Assembly: GCA_040285855.1 (NCBI GenBank)
Contig: JAUFOQ010000010.1
Coordinates: forward strand, 372,001-436,000
Direction: 5' to 3'
Length of the DNA stretch: 64,000 bases
Origin: Eukaryota sp. GEM-RC1
Taxonomy: Eukaryota
Made by a program: the position numbers and the translations under genes. Of this stretch, positions 1-64,000 are shown in pieces; the stretch's first letter is position 1; the number at the start of each line of letters is the position of its first letter. The notes beneath the pieces were generated by a model, which was given only the letters and a program-made list of their open reading frames with translations, did no database searches and had not been told where the DNA came from.

Positions 1-99
1 GTCAAACACAATCAACCGAAGGGACGTGTGTGTAATCAACGGTCATGATTATCAACACGACTGCATTTTTTCTCAAGAAATAGCTTCATTGTCCTTGAG

Positions 100-768
100 T
101 TGAGTGATGCTTTGGTTATTCTCAGTGATATATTCTATGTTCAGTATGCTTGTAATCTTTCTGATGACGATTGTTTCATATTGATCAGTGCACTTCACAA
201 CAATAATTTAAAAAAATTGGATCTCAGTCGCAATTCGTTTGGTCTCAACCGTCTTTTATCCATTTATGAGTTGGTTTCAACAAACAAATTTCCACCCACT
301 GTTGAAGTGGATCCTCATTCTGTTGATGATGAAAATGATCTATTCTCATTTTCCCCAAAAAAGTTGACTCATTTTACTACAGAAGATGTCTCAGTTCTAC
401 GCCGTTTTTTAGGTTCATCTATAATCAGAGATCTTTCTCTTAATAATTGTAGATTTACTGATGAAGCATTCACTAGATTTTGTGAAGCTGTCAGACTCAA
501 TCACATGGCGTTGTATTCTATTGACCTCAGTCACTGTGCACTCACAGACGACAACGTCTCCCAATTTGTTAGATTATTGCAGTTCACTTCAAATCTTAGT
601 GTTATTGATCTTAGTAGCAATTCAATTTGTAATGAAGGTGCCATTGTATTGGCTGAAATGTTAAAGGTAAATACAAATATCACTAGTATTTACCTTCGGC
701 GAAACTCTATTGATACTGAAACCCAACTCTTCATCCAAAAAGTTTCAAATGGTCGTATAAGATGTTAA
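100..768 (+). pseudogene. C-terminal fragment of the large RNI-type LRR family
   Basis: LRR motifs (LKKLDLSRNSFG, IDLSHCALTD, IDLSSNSICNEGAIVLAEMLKVN) and the family PHSVD..ND..FSFSP motif. There is no ATG start. The 5' ~150 bp match the non-coding flank at 35610-35710, so the 5' part of the gene is missing. Confidence 0.7.
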
Positions 769-1062
769 CTTAAATCTTATGACATTTTCGTAAATTTATT
801 AGTACACATAATAATACTTTACCGTAAATTCTGTTTTTTCACAAAAATCTGTTCACACATACGATTTGTTAAATTTTGATTTTTCAACACACAAAGGGAA
901 CCTGATGTGTTATAAGTCCTATGAAAGTAATTCTTGGTAAATATTCAAATGTGTTGTGTTGGAGTAAAATATCTGCAGTTCCGTTTTCCCGACATCATTA
1001 CTGTAAAACAAAAGAATTAAACTCATTACCGCTCCTGTGATTTATTAACCTTCTTTAAAACA

Positions 1063-1873
1063 GTAATTTTAAAACTCAATTTTATCACATAGTTCAATGC
1101 ATTTGTTGACCATTGATGACCATTATCATTTACTCAATATTGGTCAATATCTTATTATTTACAAAATCGAAACATAAATTAAGATTGGAATTCACTTTTA
1201 GATGTCGTAGTAACACTGAGTGATAACTGAAAATTCGTCGCATTTGATGAAATGTCCAATCTTTTCCGGATTAACATGTATCAATGTAATAAAGTGGTGG
1301 TGTTTGTGAGACGGCGATTGTTAATCGACATTGTGTTAGTTTCACATAAAAAACACATCACAACTAACAACAATCAGTGTTGATCTAATTCTTTATAGTA
1401 ACTTCCAAAATAGTACGAACAAATCTTGATGATAAGCAAAGACGAATTGAATGTATAAACGAAAACCAAGAATTGACGAAATTCACAGATATGGATATAC
1501 AACAGGATAAAGAAATTAGTGAAAGATCTTGATGATATGTCCGAATCATAATTTACCAACAATCTACACCACACTGTGAAATAAACAGGACACAAACCTA
1601 GTTCGACAGAATCATGGATTATTCGGAATCAATTCAATTGGTGTTTGATCACATTCAGTACATATACCAATTTTTCAACTTTTGTCATTTTACAAGAATT
1701 GCGTCAGAATCTACAGCACATTTACAGCACTGATCCTACATGGCAAATCTTTTGGTATGAATAGTAAACTATTTCAATCAATCCAATTTCAAAACAACTA
1801 TTATACATCCCAAAACAAAATACGCGTTGAAAGCAAAATAAAATTGGATTTGTTCAAAATGATTTGAAAATGT
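1063..1873. repeat. Dispersed non-coding repeat; copies at ~11580-12432 and ~35899-36500
   Basis: Near-identical blocks such as 'aaacacatcacaactaacaacaatca...gacgaattgaatg..taaacgaaaaccaagaattgacgaa' occur at all three places. Confidence 0.85.
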
Positions 1874-2149
1874 AATTATAAATTGTCTGATAACTCTGAA
1901 ACAATGTCAAAAACTGACAAATCGAAATTTAATTTATGAACGAAACACTATGAAAATGACTACAAAATCAGATGTTAGACTCTGTAATAAACATTCTGAT
2001 GACGTCACACTGATAAAAGTTACCGACAGAGTCAAATGGTTTCTATCAGTCAAGAAAAGATAAACCCTCACTCGTCAGAGTAGGTTAATGTGATAAATCA
2101 TTTTACTCTGTCGCTCATTCCTCACTGAGAAGAACCCTAACCTTAACAT

Positions 2150-2545
2150 AGAGGCCTTTATTCAATTATTAATACATTATTTGATGAACTTTACTTGGGG
2201 CACATCCCTTCTCTTAAAAGTACTCGTTTCCAGAACTCTATACCAACTTGACCTCCCGTGTCATTTACACTTGAAAATTCATTCTCAAAAGGTAAAAGCA
2301 TTCCAACCTTCTTCAATAATTTTCTACTTCCACTTCTGATACTCAGATGAATGGATATCCCCTATCTTCTATACACCGTCCAATCCTGCGTGCAACTTTT
2401 GGAAGAAACCTGGTTATTCAATAGACCAATATTCTAAACCTTTTCTGCAGAACATCCAAAGTGAACAAAAACCAAAAGACTTACCCACAGTTAATCCTAG
2501 TAATCCAAAAAACACTGCTAATAACTCCAAAAGAAGTAGACTCTT
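2150..2545 (+). mobile_element. Degenerate gag zinc-knuckle remnant (copy at ~36780-37200)
   Basis: The 37040 copy reads NPACNFCKKPGYSIDHYP, a decayed CX2CX4HX4C knuckle. This copy is more degraded. Confidence 0.4.
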
Positions 2546-2579
2546 AAGGTGAAACAATTTGATTTCTAAAAAAAATTAG

Positions 2580-2870
2580 AATGAATATTTCAAATTCACA
2601 GCCATCCTGCTTGACATGTGGGAAAGACAGCAGCAAACCAACTTATACACGTTTCAAAACTCAATCAATCAAACGAGTCGAAAGACGAGCCTCATCAGTG
2701 GTCTTCTGCCACGTCATCCAATAATTCTCTTGGATTCCGTCCATTATTAGGATCTGAGGTATTCTGCTTTTACGAGTGTTTTAGCAACGCTCCCATACTT
2801 AATTAGTAATGTTGCTTTTGTCAGTCACCGTTTTTTTATTCAACTTTTTCTTTTCGGGCGACATTGGTTC
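2580..2870 (+). pseudogene. Vestigial N-terminus of the LRR family (copy at ~37240-37520)
   Basis: The NVGFVSHCF / NVAFVSHRF motif matches the family motif VGYVSxxF. Confidence 0.4.
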
Positions 2871-3816
2871 TTAAAGAACAAAAAAGTCCGAAAATATCTC
2901 AAATCAATAAGAGTGACATTAAACACTGTAAGTTCCACAATTTTCATTTGTTCAAATCAATAATTAAAATAGCAGAGATTCTGTGTGATCAAAATTACTT
3001 TCGTCACCCATTGAAATCACTTTATTTATTGAATTTATAAATTCTTAACATAAATGAAACAAATACAACGACACTACACATAAACTGCAGTCATCACTTT
3101 CATTTCCTCAGTAAAACGAAGAACATATTGAAGAATTGACCTGAAAGTTTTGATTTAATAAGTATTAAATAGATTAAATGATTTTGTACTGGAAACCTTG
3201 GAAATGAAACACCCAGAAGTTTGTCCACAGATTCACTCAGATTAGAACCGTGAAAATTGTGGGAATGAGTGATTTTTGTTTTCGTACTTAAATAAGTGAC
3301 ACGTAGATGGTGATTTGAATCTTGCTCACCTTACAGTGCTGATGACGTCATCAATTTATCAACCACGTGGCCATCCACAAGGACTGACCAGATCTAAAGT
3401 GATTTGGAAGAGAATAGATTGGAGACGTTGATGGGAGAAGTTCATATGAAGCAGATCAAGGGACATAGGAAAAGCAAAGAGAAGGGATGTTCATTCAAAA
3501 GATCAAGATATCAAGTTGAGACCTGACACTGTTGTCCTGCATGCAAAGTTGTTGGGTTCAGCAGAGGGCTTCAGAGGAAAGTTAATATTCTTCTCGTTGT
3601 GGACGTAAAGTGGAGGTGTAGAATTGTAGCACAACACCTGAGTTACAGGTAGATAGAGGAGAATCACCACGTTACTTAAAAGATGTAAGAACTGGTCTTT
3701 GTGACAAACAGCAGAAAGTTTGGGTGCTAGATTCACTTTGAGATTAAAGTAGAAGTCTGTTTTTCTCTGGCTACATCCCATAGAAGTTCATCTTATTTCA
3801 ACCAATCTCCACTTAC

Positions 3817-5865
3817 ATGTCAGATCCTTCATCACCTGGTCATCAGTTCCCTTGTGATCATGTTCATTTCCAACAATCCTTGTTGACACTGATACAATCT
3901 CACTACATCAGAAGTTACTTAAGGAACTGGAAGGATAAGAACTGGTGGTACTTTAGTAGTGTGACACAATTTCTACCGCGTTTCTTGAAAAGGTTGGTTA
4001 TGTGAGTCAATATTTCTTTGAATCTTCTGTTATAGCAGTTAAGAATTTTCTTGGGAATAACTCATTTTATGTCTGTTCTACCAATTTTCCAAGAGTTCGT
4101 TCATTTGAATCTAGTTTCGGAATAGAACTCGGTTCCATAATTCTAAACGTTCACGAATCGTTTGAATGGAAAAATATTTCACTTTTTACTTCAACTATTT
4201 CTGGTGTCTTCTTGCCTCAACATGCCTTTGAAAATGATCATGACTCTATGTTACAACTTCTCTTTGATGAATCTTTCCCTTTCTTCTTAGCGAATCTGAT
4301 ATACCTTCGGTTTACCATAAACAGTTCAAAGGATAACATTAACTCTATATGTGATTACCTTCTGAAAAATTCAAGCATCTCAGATTTAGCCATTGAAATT
4401 CATTCTCTCACTTCATTTGATGCGTTAAAACTCGCTAAAGTGTTTTCTTCAAAGCCAACATTACGTAAGGTTTCTCTGGTATCTTGGAAAAGTATAGATG
4501 AAAAGTCTATATTGCTGTTTGAAGGTCTTGCGATTAGTCGAATTCAACACCTTGATTTAACAGATTTCTGTATAGACAATTCAAATGTTCTTGTGCCCCT
4601 ACTATCGCGTTCTTCTTTTTCAACTATTGTTTTCCCCGTTGTTCTTCAATTGATTCAACGATATTTGCTGTTTTGCAGAGCAATACCAGTCTAGAAGAGG
4701 TAACAATTTTAAATGGAACTTTTACTTTTCATGATCTTACAGATGTTCTTACTCATAATCCTATTCTGAGGAAATTAAACCTGTCATCGTGTAATGTTTC
4801 ATTATCATTATTATTCAAATTTCTTGAATCAAATTCCACTTTGTTAGAGTTATCTATTTCTGAACAAATTATTAGAAAATTCAATGACCAAGAAGTAGAG
4901 TCCTTATGTGGAATGTTACAACGTAATTCTTGTTTGCTTAATCTGAGTCTTGACGGTTTACGATTTACTATTTTGCAATTCAATATTTTTCTAAAGGCAC
5001 TTGAAAATCACTCAATGCTAAAGAAAATAATTTGTCCCTTTTTGAATTTACATTGCTTAATTACAATGTTTGAAAAAATATTTCCTGGTAAAACAAGATC
5101 TCTGATTGATGTAACTCCCTATGATATTAATGTTTTCGATGGTACTATTTGGTGTCCAGATGAAATTGAACATGATGATTTAATATCACTTTTAAATGCT
5201 TTAAGATTAGGGATTCCTATTATCCGTGTTGAATGTGTGGTAAACAACATGTATTCGAGTCTTGACGAACTTATTACAATATTTGAAATTCTGTGTCTCA
5301 ACAAATCAGTGATAGATGCTCCTCGTTGTATTGACCTTGAAAATGGCATGTTCTGTTACGCACCAGATAGTTCAATGAACAACACTCAAGTTGAGCCATC
5401 AGCATTGCAGCGTCTTTTACAGTGTAGATCACTACAACAGCTTACTCTTCAATGTTGTTCTTTTCAGATGAAACATTCACTGTTTTATGTGACATAATCA
5501 AAAACAATGTTGGACTGACTTTCATTGATTTAAGTCACTGTGAACTCACTGATGGTAATTTGGTAAATTTAATAGATGTATTTGAATTTAATGCTCATTC
5601 ATCTCTGACAATTATTGCTCTACAGAAAAACTGTATTAGTTCACAAGGTGCCGTATCATTGGCAAAAATGTTGACAAGAGATTGTTCAATTACTACCATT
5701 AATCTGAGTGACAATTTTATTGACTCTGAAGGTGCTTTGGCTTTGGAGGATGCTTTAAGAATTAATTGTACAATTACTGTCATTTTCCTTAACAATAACT
5801 TCCTTGACACTCAAACTGTAGAACTAATCACGAAAAAGCCAAATGATAGGATAAACGTCAATTAG
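3817..5865 (+). CDS. Large RNI-type LRR protein A with F-box-like N-terminus (~680 aa; 3 frameshifts, probably sequencing errors)
   Basis: Consecutive overlapping ORFs 3817/4002/4673/5452 join into one family-typical protein (FQQSLLTLIQSH...VGYVSQYFFES...LRRs...DRINVN). The breaks sit in or beside homopolymers. Confidence 0.75.
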
Positions 5866-6420
5866 TCCACTTAACGTAATCTTTAAGGAACATTTATGAT
5901 CTTTCTACAGTTAAAGTATTTTGTTTAAAAATAATGTTGAATGATGTATGACTTGCGTACTGCTTTGTAATAGAAGGATTAAGTATCATGTAGGTGTAAT
6001 ATGATGCAAGCGTTAGTGTGGTATAAGTACGTAGGTGTATTTTAATTAATACACAACCATATTTTTCTGTGGAATCCAGTAAGTGATAAGTGTAATAGAC
6101 TGAAAAACATAGAATTTGAGATGATATGACCCCTTCTGCTTCTATATATCTGGTGTTGAAATGACCAAGACTAAAGAACAACTAAGTTCAACTTCTTCCA
6201 AGAAGAATTCGACCAGATTTGTGACAAATGTATCACCCAACTTTCTATCCATATTGAGAATGCACCTCAAATTGGAGTACAAATTCAACCATATCAGTGG
6301 AAAGAAGCTGGGGAATAGAAAGCGAAGGAATCAGGTCTAACTGGAACATCAACATACACAATCAAGATTTGTCTGACAATTTACACCTGACTAATTCCCT
6401 GCATTCCCTCCTATATCATC

Positions 6421-9400
6421 ATGGAACCTCCTCTTAAGACCAGACGTTCATCGGCTGATCTATCAACTTTCTCCTTACCCTCTTCTTTACATCTTCAGGA
6501 GTCCATACTTCTGGTATTCAAAACTCACTTGCTGAGACGTCTCCTGAGGTCTACTCTTGAACCACGTCGACGGGATTCTCTTCGACTTCCGTTCCGACGT
6601 TTTGTAACAAAGCTTCCTTCTCTTGTTCAAAAAGTGGCTTACGTGAGTCAACGTTTCCTCAAGCTATTTATTCCAGCCGTCAAGATGTTCTTTGGAAACA
6701 AACACGTTTCCTGTAGTTTCTAAAGACCTTGCTAAACTCTCTTCAATCGCTTCTTTCTTTTGGAGCACAAGTTCATTCTGTTTGTTGGACGAGATCTTTC
6801 CATTTGAAGACATTCTTGAGTTTACTTCTGTTGTATCTCATATAAAAGCAGAAAGTTCGTCATTTTTACCTCACTTACTGGATTGTTCTTTTTCTATTTT
6901 TCTTCCACGTCTACTAGTTCTTGAAGTTACTAAGAAATCCTCTGATGATTCTTTTATTTCTTTTTGTAAATCTCTGATGATTACTACTACTATTATAGAA
7001 TTTCATTTAGAAATTGATGCTCTTTCTGCTGCTGAAACTCTTGCTCTTGCAGAACTGTTTTACACAAATAACACTTTGAAAAGTGTTAAACTTTCTTCAG
7101 TAATTGCTCTTTCAATCAAGGATGAAGAAGCTTTGAAAATTTTCACTTCAATTCTCCATAATTCAGTAATTCAATCATTGGATTTGTCTGGATTTAAAGT
7201 TCGAAATTCCAATGTTCTTTTACCTTTGTCAGAGAGTTCTAGTCTCAAAAGTATTGTATTTCCTAGGAATTGTCATTTTGATTCTGTTGCAGTGAATAAT
7301 CTTAAAATCAACTCTTCTATTAAAGAAGTTACTATTTCACATTGTTCTGTCGATAGGGATTTTCCTGATGTTTTGAAATGTAATTCTTCTTTGAAAAACT
7401 TGAGCTTACTGAGTGTTCTTTCTCTTTATCTCAGCTATGTAAGGCTATGGAAACTAATAATTCACTGACAGAGTTAAAAACTCAGGTGCTGGCACATCAT
7501 TTAACTGATCAAGAAGCTCTATCGGTATGCTTAATGATACAAAAAAATACCACTTTGTTGGTCTTATATCTAGAAGGTGTAAAATTGAAACCCATTCAGT
7601 TTAAAACAATTCTTGGAGGACTAAAACTGAATTCGACATTAAAGTCAGTTAGTTTCACCTCTCTAGACCTCTGTTGTTTACTTTCAATCTTTGAGGGAAT
7701 AACATCTAACAAATTAATTACAAATTTCCAAGTTTCAGACAGTTCTATTGATTTCGTTAAAGGTGTTGTTCGCTGTGGAAATCAAATTTCAAATTTTGAT
7801 TTAGTATCACTATTGGATGCATTAAAATCGAACCTTCCTATCAAACGTGTTAATTGTCTTGGAGTGACAAGTCCAAGTCTAGAAGGACTAATTGCTTTTT
7901 TTGAAATACTTTCATTGAACAAGTCAGTTCTCGAGCTTGATGTTTCTCCTCATATTATTGACATTGAAAATGGTGTTTTTCTTTTTTCACCAACATCTTC
8001 CACCAAAATCGATGGTGAGAATATGTCCTTTTTAAAAAGTGTTCTAAAACGTGTCGATGTCAAAAGCTGACCCTTAAAAGATGTCGTTTCTCCAACAAGG
8101 CACTGTCTGGATTATGCAAATTGATTCAGGATAGTAATTCTTTATCTTCTCTTGACCTCAGTTCTTGTCGATTATCAAACGACAAAATTTTGCGAATAAT
8201 TAATTCGCTCGAATCCAAATCACATTTTAAACAAATTAATCTCAACAATAATTTAGTTGAATTTCAAAGTCTGTTCATTATTTTCGAATTGATTTTCACT
8301 GATAAGTTAATTTCAAATATTACTTTTGCTCCTCATTCTTTTGATGTTTCTCTTGGTTATATTCGTTATCAAAATGAGATCACCAATGATGACATGGTTG
8401 CGCTTTTAAATGTTTTAAAATCAAATCTTCCTATTAAACGTGTTGAATGTCTTGGATTGAGAAGTCCAAGTCTAGAAGGACTTGTGAGCTTATTTGAAAT
8501 TATTTCTACTTACAAATCAATGGTAAACGTCGATATTTCCCCTCATATTACTGATGTTGAAAATGGTCTTTTTTCTTATTGTCCGGAAAGTTCTAGTCCA
8601 ATAGCTACTGCTGAAGTTTCTTCTCTTCAATCTTTTTTGGAGTGTTTTAATATCAGGGAGCTTGTTTTAAAAAACTGTAATTTCAAAGAAGACGTTTTGA
8701 CTCATTTATGTGCTTCAATTAGAGTCAATGCTTCACTGACTGATGTTGACTTTTTCCAATGTTGTCTTCCTGACAATGATTCCCTGAGGTTTCTCAATGT
8801 AATTCAGTGTATATGTTTAAGAACTATCGACTTGGACCTTTCTGACATTGAGTTCAAAGAACTTTTGACTGTATTTGATCAGTTCGCAATTCATAGTTCT
8901 GTTGGTAGTATTATTTTGGGTCCTCATTCTATTGACTTTACTCATTGTTCTATTATGTTTCAAAATGAAGTGGGAAATGATGATTTGATTTCACTTTTAA
9001 ATGCGTTGAATTCAAATCTTCCTATTAAACGTGTTGAATGTAGTGGATTGAGAAGTCCAAGTCTAGAAGGACTTATTAATTTATTTGAAATTCTTTCCAT
9101 CAACAAATCAGTAATGAGTGTTGATATCTCACCACATCGTATAGATATCGAAAATGATGTGTTTGCTTTTTCACCGGAAAGTTCTATTCGAGTAACTGTG
9201 GACGATTTGTCTCCACTTCAATCACTTTTGAACAGTTCTAATATAAAAGAGCTTTCTCTCAAAAGATGTAAATTTTCTCAAAGTGCATTCAATGTTTTGT
9301 GTGATTTAATTAGAGTCAATGAATCATTGACTTCTATTGACTTCAGTTACATTGGAGTATCCGACCTTAAATCAACTCGTTATTCTGACCCCGATTCTCC

Positions 9401-10807
9401 CCTGATATCTGATCACCATTTGTCAAAATTCATTAGCACACTTAAGTCCAAGTTTCACTTACGAAAAGTCAATCTCAGTAACTCTTCCATTGGATTTAAT
9501 AATATTTTGATCGTCTTTGAAATGATTTCAACTAACACATTGACACCAAATGTTAAAATTTGTCCTCATTCTCTTAATGTTACTATTGGTTGTATTCGTT
9601 ATCTAAATGAAATTAATAATGATGATTTGATTCTACTATCAAAATCTTTGAATTCAAACCTTCCTATTAAACGTGTTGAATTTTGTGGATTGAAAAGTGC
9701 AAGTCTAAAAGGACTCATTACTTTATTTGAAATTCTCTCTCTTGGAAAATCACTAATTGATCTTCAAATTTCTCCTCATATTATTGATGTTGAAAATGGT
9801 GTGTTTGCTTTTTCACCTGAAAGTTCTACTCGAGTAACTGCTGAAGATATGTCGTCTCTTCAATCACTTTTTTTGAACAGTACTAGTATCAAAGAGCTGA
9901 CTCTTAGTAGATGTAGTTTTTCCGAGGATTCATTCAAGCAGTTATGTCATTTAATCAGGGTCAATAACTCATTGACTTCTATTGACTTCAGTCACATTAG
10001 ATTATCAAACCGCAATTCGACTCGTTATCTTGACCCCAATGGCCCCCAGCTATCTGATCAATATTTGTCAAAACTAATCAGTGCTCTTAAAGCCAACTCA
10101 AATTTAAAAGAAGTCAATCTTAGTAATTCTTCTGTTGGTTTTAAATTTATCTTGTCCTTTTTGAATTGATTGCAGCTGCCAAATTAAGACTAAACTTTAA
10201 AATCTGTCGTCATTCTCTAAATTATTGTCAGGGTTTCATTTCTTATCAAGAAGAAGCTGTAAATTCTGATTTGTTTCTCCTGGAAAAAGCATTAAATGCA
10301 AACCTTGGTATTAAACGTGTTCAATTTCTTGGGTTAATAAGGCCAAGTTTAAAAGGACTTATTGTTCTATTGGAAATTCTGTATATTCACAAAACAGAAA
10401 TTGATCTTGATGTTGCTCCTCATATTGTCAATGTTGAAAATGCTGTATTTTGTTTTTCACCACAAAGGTACACACCAGTGACTGCTGAAGATGTTACATC
10501 CTTACAATGTGTGTTAAATTATTGTAGTATCAAACAGCTTACTCTTAATAGGTGTTATTTCACTAAGGAAGCAATCACTATTTTGTGTGATTTAATTAGA
10601 GTCAATAAGTCACTTATTTCTGTCAATCTGAGTCATTGTAATCTTGACGATGACGCAGCTCCAGCTTTCGCTTTTGCACTGGAAGTAAACACTTCGATCG
10701 AAAGTATTGATCTAAGCGACAATTCTTTTGGTAGTGAAAGTGCAATGACGTTCATTACTTCTACTCTGGAACGTGCTGTGTATTCTCGTGATTGTACGCA
10801 GAAGTGA
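6421..10807 (+). CDS. Large LRR protein B (~1450 aa) with F-box-like N-terminus and ~190-aa higher-order repeats; frameshifted in the assembly
   Basis: ORFs 6421/6692/7447/8121/10166 are contiguous. The module NDDLISLLNALKSNLPIKRVECxGLRSPSLEGLIxLFEILS...SPHIIDxENGVFxFSP occurs five times. Confidence 0.8.
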
Positions 10808-10953
10808 GGAACGTTGACCATAAAAGTACTGTATAGTAGATTTAAACTGTGAAGTCATTGGTTATCAGTATCAATTCATTGAATGTTATCCATAGTCAAT
10901 ATTCGTCTGTGTTCTGTTGTTGTAAACTATTTGCTTTTTCCAGCATCAATATA

Positions 10954-11523
10954 CACTAATCATGGTAAATAGTCTCACTCAGACTAATTCATATGTCAAT
11001 GTCCAAAGGCTCCACATGGTAATTAGTCTCACTCAGACTAATTAACATGTGAGACTAATTAGCATGTTAGAAAAATAGTTTCACTCAGACTAATTATCAT
11101 TGTTGGAAATTAGTCTCACCTCCAGACAAAATTTGTAGTCATTCATTATGATCAATAGAGTAGGAAAACATTCGTTTGGTACGTATGCTTGATTTTCTAC
11201 CACAACAATCATATTGGGATGGGTAAACCAACCAGGAGGATGTGCTAGAACAAGCTCATTATTGAAAAAACAACGTCCTAAATCAATTTCTTGCCTTGTA
11301 AACACACACATAAGCGGAAATGCTATTCACAGGTAATATGGAGGTGGTTCAGTATTTGTATTCGTTGAATGTTCTTCTATTTTATAGGTATTTTATCACA
11401 AAAAGTGAGACTAATTTCCAATCGTGTTTCAGTTTAAAGTGTTACAACATGGGAATTAGTCTGAGTGAGACTAATTACCATGTGAGACTAATTTCCAATA
11501 CAGACTAATTACCATGATTAGTG
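10954..11523. mobile_element. Non-autonomous TIR element (MITE) with CACTA...TAGTG ends and TA flanks
   Basis: Left end CACTAATCATGGTAAATAGTCT and right end AGACTAATTACCATGATTAGTG (22 bp, 1 mismatch), with TA on both sides. There are repeated sub-terminal palindromes 'aattagtctcactcagactaatt'. Confidence 0.8.
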
Positions 11524-12439
11524 TATTAAAACTATATATGTTAAACTCCATTGTGTTCCTTTCAGTTTTTAGTTCTTTTATAAAACAGTAATTAAATAAC
11601 TCCACTTTATCACATCGTTCGATGTTAACCATTGATGACCATTTACTCAAATTTGGTCACCATCTAATTATTTACAAACAGTGGATGTCAATACAGCTTT
11701 CGATTCACTTTTAGATGTCGTAGTACACTGAGTGAAAACTCAAAATTCTTCTCATGTGCTTAAATGTCCAATTTGGGGCATTGAAAAGATCAACATATAT
11801 CAATGTAATAAAGTAGTGGTGTTTGTGAGACGTCGATTGTTAAAAGACATTGTGTTAGTTACAGATAAAAACACATCACAACTAACAACAATCACTGTTG
11901 ATCTAATTCTTTATAGTAACTTCTAAATTAGTACGAACAAATCTTGATGATAAGCAAAGACGAATTGAATGCATAAACGAAAACCAAGAATTGACGAAAT
12001 TCACAGACATGGATATACAACAGGATAAAGAAATTAGTGAAAGATCTTGATGATATGTGCAAATCATAATTTACCAACAATCTACACCACACTGTGAAAT
12101 AAACAGGTCACAAACCTAGTTCGACAGAATCATGGATTATTCGAAATCAATTTAATTGGTGTTTGATCAGATTAAGTACATATAGCAATTTTTCAACTTT
12201 GGTTATTATACAAGAATTTTATCAGAATTTACAGCAGTGATCCTACACGGCAAATCTTTTGGTATGAATAGTAAACTATTTCAAACAATCCAATCTCAAA
12301 TCAACACTGTTTCTTGTATTCTTTGATCAACTCTAGTTGACATAAACAACTGGTAACTATTATACATACCAAAAAAAATACGCATTGAAAGCAAATTGAA
12401 ATTGGACTTGTTCAAAATGATTTGAAAATGTAAAGAAAG

Positions 12440-13980
12440 CAGAAGACCTATACAATGCTACAAAAGGAATTCAAAACATGCAGGACTTTACAGATGTACT
12501 GATTCAGGAACTTCTCTTGGGTGTTCAGGAAGGAACCAACAGATCTGTCGGTTGCCTTGATGAAGTACGAACCCTCTTTTCTTATGACGGAGTCGACCAC
12601 TTCCTCAATTCTGGAGATATTATGACCTTAAATGATATATGTGTAGACCCATGGAATTTGTACAATTGTTTACGGTACGCAGCACGAAACCTACACTTAA
12701 GATTAAATGATGAGAGTTGTAGGCTTCTTGTTGTCGTCCCAGGAACTCATCCTGATCTTCAATCCCAATTTCCTGATCCTGTTATTGTTTCCAGTTCCAG
12801 CCTACTTACAGCACCCAAATTCAACATTCTTCAAATTGCAATCTGCAAAACCCATTCGTCCGTTGGTAAATGTTTATCAGCAATCAGATATCCGACCTTT
12901 GCTGGGTGACAATAGCTCTGTAGACTTCTACGAAAGATGTATTTCCTTTTGTTGTATTACAGGAATGCACTGTTCCAACGTCCTTGCTGGTTGTCTATTG
13001 CAAAACTATGTAAAACGAAGGATGTACTCTCAACCGTTTTTTATACGCTATTGACCATAAGATTGACTTATTTCAGAAAAAGAGTTTTCCTCCATCGAAT
13101 CATGTGTACTACCTCTCTGCTTATTTGGTTCAACTCTTCAAAGCTCCATCATCTCACACTTAATTCAGTTCTTATTCCTCGTATTACAGCAGTCAATAGT
13201 ATTTAGTAGTTTTCATCAGTTTTGTAGCTTCACTGTCGACCAATGGCGTCATCATTATGGAAAAGAGTAGTATGTTTGACAATCTTTGATCTGGACAGGA
13301 ATATCAGCGAGCTTAGTGGAGTTATCCTTGACAGTGGTTTGGATGTTTCTCTCATTGGTGAACGACTGGAACTTGTTGTTTTGACAATTTTCAATTTTAT
13401 GATACAGGATTGTATTAAATGATTGTTATCTAGTACCGACAGGAACCTGCAATTCTGCTCTCTACATGACGTTTTTTCAAAGAAGTGTGACCGCCACGAT
13501 TTAGTTTCCACTATTGAACAAGATGAACTACAAGACCCAAGCAGTTCTTATGTCTTTCAATACCTTCCCGACTCTGAAGACGAATCTTTGTCTGAACAAA
13601 CAAATCTTCGTGATTGGTTTGTGTCTATTCTACAACCTTGAAAAAAGGTTACTCTTCGTACGTTGGATGTCATTTGCATCAAGGATGGAGAACCACATGA
13701 TATTGAAAGGATGTTACTGTTTGTTCTTGTTTAAAGGGTCACATTTCAGATGACACGTGTAAATCGATCGTTTGATTTCCTTGTTCCAATTATCAAACGT
13801 CAAGATGGATGTGATTTTCCGAGTGTGTTGATGTATGTACAGCTAAAGTTGACAATTCTCAAAGAAGAATCTAATTTTTCCCAGTGTTTGTGCAGAGTCA
13901 AACTTGGAATGATTTTTGTTCTCCGTTTTCAGCAGATCCCAAAAAATTTAGCACCGAATCTGAAAACTGTCTGATACTAG
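12440..13980 (+). pseudogene. Degraded P-loop NTPase plus PD-(D/E)xK restriction-endonuclease-like gene (Crinkler/CR-type architecture)
   Basis: Walker-B-like VGCLDEVRTL, then LLVVVPGT, and a C-terminal FDFLVPII...VLMYVQLK motif. Multiple stops and frameshifts; the 5' end is cut by the dispersed repeat. Confidence 0.45.
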
Positions 13981-14305
13981 CTTTTTCTTAGGGTTTGTAA
14001 CAACCATTATGGCCTTTTCACTGACTATTTTGATAGTATTCCTTGATATCAAATTATTATGAATATCATAACAATGTGTTTGTTCTGCTTCAATGAAGAA
14101 AAACTTAGTGACAAATTTCTATTACATTTGATTCCTTCATTTGATTGAATAGTTCAAGACGAATTGTTCACTAATTTTAACAATGACTTCAGTTTCAGCT
14201 TTCCCTGTTGAACTTTATCTATAATCTATATAATTTCTATCAACATCCTAACAATTGCAAGTAGGATTCAAGAATAGAGTAGGAGCTTGTGAGACAAAAG
14301 AATAA

Positions 14306-15226
14306 ACACGCTGACTCGGTGTTAAAAATTTCATTTGTTGTTTCAAATCCAAAGAAGATATTCATTAATGTCTTAATGTCTTGCAACCCTCGTTAATGTC
14401 ACGTCACCACTAATCTTCAAGGGTGCTGGATCCATCACCTCTACTTATTTATTATTATTAATCAGGCGTCTGTATTGGGGAAAACAATTTTAGAACAGTT
14501 GTTTATATAATCTGTTCCATTGAATTGATTTTTTAGTTATCTTTCTTAATTTTCGAATGATGAGAGTAACTTTCATCATTATTGTTTGTTTAAATGCAAT
14601 TTCGAAGATTAGCTAACATTACTTAGGTTACTTATATCTTCTTTCAGTGTTCTCATTATTAATCATCTTTATCAATCCATTTTTTAGTGCTGGTAACACA
14701 TTGATTACCACCAGTAAAAAACAAATATACAACATTCAAATCAAGACTATACAATAGACCAAATGTTGTTTTCTCACACCATTTGTTGAACCAAAAGGGA
14801 ATGTAGGGTTTCAATTCTGGGAAACGTGACGTTGTATTGATTTTGAAACTTGACAACGTGATACAAGAAAGGGAAATGTATCTAAATGAAAATCATAACT
14901 CACAAACAATCGTGGGCAATGTTGAGTAATGAAGGAAATGAAGTTTTCAAGCATAATTGATTCACTGCTTGAGATATGTAAGGTACAGAAATCCAAATTT
15001 GTAGTGTCAAAATTGCCATAGGAAAATACGTGTTTTTCACTATGCTCATTGTGATCAATGATCTGGATGGAAATTGAAACAATTGGGTCAACAGAAGAAT
15101 CACGTTTAACTTCTAATTGATTTTCAGCTTCACCTTCAACAGTTTCAGTATCATCATCTTCTTGCACAAGTTGAACATTTCTACCATTAATTCTTTCTTT
15201 TTTGGCAAAATCACTTTGAACATGGA
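14306..15226 (-). pseudogene. Family-B DNA polymerase 3'-5' exonuclease-like domain remnant plus a conserved element terminus
   Basis: DPIVSISIQ...SESIMLENFISFITQHCPRLFVSYDFHLDTFPFLVSR resembles the PolB exonuclease pattern DPIxxIS...ExEMLxxFxxF...PDxIxGYN...FDxPYLxxR. A second copy lies at 45590-47320. Confidence 0.55.
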
Positions 15227-17490
15227 TTAAACAAAAATGGCCTTACCCCTTCTTCTTGGGAATCGAGTGTCATTCCAATCCCCAAAACCAACAACGACTT
15301 CATTTGGATCACCATATTGGAGAGCTAATCTGCGGACCAAGTTTTGTTCACTTCGTTCTTTTCTTGAATATTGAGTCAGGTGTCTACGTCTAAAAAAATT
15401 TTCTTCATAAAGGCCTTCTGTTGCAGCAGGTATTTGTTGATTTGGTCCTTTCTTAGGTAGTTTCTTTGATGGTCCTGTCTTTTTATGTAATCTTTCCGCA
15501 GTTACTTTTCCAGTTGTGGTTGATCTCATTAACACAGAAAACTTCATTGTTAACCATGTACCTTGAAAATTCTTCCAGTTTGCATGATTTTTTTCTTGGA
15601 GTATAAGAACTGTAGGAATCCATTCCACACACTGTTCTCAAACTCAGTTGAGTACCTTTGTAATCGTTCGCTTTCGGTCAATTTGACATTGTTTTTGTTA
15701 CAACGCTTTCTTTCACGTTTTTTGAAATTTGGTTTTTCATTTCGTTCCTTTTTAGCTTTGTTTTCTTTCTGTGTCAATTCTTTTGGTACTGTGATGGTCG
15801 ATTTTTTCTTGGTTTCCATCCAGACTTGTTAAGATCTGCCATTCTCTTCCCAGTAGTGTATCGAAAAACCTTCCATTGGTCACACTTTTTCCACTTTACA
15901 AGTTGTGGGTTAGTACCTTGCTTCCAATCATTTAATTGTTTTTTTCATTTTTTCCAAACTTCCTCTTTTTTAGAAGACAATGGATCAATCTTTCGTTTTC
16001 TAACTAGGGTAACTGGTTTGGGCTCAATTTCATTCTCAACTGAAGAATCAATAGATTGTTCATTTGAAGCAAGATTAACTGCTGTAACATTTTCACGAGT
16101 ATTTCCATTTTCATAAAGTAAATCTTTCCGCATCATTAATAAACTACAACTTAAACCGTCTGACGAAATTGAAGTGTATTTAAAGTCATAGGATAATGAC
16201 TCTGGAATAGCATGTGGGTTTAAGGTTTTAAAATTGAATCCCAAATAAGTTTCGGTACTTCATTATAGTTATAGGGAAGATCCATACGAAATAATTCGTG
16301 GAACCATTGCGTATCGAACCTGATATGATTTGGAATTAATGACTTAGACAATGGGAAAGGATTGTTTGCTGTTACACCAGGACAATAATCTTCAAAAGAA
16401 GGTTCAAATACGATGCACGACTTAAAAAGTATAATGGATCACTCTTTTCGGCATAGAAGATCGTTTTCTCCATCTTTCCTTCCAAATACTTAAATAACTA
16501 ATTGAAGAAGAGTATACTCAAGTGAGATTCCGGATTGGTTAAAACTGGATTGTCATCAAAGTTAATTTTGAAAATTTCATCATTAATAATTAATTTTATA
16601 CCTTCATCAATCCTTTGGCAGAGTTCTTGTCTTTGAGTTATGTTGGTATTAGCTTCCATTTTCTCTTTCTTTTGAGTCACCAAGTACACATGGAAATGTT
16701 AACGTATGTTTTTCTTATAATTTGTAATAATTTCGGTTGTAGCGTAACCAAAAGACCAAGACAAATATAGTTCACTTGGAAACACGATCCTGTCTTTACC
16801 AACCATTTCAGTAGCAGTTTCTAACAGAGGGATGTAGTTTGATAGGAAGTGTTGGGCGAACTCCTTCTTTGTAGTTGTTTTAACATTAGAAATGATGCTG
16901 TTTAAAGAGTTTTCCACAATTTAATATGATCAGTACTGTTGAAAAATTGGTCATTTTTGGAATCCACATCATTCCAACAGTTGTCCCATTGGACCCAACT
17001 TAAAGTAACCTCCCAGTCTGGTAGTTCAAATTTGGTAGTTTGAATTTTAGTAAACAGGTCAAGTTCAGGTTCACCAGTTTGATTTTCATCAATGTCTTCA
17101 TCTAAAATTTCAAATTTAATTGTACGATCGCAAACAAAATGAGGATCCGAATACATGCAATTCAGTTTCTTCTTCTAATTGTTGAGGCACAAACTCTTCA
17201 CTTAAAACTTCTGTTTGTTCAGTGTCTGAAACTTCAGTGTCTGTTTCAATTTCTTCTTTAACAGATAAAATGTAATCAGTGGGATGTAGTATCCCTTTGA
17301 CCTTGTCGAAAATTAAAGAGTTGTGAAATGTAGTTACGAAAAATTGTTTCAACAAATGTGTACCACGAACTCTGACTTGATGAGCTCTCTTAGCACAAGA
17401 TTCAATCCAATTCGCTTTAGTCTTTGATACAACATTATCTAGTCGTTTCCTTACCACCTTCAGTGGTGGTCGTTCTCTTAATTTTTGCTT
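15227..17490 (-). pseudogene. Fanzor1 (eukaryotic TnpB-family RNA-guided nuclease), disrupted and C-terminally truncated
   Basis: Fanzor1-type motifs occur in the expected order across frames: TEIITNYKKNI, NPFPLSKSLIPNHIRFDT (~16310-16365), SISSDGLSCSLL, FRYTTGKR, SCKLEEFSRY, LYEENFFRRRHLTQYSRKERSEQNLVRRL, VVVGFGDW. RuvC-II Glu, the Zn finger and RuvC-III were not seen. Confidence 0.75.
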
Positions 17491-17772
17491 CTTTTCATCG
17501 AAAAGATCAAATAAAAGGTATTATATCAGAGACAACTTATTGATTGAGTTCAATAACAAAGTGGCTCTCGAAGTTGTAGATTCGTAAAGTTCATTAAGTT
17601 TTGTTAATTCTGCTAATAAATCCAATCTCCATAATAGCTTTGGGTTTTAGTTTTACAGATGGCGCTTTGTTTTGACGTTCTTCAGTTTTGACTTTCATTT
17701 GTTCAACTGAAACTAGAGGATTGTCCAAAGAATTAAATATTCTCTTAAAAAGACATTTTCCTTGTCAAAATT

Positions 17773-18330
17773 TTAAAATGTTCTCGAATGATTATTCATG
17801 TCCAAAATAATTTTTGTCTCGTTTTCCAAAAACCAACCACCTCTAAAGACATACAACTTCTTCAATACTGAATTCAAGTCAAGGGAATAAAAAGGGCCAA
17901 TATCCATTGGTTTGCACCATCTGTGGAACCAAGATGGAAGAGAAGAAATGTAATCATCAATTGCATAATCCATGTCAATTTCAAATTTTTTATATCGCGA
18001 TACTAGAAAAGGGAAATTATTTACATGTCAATCATAACATATTAACAAACTAGGCCGGTTAAGCTTCAAAAATGAAATGAAATTTGACAACATTGATTTT
18101 TCAATTTTCAACGTGTGAACTACACTATTAGGAAGTGAAATTTCTGAAACATTATGGGTGAATAGGTCATTTGCAAATTTATCATGGGTAAACTGAAGAG
18201 AGATTGATCCAATTGAATCTAAATCTGGATCATGTTGAATTTTAAAAGTAGCATCCTACATTTGTGGAATACATTCTACAGTTGATTCAATTGATTGCTT
18301 TTCGTCTACTTCTGGCTCCTGTTTAGCTCG
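17773..18330 (-). pseudogene. Second, diverged PolB-exonuclease-like domain remnant upstream of Fanzor
   Basis: DSIGSISLQF...EKSMLSNFISFLKLNRPSLLICYD*HVNNFPFLVSR...WFHRWCK..GPFYSLDLNSV is paralogous to the 14659-15100 segment (WFNKWCE..GLLYSLDLNVV). Confidence 0.5.
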
Positions 18331-18860
18331 AACGACTTTAAGATTCCAACGTTCGTCTGGCTATTCTTTAACTGAAATTAATGGTATTACTTATCATAAA
18401 CTCTGAAACAAATACTAACCATAGTCATTGGTTAATCGACGTTATGATTTTATATCAATAAACAATGGACCATAAACAATTATCATTTATAGAGACAATT
18501 ATTTTGTTTTTATTTTTGTCAAAGAATAGAGCAGCCACATTTCCAAAGCGGAGAGATGGGGCAGAAGTGCAACGATAAGATCTCCATAGAAATACAAGGT
18601 TTAGGAACGACGTGATGAAACATCTATAAAGGAGATTGGTATAAAGTTATTTTAACGGTGCGGTCAGAGCTTGTAGATGTGTGATTTAAAGAGTGATTAT
18701 TGTGGAAAAGAGTCTCTCTGAAAAGTGCAAATCCTTCATGAAATTAAAATGTAGAAACTGTTGATTATCTGTTCTACTCATTTGAATCATGAATCGTGAA
18801 TAGAACAATAAATTCATTTCAAATATTTTAAAAAATCTATATGTACTCTAAAAAACTATG

Positions 18861-21091
18861 AAGCCAGAATCGTCACCAAAAGTCAAAGATCTGTTTAGCC
18901 TGATTATTCACATAAATCAAAGACTGACTTATTAAAGAAACAAGAATTATTCAAAGTTAGTTTCTTGATTGTGAAACATTGAGACAAGGGCTGTAGTTGT
19001 GCTTCACCAGTACACGTAGTTATATTCCAAAACTTTGAGTGAAAAACAAATCACTCATCATATTTACCTTGTTTGATATAACCCAAGGTAAAGTAACCCA
19101 AGGAGCGAATCAAAAGATTGTAAACGACCCAGGCTTGATGAAGAAGCGATAAGAGAAACATGGGTTTTTGGATAGGATTTAGTAGAGATTTTAAGGTACC
19201 TCAAACTTTGATTCAGACACAGGGGTGATGCTATGACATGATCGTAGTCACATTGTGGAAGTACATTATAAGTGTTTGGAGAAAGAAGAAGATGGTTAAG
19301 AGCATCAGACTGTATAAGACACAACGGAGAGTTATTAAAGGAGATGATATTCTTCCAAACAATATTAGAATTCTGGAAGTGTGACCTCCTGATTCAAGTA
19401 CAGTCTAGACCTTAATGGGAGTTTTACCTTAATGGGAGGTTTTGTTTGTACAGACATGAACAGCAGACGACAGCCTTTTATGATATATAAACCAACAAAC
19501 TATGACTATTGTGCACCATTTGGTGATGAATTGAAGATGGCACGGATCTACCACCACGGGTAATCGTCGTCAAATTTAAGTGGTGGACACTCAATCATCA
19601 GCAAATAGCAATATTCTCTCAGATTTCTGCTAAATGGATGGATGAGAGAAGGGGAGAACTAGTGCTAACGGGGAGGGCGATATAAGAGCGAGAAAGGTCA
19701 AGGACGGACCTGCAACTACCAATATAGGAAAGGAGAAAGTTTCAGATACTCAAAGAGACAAATCACAGAGAACTTGTTCTGAAACCGTTAGTACGCAGAA
19801 TTGAATATGTGAATAGAAGAACCCCTTCAAAGCATTGATACGACAATAGCAGCATTAACATTGCTAGAGAAGAGTGTTCTTAAAAAGAGAATCTACAAGA
19901 GGGATATAAAAGATAGGGTAATTTATGCAAGAAGTACACCTAAAATCGTATTCTCAAGATGACAACGAAAACAGCAGATGATTGGTGATGAAAAGGGTAA
20001 GCTTATGTCTTAAGTTTACCCCTTGTTTCTTTGCTGCCTAAGAAACAATACTCTCTGTTATCTACTCTTTCTGAAAGTCAAAAATAAAAACCAATGATCC
20101 CGGTTAAGCTAGATTAGAAGGGTGTGATTGTTGCAAAGATAAGGTATCGATTCTGGCTTATATATGGTACTGTAACTGTTGGAAGAGGTTGAAAAGGAAC
20201 CCGAAAAGGGAAAAAATTGTCGTGCGACAAAATGATGTTGGAGTTTTTTTGAATGAACTCTTCGATCTGTGGTCTATTTTCTTCTTCCAATGTCTCACTA
20301 TCTCTGTGATATTTGTCATGAAATTCTCAAGAATCCGGTAACTACTTGGTGTGGCCACACCTTTTGTATGTCAGATTTGCAGGAGTGGCTTGTTTCTCAT
20401 AACGGATGTCCGATCTGTCGAGCTGAAGTGGACAAGTCAAGGCTGTGTCCTAACTACAAGTTGAAAGAAGCTGTTGAAGCCTTTGTTGCTGGTCAAGGTG
20501 AGACTATTTGTTTTGAGTGTGATGAAGCTGCTGCCACTTGTTATTGCGCAGATTGTGACGCTGATTTCTGTGACAACTGTTTTAACCCTGCGCATCGCCC
20601 CAAGTTGCTACGATCTCATGTTGCTGTCCCCCTAAATAAGAAGCATGCCTACCTTGTTCCTAAGTGCCCCAGCCACAACATGAAGTCGTTAGAGTTGTTC
20701 TGCACCTTCTGCTCCGTCGCCCTTTGCTCCACTTGTGCTTTCCTTGGTGATCATGACCAGCACAAAAAGAAGTTGCTTCCCTTTGACGAAGGTCGAACCT
20801 CTGTTGAAAAGAATATCAACTCTATAAACCAAGAATTGTCCGTTGCTATTGAAAAAATATCACAGTTAGCTGAAGCTGCTATTCAGCAAGCAACAAGTGG
20901 TTTTGTCCAACTCAAAGAAAGTCTGACTGTCCTGCTGCAAGAAACTATGTTAGACTCTGCTACCATTATGAATGACTTACAATCTGGGAAACCTGTCATT
21001 TTTAAGCCAAAGATCAGCGAAAAATTCACTACCACCACTTCAACCCTTCTCAACAACCAATCTAATATCATCTCCTCTTTAAATGAAGAAC
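18861..21091 (+). repeat. Segmental duplication (upstream region plus 5' part of the TRIM-LRR gene); copy at 61757-64000
   Basis: Near-identical sequence from 'aagccagaa..cgtcaccaaaagtcaaagatctg' onward in both places. Confidence 0.95.
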
Positions 21092-22245
21092 TTTTCTCCA
21101 TCCACTCCGATGTTTCTCGTCGTTTGACCTCTCTTTCCGTTGATTCGGAGTCTAGTGTTGCTTCTGCTAGGCTTCTAGAAGACCCTCCTTTACCAATCAA
21201 GTGCATTGAAAGTGTCTGCCCTGTACAACAAGTTGAAGAGAAGAAACTTGTTATTGATTGGAGCAAGCTTAGCTCTAAGTTGAAGAGTTGTTATGATCAA
21301 ATGGTGAGAAATGAGGTTTCTACGATCTATCTAAATAACAACTCAATTGGTACTGAAGGCGCTATTGCAATTGCTGAAGCTTTGAAGGTGAATTCTTCAC
21401 TTTCTACGATCAATCTAAATAACAACTCAATTGGTACTGAAGGCGCTATTGCAATTGCTGAAGCTTTGAAGGTGAATTCTTCACTTTCTACGATCAATCT
21501 AAATAACAACTCAATTGGTACTGAAGGCGCTATTGCAATTGCTGAAGCTTTGAAGGTGAATTCTTCACTTTCTACGATCAATCTAAATAGCAACTCAATT
21601 GGTACTGAAGGCGCTATTGCAATTGCTGAAGCTTTGAAGGTGAATTCTTCACTTTCTACGATCAATCTATATAACAACTCAATTGGTACTGAAGGCGCTA
21701 TTGCAATTGCTGAAGCTTTGAAGGTGAATTCTTCACTTTCTACGATCTATCTATATAACAACTCAATTGGTAATGAAGGCGCTATTGCAATTGCTGAAGC
21801 TTTGAAGGTGAATTCTTCACTTTCTACGATCTATCTATATAACAACTCAATTGGTAATGAAGGCGCTATTGCAATTGCTGAAGCTTTGAAGGTGAATTCT
21901 TCACTTTCTACGATCTATCTATATAACAACTCAATTGGTACTGAAGGCGCTATTGCAATTGCTGAAGCTTTGAAGGTGAATTCTTCACTTTCTACGATCT
22001 ATCTAGATAACAACTCAATTGGTACTGAAGGCGCTATTGCAATTGCTGAAGCTTTGAAGGTGAATTCTTCACTTTCTACGATCTATCTAGATAACAACTC
22101 AATTGGTACTGAAGGCGCTATTGCAATTGCTGAAGCTTTGAAGGTGAATTCTTCACTTTCTACGATCTATCTAAATAACAACTCAATCAACAGTCAAACA
22201 CAACAGTCGTTAAAATCTCTACACCAGAACAGAGTGTATTTTTAG
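20290..22245 (+). CDS. TRIM-like E3 ligase: RING, B-box1, B-box2, coiled coil/linker, 11 RNI-type LRR strands (651 aa)
   Basis: Intact ORF with ATG at 20290. RING CDICHE...CGHTFCMSD...CPIC; B-box1 CFEC...CADC...CDNC...H...H; B-box2 CPSH...CTFC...CSTC...HDQH; then 28-aa LSTIxLxxNSIGxEGAIAIAEALKVNSS repeats. Confidence 0.95.
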   Translation: MSHYLCDICHEILKNPVTTWCGHTFCMSDLQEWLVSHNGCPICRAEVDKSRLCPNYKLKEAVEAFVAGQGETICFECDEAAATCYCADCDADFCDNCFNPAHRPKLLRSHVAVPLNKKHAYLVPKCPSHNMKSLELFCTFCSVALCSTCAFLGDHDQHKKKLLPFDEGRTSVEKNINSINQELSVAIEKISQLAEAAIQQATSGFVQLKESLTVLLQETMLDSATIMNDLQSGKPVIFKPKISEKFTTTTSTLLNNQSNIISSLNEELFSIHSDVSRRLTSLSVDSESSVASARLLEDPPLPIKCIESVCPVQQVEEKKLVIDWSKLSSKLKSCYDQMVRNEVSTIYLNNNSIGTEGAIAIAEALKVNSSLSTINLNNNSIGTEGAIAIAEALKVNSSLSTINLNNNSIGTEGAIAIAEALKVNSSLSTINLNSNSIGTEGAIAIAEALKVNSSLSTINLYNNSIGTEGAIAIAEALKVNSSLSTIYLYNNSIGNEGAIAIAEALKVNSSLSTIYLYNNSIGNEGAIAIAEALKVNSSLSTIYLYNNSIGTEGAIAIAEALKVNSSLSTIYLDNNSIGTEGAIAIAEALKVNSSLSTIYLDNNSIGTEGAIAIAEALKVNSSLSTIYLNNNSINSQTQQSLKSLHQNRVYF

Positions 22246-23135
22246 ACATGTTTTTCTTGGATATAAAGATCACATTTTTCAATCACAAATAATTTCTTGT
22301 CAGAAACACCATTATTAAACGATGTATGTATAAAACACTTCAAAAATGATTTAGCTCAGAACAATCATTGTCCCGAACAAAACTCAGAAGTGACTCACCA
22401 CAGATAATCAAATATCATGGCTGTTTAGCAGATGTTGAGATACATATTTTAACTACTACTCTGGTGAGTAACACACATCATATTTACTCAGCTGGTGCTT
22501 TTGCGATTGTTCCCAATAACACCAGACATTTATTAGTATCTGAAATAGTGTTTATACTATATACTTACCAATATTTGGAATTGCCAACATTCAATCTCAT
22601 TATTAACACGACTATATTATCCTTTGAGAAGCTTCACTGTCAATATATGATGCTTGGATTATTCTCAGTGATGATTCATATACGTGTTTTTGCATTTTGT
22701 CAGTAAATCTGACAGTGATAGACAAAGAATTACCAAAACTGTTTCATTGAATATTGCAGTCAATAGCAAGAACACAAATGGCGGCGTTGAATTTACGAAG
22801 ACTCAGTGAAACTATTTTGCTTTCTGCAGTTTTTACATAGGCAAGTAAAAGCTATTGAAATTAAAGAGTATGAATTTGTAATCTTTGTTAACTGATTGTT
22901 GAGAATTTATTCGCAAATTACAGATATTTTACCAGAAGAAAGAGTGTATATATAGACTTTTTTAATACTGGTTAGAAGTAATATTATTATTTTGTCTTTG
23001 TGTCAAGACACAAAACCGGTTTTTGTACATCTTAACTTATGTAACATATACTAGGTGACACAGCAGTGGATATGTATTCTGTAGACTATCTGAAAAACAC
23101 AAAACGTAATTGATAAGGCTTTGAAGAAACACGGA

Positions 23136-23882
23136 GTCGTCTTTAAGCCAAAGATCAGCGAAAAATTCACTACCACCACTTCAACCCTTCTCAACAACCA
23201 ATCTAATATCATCTCCTCTTTAAATGAAGAACTGTTCTCCATCCACTCCGATGCTTCTCGTCGTTTGACCTCTCTTTCCGTTGATTCGGAGTCTAGTGTT
23301 GCTTCTGCTAGGCTTCTAGAAGACCCTCCTTTACCAATCAAGTGCATTGAAAGTGTCTGCCCTGTACAACAAGTTGAAGAGAAGAAACTTGTTATTGATT
23401 GGAGCAAGCTTAGCTCTAAGTTGAAGAGTTGTTATGATCAAATGGTGAGAAATGAGGTTTCTACGATCAATCTAGACAGCAACTCAATTGGTACTGAAGG
23501 CGCTATTGCAATTGCTGAAGCTTTGAAGGTGAATTCTTCACTTTCTACGATCTATCTAGATAACAACTCAATTGGTACTGAAGGCGCTATTGCAATTGCT
23601 GAAGCTTTGAAGGTGAATTCTTCACTTTCTAGAATCGATCTACGTAACAACTCAATTGGTACTGAAGGCGCTATTGCAATTGCTGAAGCTTTGAAGGTGA
23701 ATTCTTCACTTTCTACGATCTATCTAGATAACAACTCAATTGGTACTGAAGGCGCTATTGCAATTGCTGAAGCTTTGAAGGTGAATTCTTCACTTTCTAC
23801 GATCAATCTAAATAACAACTCAATCAACAGTCAAACACAACAGTCGTTAAAATCTCTACACCAGAACAGAGTGTATTTTTAG
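23136..23882 (+). pseudogene. 5'-truncated LRR cassette 1 (5 strands)
   Basis: Homology to the TRIM gene starts at V-x-FKPK. Frame is open; strands NLDS, YLDN, RIDLRN, YLDN, NLNN. No upstream in-frame ATG. Confidence 0.85.
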
Positions 23883-24771
23883 ACATGTTTTTCTTGGATA
23901 TAAAGATCACATTTTTCAATCACAAATAATTTCTTGTCAGAAACACCATTATTAAACGATGTATGTATAAAACACTTCAAAAATGATTTAGCTCAGAACA
24001 ATCATTGTCCCGAACAAAACTCAGAAGTGACTCACCACAGATAATCAAATATCATGGCTGTTTAGCAGATGTTGAGATACATATTTTAACTACTACTCTG
24101 GTGAGTAACACACATCATATTTACTCAGCTGGTGCTTTTGCGATTGTTCCCAATAACACCAGATATTTATTAGTATCTGAAATAGTGTTTATACTATATA
24201 CTTACCAATATTTGGAATTGCCAACATTCAATCTCATTATTAACACGACTATATTATCCTTTGAGAAGCTTCACTGTCAATATATGATGCTTGGATTATT
24301 CTCAGTGATGATTCATATACGTGTTTTTGCATTTTGTCAGTAAATCTGACAGTGATAGACAAAGAATTACCAAAACTGTTTCATTGAATATTGCAGTCAA
24401 TAGCAAGAACACAAATGGCGGCGTTGAATTTATGAAGACTCAGTGAAACTATTTTGCTTTCTGCAGTTTTTACATAGGCAAGTAAAAGCTATTGAAATTA
24501 AAGAGTATGAATTTGTAATCTTTGTTAACTGATTGTTGAGAATTTATTCGCAAATTACAGATATTTTACCAGAAGAAAGAGTGTATATATAGACTTTTTA
24601 ATACTGGTTAGAAGTAATATTATTATTTTGTCTTTGTGTCAAGACACAAAACCGGTTTTTGTACATCTTAACTTATGTAACATATACTAGGTGACACAGC
24701 AGTGGATATGTATTCTGTAGACTATCTGAAAAACACAAAACGTAATTGATAAGGCTTTGAAGAAACACGGA

Positions 24772-25686
24772 GTCGTCTTTAAGCCAAAGATCAGCGAAAA
24801 ATTCACTACCACCACTTCAACCCTTCTCAACAACCAATCTAATATCATCTCCTCTTTAAATGAAGAACTGTTCTCCATCCACTCCGATGCTTCTCGTCGT
24901 TTGACCTCTCTTTCCGTTGATTCGGAGTCTAGTGTTGCTTCTGCTAGGCTTCTAGAAGACCCTCCTTTACCAATCAAGTGCATTGAAAGTGTCTGCCCTG
25001 TACAACAAGTTGAAGAGAAGAAACTTGTTATTGATTGGAGCAAGCTTAGCTCTAAGTTGAAGAGTTGTTATGATCAAATGGTGAGAAATGAGGTTTCTAC
25101 GATCAATCTAGACAGCAACTCAATTGGTACTGAAGGCGCTATTGCAATTGCTGAAGCTTTGAAGGTGAATTCTTCACTTTCTACGATCTATCTAGATAAC
25201 AACTCAATTGGTACTGAAGGCGCTATTGCAATTGCTGAAGCTTTGAAGGTGAATTCTTCACTTTCTAGAATCGATCTACGTAACAACTCAATTGGTACTG
25301 AAGGCGCTTTTGCAATTGCTGAAGCTTTGAAGGTGAATTCTTCACTTTCTACGATCAATCTAAATAACAACTCAATTGGTAATGAAGGCGCTATTGCAAT
25401 TGCTGAAGCTTTGAAGGTGAATTCTTCACTTTCTACGATCTATCTATATAACAACTCAATTGGTACTGAAGGCGCTATTGCAATTGCTGAAGCTTTGAAG
25501 GTGAATTCTTCACTTTCTACGATCAATCTAAATAACAACTCAATTGGTAATGAAGGCGCTATTGCAATTGCTGAAGCTTTGAAGGTGAATTCTTCACTTT
25601 CTACGATCAATCTAAATAACAACTCAATCAACAGTCAAACACAACAGTCGTTAAAATCTCTACACCAGAACAGAGTGTATTTTTAG
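24772..25686 (+). pseudogene. 5'-truncated LRR cassette 2 (7 strands)
   Basis: Same 5' breakpoint; frame open to the native stop. Confidence 0.85.
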
Positions 25687-26577
25687 ACATGTTTTTCTTG
25701 GATATAAAGATCACATTTTTCAATCACAAATAATTTCTTATCAGAAACACCATTATTAAACGATGTATGTATAAAACACTTCAAAAATGATTTAGCTCAG
25801 AACAATCATTGTCCCGAACAAAACTCAGAAGTGACTCACCACAGATAATCAAATATCATGGCTGTTTAGCAGATGTTGAGATACATATTTTAACTACTAC
25901 TCTGGTGAGTAACACACATCATATTTACTCAGCTGGTGCTTTTGCGATTGTTCCCAATAACACCAGACATTTATTAGTATCTGAAATAGTGTTTATACTA
26001 TATTCTTACCAATATTTGGAATTGCCAACATTCAATCTCATTATTAACACGACTATATTATCCTTTGAGAAGCTTCACTGTCAATATATGATGCTTGGAT
26101 TATTCTCAGTGATGATTCATATACGTGTTTTTGCATTTTTTCAGTAAATCTGACAGTGATAGACAAAGAATTACCAAAACTGTTTCATTGAATATTGCAG
26201 TCAATAGCAAGAACACAAATGGCGGCGTTGAATTTACGAAGACTCAGTGAAACTATTTTGCTTTCTGCAGTTTTTACATAGGCAAGTAAAAGCTATTGAA
26301 ACTAAAGAGTATGAATTTGTAATCTTTGTTAACTGATTGTTGAGAATTTATTCGCAAATTACAGATATTTTACCAGAAGAAAGAGTGTATATATAGACTT
26401 TTTAATACTGGTTAGAAGTAATATTATTATTTTGTCTTTGTGTCAAGACACAAAACCGGTTTTTGTACATCTTAACTTATGTAACATATACTAGGTGACA
26501 CAGCAGTGGATATGTATTCTGTAGACTATCTGAAAAACACAAAACGTAATTGATAAGGCTTTGAAGAAACACGCGGA

Positions 26578-27408
26578 GTCGTCTTTAAGCCAAAGATCAG
26601 CGAAAAATTCACTACCACCACTTCAACCCTTCTCAACAACCAATCTAATATCATCTCCTCTTTAAATGAAGAACTGTTCTCCATCCACTCCGATGCTTCT
26701 CGTCGTTTGACCTCTCTTTCCGTTGATTCGGAGTCTAGTGTTGCTTCTGCTAGGCTTCTAGAAGACCCTCCTTTACCAATCAAGTGCATTGAAAGTGTCT
26801 GCCCTGTACAACAAGTTGAAGAGAAGAAACTTGTTATTGATTGGAGCAAGCTTAGCTCTAAGTTGAAGAGTTGTTATGATCAAATGGTGAGAAATGAGGT
26901 TTCTACGATCAATCTAGACAGCAACTCAATTGGTAATGAAGGCGCTATTGCAATTGCTGAAGCTTTGAAGGTGAATTCTTCACTTTCTACGATCAATCTA
27001 GACAGCAACTCAATTGGTAATGAAGGCGCTATTGCAATTGCTGAAGCTTTGAAGGTGAATTCTTCACTTTCTACGATCAATCTAAATAACAACTCAATTG
27101 GTAATGAAGGCGCTATTGCAATTGCTGAAGCTTTGAAGGTGAATTCTTCACTTTCTACGATCTATCTATATAACAACTCAATTGGTACTGAAGGCGCTAT
27201 TGCAATTGCTGAAGCTTTGAAGGTGAATTCTTCACTTTCTACGATCAATCTAAATAACAACTCAATTGGTAATGAAGGCGCTATTGCAATTGCTGAAGCT
27301 TTGAAGGTGAATTCTTCACTTTCTACGATCAATCTAAATAACAACTCAATCAACAGTCAAACACAACAGTCGTTAAAATCTCTACACCAGAACAGAGTGT
27401 ATTTTTAG
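26578..27408 (+). pseudogene. 5'-truncated LRR cassette 3 (6 strands)
   Basis: Same 5' breakpoint; frame open to the native stop. Confidence 0.85.
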
Positions 27409-28300
27409 ACATGTTTTTCTTGGATATAAAGATCACATTTTTCAATCACAAATAATTTCTTATCAGAAACACCATTATTAAACGATGTATGTATAAAACA
27501 CTTCAAAAATGATTTAGCTCAGAACAATCATTGTCCCGAACAAAACTCAGAAGTGACTCACCACAGATAATCAAATATCATGGCTGTTTAGCAGATGTTG
27601 AGATACATATTTTAACTACTACTCTGGTGAGTAACACACATCATATTTACTCAGCTGGTGCTTTTGCGATTGTTCCCAATAACACCAGACATTTATTAGT
27701 ATCTGAAATAGTGTTTATACTATATACTTACCAATATTTGGAATTGCCAACATTCAATCTCATTATTAACACGACTATATTATCCTTTGAGAAGCTTCAC
27801 TGTCAATATATGATGCTTGGATTATTCTCAGTGATGATTCATATACGTGTTTTTGCATTTTTTCAGTAAATCTGACAGTGATAGACAAAGAATTACCAAA
27901 ACTGTTTCATTGAATATTGCAGTCAATAGCAAGAACACAAATGGCGGCGTTGAATTTACGAAGACTCAGTGAAACTATTTTGCTTTCTGCAGTTTTTACA
28001 TAGGCAAGTAAAAGCTATTGAAATTAAAGAGTATGAATTTGTAATCTTTGTTAACTGATTGTTGAGAATTTATTCGCAAATTACAGATATTTTACCAGAA
28101 GAAAGAGTGTATATATAGACTTTTTTAATACTGGTTAGAAGTAATATTAATATTTTGTCTTTGTGTCAAGACACAAAACCGGTTTTTGTACATCTTAACT
28201 TATGTAACATATACTAGGTGACACAGCAGTGGATATTTATTCTGTAGACTATCTGAAAAACACAAAACGTAATTGATAAGGCTTTGAAGAAACACGCGGA

Positions 28301-29047
28301 GTCGTCTTTAAGCCAAAGATCAGCGAAAAATTCACTACCACCACTTCAACCCTTCTCAACAACCAATCTAATATCATCTCCTCTTTAAATGAAGAACTGT
28401 TCTCCATCCACTCCGATGCTTCTCGTCGTTTGACCTCTCTTTCCGTTGATTCGGAGTCTAGTGTTGCTTCTGCTAGGCTTCTAGAAGACCCTCCTTTACC
28501 AATCAAGTGCATTGAAAGTGTCTGCCCTGTACAACAAGTTGAAGAGAAGAAACTTGTTATTGATTGGAGCAAGCTTAGCTCTAAGTTGAAGAGTTGTTAT
28601 GATCAAATGGTGAGAAATGAGGTTTCTACGATCAATCTAGACAGCAACTCAATTGGTAATGAAGGCGCTATTGCAATTGCTGAAGCTTTGAAGGTGAATT
28701 CTTCACTTTCTACGATCAATCTAAATAACAACTCAATTGGTAATGAAGGCGCTATTGCAATTGCTGAAGCTTTGAAGGTGAATTCTTCACTTTCTACGAT
28801 CTATCTATATAACAACTCAATTGGTACTGAAGGCGCTATTGCAATTGCTGAAGCTTTGAAGGTGAATTCTTCACTTTCTACGATCAATCTAAATAACAAC
28901 TCAATTGGTAATGAAGGCGCTATTGCAATTGCTGAAGCTTTGAAGGTGAATTCTTCACTTTCTACGATCAATCTAAATAACAACTCAATCAACAGTCAAA
29001 CACAACAGTCGTTAAAATCTCTACACCAGAACAGAGTGTATTTTTAG
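28301..29047 (+). pseudogene. 5'-truncated LRR cassette 4 (5 strands)
   Basis: Same 5' breakpoint; frame open to the native stop. Confidence 0.85.
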
Positions 29048-29938
29048 ACATGTTTTTCTTGGATATAAAGATCACATTTTTCAATCACAAATAATTTCTT
29101 ATCAGAAACACCATTATTAAACGATGTATGTATAAAACACTTCAAAATGATTTAGCTCAGAACAATCATTGTCCCGAACAAAACTCAGAAGTGACTCACC
29201 ACAGATAATCAAATATCATGGCTGTTTAGCTGATGTTGAGATACATATTTTAACTACTACTCTGGTGAGTAACACACATCATATTTACTCAGCTGGTGCT
29301 TTTGCGATTGTTCCCAATAACACCAGACATTTATTAGTATCTGAAATAGTGTTTATACTATATACTTACCAATATTTGGAATTGCCAACATTCAATCTCA
29401 TTATTAACACGACTATATTATCCTTTGAGAAGCTTCACTGTCAATATATGATGCTTGGATTATTCTCAGTGATGATTCATATACGTGTTTTTGCATTTTT
29501 TCAGTAAATCTGACAGTGATAGACAAAGAATTACCAAAACTGTTTCATTGAATATTGCAGTCAATAGCAAGAACACAAATGGCGGCGTTGAATTTACGAA
29601 GACTCAGTGAAACTATTTTGCTTTCTGCAGTTTTTACATAGGCAAGTAAAAGCTATTGAAATTAAAGAGTATGAATTTGTAATCTTTGTTAACTGATTGT
29701 TGAGAATTTATTCGCAAATTACAGATATTTTACCAGAAGAAAGAGTGTATATATAGACTTTTTTAATACTGGTTAGAAGTAATATTAATATTTTGTCTTT
29801 GTGTCAAGACACAAAACCGGTTTTTGTACATCTTAACTTATGTAACATATACTAGGTGACACAGCAGTGGATATGTATTCTGTAGACTATCTGAAAAACA
29901 CAAAACGTAATTGATAAGGCTTTGAAGAAACACGCGGA

Positions 29939-31357
29939 GTTGTCTTTAAGCCAAAGATCAGCGAAAAATTCACTACCACCACTTCAACCCTTCTCAACAA
30001 CCAATCTAATATCATCTCCTCTTTAAATGAAGAACTGTTCTCCATCCACTCCGATGCTTCTCGTCGTTTGACCTCTCTTTCCGTTGATTCGGAGTCTAGT
30101 GTTGCTTCTGCTAGGCTTCTAGAAGACCCTCCTTTACCAATCAAGTGCATTGAAAGTGTCTGCCCTGTACAACAAGTTGAAGAGAAGAAACTTGTTATTG
30201 ATTGGAGCAAGCTTAGCTCTAAGTTGAAGAGTTGTTATGATCAAATGGTGAGAAATGAGGTTTCTACGATCAATCTAAATAACAACTCAATTGGTACTGA
30301 AGGCGCTATTGCAATTGCTGAAGCTTTGAAGGTGAATTCTTCACTTTCTACGATCTATCTATATAACAACTCAATTGGTACTGAAGGCGCTATTGCAATT
30401 GCTGAAGCTTTGAAGGTGAATTCTTCACTTTCTACGATCAATCTAAATAACAACTCAATTGGTAATGAAGGCGCTATTGCAATTGCTGAAGCTTTGAAGG
30501 TGAATTCTTCACTTTCTACGATCAATCTAAATAACAACTCAATTGGTACTGAAGGCGCTATTGCAATTGCTGAAGCTTTGAAGGTGAATTCTTCACTTTC
30601 TACGATCTATCTAGATAACAACTCAATTGGTACTGAAGGCGCTATTGCAATTGCTGAAGCTTTGAAGGTGAATTCTTCACTTTCTAGAATCGATCTAAAT
30701 AACAACTCAATTGGTAATGAAGGCGCTATTGCAATTGCTGAAGCTTTGAAGGTGAATTCTTCACTTTCTACGATCAATCTAAATAACAACTCAATTGGTA
30801 ATGAAGGCGCTATTGCAATTGCTGAAGCTTTGAAGGTGAATTCTTCACTTTCTACGATCTATCTATATAACAACTCAATTGGTACTGAAGGCGCTATTGC
30901 AATTGCTGAAGCTTTGAAGGTGAATTCTTCACTTTCTACGATCAATCTAAATAACAACTCAATTGGTAATGAAGGCGCTATTGCAATTGCTGAAGCTTTG
31001 AAGGTGAATTCTTCACTTTCTACGATCGGTCTATCTAACAACTCAATTGGTAATGAAGGCGCTATTGCAATTGCTGAAGCTTTGAAGGTGAATTCTTCAC
31101 TTTCTACGATCGGTCTATCTAACAACTCAATTGGTAATGAAGGCGCTATTGCAATTGCTGAAGCTTTGAAGGTGAATTCTTCACTTTCTACGATCGGTCT
31201 ATCTAACAACTCAATTGGTAATGAAGGCGCTATTGCAATTGCTGAAGCTTTGAAGGTGAATTCTTCACTTTCTACGATCAATCTAAATAACAACTCAATC
31301 AACAGTCAAACACAACAGTCGTTAAAATCTCTACACCAGAACAGAGTGTATTTTTAG
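29939..31357 (+). pseudogene. 5'-truncated LRR cassette 5 (13 strands)
   Basis: Same 5' breakpoint; includes the unique TIGLSNN x3 and RIDLNNN strands; frame open. Confidence 0.85.
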
Positions 31358-32248
31358 ACATGTTTTTCTTGGATATAAAGATCACATTTTTCAATCACAA
31401 ATAATTTCTTATCAGAAACACCATTATTAAACGATGTATGTATAAAACACTTCAAAAATGATTTAGCTCAGAACAATCATTGTCCCGAACAAAACTCAGA
31501 AGTGACTCACCACAGATAATCAAATATCATGGCTGTTTAGCAGATGTTGAGATACATATTTTAACTACTACTCTGGTGAGTAACACACATCATATTTACT
31601 CAGCTGGTGCTTTTTCGATTGTTCCCAATAACACCAGACATTTTTTAGTATCTGAAATAGTGTTTATACTATATACTTACCAATATTTGGAATTGCCAAC
31701 ATTCAATCTCATTATTAACACGACTATATTATCCTTTGAGAAGCTTCACTGTCAATATATGATGCTTGGATTATTCTCAGTGATGATTTATATACGTGTT
31801 TTTGCATTTTTCAGTAAATCTGACAGTGATAGACAAAGAATTACCAAAACTGTTTCATTGAATATTGCAGTCAATAGCAAGAACACAAATGGCGGCGTTG
31901 AATTTACGAAGACTCAGTGAAACTATTTTGCTTTCTGCAATTTTTACATAGGCAAGTAAAAGCTATTGAAATTAAAGAGTATGAATTTGTAATCTTTGTG
32001 AACTGATTGTTGAGAATTTATTCGCAAATTACAGATATTTTACCAGAAGAAAGAGTGTATATATAGACTTTTTTAATACTGGTTAGAAGTAATATTATTA
32101 TTTTGTCTTTGTGTCAAGACACAAAACCGGTTTTTGTACATCTTAACTTATGTAACATATACTAGGTGACATAGCAGTGGATATGTATTCTGTAGACTAT
32201 CTGAAAAACACAAAACGTAATTGATAAGGCTTTGAAGAAACACGCGGA

Positions 32249-33891
32249 GTCGGCTTTAAGCCAAAGATCAGCGAAAAATTCACTACCACCACTTCAACCC
32301 TTCTCAACAACCAATCTAATATCATCTCCTCTTTAAATGAAGAACTTTTCTCCATCCACTCCGATGTTTCTCGTCGTTTGACCTCTCTTTCCGTTGATTC
32401 GGAGTCTAGTGTTGCTTCTGCTAGGCTTCTAGAAGACCCTCCTTTACCAATCAAGTGCATTGAAAGTGTCTGCCCTGTACAACAAGTTGAAGAGAAGAAA
32501 CTTGTTATTGATTGGAGCAAGCTTAGCTCTAAGTTGAAGAGTTGTTATGATCAAATGGTGAGAAATGAGGTTTCTACGATCTATCTAGACAGCAACTCAA
32601 TTGGTAATGAAGGCGCTATTGCAATTGCTGAAGCTTTGAAGGTGAATTCTTCTCTTTCTACGATCAATCTATATAACAACTCAATTGGTAATGAAGGCGC
32701 TATTGCAATTGCTGAAGCTTTGAAGGTGAATTCTTCTCTTTCTACGATCAATCTATATAACAACTCAATTGGTAATGAAGGCGCTATTGCAATTGCTGAA
32801 GCTTTGAAGGTGAATTCTTCACTTTCAACCATAGTTGCAAAATACAAAATACAGTATTTTTTTGTATTCTGTATTTTTTCTGTATTATGTTTTGTATTTT
32901 TTTCTGGACAAGTGTATTTGTATTTTTTGTATTTATTTATCAGCCCGAAAATCCCTTTAATTGATGAAAATGACTGAAGTCATTGAGAGCAACACTCGAC
33001 AGCGGATCTTTCTGATCAATTGTACTATTGTTTGGAACAATTGGCACATGTATTATTTTAACAACTTGCAGAAATGCTAGTACAACTGTTTGCTGAATTT
33101 TCGAAACGTTCCAGTACAGTACGTCAACGGCGTATGCTAGATGACTAAAAAGTGAAACACCGACCAAAGTCAAGTAACAAAAATTTAGAAACGCTTAATA
33201 ATGTTCTTTCCAAAGAGTTGAAAAATACCAAACCATGTGAAGTTGTGCAATCTAGTTTCACTACTGTCAGTCAGTGATGAAGATTTAAAGCCCTGATGAG
33301 ACGAGCTGCACGACACTCAGATTGATCCTGTTTTGAAGATGTACGTGTAGTCTTTGGAGACTATGATTTCGAGTATATACATTTTTACCTACACTCGATG
33401 TATAAAGACGATTTACAACTAATGTGCGAGACAAAAAGTGTCCAAAGTCACATTGTAAAACTGTACGACTCCACGTCAGTTCTTTCCGTGGACCAAGTGC
33501 ACATTTGAACCCTCGGTGCATTTCAGAATCGAAATAACAATTGGGTTGATAAATGAAAAAAGTCTAAGAATGTGTACTGAAGAGGTGAACCATGATAACC
33601 CTGAAAATCAATCACGTTTGCAGTCATTGGACTCAATACACTTGGTTTAATACTTGCAATTACTAGAAAGAAAAACAATTAATACAGTATTCTGTATTGT
33701 ATTTGTATTCTGTATTCTGTATTGTATTTTTGTAAATTTATTCTGTATTTTTTGTATTCTGTATTGTATTATTTTTTTTGTCCGTGTATTTTGCAACTAT
33801 GCTTTCAACGATCTATCTACATAACAACTCAATCAACAGTCAAACACAACAGTCGTTAAAATCTCTACACCAGAACAGAGTGTATTTTTAG
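32249..33891 (+). pseudogene. 5'-truncated LRR cassette 6 (4 strands), interrupted by a hAT MITE
   Basis: The reading frame resumes after 33801 with TIYLHNNSINSQ...RVYF*. Confidence 0.85.
32830..33801. mobile_element. Non-autonomous hAT-superfamily MITE, 972 bp
   Basis: Perfect 17-bp TIR CATAGTTGCAAAATACA / TGTATTTTGCAACTATG and 8-bp TSD CTTTCAAC (32822-32829 and 33802-33809). Sub-terminal (c)tgtatt repeats; no transposase ORF. Confidence 0.95.
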
Positions 33892-34784
33892 ACATGTTTT
33901 TCTTGGATATAAAGATCACATTTTTCAATCACAAATAATTTCTTGTCAGAAACACCATAATTAAACGGTGTATGTATAAAACACTTCAAAAATGATTTAG
34001 CTCAGAACAATCATTGTCCCGAACAAAACTCAGAAGTGACTCACCACAGATAATCAAATATCATGGCTGTTTATGTAGATGTTGAGATACATATTTTAAC
34101 TACTACTCTGGTGAGTAACACACATCATATTTACTCAGCTGGTGCTTTTGCGATTGTTCTCAATAACACCAGACATTTATTAGTATCTGAAATAGTGTTT
34201 ATACTATATACTTACCAATATTGGGAATTGCCAACATTCAATCTCATTATTAACACGACTATATTATCCTTTGAGAAGCTTCACTGTCAATATATGATGC
34301 TTGGATAATTCTCAGTGATGATTCATAAACGTGTTTTTACATTTTTTCAGTAAATCTGACAGTGATAGACAAAGAATTACCAAAACTGTTTCATTGAATA
34401 TTGCAGTCAATAGCAAGAACACAAATGGCGACGTTGAATTTACGAAGACTCAGTGAAACTATTTTGCTTTCTGCAGTTTTTATATAGGCAAGTATAAGCT
34501 ATTGAAATTAAAGAGTATGAATTTGTGATCTTTGTTAACTAATTGTTGAGAATTTATTCGCAAATTGCAGATATTTTACCAGAAGAAAGAGTGTATGTAT
34601 AGACTTTTTTAATACTGGTTAGAAGTAATATTATTATTTTGTCTTTGTGTCAAGACACAAAACCGGTTTTTGTACATCTTAACTTATGTAACATATACTA
34701 GGTGACACAGCAGTGGATATGTATTCTGTAGACTATCTGAAAAACACAAAACGTAATTGATAAGGCTTTGAAGAAACACGCGGA

Positions 34785-35363
34785 GTCGTCTTTAAGCCAA
34801 AGATCAGCGAAAAATTCACTACCACCACTTCAACCCTTCTCAACAACCAATCTAATATCATCTCCTCTTTAAATGAAGAACTTTTCTCCATCCACTCCGA
34901 TGCTTCTCGTCGTTTGACCTCTCTTTCCGTTGATTCGGAGTCTAGTGTTGCTTCTGCTAGGCTTCTAGAAGACCCTCCTTTACCAATCAAGTGCATTGAA
35001 AGTGTCTGCCCTGTACAACAAGTTGAAGAGAAGAAACTTGTTATTGATTGGAGCAAGCTTAGCTCTAAGTTGAAGAGTTGTTATGATCAAATGGTGAGAA
35101 ATGAGGTTTCTACGATCGATCTAAATAACAACTCAATTGGTAATGAAGGCGCTATTGCAATTGCTGAAGCTTTGAAGGTGAATTCTTCACTTTCTACGAT
35201 CTATCTATATAACAACTCAATTGGTCCTGAAGCCGCTATTGCAATTGCTGAAGCTTTGAAGGTGAATTCGTCTGTTTCTACGATCGATCTATATAACAAC
35301 TCAATCAACAGTCAAACACAACAGTCGTTAAAATCACTGCACAAGAATAGAATTTATTTCTAA
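34785..35363 (+). pseudogene. 5'-truncated LRR cassette 7 (3 strands) with a diverged 3' end
   Basis: Same 5' breakpoint; ends HKNRIYF* (TAA). Its 3' flank is only loosely similar to the other spacers. Confidence 0.85.
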
Positions 35364-35898
35364 AGATATTTTCCTCAGATATAAAGATCACCCCATTTTC
35401 AGTCACAGAGGAACAAATATCAAAGCAGTTGAGCAGTTGTTCATATACAGATTGATTTTCAGTTTTACCTGGTAATTAAGACACGTCATATCCAAAGTTC
35501 ATTTGCTATTGTTTTCAACAACACCAGGTATTAATTAGTATCTGGAAATGATGTAACATTATACTATATGTTTCGAAATATTTGGATTCACCGACACATT
35601 TTCTCGTTATTAACACGGTTGTATTTTTTCTCAAAAACCAGCTTAATTGTTCTTGAGTTGAGTGATGCTTTGATTATTCTCAGTGATATATAATGTGTAC
35701 AGTATGCTTTTGTATGTGTTCCATCGATATTTTAGTCATGGTAATTTATTGAGTATTGGTCAAAATTAGGTTGATCGTTAGATTCTGTTTTAGTGATCTG
35801 TAATGCAATTGGAAATCTTGTCACGCAATTGTCTCAACACATAAAATAGGTCTTTGATTATCTTATGAAGAACACTCAAGTTGAGCCATCACCATATA

Positions 35899-38800
35899 GA
35901 TTAACATGTATCAATGTAATTAAGTAGCGGTGATTGTGTGGCGTCGATTGTTAAACGACATTGTGTTAGTTTCACAAAAAAAAACACATCACAACTAACA
36001 ACAATCAATGTTGATCTAATTCTTTATAGTAACTTTCAAAATGGTACAAACAAATCTTGATGATAAGCAAAGACGAATTGAATGTATAAACGAAAACCAA
36101 GAATTGACGAAATTCACAGATATGGATATACAACAGGATAAAGAAATTAGTAAAAGATCTTGATGATGTGGCCGAAGCATAATTTACCAACAATCTACAC
36201 CACACTTTGAAATAAACATGTCACAAACCTAGTTTGACAGAATCATGGATTATTCGGAATCAATATAATTGGTGTTTGATCACATTAAGTACATATACGA
36301 TTTTTTCAACTTTTGTTATTGTACAAGAATTGCATCAGAATCTACAGCACATTTACTGCACTGATCCTACATGGCAAATCTTTTTGTACGAATAGTAAAC
36401 TATTTCAATCAATCCAATTTCAAAACAACTATTATACATCCCAAAACAAAATACGCGTTGAAAGCAAAATAAAATTGGATTTGTTCAAAATGATTTGAAA
36501 ATGTAATTATAAATTGTCTGATAACTCTGAAACAATGTCAAAAACTGACAAATCGAAATTTAATTTATGAACGAAACACTATGAAAATGACTACAAAATC
36601 AGATGTTAGACTCTGTAATAAACATTCTGATGACGTCACACTGATAAAAGTTACCGACAGAGTCAAATGGTTTCTATCAGTCAAGAAAAGATAAACCCTC
36701 ACTCGTCAGAGTAGGTTAATGTGATAAATCATTTTACTCTGTCGCTCATTCCTCACTGAGAAGAACCCTAACCTTAACATAAAGGCCTATATTGGATGCT
36801 TAATACGTTATTTGATGAACTTTACTTGGGGTTCATCCCTTCTCTTAAAAGTACTCGTTTCCAGAACTCTAAACTTGCATACCAACTTGACCTCCCGTGT
36901 CATTTACAATTGAAAATTCACTCTCAAAAGATAAAAGCATTCCAACCTTCTTCAATAATTTTCTACTTCCACTTCTGATACTCAGAAGAATGGATATCCT
37001 CCCAGCACCAGTTCCAAAGTTCATTTCTATACACCGTCCAATCCTGCGTGCAACTTCTGCAAGAAACCTGGTTATTCAATAGACCACTATCCTAATCCTT
37101 TTCTGCAGAACATCCAAAGTGAACAAAAACCAAAAGTCTTACCCACAGTTAATCCTAGTAATCCAAAATACACTGCTAATAACTCCAAAAGAAGTAGACT
37201 CTTAAGGTGAAACAATTTTATTTCTAAAAAAATTCAAATGAACATTTCAAATTCACAGCCATCCTGCTTGACATGTGGGAAAGACAGCAGCAAACCAACT
37301 TATACACGTTTCACAACGCAATCAATCAAATGAGTCGAAAGACGACCCCTCATCAGTGGTCTTCTGCTACGTCATCCAATAATTCTCTTGGATTCCGTCT
37401 ATTATGAGGATCTGAGGTTTTCTGATTTTACGGGTGTTTTAGCAACGTTCCCATACTTAATTAGGAATGTTGGTTTTGTCAGTCACTGTTTTTTATTCAA
37501 CTTTTTCTTTTCGCCGACATTGGTTCTTAAAGAACAAAAAGTTCCAAAAATATCTCAAATCAATAAGAGTGACATTAAACACTGTAAGTTCCACAATTTT
37601 CATTTGTTCAAATCAATAATTAAAATAGCAGAGATTCTGTGTGATCAAAATTACTTTCGTCACCCATTGAAATCACTTTATTTATTGAATTTATAAATTC
37701 TTAACATAAATGAAACAAATACAACGACACTACACATAAACTGCAGTCATCACTTTCATTTCCTCAGTAAAACGAAGAACATATTGAAGAATTGACCTGA
37801 AAGTTTTGATTTAATAAGTATTAAATAGATTAAATGATTTTGTACTGGAAACCTTGGAAATGAAACACCCAGAAGTTTGTCCACAGATTCACTCAGATTA
37901 GAACCGTGAAAATTGTGGGAATGAGTGATTTTTGTTTTCGTACTTAAATAAGTGACACGTAGATGGTGATTTGAATCTTGCTCACCTTACAGTGCTGATG
38001 ACGTCATCAATTTATCAACCACGTGGCCATCCACAAGGACTGACCAGATCTAAAGTGATTTGGAAGAGAATAGATTGGAGACGTTGATGGGAGAAGTTCA
38101 TATGAAGCAGATCAAGGGACATAGGAAAAGCAAAGAGAAGGGATGTTCATTCAAAAGATCAAGATATCAAGTTGAGACCTGACACTGTTGTCCTGCATGC
38201 AAAGTTGTTGGGTTCAGCAGAGGGCTTCAGAGGAAAGTTAATATTCTTCTCGTTGTGGACGTAAAGTGGAGGTGTAGAATTGTAGCACAACACCTGAGTT
38301 ACAGGTAGATAGAGGAGAATCACCACGTTACTTAAAAGATGTAAGAACTGGTCTTTGTGACAAACAGCAGAAAGTTTGGGTGCTAGATTCACTTTGAGAT
38401 TAAAGTAGAAGTCTGTTTTTCTCTGGCTACATCCCATAGAAGTTCATCTTATTTCAACCAATCTCCACTTACATGTCAGATCCTTCATCACCTGGTCATC
38501 AGTTCCCTTGTGATCATGTTCATTTCCAACAATCCTTGTTGACACTGATACAATCTCACTACATCAGAAGTTACTTAAGGAACTGGAAGGATAAGAACTG
38601 GTGGTACTTTAGTAGTGTGACACAATTTCTACCGCGTTTCTTGAAAAGGTTGGTTATGTGAGTCAATATTTCTTTGAATCTTCTGTTATAGCAGTTAAGA
38701 ATTTTCTTGGGAATAACTCATTTTATGTCTGTTCTACCAATTTTCCAAGAGTTCGTTCATTTGAATCTAGTTTCGGAATAGAACTCGGTTCCATAATTCT

Positions 38801-39945
38801 AAACGTTCACGAATCGTTTGAATGGAAAAATATTTCACTTTTACTTCAACTATTTCTGGTGTCTTCTTGCCTCAACATGCCTTTGAAAATGATCATGACT
38901 CTATGTTACAACTTCTCTTTGATGAATCTTTCCCTTTCTTCTCAGTGAATCTTATATACCTTCGGTTTACCATAAACAGTTCAAAGGATAACATTAATTC
39001 TATATGTGATTACCTTCCAAAACATTCAAGCATCTCAGATTTAGCCATTGAAATTCATTCTCTCACTTCATTTGATGCGTTAGTTCTTGCTAAAGTGTTT
39101 TCTTCAAATCAAACATTACGTAAGGTTTCTCTGGTATCTTCGAAAAGTATAGATGAAAAGTCTATATTGCGGTTTGAAGGTCTTGCGATTAGTCGAATTC
39201 AACACCTTGATTTAACAGATTTTTGTATAGACAATTCAAATGTTCTTGTGTCCCTACTATCACGTTCTTCTTTGTCAACTTTTGTTTCCCCCGTTGTTCT
39301 TCCATTGATTCGGCGGTGTTTGCTGTTTTGCAGAGCAATACCAGTCTAAAAGAGGTAACAATATTAAATGGAACTTTTACTTTTCATGATCTTACAGATG
39401 TTCTTATTCATAATCCTATTGTGAGGAAATTAAACCTGTCATCGTGTAATGTTTCATTATCATTATTATTTAAATTTTTGAATCAAATTCCACTGTGTTA
39501 GAGTTATCTATTTCTGAACAAATTATTAGAAAATTCAATGACCAAGAAGTAGAGTCCTTATGTGGAATGTTACAACGCAATTCTTGTTTGCTTATCTTGA
39601 GTCTTCACGGTTTACGATTTACTTTTTTGCAATTCAATATTTTTCTAAATGCACTTGAAAATCACTCAATGCTAAAAAAAGTACTTTGTCCCTTTTGAAT
39701 TTAAATTGCTTAATTACAATGTTTGAAAGAATGTTTCCTGGTAAAACAAGATCTCTGATTGATGTAACTCCCTATGATATCAATGTTTTCGATGGTTCTA
39801 TTTGGTATCCAGATGAAATTGAACATGATGATTTAATATCACTTTTAAATGCTTTAAGATTAGGGATTCCCATTATCCGTGTTGAATGTGTGGAAAACAA
39901 CATGTATTCGAGTCTTGACAAATTTATTACAATATTTGAAATTCT
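35899..39945 (+). repeat. Segmental duplication of 1269-5292
   Basis: Collinear, near-identical sequence, including identical ORFs at 3503/38159 and 3817/38473. Confidence 0.95.
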
Positions 39946-42900
39946 AATATTGATCTTTTTCTTCCTCATCATCGCATTGACACTGAAAATGGTGTGTTTC
40001 ATTTTTCACCAACATCTTCCACCAAAATCGATGGTGAGACAATGTCATTTTTAAAATGTGCGCTAAAACGTGTTGATGTGAAAGAGATTACTCTTAAAAG
40101 ATGTCGTTTCTCTAACAAATCAATCGCTGTATTAAGTCAATTACTTAAGGATAGTTACTCATTGACTACTGTTGACTTCAGTGATTGTCGATTATCAAAC
40201 GACACAATTTTGCAAATAATTGATTCACTTCACTCCAAATCTCATCTAGAAAGAGTCAATTTTAGTAATAATTCTATTAAATTCCAATGTCTTTTGACTA
40301 TTTTTGAGTGGATTCAAATGTCCCAATAAACACCAAATTTTCAAATTTCTCCTCATTCATTTGATTTTCCTCTTGGTTTCATTCGTTTTGAAAATGAGGT
40401 TGAAAATCGTGATTTAACTTCACTTTTAAATGTTTTAAGGTCAAATATTCCTATTAAACGTGTTGAATGTCGCGGATTTAAAAGCCCAAGCCTAAAAGGG
40501 CTTATTACTTTGTTTGAAATTCTGTCCATTGACAGATCAATTATCACGCTAGATGTTTCTCCTCATGTTATTAACACTGAAAATGAGGGTTTTTGTTATT
40601 CACCAGGAGAAATTACTCAAATATCAGATCATGAAGTTTCTTCTTTACAGGCTCTTTCGAATTGTAACAGTGTCAAGGAGCTCACGCTGACCAATTGTCG
40701 TTTTACTGATGAATCATTTACTTTGTTATGTGAATTACTTAGAAATAATAGTGCCTTGACTTCTGTTGATATCAGTGACTGTGAGTTATGCAATAAGACG
40801 GCCATGAACATTATGTACGCACTTCAATCCAAAAGGTCTTTAAAGATGGTTAAGCTCTGCAATAGAAAGCTTGGTTTTAAAAGTCTTTCAACTTTTTTTC
40901 AATTAGCTTCAACTGGCAAATTAACTACAAGAATTGATTTGTCTCCTCACGTCGTTGATGTGTCTCTTGGATCTATCATCTATGAAAATGACGTGGATAA
41001 TGAAGATTTAAGTTCACTTTTGGACGCTTTAAAATCTAATCTTTCTATTAAACGTGTCCAATGTTGTGGATTGAGAAGTCCTAGTATTGAGGGAGTTATC
41101 ACACTCTTTAAGCTACTTTCGATGAACGAATTAGTGATAGATACTGATGTTTCTCTTGGTTGTATTCGTCACGAAAACCAAATTCATAACTTTGATTTAA
41201 TTTCTTGTTTAAATGCTTTAAAGTCAAAAGTTGTGATTCCACGTGTTGAATTTGTTGGATTGAGAAGTCCAAGACTTGAAGAACTTATATTATTATTTGA
41301 ATTACTTTTCTTTAACAACTTAGTGATCTGTGGTGATATTGCTCCTCACATTATTGATGTTGAAAATGCCGTGTTTTGTTACGCACCAGACAGTTACACT
41401 AAGATAACTGTTGAACAATGCTCGTCACTACAGCGTTTTTTTGGAATGTTGTAAAATCAAAGAGCTTACTCTCAATAGATGTGGGTTTAATAATGAAGCT
41501 GGAACTGTTTTGTGTAATTTAATTAAGACCTATAACGCATTGACATCCATTTCCTTTTGCGAATGCACAATTGCAAACGACACAACACTTTTCCACACCT
41601 TTCAGTTTAATACTGTATTAAAACAGGTGATTTTCACTGGCACTAATGTTCCATTTGAAAACCTTTTGAATTTCTGGAATCTTTTTGCTACTCATAAGAC
41701 GATCCAATTCTAATACATGGATAATCATATAATTAACTTTGCCGACAGTTTTAATAACTACAAGCAATGTGTTTCAAATAGAGATTTATTATATCTTTTG
41801 GATGCTTTGAAGTCAAAAGTTCCCATTAAACGTGTTGAATGTAGCAGATTGAGAAATCCCACTTTACGAGGTCTTTTAGCGTTGTATGAAATTCTTTGTA
41901 TCAACAAGTCAGTGATTGATCTTAAAATTTCTTCTCATATTATTGACGTTGTAAATGGCGTGTTTTGCTTGTCAGCAACACATTATTCTGCACACGTATC
42001 ACCTGGAGATGTCAAATCTTTTCAACGTTTGTGTATCAAAGAGCTTAGCCTAAAAGGCTGTAGTTTTACTGATGCAGGTGTCAGTGCTTTGTGTGATTTA
42101 TTTAAGTTCAGTAGTTCATTAACTGTTATCGACTTAAGTGAATGTAATATATGTGATGACGTTTTGTTAAAAATTATTAGTGCACTTCAGTACAATCCGA
42201 ATTTAAAAAAAGTTAGTCTCAATAATTCTTCAATTACGTTCAACTCTTTGTTAAAAATTCTGGATCTGAGGTCCTCAGAAAAATTACCTGAATATTTTGA
42301 AACTCATCCGCATTCAATTGATCTTAGACATGGGGTGTTTTGTTTTGTACCGCAATGTCGTACCGAGCTAACATCTGATCAGCTTTCCTCATTACAGTCT
42401 TATTTGAAGAAGTTCATCATTAAAGAGTTTACACTTAAAAAATGCAGATTCAGTGACTATATTATTCTGTATGAAATAATACGCTGCAATTTTAAGTTTT
42501 TAACTTTTATTGATTTCAGTTATTGTGGGCTGAATGATCATAACTTGATGGAGATTCTTAACAAACTGCAGTTACAGTCGAATTCAAATTTAACAGAAAT
42601 TCATCTTGGGTTGAACTCTATTGGTGCTGAAGGAGCTTTTGCATTGACTGAAGCGTTGACCGTCGACGCTTCAGTGTCTAAAGTTTGTTTAGCTTGTAAC
42701 TCTATTGGTGCTGAAGGAGCTATTGTTTAGGCTGAAATGTTGAAAGTAAATTCCACAATTACTGAAATTGATCTTGGTCGCATGACGGTGCCACTGCTCT
42801 TGCTGAAGCGTTGACAATAAATTCCACCGTTACTTGTATTAAACTGCCTTCTAATTCTATTACCATTGAAGGTGCCTATCTATTAGTTGAGATGTTAAAA

Positions 42901-43002
42901 GTTAATTCTAGTCTTGCATGTGTCAATTTTTTAGCCAACATCCGCGATTCTCATGTTCAGAAGCGTATTAAAAGTCACTCAAATAATCGAATATGGTGTT
43001 AA
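38473..43002 (+). pseudogene. Large LRR gene C, chimeric (gene-A-like 5' part, gene-B-like from ~39960), with in-frame stops
   Basis: Contiguous LRR ORFs. In-frame stops occur at expected Leu positions (SQ*TPNFQISPH ~40327; AIV*AEMLKVN ~42728), plus frameshifts. Confidence 0.75.
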
Positions 43003-43961
43003 TTGGTATATATAAATTAGAACCGTTTTATTGTTTGTAAAACTTGGAATCGGATTTAATATCTCAAATCCGAGCCGATCCGAATCTGACTGATCGAAAG
43101 CTGAATCCGATCTGGATCCTGGAGTTAATATCCGTCAATATCCACATACGATCGAAAAATCTGATCGGATTGAGATTCTTTTATCTAATACATTTCATTG
43201 AGTCTGTTTTAGTTTTTGCACTTATCTTACTGTTTTAGTTTCATAAAGAAATGACGTCCTTTAAACTTGTGTTTTATAATGGATGATAACGAAATTCTAT
43301 TAAGATTTATTAGTCAAAAAGTAACATTAATAGTAGAAGGGAAAAGTCCATCAGCAGCCATAAAACCACGTTTTGTCCATGACTTGAGTAAAACCAAAAC
43401 TTGAACTGTGTCACATTTGAGAGAAGCTTGTTTTCGGACACAGCTAACCCAGTACGGGAAAAAAGTCTTTCACAGTGTACAAATGATACATGTGTTAATC
43501 AATAATCAAAGAACATTCAAGCAAGTTTTGGATAAGTGCTGGTATTTCTTTTCCACCAAATTAATGGACTTCGATGTTGCTGGTGGCAGAGTCAGAGAGG
43601 AAGTCTACATCGGAATAGTAAGAAATTTGAAAGTTTCCGAATTTGCTTAGGGATGAGATATGTTCAACAGTCATATTTTCAACTCAATCGTTTTAAATAA
43701 CGTGTAATATCAGTAAAATAACCGGGTTTATGATCAATACAGTGAATTACAGTAATTGCTTTTGTAAAAATTACAACTAAAATGCACCAACTAATGTATC
43801 TATATTAGTATTTGTTAATTACCAAGAAGGCACTTACTGTGGCAATTGATTAAGGAAACTCGGTCTTTGACTTCAGTGTATATAAACTTTCTAGTACGGA
43901 ATTTTTTTTGTTTAGTTCTTTTTATGGAACAAAAACACTAAGATAAACACAAATATTAGAA

Positions 43962-44812
43962 CTAAAAATCATTAAAGCAACAATCATTGTCTTCAAAACT
44001 CACAACAGCTTTTTTCTTCATAAAAACACTGAGATCCACTAGAGCTTTTGAAATCATAATATGAATTGTTTTAAATATTGTAAAGACAATTTGATTCAAC
44101 CAAAACTTTAAATCAAATTTCTTGTTCATTCTTTTTGACCAATTTCTCAGAATCAGAGAGAAAACAAAGAGCGTCTCTACCAAGTCGACCATAAATTGAT
44201 ATTCCAAGAGGACATAATTTGTGCTCAACATGTCTAGTATGTTTGAGAGCAGTCAATGGTACATCACATTTGTTTCTCTTGTATTGTTCTGAAAAATCAA
44301 GTGGAAACACTTCATTTTTAGCATCATTAATGCACTTTTTTGCAAACATCCACAGTAATCACATCCACAACCGTTTGTTCATCATTGACTGATGGAACTA
44401 TGACATCAGCTCTTCTTTCACCAAAAGTGTTAACAGAATCACTATTTTTTAAATTATTGATTCCCAGTGATCTCAACAGTGGCTCAACGAAAGATCCATT
44501 TTTGTAGGACTTACACAGGGCATGAATTTGATCTCTGACAGCATCATGAATGCAAGTTCTATAAGTAATGAAACGATTGCAACTCAAAAGGTGAGAAAAA
44601 GTAACTAATTTACCACATTTACATAGAAGATCATTGGGTAAATTAGTGGGACATAAGAAACATCGAAGTCTGAATGTTGTAGTCCATTGATGATCATTCA
44701 ACAACAAACCATAAATCTGAGGAATTTGGTTGATCAAAGCAACTGAAGAAATATACTTCAAATCGATTACAAAATTGTGAATGCTGGATTTTTTCTTTGG
44801 CCGAGACATCAT
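43962..44812 (-). mobile_element. 5'-truncated non-LTR retrotransposon: CCHC finger plus restriction-like endonuclease (REL)
   Basis: FRLR...CKCGK...HLLSC...IHDAVRD...VEP...RRADVIV...VVDV; frameshifted; homologous to 60486-61388. Confidence 0.75.
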
Positions 44813-45589
44813 TAGGAACCGTCGATCTTCTATGGAAATAATAATGAAGTTTTTAGTCTTCGTCTTGTTCTTCTATAATTCCTCCAAACTCTGTTGAAAA
44901 CGCATTTTCAATTTTCGTATCGTAATGATGTCAGATACGGCATACATCACTAGTTTTGATCAACAGATGTTAAGCTGAAAAATTGATGGGGTTTTGCAGA
45001 AGATCATGCCTGAAGATCTTCATAACGTTAAACTCTGTAGGGATGGTTCATATTTGACAAACAGAAACGAAGCAGGTTGTTACAAATCACCAACAAAAAG
45101 TGATTTATGAGACAGTAGTCTTACAATGTTAACAGAAACGGATGAGAATCGAACTCAGGTTATATGTCTATTTTGATTGAACATATCCATTCATTTCATT
45201 GATTCACTCAGAAATATGACAATTTCACTGTCAAGTGAAGTCAGTTCTAAGAGAGAAAATGATAGAACAACCGGTGTGATGTCTCCTAAGTATATCCGGG
45301 TGAGTTGAAGTGGGCTAGAATTTGTTATACAAGAGGAAGAAAGTTTAGGACCAATGTTGAAAAAGGTCTTTGGTCGGATCTCCTAATGGTCTCGACGTTT
45401 GGTGAATAAGTTTTTGAGAATAACTCAGCAAGATCTCTTGAACGTCTAGACTGATATATTTGATTAAAGTCGCTCAGAATAGAAGTCTAAAATAAGACAG
45501 ACCGAGTTACATCATCCAATCGACACTTCGAAATCAGTATCTGTGGGTTACAAAGACACGACATGTATAATTGAAAAAGATACCGTTTG

Positions 45590-47320
45590 ACACGCTGACT
45601 CGGTGTTAAAAATTTCATTTGTTGTTTCAAATCCAAAGAAGATATTCATTAATGTCTTAATGTCTTGCAACCCTCGTTAATGTCACGTCACCACTAATCT
45701 TCAAGGGTGCTGGATCCATCACCTCTACTTATTTATTATTATTAATCAGGCGTCTGTATTGTGGAAAACAATTTTAGACCAGTAGTTGATATATAATCTA
45801 GTTCCATTGAATTGATTTTTTAGTGATCTTTCCTAATGTTTGAATGATGAGAGTAACTCTCGCCATTATTGTTTGTTTAAATGCAATTTCAAAGATTAGC
45901 TGACATCACTTAGGTTAGTTTTATCGTCTTTCAGTGTTCTCAGTATTATTCATATTTATCAATCCATTTTTTAGTGATGGTAACACATTGATTTCCACTT
46001 GTAAAGACAACCATAGAACATTCAAATCGAGACTATAAAGAGGACCAAATGTTGTTTTCTTACACCATTTGTTGAACCAAAAGGGAATGTAGGGTTTAAA
46101 TTCTGGGAAATTAAACGTTGTATTGATTTTGAAGACTTGACAACGTGATACAAGAAAGGGAAGGTTTGTTCTGTGGCTTGTCCGACACGAGAGTGTTATT
46201 GATTTCCAGGGTCCTTGAAATTAAAGATTCTACATCTCGGATGAGGTTCAGTCTGAATTCATCTAGTATCTTATACTTCAGCGCGTCTGGCTTTAGTCCT
46301 AGAATAAAGCTTTCGAGTAATGGTTTCGGTCGGTTTGTGTCGATGAATCTGCAACACCTATTTGCTGTTTTCTGAAATTCTTGGAGGTAGCGAGTTAGGG
46401 CTTCGTGGCCTGGAGCGTTCATGGACAGGGAGCGTAGCAACATGCGAGCTTCGGAAGCATCTTTTGCTTCAATTTGCTGCAACAGGTACTTCCAAAGAGA
46501 CTCTTGACTATTACAGGAATGGGGAGACATGAAGCGGATAAGTGATAGAACGTCAGGTAGAATGAAGCGGTGGAATCCTTCAGGTAAGGGAGGATTATCA
46601 AAGAACGAGGGGTCATCCCAGTCATCAAGTTGATGAAGGGAGGAAGAGGATTGAGAGGTGTTGGAAGTTGAGCGGTTAAATTTGGATTTCATCTTCTGGG
46701 TGTCATCGTTGAGGAAGGTAGGTACAGAAGTAGAGGAGGAGTAGAAGGAGGAAGAATTAGTAGAAGTAGGTTCCGAGGGATTTGCGTTGACAGTGGCTTC
46801 TTTGGCAGCGGACCAGTAGGCGGCGAAGGTCTTTGGGTCGAAGCCTTCAGGACGAACTTCTCGGAGAGCGGCGTGTATCATAATTTCAATCTCTTCTTCT
46901 TGGTTCAGTAAGAGGAAGGTTCTGGAAGGCTGGAGGTTCGGAGGCCTGTAAGAAGTGGGAAACTTCTTGTATAAAACGGGCGACGGCGTTCGTAGACAAG
47001 GAGGAGAGCTTCGGGGCTACGAAACGGACTTGTTCAGCGAGGAGGGAGTTTGCTGGGAGTGAAGTATGAGGAGAGGACATACGGATTAGGTTTAGTGAGG
47101 CCTGGTGATTCGGCCAATAGCTATTGATGCCGGTTTAGGCTAGAATAAAAAAGGGACGGTACCTTTATAAGGGGAGAGAATAATCTAGGTAAATTAATGC
47201 TACAGTTCACTACTAGAACACGTGTTAACACTTGCTGTGCTAACAAAATGCATCTAAATGAAAGTCATAACTCACAAACAATCGTGGACAATATTGAGTA
47301 ATGAAGAAAATGAAGTTTTT
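45590..47320 (-). repeat. Second copy of the 14306-14950 exonuclease-like element end, split by a gag insertion
   Basis: 45590-46162 aligns to 14306-14875; homology resumes at 47246 ('aaatgcatctaaatgaaagtcataactcacaaac'). Confidence 0.85.
46163..47245 (-). mobile_element. Truncated LTR-retrotransposon 5' part (short LTR-like end plus gag)
   Basis: GC-richer insert beginning TGTTAG on the minus strand. Gag-like ORF from 47080 (YLQEFQK...LLESFILGLKPDALKYKI). It cleanly interrupts a repeat that is uninterrupted at ~14875. Confidence 0.65.
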
Positions 47321-47892
47321 AAGGATACAAACAATAGGCTGCCTGCAGAATCACATTTGTCTAAATCCACTTCAATAATAGTTGCTGTCAGTTGTTCAAA
47401 TGTAGGTGAACCGGTAATCCGCAGAATCTGACTCATTAGTCTTTCAGGATCCATTCTTAGTCTTCCACACAAATAAACACCTAATCTACATCGATTCAGG
47501 CAACCAATTACTTCTAATAATTTTGTCAACACAGATGACTCGTATTCATAGTACATTTCCGTTTCATCAATTCCAACAATTGTTATTCCTTGACTTGAAA
47601 TGATTCCTTCTTGAGACAAACAAACAAACATTAATTGTAAGAATATGTTAGTAACTGTAGGCTCAAAATAACAGCACAAAGTAGGAAGTGCTTGTTGGGG
47701 TGTCACATATACACCAGACCAATTAAAACAATAATCTAAGGGTAATCGAGTAAAGAGTGAATTGTAGTATCTGAGATCATTACGAAATATCGGTCCATTC
47801 AGAGTAGTGCATATAAAAGGAGATTGACAACAATGATTTGCAGGTTTCGGGACCAAATCAACTGTTTGCAGTAAGTCTAAATTTAACAACAC
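47321..47892 (-). pseudogene. Possible P-loop NTPase fragment
   Basis: Only a Walker-B-like ITIVGIDE motif in a 200-codon open frame. Confidence 0.25.
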
Positions 47893-48199
47893 TGTAATGT
47901 ACAGTATCCACCATATATCTTCTCACCTTTGGGAACACAAAAACCCAAAAGGGAGAGAACAGTTTCAATTATGTTAAAAACCCAAATAATACATATGTTT
48001 ATAAAGTCTACTCAATATTAATCACAAGTGTTTCGTTTCTAGAGTGGAAAAATTGCATCAAAGAAGATTGCCTCAATTCTTCAACTCTTAATTCCTCAAA
48101 CTCACGCTCAACTTCATCCAACGTGTACAACGAAGCGTGTGTTCGGTTCGGTGCAAGTTGACAGAAACATAGGATTACAAATTTCTAAAAGCATTACAT

Positions 48200-48580
48200 G
48201 CATCTGTTTTAGAGACTTCAGCTTGTAGTTGCCAGAACTACGTCTTCAGTGATTATCATCAGGGACAAGTTCATTTTCACAAACAAAGCAAGAGCTACAT
48301 CTAGTTCAGGTTATTTGAATGTTTCTGTGCTTTTTGCTGATTGTCTTAAGTTCGTGTCTAGTGTAATTGCTTGTTCACGTATTTGTGCACGTTGTTTGAG
48401 TATATTTCCTAGAGTTGTGCGGTTAGCAGGTTCACGAAAATTGAAGGTTTCATTGGCCCACAGGACAAGATCATTATTCTTTAAGTGTGGATACTTGTCA
48501 GCATACTCAATGAGTAGTGCTGATTGTTTGACACCGATTTCTACGAGGTTTGGTTCACGTTGTTTTATAGTTTGATTCAT
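48200..48580 (-). mobile_element. pogo/CENP-B-type transposase N-terminal HTH remnant
   Basis: LIEYADKYPHLKNNDLVLWANETFNFREPANRTTLGNILK, followed after a stop by PELDVALALF (start of the second HTH). Confidence 0.65.
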
Positions 48581-48924
48581 AAAAGCCAGAAGATATATAC
48601 TGAGAGATTACATAACCATATGATTTAGGGAATTAAAAAAACGAGAATTTATAGAGAGTGAGAAGATACTGAAAAGGATATTGTGTATGCTTAAATGGCT
48701 ACTGTCATTGGTTATTCATGGTTATTTATTATGTATAGAAACCTAAACCTCAAAAGGGTTATTCGTATAATTCAACCTCTTGACAAGCTAATGAAGAGGA
48801 AGGAGTGGGGTCGAAGTAATTTCAGTTTCGGTTGATTCTATCTCTAACTCATTGATTGAGTTACTTGGTTCTTCTTCTTCATTAAATTATCCTTCTTCTC
48901 TAACAACAGTGAGAGATTTCTTCA

Positions 48925-49140
48925 TCTTAGACCGAGTCTAGAAGGACTTATTACTCTATTTGAAATTCTTTCTTGTTTTTAACAAACCAGGGATCGATCT
49001 TGATATATCTCCTCATTTTATAGACATTGAAAATGGTGTACTTAATTATTCACCTGGCAGTTGTACAAAAATCACTACCGATACAGTCTCTTGCATATAG
49101 TCTTTGTTGGCGCGTGAAGACGTGTTAGCAATTTTGGCTG
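48925..49140 (+). pseudogene. Internal fragment of the large LRR family
   Basis: RPSLEGLITLFEILS...DLDISPHFIDIENGV motifs with frameshifts. Confidence 0.7.
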
Positions 49141-49639
49141 ATTTGTAACACGCAAATATCGGAAACAATTTTCGTTCTCAATGTTGTGAAAATGCCTTTT
49201 GCTGCTAAAAGAATGAAAGACACCGTTCTGGAAGTTTCTACAGAATGTAGAGTATCGTATGAATGTGTAGAAGCAATGAGCTATTTATCGTTGAACCAGA
49301 AACCATGCTGTAACGCAAACACGAAACACGCGTGTTAACACGCGTGTTAACACGTGCCAGATTCGATTTTTGAACGTGTTAGCGCTCACTACGGTAATGC
49401 AATGATATCATAATTATCTACCAAAAATTGAATAGTTTAATTAAACAATTCATCAATTAAAACAAATTAAGCAAACTGTTTATAGATGAAGGGGGCAAAA
49501 ATACAAATCATAAGAAAGTCTATGAAACACTAGACACAGAAAATTCATACAGTTCTTATATAATATAGTGATAAAATGTTACTATCAATTACATTTTTCA
49601 TTATATTTTATCTCTTCCCAATGTTAATAATTTTAGCTT

Positions 49640-50300
49640 TTTTTATTCGGTACCCAATAAGGTAACCTTCCTACATAACTATGAAATTGTAAAAACAAAC
49701 AAATAATACTATGATTAAATCCAAACGACTTCATCAGCACCCAATACAAGATTACGTTTTTCAACATTAACCTTCACACCAAACTGGTACAATTTCTCAA
49801 TTAATCTGGAGAAATAGAAAGGCATATTCCGATATATGGAAAACACAAAACGATTTTTCCATTCAGCCATTCTAAACTTACGCTTCTTTTCTTTACACAG
49901 TTCTTCGAAATCCTAGAAAAATTGATCACCAGCAGGACTAATAGATATAAAAAGAGAAACATCAAAAGGTTGAAACACAAATTTGGAATATGAGTTTCGA
50001 TTTAATTCTTCAACTTGAGAGTCATACTTAGAGTGTTTGAGCTTTTCAGCAGCTGTTAACGGATTAAAAGAAGAATCTAATATCCTACTAACACAAGATT
50101 TGTTACAAACATCTACTGTAGTAAAATCCATTAATGATTGACTCGATTTAAGCCACGGACTATGGAGATCCCCTCTTTGTTGATCAGTAAATTCATTTTC
50201 TGAAAGATGATTCAAAACTGGTTCAACTTTAGAGTGACAACCATGTGCTTTAAACATTGAATAACAAGAATCACGTACACCATCGTGAATTCCTAACGTT
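49640..50300 (-). mobile_element. 3' remnant of a second REL-type non-LTR retrotransposon family
   Basis: IHDGVRDSCYSMFKAHG...VEP...RGDL...MDFTTVD...AEKLKHSKY. Its 3' tail (49640-49800) recurs at ~51990-52155. Confidence 0.7.
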
Positions 50301-50399
50301 TGATTTTAAATAGTAATTACTCTCTTTTATAAGACTGCAGCTCTCCTCCATCCAAATCCCTCAAGCTTTCAACTACTTTGATGACAGTTTTGTCGAACT

Positions 50400-50770
50400 A
50401 GCAATACAGCTGCTCTTATGAAAAACTTCAGAGGCGATCAAAATACCGCTGATGATGCTATCAATGAGTTTAGCAGAATTTAAACGACCACTTCCCACGT
50501 CTTCATTCTATACTCATTTAGCTGCTGGAACAACCAAAATGAAACCTGCAGTTTGGTGGGAGTGGTTTGGGAGGGTACTTTCTTTTTGAATGAATTGGCA
50601 GTGAAACTACTAACTCAAGTAACATCCACAGGTGGTGCTGAAAGTGTGTGGTCAATCCAAGACTGGATTCATTCTAAGAAACCTTACCGATTAGATGAAA
50701 CAAGGGTAAAAAAACTGGTCAATGTTCACAGTCAATGGTCTATTCGGATCGACGTTTTAGAAGATGATGT
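50400..50770 (+). mobile_element. hAT transposase C-terminal dimerisation domain remnant
   Basis: PAVWWEWFG...LAVKLLTQVTSTGGAESVWSIQDWIHSKKPYRLDETRVKKLVNV matches the hAT WW...LA.KLL...S...ER.WS...HSK.R.RL motif. Confidence 0.8.
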
Positions 50771-51539
50771 GTTTCTAAAAGTAGTACTGAATCCAATCCG
50801 TTTGACGACATGGAACACCTTACTTCAGAGTCTTTAGATTACAACTTAGCTTCTTATCCTCAACTTGAATCAATTTTGACTTGGTGAATATCAGTTAAGT
50901 ATGTATGATTCGACTTGTGTATAAAACATCGTTGGAACAAAAACGCTTCGCCAACAGAAAAAACGCGTTGTTGCGTACGAACACGTGTGTGCAACACTGT
51001 TCTCTTGTTCGTTTTGATTTAGAAATCAGGGATTTGAAAATACTATTTTTATATGTAATGTCCACTAATAACATTATTGACAACATGTGATCTCTAACAA
51101 TAAGGTAATGTTATTGTGAACAATAACTATAAGTTATGAACAATATATTGCAGCATTGGAAAATACAAACAAATCGAGGCTTATTTGCAACCAAAATTTT
51201 TTCTACGAGTTGTAAATCCTGCGAATCGTTTTCGCGTTCCAGAAATCAAGATTCAAGCACAAAATCAACAACATAAAGTTTGTGCGACTGATGAGCCTCT
51301 GTCCACTTCCCTACTGGGTGGGTGATGGATAAGAGGCCACTGTCGTCTGAATTGATGGTGCTTGAAACAATACATTGACACTTGAAGGCGAATGTAGAAG
51401 TCACTACATGTCTTGTTTAGTTTCTTTCCTCTTCAGGAAGCAATGTCTATTCTATTACACAATGTATTCTTCCACAAAGATTCTATAAAACACTGCTGAA
51501 TCGATTTGTTCACTGACAATACCCATCAATTTATTGCAA

Positions 51540-51755
51540 TATCATTATATTTTGAAATTGTACTTTTCAATTTGTCTATTAATCTTTTCGATGAAGAATT
51601 TTATCATATAATATTGTCTCCAGTGGCATAAGAATTTCCTTTTAATTCACATGTAACAAATGCTGTAAGCAAGCTCGGGTCTATTACAACAATATTTGCA
51701 TAATCGATATCTATCTCTTTTCTTTGCCGATCAACTTGAAAAGTACATTCCATAA
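51540..51755 (-). pseudogene. Possible TnpB/Fanzor2 RuvC-I remnant
   Basis: Manual translation NIVVIDPSLLTAFVTCELKGNSYATGDN...KRLIDKLKSTISK resembles IS607-TnpB/Fanzor2 'xxIDPGxxxFxT...G...G...IDKLxS'. It is short and contains stops. Confidence 0.35.
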
Positions 51756-54280
51756 ATTTGGTGTAATATATGCTAAGCTAACGTCATGAAATAATCAATT
51801 TCAACATTTCAATGTTTGCTTGCATTGTTTTAAATTCATTTTAATTTTATCTAATGATTCTTCATTAGTTGTGAAACCAAGGTAAATAATATATTTGTCA
51901 TCTTTTATTTTAAGTAATTATTTTTGAATACTAGTACATTTTAGATATCTAGATCTTTTCCGTCATTAATAATCATCGACTTTCAGGCAAACTTTATTCG
52001 GTACCCAATAAGGTTACTTTCCTTCAAAACTATGAAAGTGCAAAAACAAACAAACATCACTAAGATTGAATCCAAACTTTATCCCTATCCGGTAAAAAGA
52101 TTACGTTTTTTAATATTAACCTTCACACCAAACTTTTACAGCTTCTCAACTAATCGAAAATATTGGAATACCAATAGCTTGAAAGATATGCATTACCGAA
52201 TGTTGAGGTTCAAAAAAATACAGAAAAGTTGGTTGAATCATTTTGAAAATTAGTCAGTGACTTACTAGCAGGCGAACAATATAACGCCAAATTTACCAGC
52301 ATACAAGCAGTATATTTCAGTTGAGATCAGTCCTAGAATCTGCTATATCCACAAAGCGTGAAACTAAAGTTGTTAATTCCTATAGCCATCGCACTCGTTT
52401 CTTCAAATGAACTAATTTAGACAATTGACTGAGTAGCAGATGGTCTGCTTGAGTTGCACTGATATATATAATTAATACTTTTGGTGGAATACATTTTGTG
52501 AACCAGTTTGCCCATTTTTGAAAGTCCATCCTTTATTATTATCTCTCATATCACTTAACCACTGAAAGTTAGCTCATATTGAGCTCATCCCCAACATACA
52601 CATTACAGTTCTTCCGTTTTGGTTGTTTACCATCTTGAACATGTGATAAACTAGATCGTATCATCAGCCATTTGTTTTGTATATCTTTAAATAATCGGAT
52701 TGATGCGAATTGCTGTTCCGAGAATACCCAGAAACTTTCTTTTGTCGATTCCTTATCCACCAACTTCTTCTTATCCTGTGATTATGATGTCTTACGAAGA
52801 CAAGATTCTGGGTCATTATGTAAAGATTAGTTCCAGTAATAGACCGTTATGCTGTGTTTCTGACACTAATAATGGATGTCTGGGATTTTATGGTTATTGT
52901 GTGCAGAATATGGTGTATTTCAATGGCTAAGTCGGTTGAATATCAACCTGATAGAAAGTACGTCCAATTTGTTAACGTTTCTTCTTAGCAAATGTTACAT
53001 CGTTGTTATTCAACTAGTTTTTGTTGTTATGACTACCGTGTCATGGAATCGTTTCAAAATTAGATTCAAATGTATTACGGTGGTCATCAAAAAGTTGAAA
53101 AAAGTCAAGTCCTTTCACAATGCACAATGTTCAACGAAGTGAAGTGTACTAGTATGGTCCAAACTGGACCAGAAACAGCCGATTCTGCATAGTAATTTTC
53201 AACGGTGATGTAGAATTTGTAGTAGAAATCGTGTAAGCATGGATGGGAAAACTTGGATCGGCAATATAATACATCGGTATTTGTGCAAATCAATACATTA
53301 ATATTGGCTAAATTGTATTGTGTCGTATTGGGTGCTATTTAAGCTTTACATTTTCAATGTAATAATTTGACCCTAAACAGATCAATGTATATTGTTTAAT
53401 TCTACTTACACAAGAAATGATGATCACAAAGTTTAGTGATCGTTGAGATCCCACAGTTTGATGATGTTGTAGTGCAAGAACTACTGCATTACAGAGCTAT
53501 GCTACGTTAAATCTGTGCTTCTCAAACTGACGAAACATCTTGTTATGGAGAACAAAAACTAAACTGCCTCTGAAAGGGTAGAAATTACTCAATTGTTAGC
53601 CACGTGTGTTAGGATAGTTGTGAAATCCTTCGTTTTCATATATGAACACTTTTATCACATCAACATATGTAAGGAGATATGAATTCTGTTGAGAAATCTA
53701 TATAAAGTCAATACTACCAATAAATTGCAATACAGTAATGAAATACAACATGAAACTGAACCAGTACAATCCAAAACACAACCTAAATAACCAATGGTAT
53801 ATTGACACCAATGTATTTTTTTTTTGGAAATACTGTATTTACAATCGAATTGTTCCCATCCCTACGTAACTATTGTAATATTCAACTATTTGAATGCTTT
53901 TATTCATGCAAAATGTTGATTTACTTCAAAATTTGGATGATCAAGCACTTTGTCTAATACGATACACTTGCTTCAATGTTTGATTGTTGATGTACGGTCT
54001 ACCTTTCTATTGTGTAACATGGTCAATAGACCGTAGTGGGAGGGGTAGACACGAACAGCAAATGTCCTGATGTGTTTGTTGAAACTTTGTTCTACATCGA
54101 TCTAGAACATTGATAAAGACTTCAGTATCCGCTTTCGCTATTGAACTTAAAAACGGATTTATGTGCGGAGAAAATTCGTTATTGAACTATATATATCTAT
54201 ATATCTAAATCAACATCCTAACAATTCCAAAAAGGATTCAAAAATAGAGTAGGAGCTTGTGAGACAAAAGAATAAAATGG

Positions 54281-55931
54281 TTATAGTAAGGAAACTTCCA
54301 ATATTTTAATTTTTGCGTTAACTTTTAATACTTTTGATAATGCACTGATACCTTCATCTGAAACAGAGTTTCCACCCAGAGTAATAACTTTCAGTGTAGT
54401 ATTAATTTTCAAAGCATCTGCCAATTCAACAGCACCTTCATCTGAAAGGCAGTTTCCAGTCAAATTTAGACTAGTCAATGTATCATTGATTTTCAAAGCC
54501 TCTGCCAATGCTTTAGCTCCTTCGGCTGGAATATAGTTGTCCGACAGATTTACAAATGTCAGTTTAACATTGAACTTCAATGCATCTGCCAATGCTCTAG
54601 CTCCATCGGCTTTGATGTAATTTGAAATCAAACTAATACTTGTTAATGTAGAATTGATTTTCAAAGCTTCTGCCAATGCTTTAGCTCCTTCAACAGCAAT
54701 ATGGTTGTCCGAGAGATCAATAAATGTCAGATTATCATTGACTTTCAATGATTCTGCCAAAGCACCAACACCTTCATCTCCAATGCAGTTTGCTCCCAAG
54801 TTGATACTTCTCAGGGTAATATTGACTGTTAACGCATCTGCCAATGCTCTAGCTCCTTCGGAATTGATGTAATTTCCACTTAAATCAATACTTGTTAATG
54901 TAGCATTAACTTTCAGCATCTCTGAAAAAGCTCTAACACCTTCATCTCTAATAGAGTTTCCATCCAAATTAAAATCGTTCAGAGTAGCGTTTACTTTCAA
55001 CGCATCTGCTAAAGCTGTAGCTCCTTCATCTCCAATAGAGTTTCTACCTAAATGTACACTTTTAACTGTATTATTGACTTTGAACATTTCTGCTAAAACA
55101 CTAGCACCGGCATTTCCAATACTGTTGCACCACAGCTTAATAATGGTAACTGAAGCGTTTGCTTTTAATACATCCGCCAAAGCTCTAGCTCCTTCAGATC
55201 TAACTAAGGGCATCAGATAAACACTTGTAACTATAGTTATGCTATTTAACATTTTCAAAAATGGCATTGTAATAGAAGAATGAACAGCCACATCAAGCTG
55301 CTTAAGACGTGGGAAAATAACTGAAGACTTGTGCAGAAACTCCAAGTCATTGTGATTCTCCAAAGTCAATTCCAATCCTGAAAGTAAACCAGAATAAATG
55401 AGAAATTCTTCAACATTGAAGGTACCATCTACGTGTAAGAAAACAGACTGCACTTCTGCTCCAAAGTGGGAAGCAAATGAACATAGTTGAGGAAGATCTT
55501 TAGAAATTACACGAAACGTGTTTGTTTCCAAAACACCTTTTTACTGTCAGAAGAGCAGAATCCAAGAAAAAATGACTTACGAACCCGACTTGGTTAAAGA
55601 ACTTGAGTAAATCACGTTTCAATCTAGGAAGAGACCGACGAGGTTGAGCAAGAGTTACTTCAAGAGAAAGCTTACAAACACGTTTCAGCAAGTGCATGTG
55701 CACGAGGATCAACAAGGACTGTGGCAATCTTAAGCACCTAGAAGGAGATTGCGAAGAGGTAGAAAAACGGGGTTTAGAAGGGGAGGTACTAGCATTCAAG
55801 GATTGAACAGACACACAGTAAGGATTGACTTCTGTTTCACTTACATTGTGTGCGATGTTGACGAGACTGGTAGTGGTGGACGTTTCAGAGAGAGCCACAT
55901 TCTTCGTGTTGTCTTCGTAAAGGGGGAGCAT
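54281..55931 (-). CDS. LRR protein with F-box-like N-terminus and ~10 canonical 28-aa RNI LRRs (one frameshift near 55530)
   Basis: ORF 55500-55931 (LPQSLLILVHMHLL...VGFVSHFF) joins ORF 54281-55531 (TNTF...NSIGDEGATALADALKVN repeats). Confidence 0.85.
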
Positions 55932-56000
55932 TCAGTTGTGTAGAATTACTGGAATAACGAGTATGATCTCACTGTCGGATGGAAGATATAAGAGAAGGAT

Positions 56001-57281
56001 TTGTTTGAACTTTGTTCCTCATCTTCTAGTATCTTCTCTCCTTCCGAATGGACCACCTCCATCGATCTACATGTTAAGAACATAAGACTTCAACAGTCCT
56101 TATTGTTATTGATACACATTCACTTACTCAGACGCCTCTTATCGTCTTTTGTTGAAGTTCATTATCGTGAGCTTTGGCGTCGTCTTTCGGTTCTTAAGTT
56201 GAAGAAACATTTACTTGAATTCTATACACGAGTTGGCTATGTTAGCCATTGTTTCTTTGAATCTGCAAATGTGGCAGTTCAATATTTTTTCCACGCAAAC
56301 ACGTTTACAGTCGATTCTAAAGAACTTCGTCAACTGTGTTCGTTTGCATTTTTCCTCAGAGCGGAGGTGCAATCTGTTTTTTTGTGGGTTCGTGACATTT
56401 TGAACATTCAACAAGAATTTGTTTGCTATTCTCACATCATTTTAGGTTTAAGTGTTGTGTTGACTAATGACAGTGACTTGGAATTTTTAAACACTTGTCG
56501 CAACTATTTTCCTCATCTTAATCAAGTCCATGTTAGCGAATTTTCTGGTGATTGTTTACCATTGTTCGAAGTGTTGAAAGCCAATGTTTCAGTAACTAGC
56601 ATTGATCTATTCGGTTCTTGGATAGACACTGCACTAGCTGCACCTTTAGCAGATATGATTGCAGTCAATACCACTTTAGTCTATGTTGACATCAGTGGAA
56701 ATTATATCGGACATGATGGTGCAATGTTCTTGGCTTCAGCGTTAGAAGTCAATACATCAATAACGAGCATTTTCCTGGAAGAAAACTCTATTAGCTCAAA
56801 AGGAGCTGCTTACTTGGCATACTCGTTGATACGCAATGAAGGAATTACTTATATTAATTTAGCCGAAAATTATATTGATGTTGGTGGTGCGATTGCTTTG
56901 GCAGATATGTTGAAGCAGAATACAACACTGAAACGGATTGATCTAAGTTTAAACTCTATTGAAGACGAAGGAATTTTAGCATTGGCCAATGCTTTCAAAG
57001 TAAATGCCACAGTGACACATGTAGTCCTATCTGGAATCGGTATATGTAATGAAGGTGCGTTGGCATTGTCCGATATGCTAAGAGTCAATACATCATTAAT
57101 CAGTATTGATCTAAGCTACAACTATATAGGAGATGCAGGTGCTAAAGCGTTGATAGAGGCGTTTCAAATCAATTCTTCAGTGAAAACGATTTGTCTAATT
57201 AAAAACAGTATTGAAGACGAATCTATCGTGGCTTTGTTGGAGGCGTTGAAAGTCAATAAGAGAGTTCAAATAAAATATTAG
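56001..57281 (+). CDS. LRR protein with F-box-like N-terminus and ~8 RNI LRRs; true start uncertain (ATG at 55979 is off-frame by one base)
   Basis: Long open frame with LQQSLLLLIHIHLLRRLL...VGYVSHCFFES...ANTF and NxIGxxGAxxLAxxLxxN repeats. Confidence 0.85.
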   Translation: MFELCSSSSSIFSPSEWTTSIDLHVKNIRLQQSLLLLIHIHLLRRLLSSFVEVHYRELWRRLSVLKLKKHLLEFYTRVGYVSHCFFESANVAVQYFFHANTFTVDSKELRQLCSFAFFLRAEVQSVFLWVRDILNIQQEFVCYSHIILGLSVVLTNDSDLEFLNTCRNYFPHLNQVHVSEFSGDCLPLFEVLKANVSVTSIDLFGSWIDTALAAPLADMIAVNTTLVYVDISGNYIGHDGAMFLASALEVNTSITSIFLEENSISSKGAAYLAYSLIRNEGITYINLAENYIDVGGAIALADMLKQNTTLKRIDLSLNSIEDEGILALANAFKVNATVTHVVLSGIGICNEGALALSDMLRVNTSLISIDLSYNYIGDAGAKALIEAFQINSSVKTICLIKNSIEDESIVALLEALKVNKRVQIKY

Positions 57282-57899
57282 GTTTAATATAACAGCTACT
57301 TCACTTCAATATCTGAGAATCAAATCATTACACTAGTACCATTGTAACTGCGTTAGATTAAGGTTGGTAAGTTGAACAACATTTTGCGCATTATGACCAC
57401 AGCTGTCCTTTTAGCTTCCGGCTTACAATCATTTTGAAAAAGTGGACCAATTTTGAAACAGTTGTACTAATTTTCTTGTCAAAACAAGAACCATTCATTC
57501 TAAATCTTTCATTTTGTTAAAGTTTTTGAAATTCTTTGTTGGTGTAATGCGTTTGAAAGTATAATATTATCGTACCTGTAAGGTGAAGAGAAATCTTGAA
57601 TTTGAGTAATGCAAGTTTACAATAATACATTGTAGTATCAATAATATATGTAGTGATTTCAAAAATGACACATTATTATATATAGTTAAAAATGGAATGC
57701 TTACCATGTAAAAAAGAATAGCATTTTCTTTATGTTCCATTGAAAAGTAAAATATATAATTTGATTTTTTTTAATTTCTTTGATTAAAACCTCAACTAGA
57801 CAATCTACTCATAGTACCAATTGTCAACAGAATATTCAAATTAAATCTAACACGCTTACTTCTCTTTGTTTGATCCCTAATATTTCTCATTTTCTCTCC

Positions 57900-58490
57900 G
57901 AAGTTATAGTCTCTTCGAAGGCTTCCAGTTGAAGTGGTTGTAAAGTAGAAATCATGCATATTCTCAGGTATAACATCGAGAATTATAGCTAAATCATCAA
58001 ACTGTGAGTCAATCATTGTACTGACTTCCTGTGACTTCATCTGGAACTGAGTCTTGTTATAACAGTTCTTGATGTCTGAACTGTTAGCTATCACCGGGGA
58101 TAACCTTCCTGGAGTAACAACAACAACGTGAGGACGAGACATTAGCTCAGTAGATCTTGTATTGATACACACTACTAGATAATGCGGAGAGGAAAGAAAC
58201 CGTTGGTGAAAGCATCGAAATGTTGGACAATCTGGTGGCGAGTTCTCGAGTAGGAGTGCTCGACTCCAACAACTCGAAAAAAAGGACTTTAGAACTGTCA
58301 TGTGGAACTTGTACAAGTAAGTTTGTTAAGGATGGGAATGGCAAAAGTACATGTTTTACCACACTTTGTTTGAACAACTCACATGACAACCTTACCAAAG
58401 AAAGCAGGAAAGATGCAAGCAGCTTGAACTGCAGTAGGAATGTTTTTTGAAGCTGATCTCAGTTGAGATAGAGTGATGCCATTTAACACG
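57900..58490 (-). pseudogene. DEAD-box RNA helicase N-terminal pseudogene fragment (DBP8/DDX49-like)
   Basis: Q-motif TAVQAACI, motif I CGKTCTFAIPIL, motif Ia PTRELA and motif Ib PHVVVVTPGRL lie in different frames. The DEAD motif is absent. Confidence 0.7.
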
Positions 58491-58636
58491 CTAATCTTTG
58501 AGAAATTGCTCATGTATCTTAGGTAGAGATAGAACTACAATAGAAGTACAGACATGAAGAATTCTTCGTCATCAGAAATCATCTACTACTACTACTTCTT
58601 GCAGTAACTTCTACTGTACTAACACAACTCTTTCAC

Positions 58637-59672
58637 ATGGAACTAGTCAAAGTACTAGTAGCATGTGCTTGTTTAGTTGGCTTTACCGCAATAGGATTCA
58701 GTAGTTTACATCCACCAGCTCCACTTGATTCCCCTCTTACTAACTTCCTTGACGCTCATTCACTAGAAGAATTAGGGTTTCAACGTGAAGTATCCTACCC
58801 CATAGATAATTACGTCCACACTCCTATCGATGACGCTCTGTCATCCATCACAGAGAATGGTCTCTATGTATTGTCTGGACCAGATGAAATAGGAAAGACA
58901 GTCTCTCTATATCACCATTTAAGGAAAGATCACGTCATCTGGTTGAACTCTATCAACGGTCTATGCAACGGCCTTAAAGTACTTGGTTTTGAACATGATT
59001 ATAAAACTGAGGGGGGATTGTTTGTTGATAATATTAGAATCCCTGAATACGAAGAAATTCGTTTTGGTTATTGATCAGTTAGATTTGTTTTATTTTGCAG
59101 GTGTCAAGTCAATAATGCCACATCTATATCTCTTATTTGGTTCGGTTAAACCTGAATTTAAGATATTTCTGACCATTTCTAACTTTAAACTTTATAAGGA
59201 GAGTATCGAACCTTTTATTTCCCGATCAGCTGTTTATATTCAGACTTCTTATCCAGGTTTAGATGTTGTTCAAGCACTTTGTACGAGTTATAACCTATCA
59301 AATTGGGAAGAAGTTTTTAATATGACTGGGCCGTCGTTATTTTTGATTGGACAATATGCTGAGAGACGTAAATTGCGGTGTAATTTTCATGTTGGTCAAC
59401 AAAGCAACCTTCGTGGATTAGAGCATGCATTATTAGAGTTTACTAGATTGTTCACTAATGATTATATACAACTTGATCTTAGGAATACCACGATTACTCC
59501 ACAGGAGTTTGATAGGCTAGTTTCTGGTGGTATTCTGTCAGGACTTTACCACCAAGCCTCCTTTGAGTCGCCTCTTTATAGGAGATCAGCTTGTACGATG
59601 TTTGCTGGTCACAAGCTGCTTTCATGTAATGTTACTCTTTGTCATGACTCGTGGGCCGTAAAAAGTCGGTAG
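58637..59672 (+). CDS. P-loop ATPase with N-terminal hydrophobic/signal segment (one frameshift ~59010)
   Basis: Walker A YVLSGPDEIGKT, Walker B FVLVIDQLD and a hydrophobic N-terminus. Confidence 0.65.
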
Positions 59673-60485
59673 TTTATCACAATTTTATATATTTTAAGAC
59701 GCTTTTGTGTCGCAAACAGTTCTGTTTTCTTCAACATTATTGTTACAATATATTTTTACAATTAGTTATAACAGTGTGCTTATAGAAATGGTGTCTTGTG
59801 ATGGTATTCCTTTCTGGCAATGGACAGTTTTGAGACATAATCTTGATTCGCAAGAAGACTAACTAGAAAGTACTGGTATTAGACCAATTAGAATGATGAC
59901 CATTTGAGCTGTCGGAGTTTCAACAATATAAAACACAGTTGACAATATTCACACCTCATAATTGAAATCCTGATTTACCACCACTTCCATCCGAAGACAG
60001 TCAAAACAAACATCGCAATATTTCAGACTTGGTAATATTTTTCAAGTCCAGAGAGATGTCTAATATATTTAAAATGTTATAGAACCGGAATAACAACAGA
60101 AAAATTTTGCAATAATTCACTGAAACGTACTATGTTTTATTCGGTAGCAAAAGGTAATTACAAAAATACGACATTATAATTTAGAAAATGTAAGAATTCT
60201 TAGGTGACTTGAAATGTTTCCTGAGCTTTGGAACATGAATATTGAAAAAAAACAGGAAATCGACTTTGGTCACAGTATTTACCGTTTTTTTGAATAATTA
60301 GTCTAACTGAGAGAAATTTGTGTTTTGCGTCTTTTTCAACCTTTTGGATTCTAATTTCGTCAGATGAAAACTTGTCTCACTGAAACTATATGTTGTGACC
60401 AGTGAAGTAATTGTTTTGTAACATTTTTTACCATGTAATTTTTTTTGCTGTACTAGAGTTATTTAAAATGTAATAGATCAAACAA

Positions 60486-61388
60486 CTAAAATTTGATGTC
60501 ATTGAAACAACACCCGTCGCTATCAAACCTTACAACAGCTTTGTCCTCATAAAAGGCACTCACTGCTAATAAAGCTTTGGAGATGATTAGGGGAACTGTT
60601 TTAAAAATAGTAAAAACGATCCGATTCAACCATAACATATGATCAAAACGTTTGTTCATCCTATTTTTTACGATTTTTCCGAAATCGTTTAAAAAATTCA
60701 TTGCACTTTTCCTAAACGTCCGTAAATTGGAAACATCAAAAGAGCATAATTCGTATTCAACATGTTTTACATGTTTTAAAGCTAGCAATGGTTTCTTGTA
60801 CTTATCCTGTTTGGCCTGTTCAGAAATGTCTAAAAGAGAAGTTTCAGACAAAGCGTCCTTTAAAGATGTCTTTTTACAAACATCCACCGACACTACATCA
60901 ACAACAAACAATTTGTCTGAAGAAGAAGGGACAACAACATCTGCTCTCCTTTTACCAAAAAATTGGTTCTGTTTTTCGACATTACAATTATTACTTGGTT
61001 CTAAATATCTTAAAAGTGGTTCAACAAATGACTCAATTTTGTAAGACTTACACATAGCATGTATTTGATCTCTTACAGCATCATGCATACACGTTCGATA
61101 AGTTATGTAGCGATTACAACTTAACAGATGAGAAAACGTTAATTGTTTTCCACAGCTACATTGAAGATCATTTGGCAAATTATATGGCCATAAATAACAA
61201 CGAAGTCTCATTGTAGTGGTCCATTGATGATCATTTAATAACAAACCATATACTTGTGGAATTTGAATAATTAATGCCACAGCAGAACTCTCCTTTAAAT
61301 CAATTAAAAAATTAGCCAAAGCTGGATTTTTTTCCTTAGCCGAACTAAGACGGACTGTAAAATCTAAACTTTCATGTAAATTTCCCAT
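60486..61388 (-). mobile_element. 5'-truncated non-LTR retrotransposon: CCHC plus REL endonuclease domain (no RT)
   Basis: MRLR...CSCGK...HLLSC...MHDAVRD...VEP...RRADVVV...VVDV...EQAKQDKY, typical of the C-terminus of REL-encoding (CRE/NeSL/R2-like) elements. Confidence 0.8.
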
Positions 61389-63198
61389 TGAATTAAGCCT
61401 TTTAAATTAATTTTTATAGACGTATTGTTTTATGTTATAAATTAACGAAATACAAACAACTAGTACTAAAAAGATATTAAATGATCCACATCTACTCTTG
61501 AACTACCACGATACAATTTGTCCAAAATACGATTCAAATACTTTGGGAAACTTCTATATAAGGAAAAACAATGCAAAAAAATATTTAAATTCATTAATGA
61601 ATTAAAAATATTTATCATATAAAACATCCAACAAAGTCAATTGAATGTTGAGAGATAGTTGTAGTTTGGGGTGATCTATAAAATCATTACTCAAATGACG
61701 TTTTACAAGTCCACTTCTACCTGAATTCATCCTGGAAATCCTCATCGGACAATATAAAGCCAGAAACGTCACCAAAAGTCAAAGATCTGTTTACCCTGAT
61801 TAATTCACATAAATCAATGACTGACTTATTAAAGAAACAAGAATTATTCAAAGTTAGTTTCTTGATTGTGAAACATTGAGACAAGGGCTGTAGTTGTGCT
61901 TCACCAGTACACGTAGTTATATTCCAAAACTTTGAGTGAAAAACAAATCACTCATCATATTTACCTTGTTTGATATAACCCAAGATAATACAGAAGGAGT
62001 GAATCAAAAGATTGTAAACGACACAGGCTTGATGAAGAAGCGATAAGAGAAACATGGGTTTTTGGATAGGATTTAGTAGAGATTTTAAGGTACCTCAAAC
62101 TTTGATTCAGACACAGGGGTGATGCTATGACATGATCGTAGTCACATTGTGGAAGTACATTATAAGTGTTTGGAGAAAAAAGAAGATGGTTAAGAACATC
62201 AGACTGTATAAGAAGCAACGGAGAGTTATTAAAGGAGATGGTATTCTTCCAAACAATATTAGAATTCCGGTATAGTGTGACCTCCTGATTCAAGTACAGT
62301 CTACCCTCCCATTAGTGCGAGCCTTTGGTCAGACCTTAATGGGAGGTTTTGTTTGTACAGACATGAACAGCAGACGACAGCCTTTTATGATATATAAACC
62401 AACAAACTATGACTATTGTGCACCATTTGGTGATGAATTGAAGATGGCACGGATCTACCACCACGGGTAATCGTCGTCAAATTTAAGTGGTGGACACTCA
62501 ATCATCAGCAAATAGCAATAATCTCTCAGATTTCTGCTAAATGGATGGATGAGAGAAGGGGAGAACTAGTGCTAACGGGGAGGGCGATATAAGAGCGAGA
62601 AAGGTCAAGGACGGACCTGCAACTACCAATATAGGAAAGGAGAAAGTTTCAGATACTCAAAGAGACAAATCACAGAGAACTTGTTCTGAAACCGTTAGTA
62701 CGCAGAATTGAATATGTGAATAGAAGAACCCCTTCAAAGCATTGATACGACAATAGCAGCATTAACATTGCTAGAGAAGAGTGTTCTTAAAAAAGAGAAT
62801 CTACAAGAGGGATATAAAAGATAGGGTAATTTATGCAAGAAGTACACCTAAAATCGTATTCTCAAGATGACAACGAAAACAGCAGATGATTGGTGATGAA
62901 AAAGGGTAAGCTTATGTCTTAAGTTTACCCCTTGTTTCTTTGCTGCCTAAGAAACAATACTCTCTGTTATCTACTCTTTCTGAAAGTCAAAAATAAAAAC
63001 CAATGATCCCGGTTAAGCTAGATTAGAAGGGTGTGATTGTTGCAAAGATAAGGTATCGATTCTGGCTTATATATGGTACTGTAACTGTTGGAAGAGGTTG
63101 AAAAGGAACCCGAAAGGGAAAAAAATTGTCGTGCGACAAAATGATGTTGGAGTTTTTTTGAATGAACTCTTCGATCTGTGGTCTATTTTCTTCTTCCA

Positions 63199-64000
63199 AT
63201 GTCTCACTATCTCTGTGATATTTGTCATGGAATTCTCAAGAATCCGGTAACTACTTGGTGTGGCCACACCTTTTGTATGTCGGATTTGCAGGAGTGGCTT
63301 GTTTCTCATAACGGATGTCCGATCTGTCGAGCTGAAGTGGACAAGTCAAGGCTGTGTCCTAACTACAAGTTGAAAGAAGCTGTTGAAGCCTTTGTTGCTG
63401 GTCAAGGTGAGACTATTTGTTTTGAGTGTGATGAAGCTGCTGCCACTTGTTATTGCGCAGATTGTGACGCTGATTTCTGTGACAACTGTTTTAACCCTGC
63501 GCATCGCCCCAAGTTGCTACGATCTCATGTTGCTGTCCCCCTAAATAAGAAGCATGCCTACCTTGTTCCTAAGTGCCCCAGCCACAACATGAAGTCGTTA
63601 GAGTTGTTCTGCACCTTCTGCTCCGTTGCCCTTTGTTCCACGTGTGCTTTCCTTGGTGACCATGACCAACACAAGAAGAAGTTGCTTCCCTTCGATGAAG
63701 GTCGAACCTCTGTTGAAAAGAATATCAACTCAATTAATCAAGAGTTGTCGTTAGGCATTGAAAAAATATCACAGTCAGCTGAAGCTGCTATCCAGCAAGC
63801 AACAAGTGGTTTTGTCCAACTCAAAGAAAGTCTGACTCTCCTGCTGCAAGAAACTATGTTAGACTCTGCTACCATTATGAATGACTTACAATCTGGGAAA
63901 CCTGTCATTTTTACGCCAAAGATCAGCGAAAAATTCACTACCACCACTTCAACCCTTCTCAACAACCAATCTAATATCATCTCCTCTTTAAATGAAGAAC
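63199..64000 (+). CDS. Second TRIM-like RING/B-box gene (runs off the window)
   Basis: ATG at 63199; open frame nearly identical to 20290-21091. Confidence 0.9.
   Translation, partial: MSHYLCDICHGILKNPVTTWCGHTFCMSDLQEWLVSHNGCPICRAEVDKSRLCPNYKLKEAVEAFVAGQGETICFECDEAAATCYCADCDADFCDNCFNPAHRPKLLRSHVAVPLNKKHAYLVPKCPSHNMKSLELFCTFCSVALCSTCAFLGDHDQHKKKLLPFDEGRTSVEKNINSINQELSLGIEKISQSAEAAIQQATSGFVQLKESLTLLLQETMLDSATIMNDLQSGKPVIFTPKISEKFTTTTSTLLNNQSNIISSLNEE

What the first reader, a model, noticed from the sequence alone, without database searches (positions are those of the whole stretch)
20290..35363. TRIM-like E3 ligase followed by seven headless, variable LRR cassettes: candidate diversifying-receptor system
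Seen: one complete RING/B-box/B-box/coiled-coil/LRR gene is followed by seven same-strand copies that all begin at the same linker codon, lack the RING/B-box half and lack an upstream in-frame ATG. Each carries a different number and order of LRR strands (11; 5, 7, 6, 5, 13, 4, 3). Six of the seven frames are open; the other is broken only by a MITE. Each cassette has ~320 bp of 5' homology, and all but the last have ~900 bp of 3' homology to the gene. Known: one expression site plus silent donor cassettes is the design of lamprey VLR, Borrelia vlsE and avian Ig gene conversion, and TRIM proteins use their C-terminal domain for substrate recognition. Inference: the cassettes are donors, by gene conversion or loop-out, that swap the substrate-binding surface of an intracellular ubiquitin ligase. 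That would be an anticipatory immune-like repertoire in a microbial eukaryote.
Basis: partly seen in the sequence, partly recalled or inferred. Interest (0 to 1): 0.9.

Follow-up and report, generated by a model that had tools for sequence, protein, structure and literature searches.

The report
Ubiquitin ligase with spare LRR cassettes
In what is likely a free-living protist, a gene predicted to encode a TRIM-like ubiquitin ligase is followed by seven headless tandem copies of its variable leucine-rich end; the copies share shuffled repeat blocks and likely act as a passive stock of spare ends, not a programmed switching system.

Summary
A 651-aa RING/B-box/B-box/helical/LRR gene (20290-22245) is followed by seven headless copies (5,7,6,5,13,4,3 strands) in one head-to-tail array; cassette 6 holds a 972-bp TIR element. 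Closest named relatives are Eukaryota sp. GEM-RC1 (Skoliomonas) proteins.

For exchange: variation sits on four concave-face LRR codons. Linker+cap are more uniform than spacers (2/384 vs 32/899 sites, p=0.001; p=0.08 without spacer 6). Gene and cassette 6 share a derived linker allele. The family-typical 3' end now sits on cassette 7, so the gene's end was likely swapped once.

Against a vlsE/pilS-like system: cassettes share ordered blocks with each other, but the gene shares no two-unit block with any cassette. Other full-length paralogs exist, and I found no recombination signal. Reads and genome were unavailable, so somatic switching is untested.

Best reading (0.6): an unprogrammed reservoir built by partial duplication and unequal crossing-over, working like Podospora NWD repeat shuffling. 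Selected, frequent donor use: about 0.15.

The parts
20290..22245 (+). Complete gene, 651 aa: RING (6-43), two B-boxes (74-111, 124-160), long helices (166-281), linker (238-343), 11 LRR strands of 28-aa RI-like repeats, C-terminal cap
21001..21318 (+). 318-bp linker shared with every cassette; only 2 variable sites among 8 copies
22246..23141 (+). ~897-bp spacer, repeated after the gene and cassettes 1-6; no open frame in this copy; weak similarity to window 48-129
23142..23882 (+). Cassette 1, 5 strands, open
24778..25686 (+). Cassette 2, 7 strands, open; start like cassette 1, last 4 units like cassettes 3/4
26584..27408 (+). Cassette 3, 6 strands, open
28307..29047 (+). Cassette 4, 5 strands, open; equals cassette 3 minus one unit
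29945..31357 (+). Cassette 5, 13 strands, open; three IGLS strands found nowhere else in the array
32255..33891 (+). Cassette 6, 4 strands, interrupted; linker identical to the gene's
32830..33801 (.). 972-bp non-autonomous TIR element, 17-bp perfect TIR, 8-bp target duplication (hAT-like by duplication length, recalled)
34791..35363 (+). Cassette 7, 3 strands, open; linker like the array's, but last units, cap (8 of 66 bp differ) and 3' flank are of the family-typical type
63199..64000 (+). Second copy of the head, running off the window, inside a 97% duplicate of 18857-21091; 15 synonymous and 6 replacement codons against the gene

Best explanation
A gene predicted to encode a TRIM-like ubiquitin ligase with a variable LRR binding surface is followed by a head-to-tail array of seven headless copies of its 3' half, likely built and reshuffled by ordinary homologous recombination and likely serving as a passive, unprogrammed reservoir of spare LRR strands and ends. 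Steps: (1) shown: unit = linker + n x 84 bp + cap + spacer, all with one junction. (2) Inferred: one illegitimate join (spacer end to linker start) made the first headless unit, probably from a paralog, because the cap and spacer differ by 12-31% from the end now on cassette 7. (3) Inferred from block sharing: unequal crossing-over inside the LRRs multiplied and mixed the units. (4) Inferred: conversion with intact genes keeps cassette linkers fresh while spacers decay. (5) Inferred: any crossover or conversion in the gene's linker or LRRs puts cassette strands behind the RING; this happened at least once in the lineage, but is rare rather than routine. (6) Inferred: selection on intact genes, probably for binding changing foreign proteins, keeps the strand alleles diverse.
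For: 11 of 19 alternative codons among 54 LRR units fall in 4 of 28 codons, all changing the residue (p=1e-5). These four are x positions of the xxLxLxx strand motif; the model puts the strands at residues 345-347 etc.. Cassettes 1-5 share ordered blocks: mean longest run 2.8 units vs 1.46 shuffled, 0 of 5000 shuffles. Spacer 32/899 vs linker+cap 2/384 variable sites, p=0.00095. Gene and cassette 6 share linker Val where the other cassettes and 8 of 8 relatives have Ala. 0 of 16 relatives have the gene's cap; cassette 7's cap ends like P0002 and P0012. Gene vs paralog head: 19 of 23 differences in one 168-nt block, a conversion-like patch. A relative's protein P0015 has the same element read-through as cassette 6 but 3 of 140 residues changed, all on strand positions (p about 1e-3). 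Another subfamily has a two-copy LRR+cap gene model (P0069, two accessions).
Against: The linker/spacer contrast rests largely on spacers 5 and 6 (p=0.077 without spacer 6). The synonymous deficit alone is not significant (1 seen, 2.9 expected, P=0.21), so purifying selection on the cassettes fits as well as conversion. The direction of exchange is unknown. A Thr allele absent from 78 parsed strands of relatives falls from 7/10 in the gene and 4/4 in cassette 1 to 0 in cassettes 6-7, which fits flow out of the gene, i.e. cassettes as a sink. P0015's differences could be polishing errors in either assembly. One locus, one haplotype.
Confidence: 0.6

Rival explanations
1. Selected donor system: the cassettes are kept as silent templates, and frequent, mostly one-way conversion or loop-out rewrites the ligase's LRR end within a population or clone, as at vlsE or pilE.
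For: The layout matches pilS and vls (headless, tandem, conserved ends; PMC4534519 passages). Replacement sites in linker+cap are conserved (1 seen, 10.7 expected, P=3e-4). No stop or small indel occurs in 5859 coding bp against roughly 4.7 expected (P about 0.009; rough, assumes 4.5% of substitutions give stops, not independent of homogenisation, and the element insertion is itself a break). 8 strand types are cassette-only. Short vls-type tracts would leave no multi-unit block, and 5 of the gene's 10 full units have an exact match in a cassette.
Against: The gene shares no run of 2 units with any cassette and has 2 strand types no cassette has. There are several full-length paralogs rather than one site. 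Cassettes are redundant mosaics of each other. No G4 motif in the window; no boundary inverted repeat among the 25 longest of 98 pairs. One cassette tolerates an insertion.
Confidence: 0.15
2. Dead-end by-product: the array is young duplication debris in a repeat-rich genome; it receives sequence from genes but contributes nothing back.
For: The window is full of 92-97% segmental duplicates and frameshifted LRR genes. The relative's genome is reported 48% repetitive (PMC11316075 Table 1 passage). Headless fragments are scattered in the relative's proteome. The Thr gradient runs outward from the gene.
Against: The gene now carries the array-type cap rather than the family-typical one, so array-type sequence has ended up in the intact gene at least once. 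Homologous exchange has no built-in direction.
Confidence: 0.12
3. The cassettes are expressed in their own right, as LRR-only proteins from the internal ATG (decoys or competitors) or as alternative last exons spliced to the head, and purifying selection keeps them open.
For: Each cassette has an in-frame ATG at the linker's end. A donor-like GTGAGA follows it at 21304 and 23445. Relatives have gene models starting at that ATG (P0015, P0069, P0077; predictions only).
Against: In cassette 1, seven out-of-frame ATGs precede the in-frame one within 22701-23442, three of them inside the linker. The linker would be untranslated yet is the most uniform part. The gene is open with no need for an intron, and relatives are collinear there.
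Confidence: 0.08
4. Assembly or polishing artefact: the array, or the exact order of strands, is wrong.
For: 84-bp units differ by 0-5 bases, so short-read polishing can mix them. P0015 and cassette 6 differ only at such sites. No reads could be laid.
Against: Each spacer is distinct, with a distance gradient and transition-rich differences; there is a clean element insertion with target duplication and a divergent last unit. Artefact of individual strand letters remains plausible (about 0.2); artefact of the whole array is unlikely.
Confidence: 0.05

Closest known systems
Podospora anserina NWD/HNWD NLR family (het-d, het-e, het-r); PMC4986451 passages, PMC2873952 abstract and one section
   Same: Near-identical repeats under concerted evolution, about four hypervariable codons per repeat on the binding surface, repeat-number variation, new units made by recombination.
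   Different: WD40 behind NACHT there, LRR behind RING/B-box here. The passages I read describe no headless cassette array. In 143 Podospora mutants the rearrangements were intragenic, so such genes diversify without donors.
Neisseria pilE/pilS, Borrelia vlsE/vls, Anaplasma msp2 (PMC4534519 passages)
   Same: Headless or incomplete cassettes, some in tandem, with conserved ends around variable segments, near a complete gene.
   Different: Those are surface antigens with one expression site and proven frequent one-way conversion. Here the protein is a predicted cytosolic ligase with several full-length paralogs, and no cassette block is found in the gene.
Ectocarpus ROCO LRR-GTPases (PMC3341825 abstract)
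   Same: Microbial/algal eukaryote LRR sensor candidates, diversifying selection, shuffled LRR units, somatic recombination proposed.
   Different: One exon per repeat there; here an intronless 84-bp minisatellite and whole 3' halves are duplicated.
TRIM/RBCC E3 ligases
   Same: RING, two B-boxes, long helices, then a C-terminal recognition domain; the best named distant hits are TRIM-like.
   Different: The C-terminal domain is an RI-like LRR solenoid instead of PRY-SPRY, NHL or FN3. One RING ligand position is Asp (residue 29). No TRIM_CC Pfam hit.
Lamprey VLR and Pneumocystis MSG (both recalled, no call)
   Same: LRR cassettes (VLR); headless genes brought behind a single head (MSG).
   Different: The VLR germline gene is incomplete and assembled somatically; this gene is complete. 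MSG has a single head locus; this family does not.

Membership tests
TRIM/RBCC E3 ligase | N-terminal RING | tested here: met
   Pfam zf-C3HC4_2 35.7 bits vs cut-off 27, residues 6-43; one ligand position is Asp (sequence)
TRIM/RBCC E3 ligase | One or two B-boxes after the RING | tested here: met
   zf-B_box, 2 stretches, 42.5 bits vs cut-off 24.1
TRIM/RBCC E3 ligase | Coiled coil after the B-boxes | tested here: inconclusive
   Helices 166-219 and 240-281 at pLDDT about 50-62 in a single-sequence model; no TRIM_CC hit
TRIM/RBCC E3 ligase | Ubiquitin ligase activity | not testable with these tools
   Inferred from domains only
TRIM/RBCC E3 ligase | Common descent with animal TRIMs | not tested
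   No tree built; similarity hits only
Donor-cassette gene conversion (vlsE, pilE, msp2) | Incomplete cassettes with conserved ends and variable middles | tested here: met
Donor-cassette gene conversion (vlsE, pilE, msp2) | Single expression site | tested here: not met
   Second head at 63199 with 15 synonymous: 6 replacement codons; full-length relatives P0001, P0002, P0004, P0009, P0016
Donor-cassette gene conversion (vlsE, pilE, msp2) | Expressed copy is a mosaic of cassette segments | tested here: inconclusive
   No multi-unit block (max run 1, as in 3210 of 5000 shuffles); 5 of 10 units match singly, so short tracts cannot be excluded
Donor-cassette gene conversion (vlsE, pilE, msp2) | Cassettes are silent; conversion is one-way and frequent within a clone | not testable with these tools
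   No reads or genome on hand
Donor-cassette gene conversion (vlsE, pilE, msp2) | Dedicated cis signal (such as the pilE G4, recalled) | tested here: not met
   No G3+ four-tract motif in the window; no boundary inverted repeat among the 25 longest pairs; other signal types untested
Lamprey VLR | Incomplete germline gene assembled from LRR cassettes (recalled) | tested here: not met
   Gene is complete and open
Fungal NLRs with high-internal-conservation repeats | Repeats at least 85% identical over 100 aa, with a few hypervariable surface codons | tested here: met
   definition from PMC4986451
Fungal NLRs with high-internal-conservation repeats | NACHT or NB-ARC domain | tested here: not met
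   None among 20 Pfam families hit; works like the family, not a member

The most novel reading that the evidence does not exclude
A free-living metamonad keeps arrays of silent LRR cassettes behind TRIM-like ligase genes and rewrites the ligase's binding face by frequent short-tract gene conversion or loop-out. Each population would then carry a changing, anticipatory repertoire of intracellular degraders: antigenic-variation machinery turned into a receptor-diversification system in a single cell.
Probability: 0.15. Interest if true: 0.9.

Novelty: new variant of a known kind. Interest (0 to 1): 0.58.

Why it matters
Even the modest reading gives an undescribed family (by my searches) of TRIM-like ligases with hypervariable LRR faces in a lineage where nothing is known about defence. 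It also shows a simple route from one partial duplication to a pilS-like layout, a plausible starting point for donor-cassette systems. The question left open for brown algae, whether microbial eukaryotes diversify receptors somatically, is directly testable here with long reads across one 15-kb locus, because cassette-only strands and private spacer variants act as markers.

Tried and rejected
No whole genome is held for the window, so other loci could not be read as DNA. No sequencing run was listed; this is no evidence either way, and no reads could be laid. The metagenome scan gave 1 weak locus from 355 candidate stretches (L001, 42% over residues 209-266, E 4e-5), set aside as probable helical-region chance. 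An exact LRR-unit pattern found 0 matches in prokaryote genomes and 0 in viral contigs. Earlier scan findings: nothing returned. The spacer end as a decayed head: rejected, local score 26 vs shuffled mean 26.5. 'The gene's string turns over faster than the cassettes': considered and dropped, because crossovers fall inside the LRRs, so the spacer after the gene dates cassette 1 and not the gene's LRRs. Polarising spacer changes with cassette 7's flank: most of cassette 6's alignable private changes looked derived (about 5 of 6 substitutions with a clear column), too few to show that the gene's spacer is conserved. One search trimmed the target duplication by 9 bp and misread cassette 6's last strand; one search corrected this to 8 bp. 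No complex prediction was run, as no binding claim is made.
Full report
OBSERVATION. The gene at 20290-22245 is an open 651-aa frame with RING, two B-boxes and LRR_6 repeats. A single-sequence AlphaFold model is confident only for the LRR part (pLDDT about 80-90) and shows long low-confidence helices at 166-281; the LRR part matches ribonuclease-inhibitor/NOD2-type solenoids. Seven headless copies start at 23142, 24778, 26584, 28307, 29945, 32255 and 34791, with 5,7,6,5,13,4,3 strands. The whole is a head-to-tail array: 318-bp linker, n x 84 bp, 66-bp cap, 895-899-bp spacer. Cassette 6 holds a 972-bp element with 17-bp terminal inverted repeats and an 8-bp target duplication.

IS IT REAL? All 7 spacers differ. 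Distances from the gene's spacer are 2,4,4,5,9,16 along the array, with ts/tv 18/14. Collapsed alleles would not give that. No genome or reads were on hand, so individual strand letters could still be polishing errors.

RELATIVES. A search with residues 1-350 gave 7 hits among 3346 candidates: 5 from Eukaryota sp. GEM-RC1 (50-81%) and 2 weak frog TRIM-like proteins. GEM-RC is a Skoliomonas isolate, a free-living metamonad (PMC11316075 passages; PMC11603281 listing and abstract start). The organism is therefore likely a skoliomonad; I did not try to place the window further. That proteome has at least five full-length RING-to-LRR members (P0001, P0002, P0004, P0009, P0016), each with its own strand string, and many headless gene models, whose genomic setting I could not see. 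Of 150 listed representatives I scanned 37 with only the top 5 families shown and 12 of these in full. Only P0097, unnamed and with the same LRR dialect, showed LRRs. The Atlas lists B-box+LRR clusters at 0.86, leads only, so B-box/LRR fusions probably exist elsewhere.

THE GENE IS UNDER SELECTION. Against the second head at 63199, 15 of 21 changed codons are synonymous. Among the 54 LRR units, 11 of 19 alternative codons fall in 4 of 28 positions and all change the residue (p=1e-5). These are four of the five x positions of the strand motif, which by established LRR structure face the concave binding surface. This is the pattern described for fungal NLR repeats: concerted evolution plus about four hypervariable codons on the interaction face (PMC4986451 passages).

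THE CASSETTES RECOMBINE. Cassettes 1-5 share ordered blocks (mean longest run 2.8 units, 1.46 in shuffles, 0 of 5000). Cassette 2 starts like cassette 1 and ends like cassettes 3 and 4; cassette 4 is cassette 3 minus a unit. This is the signature of unequal crossing-over inside the LRRs. Linker and cap vary at 2 of 384 sites, spacers at 32 of 899 (p=0.00095), although both exist once per unit; without spacer 6 it is 17 of 899 (p=0.077). Replacement sites show the deficit (1 vs 10.7 expected), synonymous sites do not clearly (1 vs 2.9), so conversion with intact genes and purifying selection cannot be told apart. The gene and cassette 6 alone share a linker Val; 8 of 8 relatives have Ala. The head itself shows a conversion-like patch: 19 of 23 differences from the paralog lie in 168 of 801 nt. 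P0015 (GEMRC1_010183) reads into the same inserted element as cassette 6 yet differs at 3 of 140 residues, all on strand positions. So either a broken cassette is still being rewritten at the variable codons, or one assembly is mispolished; I cannot say whether P0015 is another locus or another version of this one.

ONE END SWAP IS RECORDED. Cassette 7's cap differs from the array's at 8 of 66 bp and its flank is 69-84% alike. None of 16 relatives has the gene's cap; all have caps of cassette 7's kind, and that includes P0010 and P0011, whose linkers are 90-96% identical to the array's. Cassette 7's flank also matches window 49-151 better (86%) than the array spacer does (72%). The simplest reading is that cassette 7 is the head's original 3' end and the array was brought in between by recombination in the LRRs. 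A deletion joining the array to a downstream paralog fits too. Either way LRR ends have been exchanged by homology on an evolutionary timescale.

NO SIGN OF ROUTINE DONATION. The gene shares at most one unit in a row with any cassette, as in 3210 of 5000 shuffles; 5 of its 10 full units match a cassette unit singly. It has 2 strand types that no cassette has, while cassettes hold 8 it lacks. A Thr allele unseen in 78 parsed strands of relatives declines away from the gene (rho -0.87, units not independent), which suggests flow from gene to array. There is no single expression site. I found no G4 motif and no boundary inverted repeat among the 25 longest of 98 pairs. In Podospora, 143 selected mutants rearranged within the gene (PMC2873952 abstract and section 9), so such repeats need no donors. 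vlsE tracts can be as short as 1 bp (PMC4534519 passages), so short-tract donation is not excluded.

MECHANISM AND ODDS. Passive reservoir kept in recombinational contact with intact genes, 0.6. Selected, frequent donor system, 0.15. Dead-end debris, 0.12. Expressed LRR-only or spliced cassettes, 0.08. Artefact of the whole array, 0.05. Shown: anatomy, concentration of variation, block sharing, linker/spacer contrast, odd cap. Inferred: ligase activity, a defence role, every direction and rate of exchange.

NOVELTY. Searches of the held library found no description. Skoliomonas with genome: 9 papers listed. GEM-RC/Skoliomonas/LRR: 3 listed, each with 0 occurrences of LRR. TRIM + B-box + LRR + unicellular eukaryotes + tripartite motif: 0. 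Silent cassettes/gene conversion/LRR/protist/ubiquitin ligase: 5 listed, none on this by title and abstract start. The genome paper's main text has 0 hits for leucine or LRR, and its text supplements none for LRR; one scanned supplement was not searched. The library lacks most subscription papers. The closest proposal in print is somatic LRR exon shuffling in Ectocarpus (PMC3341825, abstract only). VLR, Pneumocystis MSG, the pilE G4 and the hAT 8-bp rule are recalled. Verdict: a new variant of a known kind, interest 0.58, with a 15% chance of something much bigger that long reads can settle.

Noticed in passing
window 1269-5292 vs 35899-39945; 14306-14875 vs 45590-46162; 18857-21091 vs 61753-64000: Collinear duplicates at 92-97% identity with offsets of 31-43 kb: the locus sits in a larger tandem segmental duplication, so the copy at 63199 may have its own array beyond the window.
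   Followed up: partly
window 44327-44872 (-) and 60486-61406 (-): Two related ORFs (69% DNA identity) with a CxC...H...C knuckle and a downstream motif that look like the end of a non-LTR retrotransposon. No Pfam hit; one Atlas structure match lies in a cluster with RVT_1 in 76% of members.
   Followed up: partly
window 3960-10807, 38822-42730: A second, divergent LRR-like family in long genes split by frameshifts, with longer internal repeats; pseudogenes or residual assembly errors.
   Followed up: no
window 54281-55540 (-) and 55992-57281 (+): Divergently oriented LRR genes of the same 28-aa dialect but with well-diverged repeats, so the near-identical repeats are special to the RING/B-box family here.
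   Followed up: no
window 58544-59672 (+): Two overlapping frames with an N-terminal hydrophobic stretch and a P-loop-like motif; no Pfam hit.
   Followed up: no
protein P0003 (GEMRC1_008656): Same RING/B-box head (66%) but a non-LRR C-terminal domain, RRM-like by eye, with no Pfam hit: C-terminal domain swapping at the linker has occurred in this family.
   Followed up: partly
proteins P0036, P0084-P0086 (five accessions): Near-identical headless four-strand LRR+cap gene models at five places on one relative's contig, differing mainly in the last strands.
   Followed up: partly
window 46111-47016 (-): 301-aa frame that looks gag-like by eye, inside the gap that splits a duplicated block; no Pfam hit.
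   Followed up: no

Follow-up and report, generated by a model that had tools for sequence, protein, structure and literature searches.

The window discussed here is the whole stretch of DNA that was analysed, 64,000 nucleotides of contig JAUFOQ010000010.1 from Eukaryota sp. GEM-RC1. It contains an intact gene whose product would end in leucine-rich repeats (LRRs) and, behind it in tandem, seven 5'-truncated copies of its 3' half, here called cassettes.

20290..22245, + strand: TRIM/RBCC-like gene (RING, B-box 1, B-box 2, coiled coil, linker, 11 LRRs), intron-free, intact, 651 aa
21319..22242, + strand: LRR array of that gene, 10 full and 1 terminal 84-bp repeats, RI/NOD2-like fold
22246..23141, no strand: spacer of about 900 bp, recurring between cassettes
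23142..23882, + strand: cassette 1, a 318-bp linker, 5 repeats and a stop, without RING, B-box or first coiled-coil helix
24778..25686, + strand: cassette 2, 7 repeats, 5' block like cassette 1 and 3' block like cassettes 3 and 4
26584..27408, + strand: cassette 3, 6 repeats
28307..29047, + strand: cassette 4, 5 repeats
29945..31357, + strand: cassette 5, 13 repeats, of which three are identical (G-S) and one, at 30683, is a hybrid
32255..33891, + strand: cassette 6, 4 repeats, with an insertion right where the terminal repeat begins
32830..33801, no strand: that insertion, non-coding, MITE-like, 972 bp, 16-bp terminal inverted repeats, 8-bp target-site duplication, presumably hAT
34791..35363, + strand: cassette 7, 3 repeats, 3' flank diverged
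63199..64000, + strand: 5' part of a second TRIM-like gene copy, cut by the window end

The intact gene

As judged from its sequence, the layout of the gene is that of a TRIM ubiquitin ligase, with a RING, two B-boxes and a coiled coil ahead of C-terminal LRRs. Its frame of 651 codons is uninterrupted, and a layout of one LRR per exon is absent. In its product (P0001), Pfam finds zf-C3HC4 at residues 17-54, zf-B_box at 135-171 and LRR_6; residues 85-122 resemble the B-box of ANCHR, with a score below the curated cut-off. Neither NACHT nor NB-ARC is among the 20 Pfam families that the protein matches. The solved structures nearest to the N-terminal half include TIF1-beta/TRIM28, TRIM3, TRIM2 and TRIM25, and the PDB matches include the tandem B-boxes of TRIM28 and Midline-1.

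A structure model places a 67-residue helix (165-231) after B-box 2 and a second helix (244-282) behind it to form a hairpin, with a local pLDDT of 67-86 in a whole model whose pTM is only 0.34. The modelled RING superposes on those of TRIM21 and TRIM69 at 1.3-1.6 A. Its sixth zinc ligand is, however, Asp, where the paralogs P0004 and P0005 have His, and this makes the predicted ligase activity uncertain. (A by-eye impression that the C-terminus of P0004 is RRM-like was unsupported by Pfam.)

The closest relatives are other proteins of this skoliomonad, with 80-81% local identity over residues 1-345. Animal TRIM proteins entered the homolog search only as two weak amphibian matches (E 2e-7 and 3e-5); at E 1e-100 the search returned two matches and no new relatives. 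An exact-sequence look-up of nine window proteins in a protein collection gave no match, nor did a 23-base framework motif find an exact match in metagenomes, where a pattern scan gave 314 matches, none a confirmed relative of the N-terminal half.

The two TRIM-like copies in the window differ mostly at silent sites (pS 0.093 versus pN 0.010), showing purifying selection on the N-terminal half. The differences cluster in one mostly silent patch, codons 143-198, that looks like a conversion tract. Elsewhere at the locus, neither a 118-codon frame in the spacer nor an antisense frame over cassette 6 matches Pfam above cut-off.

The 84-bp repeats and their variable codons

The repeats number 54 (46 full and 8 terminal, 3-13 per array) and lie in nine runs from 21319 to 35360, one array being broken in two by the insertion. 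This reproduces the count of the original prediction, as well as its 14 distinct 9-residue strands among the 54; the 46 full repeats have 17 distinct 12-residue starts. The repeats are more than 85% identical over at least 100 aa, the threshold for high internal conservation that PMC4986451 applies to repeats of the het-e type. Among the 46 repeats, 23 of the 28 positions are invariant or vary once. The remaining five carry the residue sets that had been listed for them:

c2 (54 repeats): T 51, R 3
c4 (54 repeats): N 27, Y 19, D 5, G 3
c6 (54 repeats): N 23, Y 13, D 12, S 3, R 2, H 1
c7 (54 repeats): N 47, S 7
c12 (46 full repeats): T 23, N 22, P 1

The six x codons of the motif LxxLxLxxNxL, set in advance, hold 13 of the minimum of 20 distinct mutations (binomial p 3e-5). 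Per-site entropy over aligned repeats, the check that had been proposed, gives the same five positions elsewhere in the genome: in 51 repeats from 14 GEM-RC1 proteins, compared at the protein level only, the top five are c6, c2, c4, c7 and c12 (1.6-3.4 bits), the next position having 0.9.

The original prediction confined this variation to the concave face of the LRR fold. In the AlphaFold2 model of the repeats (pLDDT 87.6, matching NOD2 and ribonuclease inhibitor), c2 and c4 are on the strand, c6 is at its end and c7 is just past it. The claim thus holds for three or four of the five positions; it fails for c12, which sits in the first turn of the helix, off the concave sheet. Silent sites, likewise, had been described as frozen. 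Their divergence is indeed low, but five distinct silent changes are present, and silent diversity in the framework is 1.03%, exactly that of the seven spacer copies (1.03% mean pairwise difference). Silent sites that look frozen are to be expected of a young or homogenised array. Low silent divergence is special to this array, since pS is 0.53 among the 10 repeats of another, older LRR gene of the window (54281-55540). Of the codons said to need two base changes, GGT, CGT and TCT do lie two steps away from AAT, but each is one step from GAT, CAT or TAT, all present in the array; ACG/AGA is the sole double change without an intermediate allele there.

Several patterns suggest that the repeats have exchanged parts. 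Of the 46 repeats here, 45 have L at c28, where 45 of 51 paralog repeats have V, while T at c12, found in 23 of 46 here, occurs in none of the 51. The lone repeat with V at c28 borders the array; cassette 7 retains at its 3' end the family-consensus residues P at c12 and V at c28. Under parsimony, the 19 haplotypes take 29 steps where the floor is 19, and eight of the ten extra steps fall at c4, c6 and c12. Pairs of sites just 6 bp apart violate the four-gamete rule. The repeat at 30683 joins the 5' end of an R-D-R repeat to the 3' end of its neighbour, in the same setting as in cassette 2. One tree does not explain these combinations of variants. We infer recombination breakpoints inside the 36-bp strand. 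Locus-specific fixed residues and hybrid repeats together point to concerted evolution with such breakpoints.

A proposed history and its alternatives

The reading that best joins these observations, to which we give a probability of roughly two in three, has three parts: repeats homogenised around selected surface codons, a ligase with a fast-changing target-binding surface, and a passive pool of cassettes. The repeats, whose host genes the original prediction left unnamed, form the C-terminal LRR domain in both the RING/B-box/B-box/coiled-coil gene and its seven truncated copies. Unequal crossing-over and gene conversion likely keep them alike, while selection likely maintains alternative residues at five exposed positions, and breakpoints within the strand would generate new combinations of these. 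With its repeats homogenised and its exposed residues diversified, the gene would encode a ubiquitin ligase, provided that the RING is active, whose target-binding surface changes quickly. The selective pressure may come from foreign ligands that change over time, such as proteins of viruses or bacteria within a protist that feeds on bacteria, and the gene is, in this light, a likely fast-evolving sensor. The cassettes most likely arose from one partial tandem duplication, were amplified by unequal crossing-over, and may now swap repeats passively with the intact gene.

The cassettes might instead be expressed. They could yield LRR-only proteins or serve as alternative last exons, joined by splicing to the RING/B-box/coiled-coil part; this we consider unlikely. 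Each has an in-frame ATG six codons upstream of its first repeat, opening a frame of 90-370 aa, and six of the seven frames are intact. The linker and the 57-bp coding tail are better conserved than the spacers, and the GEM-RC1 annotation has predicted proteins beginning at the cassette-type Met (P0022, P0085 and P0096). Gene predictions are, of course, no proof of expression, and intact frames are expected regardless at 1% divergence. Nor does LRR-only translation explain the conservation of the linker, since this lies upstream of the ATG and has no Met.

A more ambitious idea is that the seven headless copies are a dedicated library of silent donors, whose sequence gene conversion copies over the LRRs of the expressed gene in clonal lineages. 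Systems of this kind, such as Borrelia vlsE and the chicken immunoglobulin pseudogenes, place a complete gene beside promoter-less partial copies with shared flanks, and are defined by directional, high-rate conversion into an expression site. The anatomy of the GEM-RC1 locus is similar, although each putatively silent cassette has an in-frame ATG. All seven cassettes start at one junction, residue 238, which falls in the loop that links the two long helices, and every one has homology on both flanks, with linker upstream and tail and spacer downstream. The linker has two variable columns (318 bp, 8 copies) against 32 substitution columns of 950 in the seven spacers (Fisher p 0.008), and the intact gene and cassette 6 have identical linkers. 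P0022, which reads through the same insertion, departs from cassette 6 in 3 of 140 residues, each of them at c4, c6 or c7, and P0096 appears to be two tandem LRR-only units at a different locus.

Against this, the intact gene has seven types of full repeat, of which only three recur in cassettes, and neighbouring cassettes share whole blocks, as recent simple amplification predicts. Diversity is low (19 haplotypes), the cassettes being few, young and mutually similar, unlike those of vlsE and chicken immunoglobulin; ordinary segmental duplications are frequent in this region; and purifying selection on a translated product would explain the conserved linker equally well. That a metamonad, a single-celled anaerobe, diversifies an intracellular TRIM-like LRR ligase by directional conversion from silent cassettes, with breakpoints within the strand that binds ligand, and so has a clonal, anticipatory recognition repertoire, is doubtful. 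Should the headless copies turn out to be directional donors, the locus would be a case of programmed receptor diversification in a unicellular eukaryote.

Returning to homogenised repeats with selected surface codons, the case for selection begins with a contrast in diversity: piN is 0.146 at the preset x codons and 0.003 in the framework, and the former is 6 times the piS of the whole repeat (0.025) and 14 times that of the framework. Silent diversity is also raised at the x codons (piS 0.089 versus piN 0.146), which fits hitch-hiking of imported tracts and weakens a pure dN/dS argument. Counted as minimum mutations, omega is about 3 (10 N over 14 sites versus 5 S over 21.3 sites; binomial p 0.03). 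Under a neutral coalescent null, a crude simulation, about 0.5% of 4000 runs gave a ratio as high as that observed (p about 0.005); a multiple-hit test was non-significant (p 0.13). These statistics describe one locus and 20 distinct mutations in repeats that are mutually non-independent. At that one locus, positive selection at a few surface codons is supported, with moderate strength, by sequence comparison.

It is rather improbable that there is no positive selection at all, and that exposed positions are simply free in a young array whose framework is under purifying selection. The equal silent diversity of framework and spacers would suit such a view, as would the older gene at 54281, where the same positions are the most variable and pN (0.52) is close to pS (0.53), both uncorrected and near saturation; the omega from counts, furthermore, is only moderately significant (p 0.02-0.03). 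What speaks for selection instead is the excess of piN and its rarity in the simulation, together with variants at intermediate frequency and the recurrence of six of eleven c4-c7 words in paralogs that carry a different fixed framework residue. The original proposal, that selection diversifies residues on a framework which recombination homogenises, is upheld by the diversity contrast, the coalescent null, the replication in paralogs and the signals of shuffling.

Errors of assembly or polishing are a very improbable source of the uniform framework and its mosaic combinations. Such arrays are hard to assemble (het-e repeats, as described in the literature, could not be rebuilt from Illumina assemblies), and P0022 and cassette 6, with their three differences, could be one locus rendered twice; repeat number and order may be partly wrong. 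Errors would not, however, single out non-synonymous surface codons, let alone the same five in 14 proteins at other loci, and the spacers hold private and nested variants and the insertion a clean target-site duplication.

Least credible is the targeted mutation that the original prediction had offered as an alternative, whether DGR-like and adenine-specific or a hypermutation window over the strand: AAY is a common allele in four of the five variable codons and A the majority base at 8 of 15 variable nucleotides, but silent third-position A is unchanged at c5, c9, c13, c17 and c20 in all 46 full repeats (and at c5 CTA and c9 TCA in all 54), even though c5 lies between the two most variable codons, and GGT, CGT and TCT are reachable by the single steps noted above. 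An A-specific, DGR-like mutator is largely refuted by these adenines. Pfam, run on 10 of the 27 window ORFs of at least 170 aa, gave no match to reverse transcriptase.

Comparison with known systems

Identical frameworks with variable binding residues are already well described in fungal and algal immune receptors, as far as the published accounts cited here go. In Podospora anserina, het-d and het-e (HNWD) carry near-identical WD40 repeats in concerted evolution by unequal crossing-over (PMC4986451; PMC12222747). The GEM-RC1 array is like them in varying in repeat number and in having few hypervariable binding-surface codons per repeat, four in het-e and five here (PMC4986451; PMC12222747). 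The architecture differs: fungal NLRs join NACHT or NB-ARC to WD40, ANK or TPR repeats, and LRRs are not found among those that PMC4986451 describes, whereas here a RING, B-boxes and a coiled coil precede RI-type LRRs. Headless tandem copies behind the gene are, in this comparison, peculiar to GEM-RC1.

The ROCO LRR-GTPases of Ectocarpus shuffle LRR units within and between loci, with positive selection at four concave-face sites and nearby non-coding LRRs proposed as a reservoir (PMC3341825). There, one exon is a 24-aa LRR and the spares lie in introns (PMC3341825); in GEM-RC1 the repeats are of 28 aa and intron-free, recombination would occur within the repeat, and the spares are whole LRR domains. 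The 90-bp-exon LRR genes of Tetrahymena are a large young family that ectopic recombination and gene conversion have scrambled; they are exon-based and retrotransposon-associated, with a 30-aa unit, and the passages of PMC6564038 that describe them mention no TRIM-like head.

The GEM-RC1 locus would extend the regime of the fungal and algal receptors to a TRIM-like ligase. Its host belongs to a free-living, deep-branching lineage of metamonads, and the literature searched gave no description of such receptors there. Neither a TRIM-LRR carrier in a metamonad nor headless cassettes were found in the literature on protists, a search of main texts weighted toward open access that is not proof of absence. 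Because its repeats lack introns and differ so little, the individual steps of recombination are directly legible, and the locus offers a clean test of how repeat receptors gain new specificities.

With TRIM/RBCC proteins the gene shares a RING, two B-boxes, a coiled coil and a variable C-terminal recognition domain; unlike in those families, LRRs take the place of B30.2 or MATH in this domain (PMC3503706; PMC4852459). In fish, gene conversion keeps silent divergence low in finTRIM and NLR-B30.2 genes, while exposed residues of B30.2 are under positive selection (PMC3503706; PMC4852459). Outside animals, PMC3503706 lists the MATH-type subfamily A only and does not contain the word "leucine". 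Clusters that combine B-box and LRR do occur elsewhere in the ESM Atlas, with scores under 0.9.

Repeat units and the gene that carries them

Extraction of every 84-bp unit in the window recovered 46 full repeats and eight terminal ones, with 14 distinct nine-residue strands, as the original prediction had counted. With codons numbered from the Ser that precedes the strand (c1), the residues that vary are T/R at c2, N/Y/D/G at c4, N/Y/D/S/R/H at c6, N/S at c7 and T/N/P at c12. The remaining codons show six changes, of which three are single amino-acid changes and the others silent (at c1, c26 and c27); two further silent changes lie within c2 and c6. The six x codons of LxxLxLxxNxL, set in advance, hold 13 of the 20 minimum distinct mutations (p 3e-5).

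This variation had been placed entirely on the concave face, which the strand lines in this LRR fold. A single-sequence AlphaFold2 prediction for the array (pLDDT 87.6) matches the folds of NOD2, ribonuclease inhibitor and NLRP3. At the level of secondary structure, c2 and c4 lie on the strand and c6 at its end; c7 falls just beyond it, and c12 belongs to the helix's first turn.

The first array ends a gene whose head, judged from its domains and modelled helices, is TRIM-like. Behind it lie seven headless copies of its 3' half (cassettes 1-7, numbered downstream).

Features of the window used in the analysis
20290-22245: predicted TRIM-like gene, 651 uninterrupted codons, first array at its end; RING, two B-boxes and two successive helices of 67 and 39 residues
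32830-33801: insertion splitting cassette 6; 972 bp, non-coding, with 16-bp terminal inverted repeats, an 8-bp target duplication and sub-terminal short repeats
54281-55540 (- strand): older 28-residue LRR gene, control; repeats diverged, pS 0.53
55992-57281 (+ strand): older 28-residue LRR gene, control; repeats diverged, pS 0.65

The head has solved relatives in TRIM28, TRIM3, TRIM2 and TRIM25, among others; one RING ligand is Asp. The best five of seven head homologs are proteins of GEM-RC1 (identity up to 81%), which the main text of bioRxiv 10.1101/2023.05.03.539051, where the word "leucine" is absent, places as a Skoliomonas isolate within a metamonad clade. One GEM-RC1 protein, P0004, joins the same RING/B-box/coiled-coil head to a non-LRR tail.

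Probable selection, probable recombination and the source of variation

Silent sites had been described as frozen. Framework silent diversity in the 46 full repeats is 1.03%, a value resting on two sites, and the seven spacers differ pairwise by a mean of 1.03%; the silent sites are no more frozen than the age of the array accounts for. Among the 10 repeats of the older gene at 54281-55540, pS is 0.53. The frozen look mostly reflects youth and homogenisation.

The concentration of amino-acid diversity at the x codons is nevertheless real and more than chance. Here, piN is 0.146 at x codons (0.217 at the five codons originally proposed) against 0.003 in the framework. Omega is about 3 from minimum mutation counts, with few mutational events behind it (p 0.03; p 0.02 with c12), and a crude neutral coalescent, in which silent and x sites mutate at the same rate, reached the observed piN/piS in ~0.5% of runs. 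Two results count against selection: silent diversity is also elevated within the x codons (0.089), and p was 0.13 in a multiple-hit test.

Recombination appears to reassort these variants. A heuristic parsimony search puts 29 steps on the 19 haplotypes, where the floor would be 19; c4, c6 and c12 account for eight of the 10 extra steps. Sites no more than 6 bp apart show all four combinations of alleles. Blocks of repeats are common to adjacent cassettes. The repeat at 30683 matches the R-D-R strand type across c2-c4, its neighbour across c6-c12 and cassette 2 in flanking context, and its sequence points to one recombination event rather than three reversions. Recurrent mutation keeps a small probability as a source of homoplasy. 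P0022, a GEM-RC1 protein that reads through into an insertion also found in cassette 6, differs from that cassette by three residues in 140, each of them at a variable position. Ongoing conversion of a disrupted copy would give this picture, or the two could be renderings of one locus. The shared read-through would place the window's organism in the GEM-RC1 lineage or very near it.

The variable codons are frequently AAY, which recalls diversity-generating retroelements, and targeted mutation had been offered as a source. It is rejected because silent adenines at c5, c9, c13, c17 and c20 never change, and because the array also contains a one-step intermediate for each of GGT, CGT and TCT.

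Fifteen GEM-RC1 proteins with this repeat type were compared; six others whose repeats are more distant and two that lack LRRs were set apart. Pattern matching, which misses some first and last repeats, gave 54 repeats, or 51 after dropping P0022. Their five most variable positions are c6, c2, c4, c7 and c12, and variability by position correlates with that of the window (Spearman 0.66, p 1e-4). Otherwise the framework is alike, but c28 is L in 45/46 window repeats and V in 45/51 paralog repeats, and T at c12 occurs in 23/46 and 0/51. The sole V-bearing repeat of the window lies at an edge of the array, where the adjoining flank has diverged (69-85% to spacers over ~500 bp). Such locus-fixed residues, with V only at the edge, carry the sequence signature of concerted evolution within the locus. 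The c12 Thr codon is one step from the array's Asn and Pro codons and may be a mutational or recombinant intermediate; Asn and Pro are the two common c12 residues of the family.

Headless cassettes

The seven cassettes share one starting junction, at residue 238 in the loop that separates the head's two helices, and contain a 318-bp linker, 3-13 repeats and a stop, followed by a ~900-bp spacer. The linker has 2/318 variable columns (eight copies) against 32/950 in spacers (seven copies; p 0.008), and the 57-bp coding tail has none. Conservation of this kind points either to some form of translation of the cassettes or to exchange of sequence between them and the intact gene. An in-frame ATG stands just ahead of the repeats in each; the linkers contain none.

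Homology arms flank the variable array on both sides, the layout of silent-donor systems. A dedicated donor library is, by that analogy, conceivable but rather unlikely: only 3/7 full-repeat types of the intact gene recur in cassettes, and the region is prone to duplication. The cassettes are therefore treated as probable by-products serving as a passive pool.

The insertion in cassette 6 has no second copy within the window. Every spacer holds a 118-codon open frame (22350-22706 and copies) without a Pfam match, similar in DNA to 35404-35687 and 48-129 and possibly a decayed piece of another gene. Among GEM-RC1 proteins, P0009 consists of the head only and stops a few residues short of the cassette junction, and P0018 and P0020 begin about there; breaks may have recurred at the hairpin within this family.

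Known systems and duplications

The headline pattern, near-identical repeats with few variable surface codons, is already known. PMC4986451 and PMC12222747 describe it for het-d/het-e WD40 repeats and for ANK/TPR receptors of fungi, PMC3341825 for Ectocarpus LRR exons (four selected concave sites, spare non-coding units), and PMC4852459 for the B30.2 domains that fish NLR and finTRIM genes encode. In Tetrahymena, ectopic recombination scrambles the LRR genes (PMC6564038). New here are the headless cassette array and the kind of carrier, a predicted TRIM-like ligase with LRRs from a skoliomonad-like protist. The main texts searched hold no account of this family; the passages of a TRIM survey that were covered (PMC3503706) name only MATH-type TRIMs outside animals. 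The ESM Atlas has B-box plus LRR clusters, as weak leads.

The 5' part of the gene recurs from 63199 onward, within a 97% identical duplication (18857-21091 and 61753-64000). Another joins 1269-5292 and 35899-39945; identity across the two duplications is 96-97%, and the paired copies lie 35-43 kb apart. The two head copies differ mainly in one patch, 20-odd mostly silent changes in codons 143-198.

Long degenerate LRR-like genes at 3960-10807 and 38822-42996, with several overlapping frames and internal repeats of ~590-640 bp, are frameshifted or mis-assembled; their longest frame has no Pfam match. Pfam at E 0.01 gave no match for frames 44327-44872 (-) and 60486-61406 (-). These share 69% DNA identity and look, on visual inspection, like the nuclease end of a non-LTR retroelement.
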